Origin: Nitrospira japonica
GTDB taxonomy: Bacteria; Nitrospirota; Thermodesulfovibrionia; Thermodesulfovibrionales; SM23-35
Direction: 5' to 3'
Assembly: GCA_020725385.1 (NCBI GenBank)
Contig: DYFC01000039.1
Coordinates: 1 to 16,076 of the forward strand
Length of the DNA: 16,076 nt
Shown: positions 1 through 16,076 of the stretch, piece by piece
Layout of the letters: every line of letters starts with the position of its first letter
Numbering within the stretch: position 1 is the stretch's first letter
Translations under genes and position numbers: made by a program
The notes under the pieces: generated by a model
Database searches by the model: none
Told to the model about the DNA's origin: nothing
Seen by the model: the letters and a program-made list of their open reading frames with translations, nothing else

Positions 1-37
1 CTTTTAATCAAATTTACACACATCTATTGACATGACC
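1..37 (+). mobile_element. Right end (IRR) of an IS256-family-like insertion sequence, including the last codons of its transposase; the element continues off the left edge
   Basis: 1-37 is the exact reverse complement of 15938-15974. It reads ..FNQIYTHLLT* with TGA at 33-35. The TTTACACA...ACATGACC terminus resembles IS256-family ends (recalled pattern, not searched). Confidence 0.8.
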
Positions 38-282
38 GGAGGTGGGTATAGAGAACATAAATAAACCCATCAACTTATCATAAATAGAAATAACTGAAAA
101 AATATTGTCTTGTCATAAACAATCTAATTATAACCAACGTTTTTTAACAAATTTAATCAATTTTCTACCACTAAAGTTTGAAACTGAGAACGTTGTATGA
201 TTTTTTTGCACAATCTTTGGTGAAAGACTTTTTCCAAACTTAAGAGGTTTCTGAGATATTTTTTATTATCTAATGCGATGCG

Positions 283-330
283 TTTAAGTTTAAAAATTAA
301 ATTTATATAATATCCTATAGGATATTTTAT
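283..330 (+). promoter_or_regulatory. Putative sigma70 promoter of the defence operon with an overlapping palindromic operator
   Basis: TATAAT at 306-311, with a weak -35 (TTTAAG, 283-288) 17 bp upstream. A perfect 18-bp palindrome AATATCCTATAGGATATT (309-326) covers the -10 and the likely start site. Confidence 0.5.
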
Positions 331-349
331 TATTTTATTGATTTTAGTT

Positions 350-3300
350 ATGAAAAATTTTATAACCAACAGTGGAACAGATAATTTAAAAAAACGTTTA
401 TCAGAGCTTATAGAAAATAGCAATGAATTAAAATTTTTAGTTGGTTTTTTCTATTTTTCCGGTTTAAAAGAGCTCTATACCTCTTTAACAAAAAACTCTG
501 ATGTTATTTTAAAAATTCTGGTTGGATTAAATGTAGATAAATTTAACTATCAATTAATAGAGTATGCTGATTTGGAAGACCAAAGCGGGCATTTATCAAA
601 CGAAGAAATATATAATAAATTTTTTGATTCATTAAGGAAATCTATTAACACAGAAAAATTTGATACAGAGGAATTTTACGAACAAATAAAATATTTTATT
701 GAACTGATTAAAAAGGATCGTTTACTAATAAGAAAAACAATCGCCCCAAATCATGCAAAACTATATATTTTTAAATTGCGCAGCGAACAAATAGGTCGAA
801 ACAAATTGTTTATCACTGGTAGTAGCAATCTTACTTGTTCAGGACTTACTACACAGGAAGAATTTAATGTTGAAATATCAGATTATGGTTTTAATGATGC
901 AGAAGAATATTTTGATAACTTATGGGAAAATGCAGTTAGAATTTCAGAAGATGATATTTGTAAAAAAAGATTAATAGGACTTCTTGAAAAAGAAACATTA
1001 ATTAAAGAAATTACTCCATTTGAGGCTTATGTTTTAGCTTTAAAAATTTATCTTGATTCTTTTGAAAGAAAAGGTGATGAAGAGTCAATTCAAAAAATAT
1101 TGCAGGATAGTGGTTATACTCCATATAGATATCAATTAGATGCTATAGAACAGGCATTGGCGATAATTGAGAAAAATAATGGAGTAATTCTTGCTGATGT
1201 GGTAGGTTTGGGCAAAACAGTAATTGCCTGCACTATTGCTAAAAAACTAAAAAAACGAGGTGTAATAATATGCCCGCCGGGAATTATGGGTGACCCAAGA
1301 AAAAAAGATGCTGGCTGGAATATGTATAAAGAGCAATTTGGACTTTACGATTGGGAAGTTTGGTCATTGGGTGATTTAGAAAAACTACAAGAATTTGATA
1401 AAAAATCAAAAGATATTGAAGTTATCATTATTGATGAGGCACATAGATTTAGAAATCAAGATACCAAAAATTACGAATATTTAAAGAACATTTGTAGAAA
1501 TAAACAGGTTATACTTCTTACAGCAACGCCATTCAATAACCGACCTGGAGATATTTTATCATTACTTAAATTATTTATTACACCTAAAAAATCATCTATT
1601 ACCTTAGAAAACAATTTAGTTGATAAATTTAGGACATTTAAAACTACCTTTGACCGACTTGCCTATATAAAAAAGTATTATGATTCAAAAGATCAATCTA
1701 AAAAAGACAAAGCATATTCTAATTATAAAGCTCTTTTTGGCGAAGAATTTATATTGTCTATATCATTAGAGAAAGTTAAACAGCGCTCAAAATATTTAGC
1801 AAAACAAATTCGAGATGTTATTGAACCAGTTACAATTCGTAGAAACAGATTGGATTTACAAAACAATCCATTTTATAAAAATGAAATTAAAAATCTTTCA
1901 AAAATGGCAGATCCAAAGGAATGGTTTTTTGAATTAACTCAAGAACAATCTAAATTTTATGATACTATTCTTACAAAATATTTTGCAGACCCGGATGAAG
2001 GCGGAATGTTTAAAGGAGCGATTTACAGACCTTTTGAATATGAAAAAGAAAGAGTTAAAGAAAATAAATTAACAGAAAAAGAAAATTTTGAATATATCCA
2101 GCAACGAAACCTGTATGATTTTATGCGCAGGTTGTTAGTAAAAAGGTTTGAAAGTTCATTTGGCTCTTTTGAACAAAGTTTAAAAAATTTTCAACATATT
2201 ACAGAATCAGTTCTTGAATTTATTGAAAAAACAGGAAAATATATTCTTGATAGAGAACTTCTTGAAAGAATTTATGACAAAGACATAGATGAAATAGAAA
2301 CATATTTAAAAGAATATAGCAAAAAGATAAAAGAAGGGGTATATCCTAAAAACCACAGGATATATAAACTTTCAGGCTTTAAACATCAAAAAGAATTTAT
2401 TGAAGATATTAATTCTGATTTAAGAATGTTTGAAGAAATTATTAAAACCTTACACAAATTAAATATGGTAGAAAGTGATCCTAAGACCAACTGTTTAATA
2501 GAGAATTTGAAAACACAATTAAAAAAAGAACCGAATAGAAAGATTGTTATTTTTTCTGAATATGTTGATACAGTAAAATATCTTAAACCTCACCTTGAAA
2601 AAACATTTAAAAATAGAGTATTAACTGTAGCTGGTGATTTGTCTGCTACTAAATTAGATACAATTTATAAAAATTTTGACGCATCATATTCAGAGCAAAA
2701 AAATGATTATGATATTTTACTAACTTCAGATAAGCTTTCTGAAGGGTTTAACTTAAATCGTGCTGGAATGATTATAAACTACGATATTCCATGGAACCCT
2801 GTTAGAGTTATTCAACGAGTAGGAAGAATAAACCGTATTAGTAAAAAAGTTTTTGATGAACTTTATATTGTAAACTTTTTTCCGACCGAAAAGGGTTCAG
2901 AATTAGTAAAATCCCGCGAGATTGCTTCAAATAAAATGTTTTTAATTCATAATACATTAGGAGAAGATGCCAAGATATTTGATATTGATGAAGAACCAAC
3001 TCCAGCAAAACTTTATGAAAAAATTCAGCAAAATCCAGACAAATTAGAAGAACAAAGTTTTTATACAAAAGCTTTACAGGATTTCATACAAATAAAAGAA
3101 AAGCATCCTGATTTGATTAAATCATTAGACAAATTCCCACCAAGAATTAAAGTGGCAAAAAAACATAATGAAAATGAACTGCTTGTATTTATTAAAAAAG
3201 GCAGATTGTTTATTCATTATGTTAAATATTCTCAAAACAATGATAAACCCGAGTATTTACAAATACCTTTTGAAGATGCATATAACAAAATTACCTGTCT

Positions 3301-3712
3301 GCCTGATGAAAGACCACTTAAATTAAGCCCAAAATTTTGGGATATGTATGAAAAAATTAAAAACTTAAAGGATTATCATTCAACACATATAAGCGAAAGA
3401 AGTTTAGAACAACAAGCGATTAATAATCTAAAAACATTTCTTACTAACGTATCAGATGAAAGAATCTTTGAACACAAAAATTTTCTAAAAACCTTGCTTG
3501 AAGATATTTTAGATTATGGAACTTTACCTGACTATACCCTACGCCGTATAGCTAATTGGCAATGTGACAATGAAGAAAATATTAAAAAGTCAATAGAGCT
3601 GATTAATCAATTAAAAGAAGAATTAGGTGAAAATTATTTAGAAAAAGAAAAGACAAATCGGAAGGATTTGATTAAGGAAGTAATAGTTGCTATTGAAAAC
3701 CAGAAATTATGA
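350..3712 (+). CDS. PLD-family nuclease fused to an SF2 (SNF2-like) helicase/translocase, about 1120 aa
   Basis: N-terminal PLD motifs VGFFYFSG, HAK (NHAKLYIF) and GSSNLT. Helicase motifs: I LADVVGLGKT, II IIIDEAH, III LLTATP, IV IVIFSEY, V LSEGFNL, then NYDIPWNP and VI QRVGRINR. ATG at 350 preferred over TTG at 338; neither has a clear SD. Confidence 0.92.
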   Translation: MKNFITNSGTDNLKKRLSELIENSNELKFLVGFFYFSGLKELYTSLTKNSDVILKILVGLNVDKFNYQLIEYADLEDQSGHLSNEEIYNKFFDSLRKSINTEKFDTEEFYEQIKYFIELIKKDRLLIRKTIAPNHAKLYIFKLRSEQIGRNKLFITGSSNLTCSGLTTQEEFNVEISDYGFNDAEEYFDNLWENAVRISEDDICKKRLIGLLEKETLIKEITPFEAYVLALKIYLDSFERKGDEESIQKILQDSGYTPYRYQLDAIEQALAIIEKNNGVILADVVGLGKTVIACTIAKKLKKRGVIICPPGIMGDPRKKDAGWNMYKEQFGLYDWEVWSLGDLEKLQEFDKKSKDIEVIIIDEAHRFRNQDTKNYEYLKNICRNKQVILLTATPFNNRPGDILSLLKLFITPKKSSITLENNLVDKFRTFKTTFDRLAYIKKYYDSKDQSKKDKAYSNYKALFGEEFILSISLEKVKQRSKYLAKQIRDVIEPVTIRRNRLDLQNNPFYKNEIKNLSKMADPKEWFFELTQEQSKFYDTILTKYFADPDEGGMFKGAIYRPFEYEKERVKENKLTEKENFEYIQQRNLYDFMRRLLVKRFESSFGSFEQSLKNFQHITESVLEFIEKTGKYILDRELLERIYDKDIDEIETYLKEYSKKIKEGVYPKNHRIYKLSGFKHQKEFIEDINSDLRMFEEIIKTLHKLNMVESDPKTNCLIENLKTQLKKEPNRKIVIFSEYVDTVKYLKPHLEKTFKNRVLTVAGDLSATKLDTIYKNFDASYSEQKNDYDILLTSDKLSEGFNLNRAGMIINYDIPWNPVRVIQRVGRINRISKKVFDELYIVNFFPTEKGSELVKSREIASNKMFLIHNTLGEDAKIFDIDEEPTPAKLYEKIQQNPDKLEEQSFYTKALQDFIQIKEKHPDLIKSLDKFPPRIKVAKKHNENELLVFIKKGRLFIHYVKYSQNNDKPEYLQIPFEDAYNKITCLPDERPLKLSPKFWDMYEKIKNLKDYHSTHISERSLEQQAINNLKTFLTNVSDERIFEHKNFLKTLLEDILDYGTLPDYTLRRIANWQCDNEENIKKSIELINQLKEELGENYLEKEKTNRKDLIKEVIVAIENQKL

Positions 3713-6700
3713 CCTCAAAAGAAATTTTACAATCAATAATAAATAATTTTGAAATTGAAAAATTTAATTTATTTTTCCGTCAAAAAAATAACAAGCTCAG
3801 GTATCCCAATGAACCAATATCTGGCGAAGATAATTTTACAGAAGGTCTAAAATTAGCAGAAGGAATATTTGATGATAGAAACTTTATTGTCTGCTCTTTT
3901 AAAGTAAATAAAGAACTTACTGAACGCTCAGGCAAAAAAGCACAATATATCCTTGGTAAGAAAATACTAAAAGAACAAAATTCAGATGCCGGTATATTTA
4001 TTTTTTACGACCAGCAAGGTAATTTCCGATTTAGTTTAATTTACACAAATTATTTAGGCAAATCTCGTGACTGGAGTAGTTTTAAAAGATTTACCTATTT
4101 TGTAAGCAAAAACATTACAAATAAAACTTTTTTAAGTCAGATCGGTGATGGTGATTTTTCAACTATTGAAAAAATCAAAGAGGCATTTAGTATTGAGCCT
4201 GTAACAAAACAGTTTTATAACGAAATCCAGAACTGGTATTTCTGGGCAATGGATAAAATCAAATTTCCAGATGATTATAAATATAGCAAAGATATCCATA
4301 AGGATAGAGAAATAAGAAACGCAACCAATCTTATCCGTTTAATTACAAGAATTATTTTTATATGGTTTTTAAAAGAAAAAGGATTGGTCCCTACGGATTT
4401 ATTTTCAAAAGACAAATTAGCAAGAGTTGTAAAAGATTTTCTAAAAAACAAAAATTCCAGCAATTTTTATAATGCTATCTTACAAAACCTATTTTTTGCC
4501 ACATTAAATCAAAAAATGAATCAAGACATGAACAAGAGAAAATTTGCAGATGATAGAGGATATCCATATAACAAAAAAGAATATGGAATAAAAAATTTAT
4601 ATCGCTATAAAGATAAATTTCTAATAACTGAAGATGAGGTCTTAAAACTTTTCAAAGATATTCCATTTTTAAATGGTGGATTATTTGATTGTCTTGATAA
4701 AGAAGACGAACATGAAAAAGAAATATACATAGATGGATTTTCAAGGAATGAAAGTAAGGTTGCTATTATACCGGATTACTTATTCTTTCAAGAAAATGAA
4801 GAAAAAATTGACCTATCAATCTATGGACTTGGAAAAGACAAACCTGTCAGAGGTCTTTTTGAGATTCTTAATAGTTATAACTTTACAATTGACGAAAACA
4901 CAATTATTGACCAAGAAATTGCATTAGACCCTGAATTATTGGGAAAAGTATTTGAAAATCTTTTAGCTTCATATAATCCTGAAACTGCTACTACAGCCCG
5001 TAAAGCAACAGGAAGTTATTATACTCCCAGAGAAATTGTTGATTATATGGTAGAAGCAAGCTTATGCGAATATTTAAAAACAAAACTTCCTGAAATCAAT
5101 GAAGAAAAAATAAAACTTCTTTTATCCTATTCAGAAAATATACCAGAATTTTCAGAAGAAGAAAAGCAGAAAATAATTTCAAGTATAGCTGAAATAAAAA
5201 TTCTTGACCCTGCTTGTGGCTCTGGTGCTTTTCCAATGGGAGTTCTTCATAAACTTGTTTTTGCTCTTCAAAAATTAGACCCGGACAATAAATACTGGAA
5301 AGATTTACAACATCAAAAAGCAAGTAAAGAAATTGATGAAGTTCTTAAAATTAGAGATAAAAAAATTAGAGAAGAAAAACTTAAGGAAATAAATGAAGTA
5401 TTTGATGAAAATATTAACTATCCTGATTATGCCCGTAAACTGTATTTGATAGAAAACTGCATATATGGTATAGATATTCAGCCGATAGCAATTCAAATAT
5501 CAAAACTTAGATTTTTTATCTCGCTTGTTTTAGACCAAAAGATTGATAAAAACAAAGAAAACTTTGGTATAAGAGCCCTTCCTAACCTTGAGACAAAATT
5601 TGTTTGTGCAAATACATTGATAAATATTGAAAAACCAGACCATTTATACTATACAGATAAAATAAAAAGTCTGGAAGAAGAAATAAAATTACTTAGACAT
5701 AAATATTTTCAAGCTAAAACGCGAACGGAAAAACTCAAGTTTCAAGAAAAAGACAAAAAATTAAGAGAAGATTTATCAAAAGAATTAAAATCTATTGGCT
5801 ATTCAGCTGAAGCTTCAGAAAAAATTGCAAAGTTTGACATATTTGACCAAAATGCCTCAGCTGACTGGTTTGATCCGGAATGGATGTTTGGGATAAAAGA
5901 TGGATTTGATATAGTTATTGGAAACCCGCCATATATTAAAGAAGGAACTTTTAGAAATGCTTTTGATGGATTAAGAGACTCGCCTTATTATAAGGGAAAA
6001 ATGGATATTTGGCATTTTTTTGCCTGTATAGGGATAGATTTATTAAAAAAGAATTCAGGGTTACTTACTTTCATAGCTCAAAACAACTGGACTACAAATT
6101 ATGGTGCATCAATAATGAGAAATAAAGTTATAAAAGATTCACAAATAATTCAGATGCTTGACTTTGGAAGTTATATGATTTTTGAAAATGCAGATATTCA
6201 AACAATGGTAATGATTTTTAAATCAGATTCAGAAGTTGACAATTATATATTTGATTATAGAAAGTTGGAGGGAAATAATTTGAACTTTAAGGATGTATTA
6301 GATTTGTTAAATTGTAATCCAAACTCAAAAATAATTTATCTCAAACCAATTATTCAAAGAAACAAATATATGGATAAACTCTTAACTTTTAGTAATACAA
6401 CAATTGATTTAATATTAGATAAAATTCTCAAACAGAGCAATTTTAAACTTATTGAAAAGGAACTAACCCAAGGAATAGTCATGCCACAAGATTATGTTAT
6501 TAAAAGTCACTTAAAAAAACTACCGAATCTTTCTATCGGAGATGGCATTTTTGTTTTAAGTAATGAAGAAAAAAACAATATTCCCTTTACCCTAAAAGAA
6601 CTGGAATTAATAAAACCATTATATACCACAAAAGAACTCAGGAAATATTATGCAAACAAAAAGAATTCTGAATGGGTAATATATACTGATTCAAAATTCA

Positions 6701-7260
6701 AATATCCTGAAAATATAAAGCCATATCCAAATATTAAAAAACATCTTGATAAATTTCAAAAAGTTATCACTTCTGATAACAAACCATATGGTTTACATAG
6801 AGCAAGAGATGAATATTTTTTCAAGGGAGAAAAGATAATTGCTGTTCGTAAATGCATAGAACCTACCTTTACATATACAGATTTTGATTGCTATGTTTCA
6901 GCAGCTTTTTATGTTATAAAAACAACAAGAATAAACTTAAAGTATCTAATAGCATTATTAAATTCAAAATTGATTGCCTTCTGGTTAAAACACAAAGGTA
7001 AAATGCAGGGCAATAACTACCAGATTGACAAAGAACCACTTTTAGCATTGCCATTGAAAAGCATTCCCGACAAAGAACAAAGACCTTTTATTGACCTCAT
7101 AGATAAAATTCTTGCAATAACCAAAGATGAAGATTATCTAACTAATTCAGAAAAACAATCAAAAGTCAAAGGATATGAACACCAAATTGACCAATTAGTT
7201 TATCAACTCTACGACCTCACTGAAGAAGAAATAAAGATAATAAGAAATACTATAATATAA
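3709..7260 (+). CDS. Eco57I/Type IIG-like N6-adenine DNA methyltransferase with a C-terminal target-recognition domain, 1183 aa
   Basis: LNGGLF, LGKVFENLL, GSYYTPREIVDYM, motif I ILDPACGSGAF, YGIDI and motif IV VIGNPPY (gamma order). TaqI-C-like tail (YLIALLNSKL...IDQLVYQLYDLTEEEI). ATGA overlap with the upstream stop. Confidence 0.92.
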   Translation: MTSKEILQSIINNFEIEKFNLFFRQKNNKLRYPNEPISGEDNFTEGLKLAEGIFDDRNFIVCSFKVNKELTERSGKKAQYILGKKILKEQNSDAGIFIFYDQQGNFRFSLIYTNYLGKSRDWSSFKRFTYFVSKNITNKTFLSQIGDGDFSTIEKIKEAFSIEPVTKQFYNEIQNWYFWAMDKIKFPDDYKYSKDIHKDREIRNATNLIRLITRIIFIWFLKEKGLVPTDLFSKDKLARVVKDFLKNKNSSNFYNAILQNLFFATLNQKMNQDMNKRKFADDRGYPYNKKEYGIKNLYRYKDKFLITEDEVLKLFKDIPFLNGGLFDCLDKEDEHEKEIYIDGFSRNESKVAIIPDYLFFQENEEKIDLSIYGLGKDKPVRGLFEILNSYNFTIDENTIIDQEIALDPELLGKVFENLLASYNPETATTARKATGSYYTPREIVDYMVEASLCEYLKTKLPEINEEKIKLLLSYSENIPEFSEEEKQKIISSIAEIKILDPACGSGAFPMGVLHKLVFALQKLDPDNKYWKDLQHQKASKEIDEVLKIRDKKIREEKLKEINEVFDENINYPDYARKLYLIENCIYGIDIQPIAIQISKLRFFISLVLDQKIDKNKENFGIRALPNLETKFVCANTLINIEKPDHLYYTDKIKSLEEEIKLLRHKYFQAKTRTEKLKFQEKDKKLREDLSKELKSIGYSAEASEKIAKFDIFDQNASADWFDPEWMFGIKDGFDIVIGNPPYIKEGTFRNAFDGLRDSPYYKGKMDIWHFFACIGIDLLKKNSGLLTFIAQNNWTTNYGASIMRNKVIKDSQIIQMLDFGSYMIFENADIQTMVMIFKSDSEVDNYIFDYRKLEGNNLNFKDVLDLLNCNPNSKIIYLKPIIQRNKYMDKLLTFSNTTIDLILDKILKQSNFKLIEKELTQGIVMPQDYVIKSHLKKLPNLSIGDGIFVLSNEEKNNIPFTLKELELIKPLYTTKELRKYYANKKNSEWVIYTDSKFKYPENIKPYPNIKKHLDKFQKVITSDNKPYGLHRARDEYFFKGEKIIAVRKCIEPTFTYTDFDCYVSAAFYVIKTTRINLKYLIALLNSKLIAFWLKHKGKMQGNNYQIDKEPLLALPLKSIPDKEQRPFIDLIDKILAITKDEDYLTNSEKQSKVKGYEHQIDQLVYQLYDLTEEEIKIIRNTII

Positions 7261-7275
7261 GTAGAGGGTAGTGTT

Positions 7276-8955
7276 ATGCTAACAAAGATTTCAATAAAAA
7301 ATTTTAAAAAACTTACAGCGGATATAGATTTATCACAAACAGTTATATTTGTTGGACCAAATAATTCAGGCAAGACATCCGCTTTACAGGCGATTGCTTT
7401 ATGGGATTTAGGTATTCGTAAATGGATAGAAGTAAAAAAAGACTCAAAAGCCAAGCAACGCAGAGGAGTACCTATAAATAGAAAAGATATCCTATCTATT
7501 CCAATATCTTCTGCAAGATATTTATGGAAAGATTTACATGTGCAAGAAGTAATCAAAAAAGATGGGAAATTATGCAGTAAAAAAATAAAAATTGAAATAT
7601 CTGCTGAAGGATGGACAACACAAAAAAACTGGAAACTGCCCATGGAATTTGATTATTCAGGCACAGAGGTTTTGTATTGTCGTTTAATGGATGATGAAGC
7701 AAACAAATTTTTGGAAATAGTTTCAAATGAGAAGATAGCCTTTCTTCCTCCAATGTCAGGTCTTGTGGCAAGAGAAGATATGCTTGTGCAAGGAACAATA
7801 TATTCCAGAATAGGTGAAGGACGCACTGCTGAAGTTTTGCGAAACCTTTGCTGGATAGTATATAACGAAACAGAAAATTGGCTTAAATTAAAAGAAATTA
7901 TAAAAAATCTTTTTTTTGTAGATATTGGTGAACCTGAGTTTGATAAAGTTTCAGGTATAATCAATATGACTTATGAAGAGAAAGGCAAAAAATATGACTT
8001 GTCTAACGCTGGGCGGGGATTTCATCAAATTTTGCTTCTTTTTGCATTTATATTTGCAAGTAAAAGGACTATTCTTTTGATTGATGAGCCTGATGCTCAT
8101 TTGGAGGTTATTCGTCAAAAGGAAGTTTTCAATTTACTGTCTAAATCACTTAAAGAACAAAATTCTCAGTTAATTATAGCAACTCATTCCGAAGCGGTTC
8201 TTAATGAAGCAGCAGAAAAAGATAGAATTATTGCTTTTATTGGTAAACCACATATATTGAACAACAAAGCCCAATTAGTGAAATCTCTTGCCAATATTGG
8301 ATATGACCAGTATGTTCAAGCGGAACAAAAAAAGTGGGTTCTGTATTTGGAAGGTTCTACAGATTTACAGATATTACAAGCATTTGCCAAAGTGTTAAAT
8401 CATCCTGTTGAAAAATATTTACAAAATCCTTTTGTTAAATATGTTACAAACAGGCCTATAGATGCTCGAAGCCATTTTTACGGGCTACGAGAAGCATTTC
8501 CTGAATTTAAAGGAGTTGCAATATTTGATAGGTTAGATAAAAACCAAATTCAAATTGCTGAAGGTTTAACAGAGTTATCATGGAATCGCTATGAAATAGA
8601 AAATTACATTCCCATTCCCGAAACTATAGAACGTTTTTTTTCATTACCTCCTGAAACTTTGTTTGAATTTCTTGATAAGGACACAATAAACAAGATAATA
8701 CAAAGTGAAATCCCATCTGCCGCTTTAGATAACAAAACACATACTTGGTGGATTGATACTAAGATGAGTGAGTTCTTAGATAGAGTTTTCACTCAGTATT
8801 GTGAGATAAAAAAAGTACCAGTATGTCTTAATAAAAGCGATTATTATCGTTTAGTACTACTTGCTAAACCAGAAGAAATAGACAAAGAAGTTAAAGAAAA
8901 ATTGGATGGTATTTATAAAGTGGTGCCAACATCTAAAGAGTTAGAACTAGAATAG
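7276..8955 (+). CDS. ABC-type (AAA_15/AAA_21-like) ATPase fused to a TOPRIM-like domain; OLD/PARIS-like ATP-dependent nuclease, 559 aa
   Basis: IKNFK, Walker A GPNNSGKT, signature-like LSNAGRG, Walker B/D-loop LLIDEPDAHL, H-loop IIATHS. The C-terminal half has LYLEGSTD, IFDRLD and YEIENY. SD GAGGG at 7264-7268. Confidence 0.85.
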   Translation: MLTKISIKNFKKLTADIDLSQTVIFVGPNNSGKTSALQAIALWDLGIRKWIEVKKDSKAKQRRGVPINRKDILSIPISSARYLWKDLHVQEVIKKDGKLCSKKIKIEISAEGWTTQKNWKLPMEFDYSGTEVLYCRLMDDEANKFLEIVSNEKIAFLPPMSGLVAREDMLVQGTIYSRIGEGRTAEVLRNLCWIVYNETENWLKLKEIIKNLFFVDIGEPEFDKVSGIINMTYEEKGKKYDLSNAGRGFHQILLLFAFIFASKRTILLIDEPDAHLEVIRQKEVFNLLSKSLKEQNSQLIIATHSEAVLNEAAEKDRIIAFIGKPHILNNKAQLVKSLANIGYDQYVQAEQKKWVLYLEGSTDLQILQAFAKVLNHPVEKYLQNPFVKYVTNRPIDARSHFYGLREAFPEFKGVAIFDRLDKNQIQIAEGLTELSWNRYEIENYIPIPETIERFFSLPPETLFEFLDKDTINKIIQSEIPSAALDNKTHTWWIDTKMSEFLDRVFTQYCEIKKVPVCLNKSDYYRLVLLAKPEEIDKEVKEKLDGIYKVVPTSKELELE

Positions 8956-9090
8956 ATAAGTGTAGAGTATTTTTAGTGTCCCTGCAAATTCTAATTAACC
9001 ATTTACTTTATAAATTATAAAAATTAAACAAAGGGGAAATAATCATCATATTAAGGGGAATTCTTAAATGAATTTACAGACTGTATTACA

Positions 9091-9202
9091 GTTGTTGTTA
9101 TTCCCCAAATTTAAGGGAAAGGGGGCTTTTATTTTTTACCCTTTCCAGACCACTTACCTTTCACTTATATTTAATATTTTACACACTTTATTATACATAA
9201 CC
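9091..9202 (-). mobile_element. Remnant IS256-family-like end (probably a left end, IRL) without a transposase
   Basis: 9178-9202 matches 13-37 at 18/25 ungapped positions, keeping both TTTACACAC and ACATnACC. On the - strand it reads GGTTATGTATAATAAAGTGTGTAAAA. The inner boundary (9091) is a guess. Confidence 0.55.
9116..9146. terminator. Stem-loop between the convergent blocks; possible terminator or part of an IS leader
   Basis: GGAAAGGG (9116-9123) and CCCTTTCC (9139-9146) form an 8-bp stem with a 15-nt loop. There is no clean U-tract next to it. Confidence 0.3.
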
Positions 9203-9215
9203 AGCGTTTTATCGT

Positions 9216-11192
9216 TTAGAAAATACAGGAAGTTTTAATCCCGAAAATTCGCCCGGGGGACATGTCGGTAGAGCTTTCCTGATATCTTTTATCGAATATA
9301 TTGTTTACATATAAAGAAATTTCAAAATAGTCTTTCGGCAAGAATTTGATATCCGCGGAATAAACAGAATAAGAAGGTATTTTTTGGGTATTTAAGTCGT
9401 CCGAAAATTGGGAGGATTTATAAACGGAGGAAAAGCCGAAAACCATTTTCCCGAAATTTAAATTCAAATAAGTGCTTATTATTTCGTTGGGAGAATAAGA
9501 AATCTCTTTCCCTTCTATCGCCGCATTATTTTTATACTCGAGAATTTCGGATTTTGAATAAGAGTAGTTCAAAATAAAAGACAGGAACCCGTCGGAATAT
9601 TTAAACGGAATTTCATATCCGTATATTTTGGTCTTCGCTATATTTTCCTTTCTATAAATCGGTTTTATTCCGTTTATATTTATCGTTCTTTGAGTGTTAA
9701 CCTCGTATATAAAATCCTTGCCCAGATCGTAATAAACGGCGGGATCCAAATAAAAACCGTTCAAAAAAGAAAATTCCAGACCGGTTTCAAAAGATCCGAT
9801 CTTTTCCGGTTTTAAATATGGGTTTGCTTCGGTAAATTTATTTCCTCTCAACAGGCTTAAACACATATCTTCTATTACCGGAGCTCTAAACGAAGTGCCG
9901 TATGAAAAATAATGTTTTAAACCTTCGGAATATTTCTTTGAAATATAAACTTTATAGGATAAAAAATCCCAATCGCTTTCTTTAAGCGGACCGTTAACTC
10001 CGGGGACTACTATAGAATCGTTTGAATAATATCCGTCATAAAAACCGGCCTTATCGTATCTTAATCCCGCTATTAAAGAAAAATCTTTTATTTCAAATTT
10101 GGAATTATAATAAGCAGAATAGGAATAAACATCTCCTCTGTTATAGGAATTAGAAACCGAAGGAGAGGACTGGAAATCGTTCGAATTAACGAGAGACTTA
10201 GCGATCTCCGCTCCGAATACGTTTTGAATTCCGAATTTTTTAAAAAGGACCGAAGATCTCAATCCTGAATCCTCCCTTACCGAATCGGTCTCTATTTTCG
10301 TATATTTATTGCTTTTAAAATATTCGTTCAATCTGCCGTATTTCTGATTATTATAATAAATCAATGTTTCAAATCGGGTATCATTCTTATCGTAATTCCA
10401 TTTTAAGGACATATTATTGTCGTTAAAAGTTCTATTTGTTCCGTTTGCCGTATTTATTTTAATTCCTTCCCCTCTTATACCGTCGTAATAAGAGTATCTT
10501 AAATCGAAATTACCGAAAGAGGTTTTCAAAACATTTCTGAATAAAAGATTTTTTTCATCCGCAAATTTTTTAACAGTATAATCGGTAATATCCTCCGGGG
10601 GAGTTGAAACATAGCCGTCGCTTTTAAGATAGCCGATGGAAAATAAAAAAGAATTTTTTTCGCCTTTGCGAGATGCGGTAATGTTAGAGCCGAAAGTATC
10701 GTATGTTTGGTATAAAGCCGAAATTTTGGTTTTATCCTCCGGTTTTTTCGTTACTATGTTTATAACCCCGGTAACCGAGTTCGAGCCGTATACAAAAGAT
10801 GAAGCTCCTTTAAAAATTTCTATTCTTTCCACATCCAGCATCGAAACCATATTCCAGTTAACCGAACCGGTCGCTTTATTGTTTAAAGGAACACCGTCCA
10901 ATAAAACGAGCGTTCTGGCCTGCTCGTAAGAGGAGTATCCCCTCATACTTAAAACCGATTTAAACGAATAAATTCCGTTGGTCCTTGAAACGTTTATTCC
11001 GCTTATTATTCTGGAAATCTTTTCTTCGAGAGTGGAGCCCGAAACATCTTTCAAATCTTCTTTTGTAATCACAATAGTATCCTCATATAAATTGGAAGAA
11101 GAAAGGTTTAAATTCTTTTCAATTGAAAATTTAACCTCGGAAGTATAAGAATCGACAGAGAAAATAAGACAAAATATCAAACAAAAAATCAT
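9216..11192 (-). CDS. TonB-dependent outer-membrane receptor (BtuB/CirA-like), 658 aa
   Basis: Hydrophobic N-terminus. Plug motifs LVLLDGVPLN and DVERIEIFKGASSFVYGSNSVTGVINIVTK. Barrel motifs AGLRYD, SFRAP, NPYLKPE, NNIFDKRY and PGR, with a C-terminal Phe. Confidence 0.93.
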   Translation of the reverse strand: MIFCLIFCLIFSVDSYTSEVKFSIEKNLNLSSSNLYEDTIVITKEDLKDVSGSTLEEKISRIISGINVSRTNGIYSFKSVLSMRGYSSYEQARTLVLLDGVPLNNKATGSVNWNMVSMLDVERIEIFKGASSFVYGSNSVTGVINIVTKKPEDKTKISALYQTYDTFGSNITASRKGEKNSFLFSIGYLKSDGYVSTPPEDITDYTVKKFADEKNLLFRNVLKTSFGNFDLRYSYYDGIRGEGIKINTANGTNRTFNDNNMSLKWNYDKNDTRFETLIYYNNQKYGRLNEYFKSNKYTKIETDSVREDSGLRSSVLFKKFGIQNVFGAEIAKSLVNSNDFQSSPSVSNSYNRGDVYSYSAYYNSKFEIKDFSLIAGLRYDKAGFYDGYYSNDSIVVPGVNGPLKESDWDFLSYKVYISKKYSEGLKHYFSYGTSFRAPVIEDMCLSLLRGNKFTEANPYLKPEKIGSFETGLEFSFLNGFYLDPAVYYDLGKDFIYEVNTQRTININGIKPIYRKENIAKTKIYGYEIPFKYSDGFLSFILNYSYSKSEILEYKNNAAIEGKEISYSPNEIISTYLNLNFGKMVFGFSSVYKSSQFSDDLNTQKIPSYSVYSADIKFLPKDYFEISLYVNNIFDKRYQESSTDMSPGRIFGIKTSCIF

Positions 11193-11217
11193 AACATATT
11201 TATTATACTTTTTTTGA

Positions 11218-12951
11218 CTAAAACAATAACTTAAGCGACTGAGAAAATATAAAAGTAAAAATAAGAGAAATTAAAAGATTAAAAACAATAACGTAAAAGG
11301 TAATTTTTTTCCCCAGTTCTTTTAAAAGAACGAATATTGAAGCCAAACACGGCATATAAGTAACGAGAAAAAAACAGGAAACCATTATTTCTTTAAGAGA
11401 AAGATTAAAAGGAGCAAGCAAAGTTATAGCTACGTCTTTTTTTAAAAAACCTAACATTACTATCGACGAAGTTTGGGCGGGAAGAGAAAAAATTTTATTT
11501 AAAACGGGAGCAAAATATTTAGATAAAAGATCCAGTATGGAGAAAATATCTAAAATATTTATGAGCAATATCCCACCCATTACAAAAGGAACGGCGTCCA
11601 AAAGAAATTGAGTTATCCTTAATCTCATTTTAAAAACCAAATTTTTAAAAACCGGTTTGTGATAAGGGGGTATCTCTATGAAAAGATCGTCCGACGTTCC
11701 TTTCAACATCTTGTTTAAAACATAAGAAGCCAATATGCCTACAAAAAATATATAAACAAAAACTATACCGGTGTATATCAAGGGATATTTTGAAAGTATG
11801 GCGAATATCATCGCGCTTTGAGGCATACATGGAGAAATCAAAAAAAGAAGAGAGGCCGCTATTATTTTTTCTCTGTTAGACTCTAAAATTCGCAAAGAAA
11901 ATATCCCCGGAACCTTGCATCCCAATCCCATTATCAAAGGTATGCTGCCGTAGCCGTGAAGACCTATTTTATGAGACAATCTGTCCAATATCACGGCTAA
12001 CCGAGGAAGATATCCTATGTCTTCCAGAACGCTTAATATCAAATAAAAGGCGAAAACATAAGGCAAAACTACCACGAAAGAAACATAAATTCCGGTAGTA
12101 AGAACGGAAAAACCTTCAAGCGGAGTCATATTTTTCGAGAAAATAATATTTTTTAAAAATCCTTCGTTAAAAAAAGACGAAAACCTATCGACAAGCGGCA
12201 TATAATAATTATTAAACAAAGGATCAAAAACGTAATTTATTATTCCCTCTCCTATAAATCTTATGACATAAAAACTTATAATTATCAAGACAAAAGCTAA
12301 AGGAATCGCCGTTACCGGAGTTGTAGTTATCTCCTCCAATCTTTCCAAAAAAGACGGATGTTTATGATAAATCTTTTGAACTTTTAAAGTTATTTCTCCT
12401 ATCATTTTCCATTTCTCCGTTATATCGGAAGGAATTTCTATTTTTGGAACCGGAAGTTTAAAGTTATTAAAAACCGCCGAAACCTCCCTTTCCAAAACGC
12501 TAAATCCTATACCGGCGGTGGCCACAACCGGAAATATTTTTATATCCAGAATATCGGATAAATTATCGTAATCTATGTCTATACCTTTATTTTTAGCTAT
12601 ATCTGTTTTTGTGGCTATTATAACGATAGGTTTTCGCAAGGCCAACAACTCCAAAGTTAAAAGCAAATTCCTTTCTAAATTATTTGAGTCTATTACATTA
12701 AATATTATGTCGTAATCCTTCGATTTTATTATCTCCGAAGCCACTTTTTCGGCGACGCTTTCCCCTTCCAGGCTATAACATCCGGGAACATCCACAACCT
12801 CGCATTCATTATTGCAAAGCCTGGTTTTTCCTTTCAGTATATCCACCGTCGTTCCCGGATAGTTTGAGGATATGGCGGTATAACCAGTAAGATAAGAAAA
12901 AACGACGCTTTTCCCTACGTTTGGATTTCCAACCAATACTATTTTCATCAT
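11218..12951 (-). CDS. feoB: Ferrous iron transport protein B (short form, 577 aa)
   Basis: G1 GNPNVGKS, G2 NYPGTT, G3 DVPG, NLERNL, G4 TKTD. Membrane motifs LEDIGYLPRLA, GLGCKVP, FIEIPPY and YMPCLA. ATGA overlap with the feoA stop. Confidence 0.95.
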   Translation of the reverse strand: MMKIVLVGNPNVGKSVVFSYLTGYTAISSNYPGTTVDILKGKTRLCNNECEVVDVPGCYSLEGESVAEKVASEIIKSKDYDIIFNVIDSNNLERNLLLTLELLALRKPIVIIATKTDIAKNKGIDIDYDNLSDILDIKIFPVVATAGIGFSVLEREVSAVFNNFKLPVPKIEIPSDITEKWKMIGEITLKVQKIYHKHPSFLERLEEITTTPVTAIPLAFVLIIISFYVIRFIGEGIINYVFDPLFNNYYMPLVDRFSSFFNEGFLKNIIFSKNMTPLEGFSVLTTGIYVSFVVVLPYVFAFYLILSVLEDIGYLPRLAVILDRLSHKIGLHGYGSIPLIMGLGCKVPGIFSLRILESNREKIIAASLLFLISPCMPQSAMIFAILSKYPLIYTGIVFVYIFFVGILASYVLNKMLKGTSDDLFIEIPPYHKPVFKNLVFKMRLRITQFLLDAVPFVMGGILLINILDIFSILDLLSKYFAPVLNKIFSLPAQTSSIVMLGFLKKDVAITLLAPFNLSLKEIMVSCFFLVTYMPCLASIFVLLKELGKKITFYVIVFNLLISLIFTFIFSQSLKLLF

Positions 12952-13172
12952 ACTTCCTCTACTATTATTTTTTCGGCCATTCCCCTGCCTATCGCAAGCT
13001 GCGAATTCATAACTTTGACTATTACCGGACCGTGATTATAAGACGCAATTTTTTCTATTAAAGACCCGTCGAATATTCCCATAGAATTAAGTTTTTTTAA
13101 TATATTATGCCCTCCGTTTATCTGGACAACTTTTAATTTTTTATTATTTGCTTTTGCAAGATTTGTTTTCAT
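12948..13172 (-). CDS. feoA: FeoA family SH3-like protein, 74 aa
   Basis: KKLNSMGIFDG, GPVIVKV and LAIGRGMAEKIIVE. Lies directly upstream of feoB, with SD GAGG. Confidence 0.93.
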   Translation of the reverse strand: MKTNLAKANNKKLKVVQINGGHNILKKLNSMGIFDGSLIEKIASYNHGPVIVKVMNSQLAIGRGMAEKIIVEEV

Positions 13173-13590
13173 TTTTCCTCTTTTTGATAAAATCCTTAAT
13201 CTTTTTTATCTCAGAAGGGTTGGAATTAAAATAATCTATTATATACGAAATATCTTTCGAATTTTTATGGATTATATGCTCGATGTAACAAGCGTACCTG
13301 TTAGAATCGAAGTCGCTTATATCGAACATTTTTAACAATCTCACAAGCATATTGTGAATCGTTAAAATACTTTCCGCCAAAATCTTACCCTTAGACGTAA
13401 GTCTTATGTATCCGTATTTTTGATGAGTTAAAAAACCTCTTTTATCGAGCTCCTTAACCGCTTTATTTACGGCAGGAAGTTTAACATTCAGGAAATCGGC
13501 TATTTCTTTTATCCGCGAAAATCCGTTCTTTTTTTCAAATATATACGCCGCTTCTATATAATCTTCAAGACTGCTGGATAATCTATTCAT
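13144..13590 (-). CDS. DtxR/MntR-family metal-dependent transcriptional regulator lacking the C-terminal SH3/FeoA domain, 148 aa
   Basis: LEDYIEAAY, wHTH RIKEIADFLNVKLPAVNKAVKEL, YGYIRLTSKG and ACYIEH. Confidence 0.92.
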   Translation of the reverse strand: MNRLSSSLEDYIEAAYIFEKKNGFSRIKEIADFLNVKLPAVNKAVKELDKRGFLTHQKYGYIRLTSKGKILAESILTIHNMLVRLLKMFDISDFDSNRYACYIEHIIHKNSKDISYIIDYFNSNPSEIKKIKDFIKKRKNENKSCKSK

Positions 13591-13622
13591 AAACTTAACT
13601 TAGGTTAACTTTATTAACCTAA
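13591..13622. promoter_or_regulatory. DtxR-family operator-like array upstream of the regulator-feoAB-receptor operon
   Basis: TTAGGTTAA (13600-13608), a 5-bp spacer, then TTAACCTAA (13614-13622). An imperfect palindrome AAACTTAACTTAGGTTAACTTT (13591-13612) overlaps it. Half-sites resemble the DtxR box TTAGGTTAGCCTAACCTAA. Confidence 0.75.
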
Positions 13623-13626
13623 TATA

Positions 13627-13655
13627 ATTTTATTATATTTTTTAATCCCGGTCAA
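13627..13655 (-). promoter_or_regulatory. Sigma70 promoter for the regulator-feoA-feoB-TonB receptor operon
   Basis: On the - strand: TTGACC (13655-13650), 17 bp, TAAAAT (13632-13627). The predicted start site falls on the operator. Confidence 0.7.
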
Positions 13656-13676
13656 ATCGAAAACATCTTAAATATT

Positions 13677-15842
13677 TTATATTTTAACTTTTAAGAGTCT
13701 TATGGAATTCAAAACCACCGAAACGCTGCTTAATCCCATAGCCAGCGCAGCCATATAAGGCTTTATGAAGAAACCGTTTATATGATAAAGAACCCCGGCG
13801 GAAAGCGGTATAAGGACTATATTATAAGAAAAAGCCCAGAAAAGATTTTGATTTATTATCTTTTTTACGTTATCGCTAAGCCTTATGACTTTAAAAACCG
13901 CCGATATGTCGTCGGTTAAAAGAACCATATCGCTTACCGTAGAAGTAACCTCTTTGGAGGTTTTCATAGATATGCCTATATCCGCTTCGTTTATAGCGGC
14001 CGAGTCGTTTATTCCGTCTCCTATCATCATAACCTTCTTTCCGTCCATTTTATATTTCAAAACGACGCTTTGTTTTTCATCGGGCTTTAGTTCAAAGTAA
14101 TATTCTTCTATGCCAAGCAAATTCGCCGTTTCTTTAACCACTTCTCTTCTGTCTCCGCTAATTATAACCGGCTTTATATTAAGTTCGACAAATTTTTTTA
14201 TTACTTCTTTCGCGTTTTTTCTCAAAGAGTCGGCAAAAACGGCATAACCCAGATACTTATCGTTTAAAGCGAGAAGCACGCAAGGATATTTATTGTTATT
14301 TATTTCGTCCTTATGGACCGAAAAATCTATCGAGTTTTTATTAAAAAAATAAGGGCTTCCCGCTTTTATTTTTCCCGCCTCGCTATCGCATTCCACTCCT
14401 TCGCCGGCATAACTTTTAAAGCCGAATATTTTATATGTTTTTATATCCTTAGATTCGCAATATCTCTTTATCGAATCGGCAAAAAGATGTTCGGAGTTAT
14501 GCTCGGCGGTCAGCAGAATTTTAAGAAATTCCATTTCTTCAACCTTAAATGGTTTTATTTTCGAAAGATTCATATTTCCTTCGGTCAAGGTGCCGGTTTT
14601 ATCCAACAAAACCGCATCCACTTTGGAAAAATTTTCAAGGACAGACGGATTATTTATAACAAAACCCAATTTAATAGCTCTTGAAAGGCCTACCATAACG
14701 GCTATAGGAACGCTAAGCCCCATGGCGCAGGGGCAGGAAACCGCAAGCACCGCGGCAAAAACATTTACTCCCATATCCTTATCCACAGGATACCATAAAG
14801 CGCCGGAGAGAAAAGCTATAAAAACAACCGTCGGAACGAAATATCTGGCTATTTTATCCACTTTTTTTTGAATATTAAGCTTTACGCTTTGCGCGTCTGA
14901 AATGGCGTTTATTAATTTGGCTATCATGGTATCTTCGCCCACATTGACGCTTTTAATTTTAACCGCTCCGGAATTGTTTATTGAACCGGAATATATGAAA
15001 TCCCCCTTTTTTTTAAATACGGGAATGCTTTCGCCGGTTATTTGACGCAAATCGAAATAAGATGACCCCTCCTCTATTATCCCGTCTACCGCAGCTTCCA
15101 TGCCTGGCTTTAACGATATGATATCTCCTTTTTTTATTTCAACGACTTTTATCTCTCTTTCTTTTCCGTTTTCCACTTTAATTGCTGTTTTGGGGAAAAA
15201 AGAAGCGATTTTTTTTATGTTTCTTGAAACGTCGTATTTTGTTTTAGATTCGAAATATTTCCCTAAATTTATAAACGCTATCAGCATAGATATCTCGTGC
15301 CAGTGGAAAAAACGATTATGTGAAGCGTAAAAAGCGGAGTAAGAAATGTATGCCAGCATAACCGTAGAAGACAAACTTACGAGAGTATTCATATCCGCGG
15401 TAAAATTCTTGAGAGAATAGTAAAAACCTTTATGGAAATGCCATCCGCAATAAATCCATACGAAAAAAGATAAAATGAAAGCCGTATAATCGGAAACCGA
15501 AGGAACCGCAATCAAAAACAAAGCCGCAATTCCAGAAAGGACAAATTTTATGTAATACTTTTTTTCTTCCTCCGCGAAAGATTCCCCGAGCTCGCTTATA
15601 CTCCCCCCCGTTTCGTAGACACTTCCCGGAGTATATCCTACCGATCTTATGGCGGCTTTTATTTGATCCAAACCGATATAATCCGAATCGTATTTTACGA
15701 CAACCATTTTCGTAACCACATGTACGTTTACGGAAAAAACACCGTTCATTTTTTTAAGATAATTTTCTATATTAAAAGCGCAGTTTGAACAAGATATGTC
15801 TTTTACTTCCAAAACGACTCTTTTAATTTTTTTTTCATTCAT
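13677..15842 (-). CDS. copA: Copper-translocating P1B-1 type ATPase, about 721 aa
   Basis: N-terminal HMA domain with SCSNC, then ITGES, CPC, DKTGTLT, GDGIND, and the YN and MxxSS motifs of the Cu+ subtype. ATG at 15842 follows SD GGGAG, so it is preferred over TTG at 15854. Confidence 0.92.
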   Translation of the reverse strand: MNEKKIKRVVLEVKDISCSNCAFNIENYLKKMNGVFSVNVHVVTKMVVVKYDSDYIGLDQIKAAIRSVGYTPGSVYETGGSISELGESFAEEEKKYYIKFVLSGIAALFLIAVPSVSDYTAFILSFFVWIYCGWHFHKGFYYSLKNFTADMNTLVSLSSTVMLAYISYSAFYASHNRFFHWHEISMLIAFINLGKYFESKTKYDVSRNIKKIASFFPKTAIKVENGKEREIKVVEIKKGDIISLKPGMEAAVDGIIEEGSSYFDLRQITGESIPVFKKKGDFIYSGSINNSGAVKIKSVNVGEDTMIAKLINAISDAQSVKLNIQKKVDKIARYFVPTVVFIAFLSGALWYPVDKDMGVNVFAAVLAVSCPCAMGLSVPIAVMVGLSRAIKLGFVINNPSVLENFSKVDAVLLDKTGTLTEGNMNLSKIKPFKVEEMEFLKILLTAEHNSEHLFADSIKRYCESKDIKTYKIFGFKSYAGEGVECDSEAGKIKAGSPYFFNKNSIDFSVHKDEINNNKYPCVLLALNDKYLGYAVFADSLRKNAKEVIKKFVELNIKPVIISGDRREVVKETANLLGIEEYYFELKPDEKQSVVLKYKMDGKKVMMIGDGINDSAAINEADIGISMKTSKEVTSTVSDMVLLTDDISAVFKVIRLSDNVKKIINQNLFWAFSYNIVLIPLSAGVLYHINGFFIKPYMAALAMGLSSVSVVLNSIRLLKVKI

Positions 15843-15856
15843 ATACACTCCCAAAG

Positions 15857-15877
15857 ATATACTACTATATAGTATAT
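15857..15877. promoter_or_regulatory. Palindromic operator-like site upstream of copA (CsoR-like geometry)
   Basis: ATATACTA-CTATA-TAGTATAT lies between the promoter and the SD. It resembles the ATAC...GTAT frame of CsoR operators but lacks their C/G tracts. Confidence 0.55.
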
Positions 15878-15894
15878 TTTTAATTTACCATTAT

Positions 15895-15923
15895 ATTATA
15901 GCAGAAATAAACCCTATTGACAA
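15895..15923 (-). promoter_or_regulatory. Sigma70 promoter for copA
   Basis: On the - strand: TTGTCA (15923-15918), 17 bp, TATAAT (15900-15895), with an extended -10 TG. Confidence 0.7.
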
Positions 15924-15937
15924 CTATACGAATCAAA

Positions 15938-16076
15938 GGTCATGTCAATAGATGTGTGTAAATTTGATTAAAAGAACCTGAGTATTTTTTAATCTTTTTC
16001 CTTTTTTCTTCCTGCTTTTCGTTATATTCCTTAAATACCTTATACATTATCCTTATCAAACTATCTTTGTTCGTAA
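15938..16076 (-). mobile_element. Right end of an IS256-family-like insertion sequence; the element continues off the right edge
   Basis: Terminus GGTCATGTCAATAGATGTGTGTAAA, identical in inverted orientation to 1-37. The transposase-like ORF ends inside the terminal repeat. Confidence 0.82.
15940..16076 (-). CDS. C-terminal fragment of an IS256-family-like transposase (partial; absent from the ORF track)
   Basis: The - strand frame from 16074 reads TNKDSLIRIMYKVFKEYNEKQEEKRKKIKKYSGSFNQIYTHLLT*. This resembles the F-x-N-x-x-S-x-x-R-x-x-Y...YNEK C-terminal helix of IS256 transposases. TGA at 15942-15940. Confidence 0.75.
   Translation of the reverse strand, partial: TNKDSLIRIMYKVFKEYNEKQEEKRKKIKKYSGSFNQIYTHLLT

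Follow-up and report, generated by a model that had tools for sequence, protein, structure and literature searches.

Type III restriction-modification (R-M) systems consist of a beta-class Mod subunit and a Res motor-nuclease subunit with a PD-(D/E)XK nuclease at its C-terminus. Type ISP enzymes are single polypeptides that contain a Mrr-like PD-(D/E)XK nuclease, an SF2 motor, a gamma-class N6-adenine (N6A) methylase and a target recognition domain (TRD). In Nuc, BfiI and SauUSI, nucleases of the PLD type, each chain carries a single HKD motif and a dimer forms the active site. MANTIS (also Gao_RL, or Type-2 DUF499-centred BREX-related; MtsA-D) contains an adenine methyltransferase and an N-terminal HKD/PLD-SF2 ATPase fusion, which dimerises to build one PLD site and restricts unmethylated DNA in an ATPase-dependent manner.

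Genes for a PLD-SNF2 protein and a methylase have been mentioned side by side in papers of 2018 and 2023. According to the available parts of these sources, orf33/orf34 of Lactococcus lactis pLd8 were predicted to be an R-M system, with the methylase labeled Type IIG by REBASE (PMC6098607), and Cj0031-like methylases adjoin coding sequences with PLD and SNF domains (PMC9881135). For M.Ssp6803IV (slr6050) of Synechocystis, the available text reports a tentative assignment of GA(m6A)GGC and a mutant that failed to segregate (PMC6105098). Our literature search found neither a name for nor an experimental test of the PLD-SNF2 and methylase pair. ATPase-Toprim fusions have a separate literature, in which HEC-04 is reported to have been experimentally validated (PMC12839542; 10.1101/2024.01.29.577857), and genes for OLD-ABC/Toprim proteins that lie inside BREX-related and Hma loci are described as backup effectors (PMC12839542, sections 28, 30 and 35; 10.1101/2024.01.29.577857).

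Organization of the locus

The window, which here means the whole stretch of 16,076 nucleotides that was analysed, contains three co-oriented genes on the + strand, the strand of all domains given below. Gene 1 (350-3712) encodes 1120 aa when read from the ATG at 350, although the ORF lister opens it at a TTG at 338; gene 2 (3709-7260) encodes 1183 aa and gene 3 (7276-8955) encodes 559 aa. The ATG of gene 2 (3709) and the TGA of gene 1 (3710-3712) overlap in an ATGA at the junction AAATTATGACC, and the TAA of gene 2 is separated from the ATG of gene 3 by exactly 15 nt, GTAGAGGGTAGTGTT. The ORF coordinates and the junction sequences thus confirmed the three co-oriented genes, the ATGA overlap and the 15-bp gap reported in the initial annotation.

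Upstream of gene 1, an imperfect inverted repeat with 33-nt arms that are 73% complementary (285-350) encloses a perfect 18-nt palindrome (309-326), which overlaps a TATAAT at 306-311. A promoter and a palindrome had been proposed at this place; the palindrome was found, and the scan for promoter consensus sequences counted 40 promoter-like sites where shuffled sequences gave 51.1 ± 7.0, which is no excess. As the scan did not rise above the shuffles, the region 285-350, directly 5' of gene 1, is referred to here as a possible operator/promoter region.

The GC3 values of genes 1 to 3 are 0.175, 0.202 and 0.218, compared with 0.33-0.38 in the neighbouring genes, and a GC content of 0.285 or less occurs in just 0.6% of the 3-kb windows of the genome. 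The gap between genes 2 and 3 contains a GAGGG, and no terminator-like site was found between these two genes by the terminator scan. The shared low GC3, the GAGGG and the lack of a terminator suggest that the three genes are probably on one transcript and that they may have arrived together.

Domain structure of genes 1 and 2

Gene 1 encodes a PLD nuclease with a single HKD motif fused to an SNF2-type SF2 ATPase (Pfam PLDc_2, SNF2-rel_dom, ResIII and Helicase_C). The PLD domain spans aa 115-192 (692-925; PLDc_2, 1.2e-7) and is followed by the ATPase core at approximately aa 257-830 (1118-2839; Pfam), for which the Sulfolobus SNF2/Rad54 helicase 1z63 was the best match of known structure (3.7e-13); this is the HKD-SF2/SNF2 order of the MANTIS fusion. 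No Pfam family matched the C-terminal region of about 250 aa, nor was a modified-base reader domain recognisable with Pfam. The best PADLOC matches were DrmD (5e-35), BrxH and 'HKD+Snf2', and the match to HmaA (4.6e-22) was weaker than that to DrmD. Since each chain has one HKD motif, the active site would require a dimer, by analogy with the single-HKD nucleases introduced above; the MtsD structure, in the section cited, also grounds such a requirement (10.64898/2026.09.23.753747, section 16).

Gene 2 encodes a gamma-class N6-adenine DNA methyltransferase (Pfam Eco57I, 2.2e-31; TaqI_C, 2.1e-8; N6_Mtase) with a PglX/MmeI-like N-terminal region. Its catalytic region covers aa 408-825 (4930-6183; Pfam and motifs), in which motif I, DPACGSGAF (aa 500-508), precedes motif IV, NPPY (aa 739-742), the order of the gamma class. 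A TaqI_C-type TRD is located at the C-terminus (aa 1001-1116; 6709-7056; Pfam) and is where the family is least conserved, with sparse conserved columns past aa 830. No Pfam nuclease family matched gene 2, the first 424 aa gave no significant Pfam match at all, and no invariant or near-invariant acidic residue precedes E396 in 25 homologues; gene 2 is therefore considered to lack a nuclease domain.

The catalytic motifs, which had been described as intact-looking, can be read in the translations and are invariant in the family alignments. In gene 1 (HAK...GSSN, GLGKT, DEAH, TATP and QRVGRINR), residues H135/K137, GSSN157-160, GLGK286-289, D362/E363/H365 and Q822..R829 are unchanged in all 25 aligned homologues, as are motifs I and IV of gene 2 (25/25). 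The proposal of an R-M-like core made up of genes 1 and 2 is supported, with the sole nuclease on the SNF2 motor protein and none on the methyltransferase/TRD protein.

Conservation of the gene 1-gene 2 pair

Of 401 sampled genomes of the same phylum, 86 contained a match to gene 1 (E ≤ 1e-20). A gene-2 homologue was detected by tblastn directly 3' of gene 1 in 32 of the 40 loci inspected, all from this one phylum, and in the remaining eight the contig ends within about 3.1 kb past gene 1. Genes 1 and 2 are a strongly conserved pair, in agreement with the earlier remark that helicase-methyltransferase pairs of this kind occur in other genomes.

The pair hosts interchangeable accessory genes, many and unrelated, which occupy the same places in other genomes. 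Between the two genes were found Fic, RhuM-Fic, 23S-IVP, MNT/HepT, Schlafen, NYN, SocA-HTH and an extra methyltransferase, and 3' of the pair SIR2 (two loci), a KAP NTPase, UvrD, AAA_15, DUF3800, FRG-TPR and M78-HTH.

The pLd8, Cj0031-like and pSYSX pairs share with genes 1 and 2 the two domain architectures, the gene order and the motifs. They are distant relatives, and none has been reported with an OLD-type third gene. On pSYSX, slr6050 and the adjoining helicase-related gene are homologous to genes 2 (2e-24) and 1 (1e-32 and 6e-26), respectively, at 22-28% identity, and a VapC toxin pair lies between them, as passengers do in many pair loci. The pair is most likely a common, two-gene, predicted R-M-like defence system that has been noted in print and is unnamed in the papers searched.

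Comparison with named systems

Hallmark genes of named systems were searched for with profiles in the genome that carries the locus (96.6% complete) and in 14 control genomes. DUF1998/MZB (PF09369; DrmB, which accompanies the YprA-type helicase DrmA in class 1 DISARM), the phosphatase PglZ (PF08665) and the DUF499 AAA+ ATPase MtsA/HmaC (PF04465) were not found in this genome, and the same profiles matched eight, two and two of the 14 controls, respectively; DUF3780 (MtsB, PF12635) was unmatched in this genome and in the controls alike. The HmaB-type methylase models (PDLC00660 and PDLC00661) had no match in the genome, and PDLC04186 (HEC-01B) gave none either. All NCBIfam matches fell far below their cut-offs, including the DrmD equivalog NF038317 (149.5 bits against 610), NF038318 (89.4 against 950) and the PglX model NF033452 (91.1 against 500).

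Because no DUF499, DUF1998 or PglZ was found in the genome, the locus is not MANTIS/Hma, DISARM or BREX. MANTIS (BR type 2) and Hma (BR type 1) were ruled out by the missing DUF499 and the silent HmaB models. The operon resembles MANTIS in having a second ATPase gene, but this is an OLD-type ABC-Toprim gene that is not conserved with the pair, and the gene 2 methylase is of the Eco57I/PglX type rather than the DUF1156 type. Class 1 DISARM shares the PLD, SNF2 and N6A-methylase parts, with DrmD as the best family of gene 1 and a weak likeness of gene 2 to DrmMI; it was ruled out by the lack of DUF1998/MZB and the low DrmD score, and differs in that here PLD and helicase form one protein and DrmA/DrmB are absent. 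BREX was ruled out by the lack of PglZ and the low PglX score.

Type ISP enzymes (LlaGI, LlaBIII) have the same order of nuclease, SF2 motor, gamma N6A methylase and TRD, and genes 1 and 2 correspond to this order split at the motor/methylase junction. Type ISP was ruled out because there are two ORFs, hence two polypeptides instead of one, and because the nuclease is a PLD. Type III enzymes such as EcoP15I likewise have a motor-nuclease subunit that depends on a methylase/recognition subunit. They were ruled out because gene 2 is an Eco57I/N6_Mtase protein of the gamma class, with motif I before NPPY and its own TRD, in contrast to beta-class Mod, and because the nuclease of gene 1 is an N-terminal PLD. 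Both types use PD-(D/E)XK nucleases, whereas a PLD and an SNF2-like motor are found here. By analogy with both types, a two-site requirement is expected for genes 1 and 2. Type I, classical Type III, full DISARM and BREX had been excluded in the initial annotation, and this holds.

Gene 3 encodes an OLD-type ABC ATPase with a Toprim-like C-terminus

Profile matches and fold models place gene 3 in the OLD family as a divergent ABC ATPase that ends in a Toprim-like region. Its N-terminal OLD/AriA-like ABC ATPase (aa 1-337; 7276-8286; Pfam AAA_15, AAA_21 and SMC_N) contains Walker A GPNNSGKT and Walker B LLIDEPDAH, and its ABC assignment rests on the ABC fold and on G27..K33 and D270-H275, which are invariant in 33 of 33 family members. 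AriA models were its best PADLOC matches (1.6e-26), with NsnB at 5.5e-25. The whole protein matched the folds of OLD (6p74, 2e-13), PtuA, GajA and SMC heads.

The remainder (aa 338-559; 8287-8955) was modeled with a pLDDT of 93.7 as a divergent Toprim-like nuclease domain with a helical tail. The five best PDB matches of this model were all Toprim-containing C-terminal regions of OLD nucleases, followed by AriB, with E values of 5e-4 to 3e-3 and probabilities of at least 0.99, but with TM-scores of just 0.39-0.48. The motif YLEGSTD is seen in the translation, and of the conserved residues E359-G-x-x-D363, D418 and E440/E442-N-Y, the acidic E359, D418, E440 and E442 are invariant in 33/33 family members and 60/60 C-terminal domains. 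The C-terminal 221-222 aa matched no Pfam family (E ≤ 1) and no PADLOC family (E ≤ 0.1), nor did gene 3 match the curated Toprim models PF20469, PF14491 and PADLOC AriB/Old. The TOPRIM label given to gene 3 is thus supported at the level of the fold and not by Pfam or PADLOC recognition. An Atlas pointer for this region to DUF4435/OLD-like_TOPRIM is recorded as a lead only.

Gene 3 resembles OLD class 1/2, merged PARIS (AriAB), GajA and HEC-04 in joining an ABC ATPase to a C-terminal Toprim, and, as far as the available sections describe them, it resembles HEC-04/PARIS-like modules in its place within or behind a methylation-based defence locus. It differs from PARIS with split AriA/AriB in being a single chain, and from the OLD family in its Toprim half, which Pfam and PADLOC do not recognise and which aligns with the low TM-scores given above. 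It is not Gabija because it has no UvrD partner: there is no UvrD gene (GajB) in the window.

Distribution of gene 3 relatives

In 22 pair loci the sequence continues for 2 kb or more past the methyltransferase gene; one of them (L069) has a gene-3 homologue, which is 31% identical and lies about 4.2 kb beyond the pair, with opposite-strand genes in between. The pair most similar to genes 1 and 2 (L053; tblastn identities of 82% and 58%) is without gene 3. Conversely, none of 13 genome relatives of gene 3 has either gene of the pair within ±10 kb, contig permitting, and one of 80 metagenome relatives (L154) carries both pair genes; these scans were pattern-limited, many contigs were short, and the counts cover relatives other than the closest ones (56-77% identity), which lie on contigs that were too short or unavailable. 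Gene 3 does not form a conserved combination with genes 1 and 2. The initial annotation had proposed gene 3 as the third, ATP-gated nuclease effector of one system, had made novelty depend on its being a conserved partner of the helicase/methyltransferase pair, and had named a lack of linkage as a refuting observation; because the homologues lack consistent linkage to the pair, this proposal is not supported.

In L154 the order is the same, helicase, methyltransferase and gene-3-like, but the proteins are very divergent (24%, 38% and 42% identity). ABC-type ATPases also lie directly 3' of two further pair loci, L076 (AAA_15) and L083 (weak, 45 bits). In view of these three loci, the pair and ABC ATPases may have some affinity in function.

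An intact gene-3 ORF was present in 78 metagenome loci, at least 4 kb of upstream sequence being available in 36 of them. R-M-like neighbours were found in about 12 of the 78, partly by BLAST-cluster inference. R-M-like settings of gene-3 relatives include a Type I operon in which hsdM/S, a gene-3-like gene and hsdR have overlapping ORFs (L099), a Type III operon of Mod, gene-3-like and Res (L019; L120 and L129 likewise by BLAST cluster), and two relatives beside DUF1156 methylases (L162 and L124). A DUF3780 gene (PF12635, hmmscan) was among the upstream neighbours of one relative, and others adjoin housekeeping genes such as those for SecA, CTP synthase and ribonucleotide reductase. These contexts, housekeeping as well as Type I, Type III and BREX-related, agree with the view in print that such genes act as backup effectors embedded in other loci.

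Proposed function of the locus

The reading that we favour is that the locus probably consists of two stacked, horizontally acquired defence modules, an R-M-like pair (genes 1 and 2) and a separate, mobile OLD/PARIS-type gene 3, which are probably co-transcribed. It builds on the observed gene structure, motifs, pairing, patchy occurrence of gene 3 and absence of the hallmark genes of named systems; the biochemistry of all three genes is deduced from sequence. The first module would be a two-protein, ATP-dependent R-M-like system whose working mode resembles Type ISP, Type III and MANTIS. Gene 2 would use its one TaqI_C TRD to read a short and probably asymmetric site, mark self DNA by adenine methylation, and recruit or license the PLD-SNF2 protein at unmodified sites. 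The SNF2 motor of gene 1 would then travel along the DNA and, because each chain has a single HKD motif, cutting would require two gene-1 chains to meet, probably from two sites or two converging complexes. The second module would be an autonomous protein that joins an ABC ATPase to a Toprim nuclease, from a mobile family that appears to lodge beside or inside varied methylation-based defence operons and also among housekeeping genes. Gene 3 would most likely be an independent second-line effector rather than an obligate third subunit, and infection or anti-restriction factors may be what activates it.

It is also conceivable, though rather unlikely, that gene 3 guards the pair, latched to it as PrrC is to EcoprrI or as PARIS answers Ocr: the methyltransferase/helicase complex would silence gene 3, or gene 3 would sense inhibitors of the complex, and the Toprim nuclease would fire once a phage disables restriction. 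Consistent with this are the AriA models as best matches of the gene 3 ATPase, the publication of the idea for related families in the available text (10.1101/2024.01.29.577857; PMC12839542, section 35), and the nesting of gene-3 relatives, with overlapping or near-abutting ORFs, in at least four kinds of R-M-like operon, namely Type I, Type III, DUF1156/DUF3780 BREX-related, and the PLD-SNF2 pair of the window and L154. However, most gene-3 relatives adjoin no R-M gene, and since several are flanked by housekeeping genes, the protein must be able to work without a specific R-M partner. The embedding may also arise because defence islands act as sinks for insertions.

An obligate three-component system, in which gene 3 is a dedicated ATP-gated effector or an MtsA/BrxC-like loader needed for restriction or methylation, is improbable. 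The tight spacing, the shared aberrant composition and the recurrence in L154 fit it, as does the report, in the available part of the source, that methylation by MANTIS, of related architecture, can need a second ATPase (10.64898/2026.09.23.753747). Against it stand the pair loci without gene 3 (21 of the 22 evaluable, including the closest relative), the rarity of the pair near gene-3 relatives, and the identity of gene 3 as an OLD-type ABC ATPase, unlike the DUF499/ORC-clade AAA+ ATPase MtsA.

That gene 2 by itself makes up a complete Type IIG enzyme, beside an unrelated Type IV-like or SauUSI-like helicase-nuclease, is very improbable: REase_MTase_IIG models are its best PADLOC matches (4e-71, to the C-terminal part), the L. 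lactis homologue bears the Type IIG label (PMC6098607) and SauUSI-like PLD-helicases work alone according to the section cited (10.64898/2026.09.23.753747, section 16), but most of what these models cover (731-1180 and 381-517) is the methylase/TRD part, the N-terminus shows no sign of the nuclease that Type IIG enzymes hold in the same chain as the methylase, no domain for reading modified bases is recognisable in gene 1, and the two genes are adjacent, with an ATGA-type overlap, as in the 32 of 40 loci.

The three-gene block in the window is surrounded by genes for a TonB receptor, FeoB, DtxR and a P-type ATPase.

Organization of the three-gene block

The block at 350-8955 consists of three ORFs on the + strand: gene 1 (350-3712, 1120 aa), a PLD-SNF2 protein; gene 2 (3709-7260, 1183 aa), a methylase with a target recognition domain (TRD); and gene 3 (7276-8955, 559 aa), an ABC ATPase-Toprim protein. 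Their common orientation, the ATGA in which the ATG of gene 2 overlaps the TGA of gene 1, and the 15-nt spacer between genes 2 and 3 were read directly from the sequence, as had been annotated; the spacer contains GAGGG. No terminator-like site was found between genes 2 and 3 in the terminator scan of the window, which gave 6 sites versus 3.5 +/- 2.1 in shuffled sequences.

The initial annotation had also placed a promoter and a palindrome ahead of gene 1. The palindrome was confirmed as a perfect 18-nt element (309-326), nested in a longer imperfect inverted repeat and overlapping a TATAAT at 306-311. The consensus scan, in contrast, returned 40 promoter-like sites in the window versus 51.1 +/- 7.0 in shuffled sequences, promoter and terminator scans being uninformative in the AT-rich DNA of the window. 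Since the consensus scan did not exceed the shuffles, the promoter upstream of gene 1 is plausible but unproven.

Domain content of the helicase and the methylase

Pfam analysis identified in gene 1 a single PLD/HKD domain (aa 115-192) followed by an SNF2-type SF2 ATPase. The HxK, GSSN, Walker A, DExH, TATP and motif VI residues were invariant in all 25 aligned sequences, consistent with the intact catalytic motifs initially reported. The top matches of gene 1 in defence libraries (DrmD, BrxH and 'HKD+Snf2') were all weak considering the length of the protein, and all NCBIfam equivalogs were far under their cut-offs. The PADLOC name 'C3a139 HKD+Snf2' reportedly originates in a publication on accessory genes of type III CRISPR systems.

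Pfam assigned to gene 2 a methylase domain of the Eco57I type and a TaqI_C TRD, and its motif I (DPACGSGAF) precedes NPPY, as in the gamma class; its description as a gamma-class methylase with a C-terminal TRD was thus correct. The first 424 residues had no family match, and the N-terminal region retains the PglX/MmeI-like motifs IPFLNGGLF, YNFT..E and G.YYTP in a 25-member alignment, in which no acidic residue upstream of E396 was invariant or nearly invariant. Because neither a family match nor a conserved acidic residue was found before E396, no active nuclease is seen in gene 2, which would, as far as seen, be a methylase lacking one. Sequence searches of the PDB returned nothing for gene 2 and generic SNF2 or ABC matches only for genes 1 and 3. 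The predicted complex of gene 2 residues 1-480 with gene 1 residues 870-1120, computed from 25-row alignments, had a score of 0.00, which weighs neither way on binding.

Distribution of the pair and its passenger genes

Matches to gene 1 (E<=1e-20) were present in 86 of 401 genomes sampled from the phylum, and 40 of these loci were fetched with their flanks. A gene 2 homologue was located directly downstream of gene 1 in 32 of the 40 loci by tblastn, while in the remaining eight the contig ends within about 3.1 kb of gene 1; helicase-methylase pairs therefore do occur in other genomes, as had been stated. More than 120 protein clusters were 66-83% identical to gene 1 over its full length, with names spanning Elusimicrobiota, Kapaibacterium, Caldisericia, Patescibacteria, TA06 and other phyla. 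Such identity across phyla suggests that gene 1 has been transferred horizontally often and recently, and the pair of a PLD-SNF2 protein and a nuclease-less methylase is very widespread. Decayed copies of gene 1 were observed at two loci, one with three pieces and in-frame TGA stops (L066, G312:C32) and one split into ORFs of 243 aa and 825 aa (L064, G286:C27).

A gene 3 homologue was found in one, L069, of the 22 pair loci in which 2 kb or more follow the methylase; it was 31% identical and located ~4.2 kb further on, with opposite-strand genes intervening. It was absent from the closest pair locus, L053 (82% and 58% identity by tblastn). Different ABC-type ATPases were found near the pair at two other loci (L076, AAA_15; L083, a weak match).

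Other genes occupied comparable positions. Between helicase and methylase in other genomes were Fic (four loci, one cluster), RhuM-Fic, a 23S-rRNA-IVP protein, MNT/HepT pairs, Schlafen/AlbA_2, an NYN RNase, a SocA-HTH protein and an extra methylase, and following the methylase were SIR2 (two loci), a KAP NTPase, a UvrD helicase, an AAA_15 ATPase, DUF3800, FRG-TPR and an M78-HTH pair. On the Synechocystis plasmid pSYSX (L175:13697-21130), a helicase-related gene and the methylase gene slr6050 show distant homology to genes 1 and 2; between them lie a small gene and a VapC toxin gene, as a pair. Type I operons are known hosts of passenger genes, and the variety of passengers within and after the pair indicates that it behaves like such operons. 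PrrC in EcoprrI is cited as a Type I passenger (Payne preprint, 10.1101/2024.01.29.577857).

Comparison with named systems

MANTIS (Gao_RL, BREX-related (BR) type 2) is the nearest studied relative in logic. As described in the MANTIS preprint, its PLD-SF2 protein dimerises to form one PLD site, its methylase depends on a DUF499 ATPase together with a small co-regulator, for which the introduction uses the name DUF3870, and the system prefers inverted site pairs (10.64898/2026.09.23.753747). In the window, however, the DUF499 ATPase is absent, the methylase belongs to another family, and the DUF3780 model had no match in the host genome, in a search whose control was silent. Searches of the host genome with DUF499 and with the HmaB models returned no match, and MANTIS and Hma (BR type 1) were rejected on these grounds. 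DISARM was rejected because no DUF1998/MZB was matched in this genome and the equivalogs were far under cut-off, and BREX because no PglZ was matched and its equivalogs were equally far below; the absence of a full DISARM and of BREX had been noted initially.

The same pair has been described on L. lactis pLd8, where REBASE classes the methylase as Type IIG despite the absence of a restriction domain and where the PLD of the neighbouring gene was proposed to cut (PMC6098607). Cj0031-like methylases beside PLD+SNF CDSs have been listed (PMC9881135). The pSYSX methylase slr6050 (M.Ssp6803IV) was tentatively assigned to GA(m6A)GGC, and its mutant could not be segregated (PMC6105098), which would fit an active partner nuclease. 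No published name for the pair was found in the main texts of the papers searched. PGAP labels proteins of the gene 1 kind 'helicase-related protein' and those of the gene 2 kind 'N-6 DNA methylase', and all that defence catalogues recognise in the pair is a 'Type IIG' enzyme. The pair appears to be a common restriction-type system that is currently misread by methylome and defence surveys, and for which a name and a mechanism are to be gained.

Gene 3 as a predicted divergent OLD-family protein

Pfam identified only an ABC-type ATPase in gene 3 (AAA_15, AAA_21, SMC_N), and the top PADLOC matches of this half were AriA and NsnB; neither library matched the C-terminal half. The full-length AlphaFold model (pLDDT 84.5) was closest in fold to the OLD nuclease 6p74 (E 2e-13), followed by PtuA and GajA. 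When residues 338-559 were modelled alone from a 60-row alignment (pLDDT 93.7), the best five PDB matches were the Toprim-containing C-terminal regions of OLD proteins from Xanthomonas and Burkholderia (E 5e-4 to 3e-3, probability at least 0.99, TM 0.39-0.48), with AriB next at lower confidence. E359, D418, E440 and E442 were invariant in the gene 3 family, and G360 and D363 were nearly invariant. Taken together, the fold matches and the invariant residues uphold the initial 'ABC-ATPase-TOPRIM' label, with gene 3 predicted to be a divergent member of the OLD family. An Atlas look-up, which serves as a lead only, pointed to DUF4435 and OLD-like_TOPRIM clusters.

Genes adjoining relatives of gene 3

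One true gene 3 orthologue, without large neighbours, was found among 40 relatives of the host genome. Neither gene 1 nor gene 2 flanked this orthologue or any of twelve further genome loci with 28-40% identity (0 of 13 in all), the twelve all having been found by a scan with patterns from one sequence. Among 80 metagenome loci (40-60% identity), both genes were near the gene 3 relative in one, L154, in the order helicase, two small genes, methylase and gene 3-like gene. The closest gene 3 relatives, P0004 and P0006, are 77% and 70% identical and are not among these loci. Viewed from either side of the linkage, gene 3 did not prove to be the conserved third partner that the initial annotation had envisaged; a three-gene system is not supported, and gene 3 should not count as part of a new one.

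An intact gene 3-like ORF was present at 78 of the metagenome loci, 36 of them with at least 4 kb of upstream sequence. The 35 co-oriented upstream neighbours (<=150 nt) included four N6_N4_Mtase, two N6_Mtase, one Eco57I, two ResIII and one DUF3780 match, the Eco57I match and one N6_Mtase match being the same protein of L154. The 33 downstream neighbours included four ResIII (one a full HsdR), two DUF1156 and one N6_N4_Mtase match. An RM-like neighbour was present at about 12 of the 78 loci, a count made partly by BLAST clusters rather than per-protein Pfam matches, and many other relatives adjoin SecA, CTP synthase, ribonucleotide reductase and similar genes.

Several restriction contexts were represented. 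At L099:5998-14886 (metagenome), an hsdM/S fusion, a gene 3-like gene (47% identity) and hsdR have overlapping ORFs, an arrangement like that of PrrC in EcoprrI. The order Mod, gene 3-like, Res was found at L019 and, judging from BLAST clustering with annotated members, seemingly at L120 and L129. At L162:3562-12660 and L124:1-5775, gene 3 relatives were directly upstream of DUF1156 methylases of the BREX-related kind, and L162 also has a 194-aa gene upstream (probably the DUF3780 match) and an SNF2-like helicase further downstream; both loci look like an OLD-like gene nested in a BREX-related/MANTIS-like operon. At a Paracoccaceae locus (L018:8127-11656), a distant gene 3 relative (28% identity) lies immediately after a JAB+ThiF (Cap2/Cap3-like) gene, which is another defence context.

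An ABC ATPase-Toprim fusion, HEC-04, which is embedded in Hma, has been validated (Payne preprint), and OLD-ABC/Toprim modules found near BREX and BR systems in at least 1242 taxa have been described as backup effectors (PMC12839542). Gene 3 adds another case to the published theme of OLD-type effectors that lodge in restriction operons.

Possible mechanism

Beyond domain content and gene linkage, the following is what we infer. Genes 1 and 2 would form a split Type-ISP-like or Type-III-like enzyme, in which the methylase/TRD protein would find a short, probably asymmetric site and methylate one adenine. An unmodified site would engage the SNF2 motor of gene 1, which would translocate. One PLD active site would need two single-HKD chains, and cutting is accordingly expected to be more efficient at two sites or with converging complexes. 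Gene 3 would be a second module, an OLD/PARIS-type sensor-nuclease with its own trigger.

A broader reading, which we regard as rather unlikely, is that the gene 3 family acts as a general 'restriction guard', a conserved OLD-like ATPase-Toprim protein plugged into methylation-based systems of differing mechanism (Type I, Type III, BREX-related/MANTIS-like and the PLD-SNF2/methylase pair) and firing when phage anti-restriction proteins, such as DNA mimics, attack a shared weak point. If this were so, the window operon would be a working layered immunity, with a split two-protein Type-ISP-like enzyme as its first layer.

Composition and surroundings of the block

The GC3 of genes 1, 2 and 3 was 0.175, 0.202 and 0.218, respectively, versus 0.33-0.38 in four neighbouring genes, and 3-kb windows at GC <= 0.285 make up only 0.6% of the host genome (GC 0.347, 2.46 Mb, 96.6% complete), in which the window is the 16,076-bp contig C36. 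The block at 350-8955 is compositionally foreign, which is compatible with joint arrival of genes 1-3, and this common composition was counted against a purely accidental juxtaposition. No tRNA or integrase marking an island was visible in the window, in which 349 nt of contig precede gene 1.

On the - strand, a metal/iron homeostasis cluster (9216-15854) encodes a TonB-dependent receptor (Plug and barrel), FeoB, an iron-dependent repressor of the DtxR type and an HMA-domain heavy-metal P-type ATPase. This cluster has normal genome composition, so that the defence block adjoins core-like genes. In the 260-nt convergent intergenic region between them (8956-9215), the terminator scan detected no + strand terminator-like hairpin, and the region carries the purine-rich repeated motifs GGGGAAA, AAGGGGAA and AAGGGAAAGGGGG.
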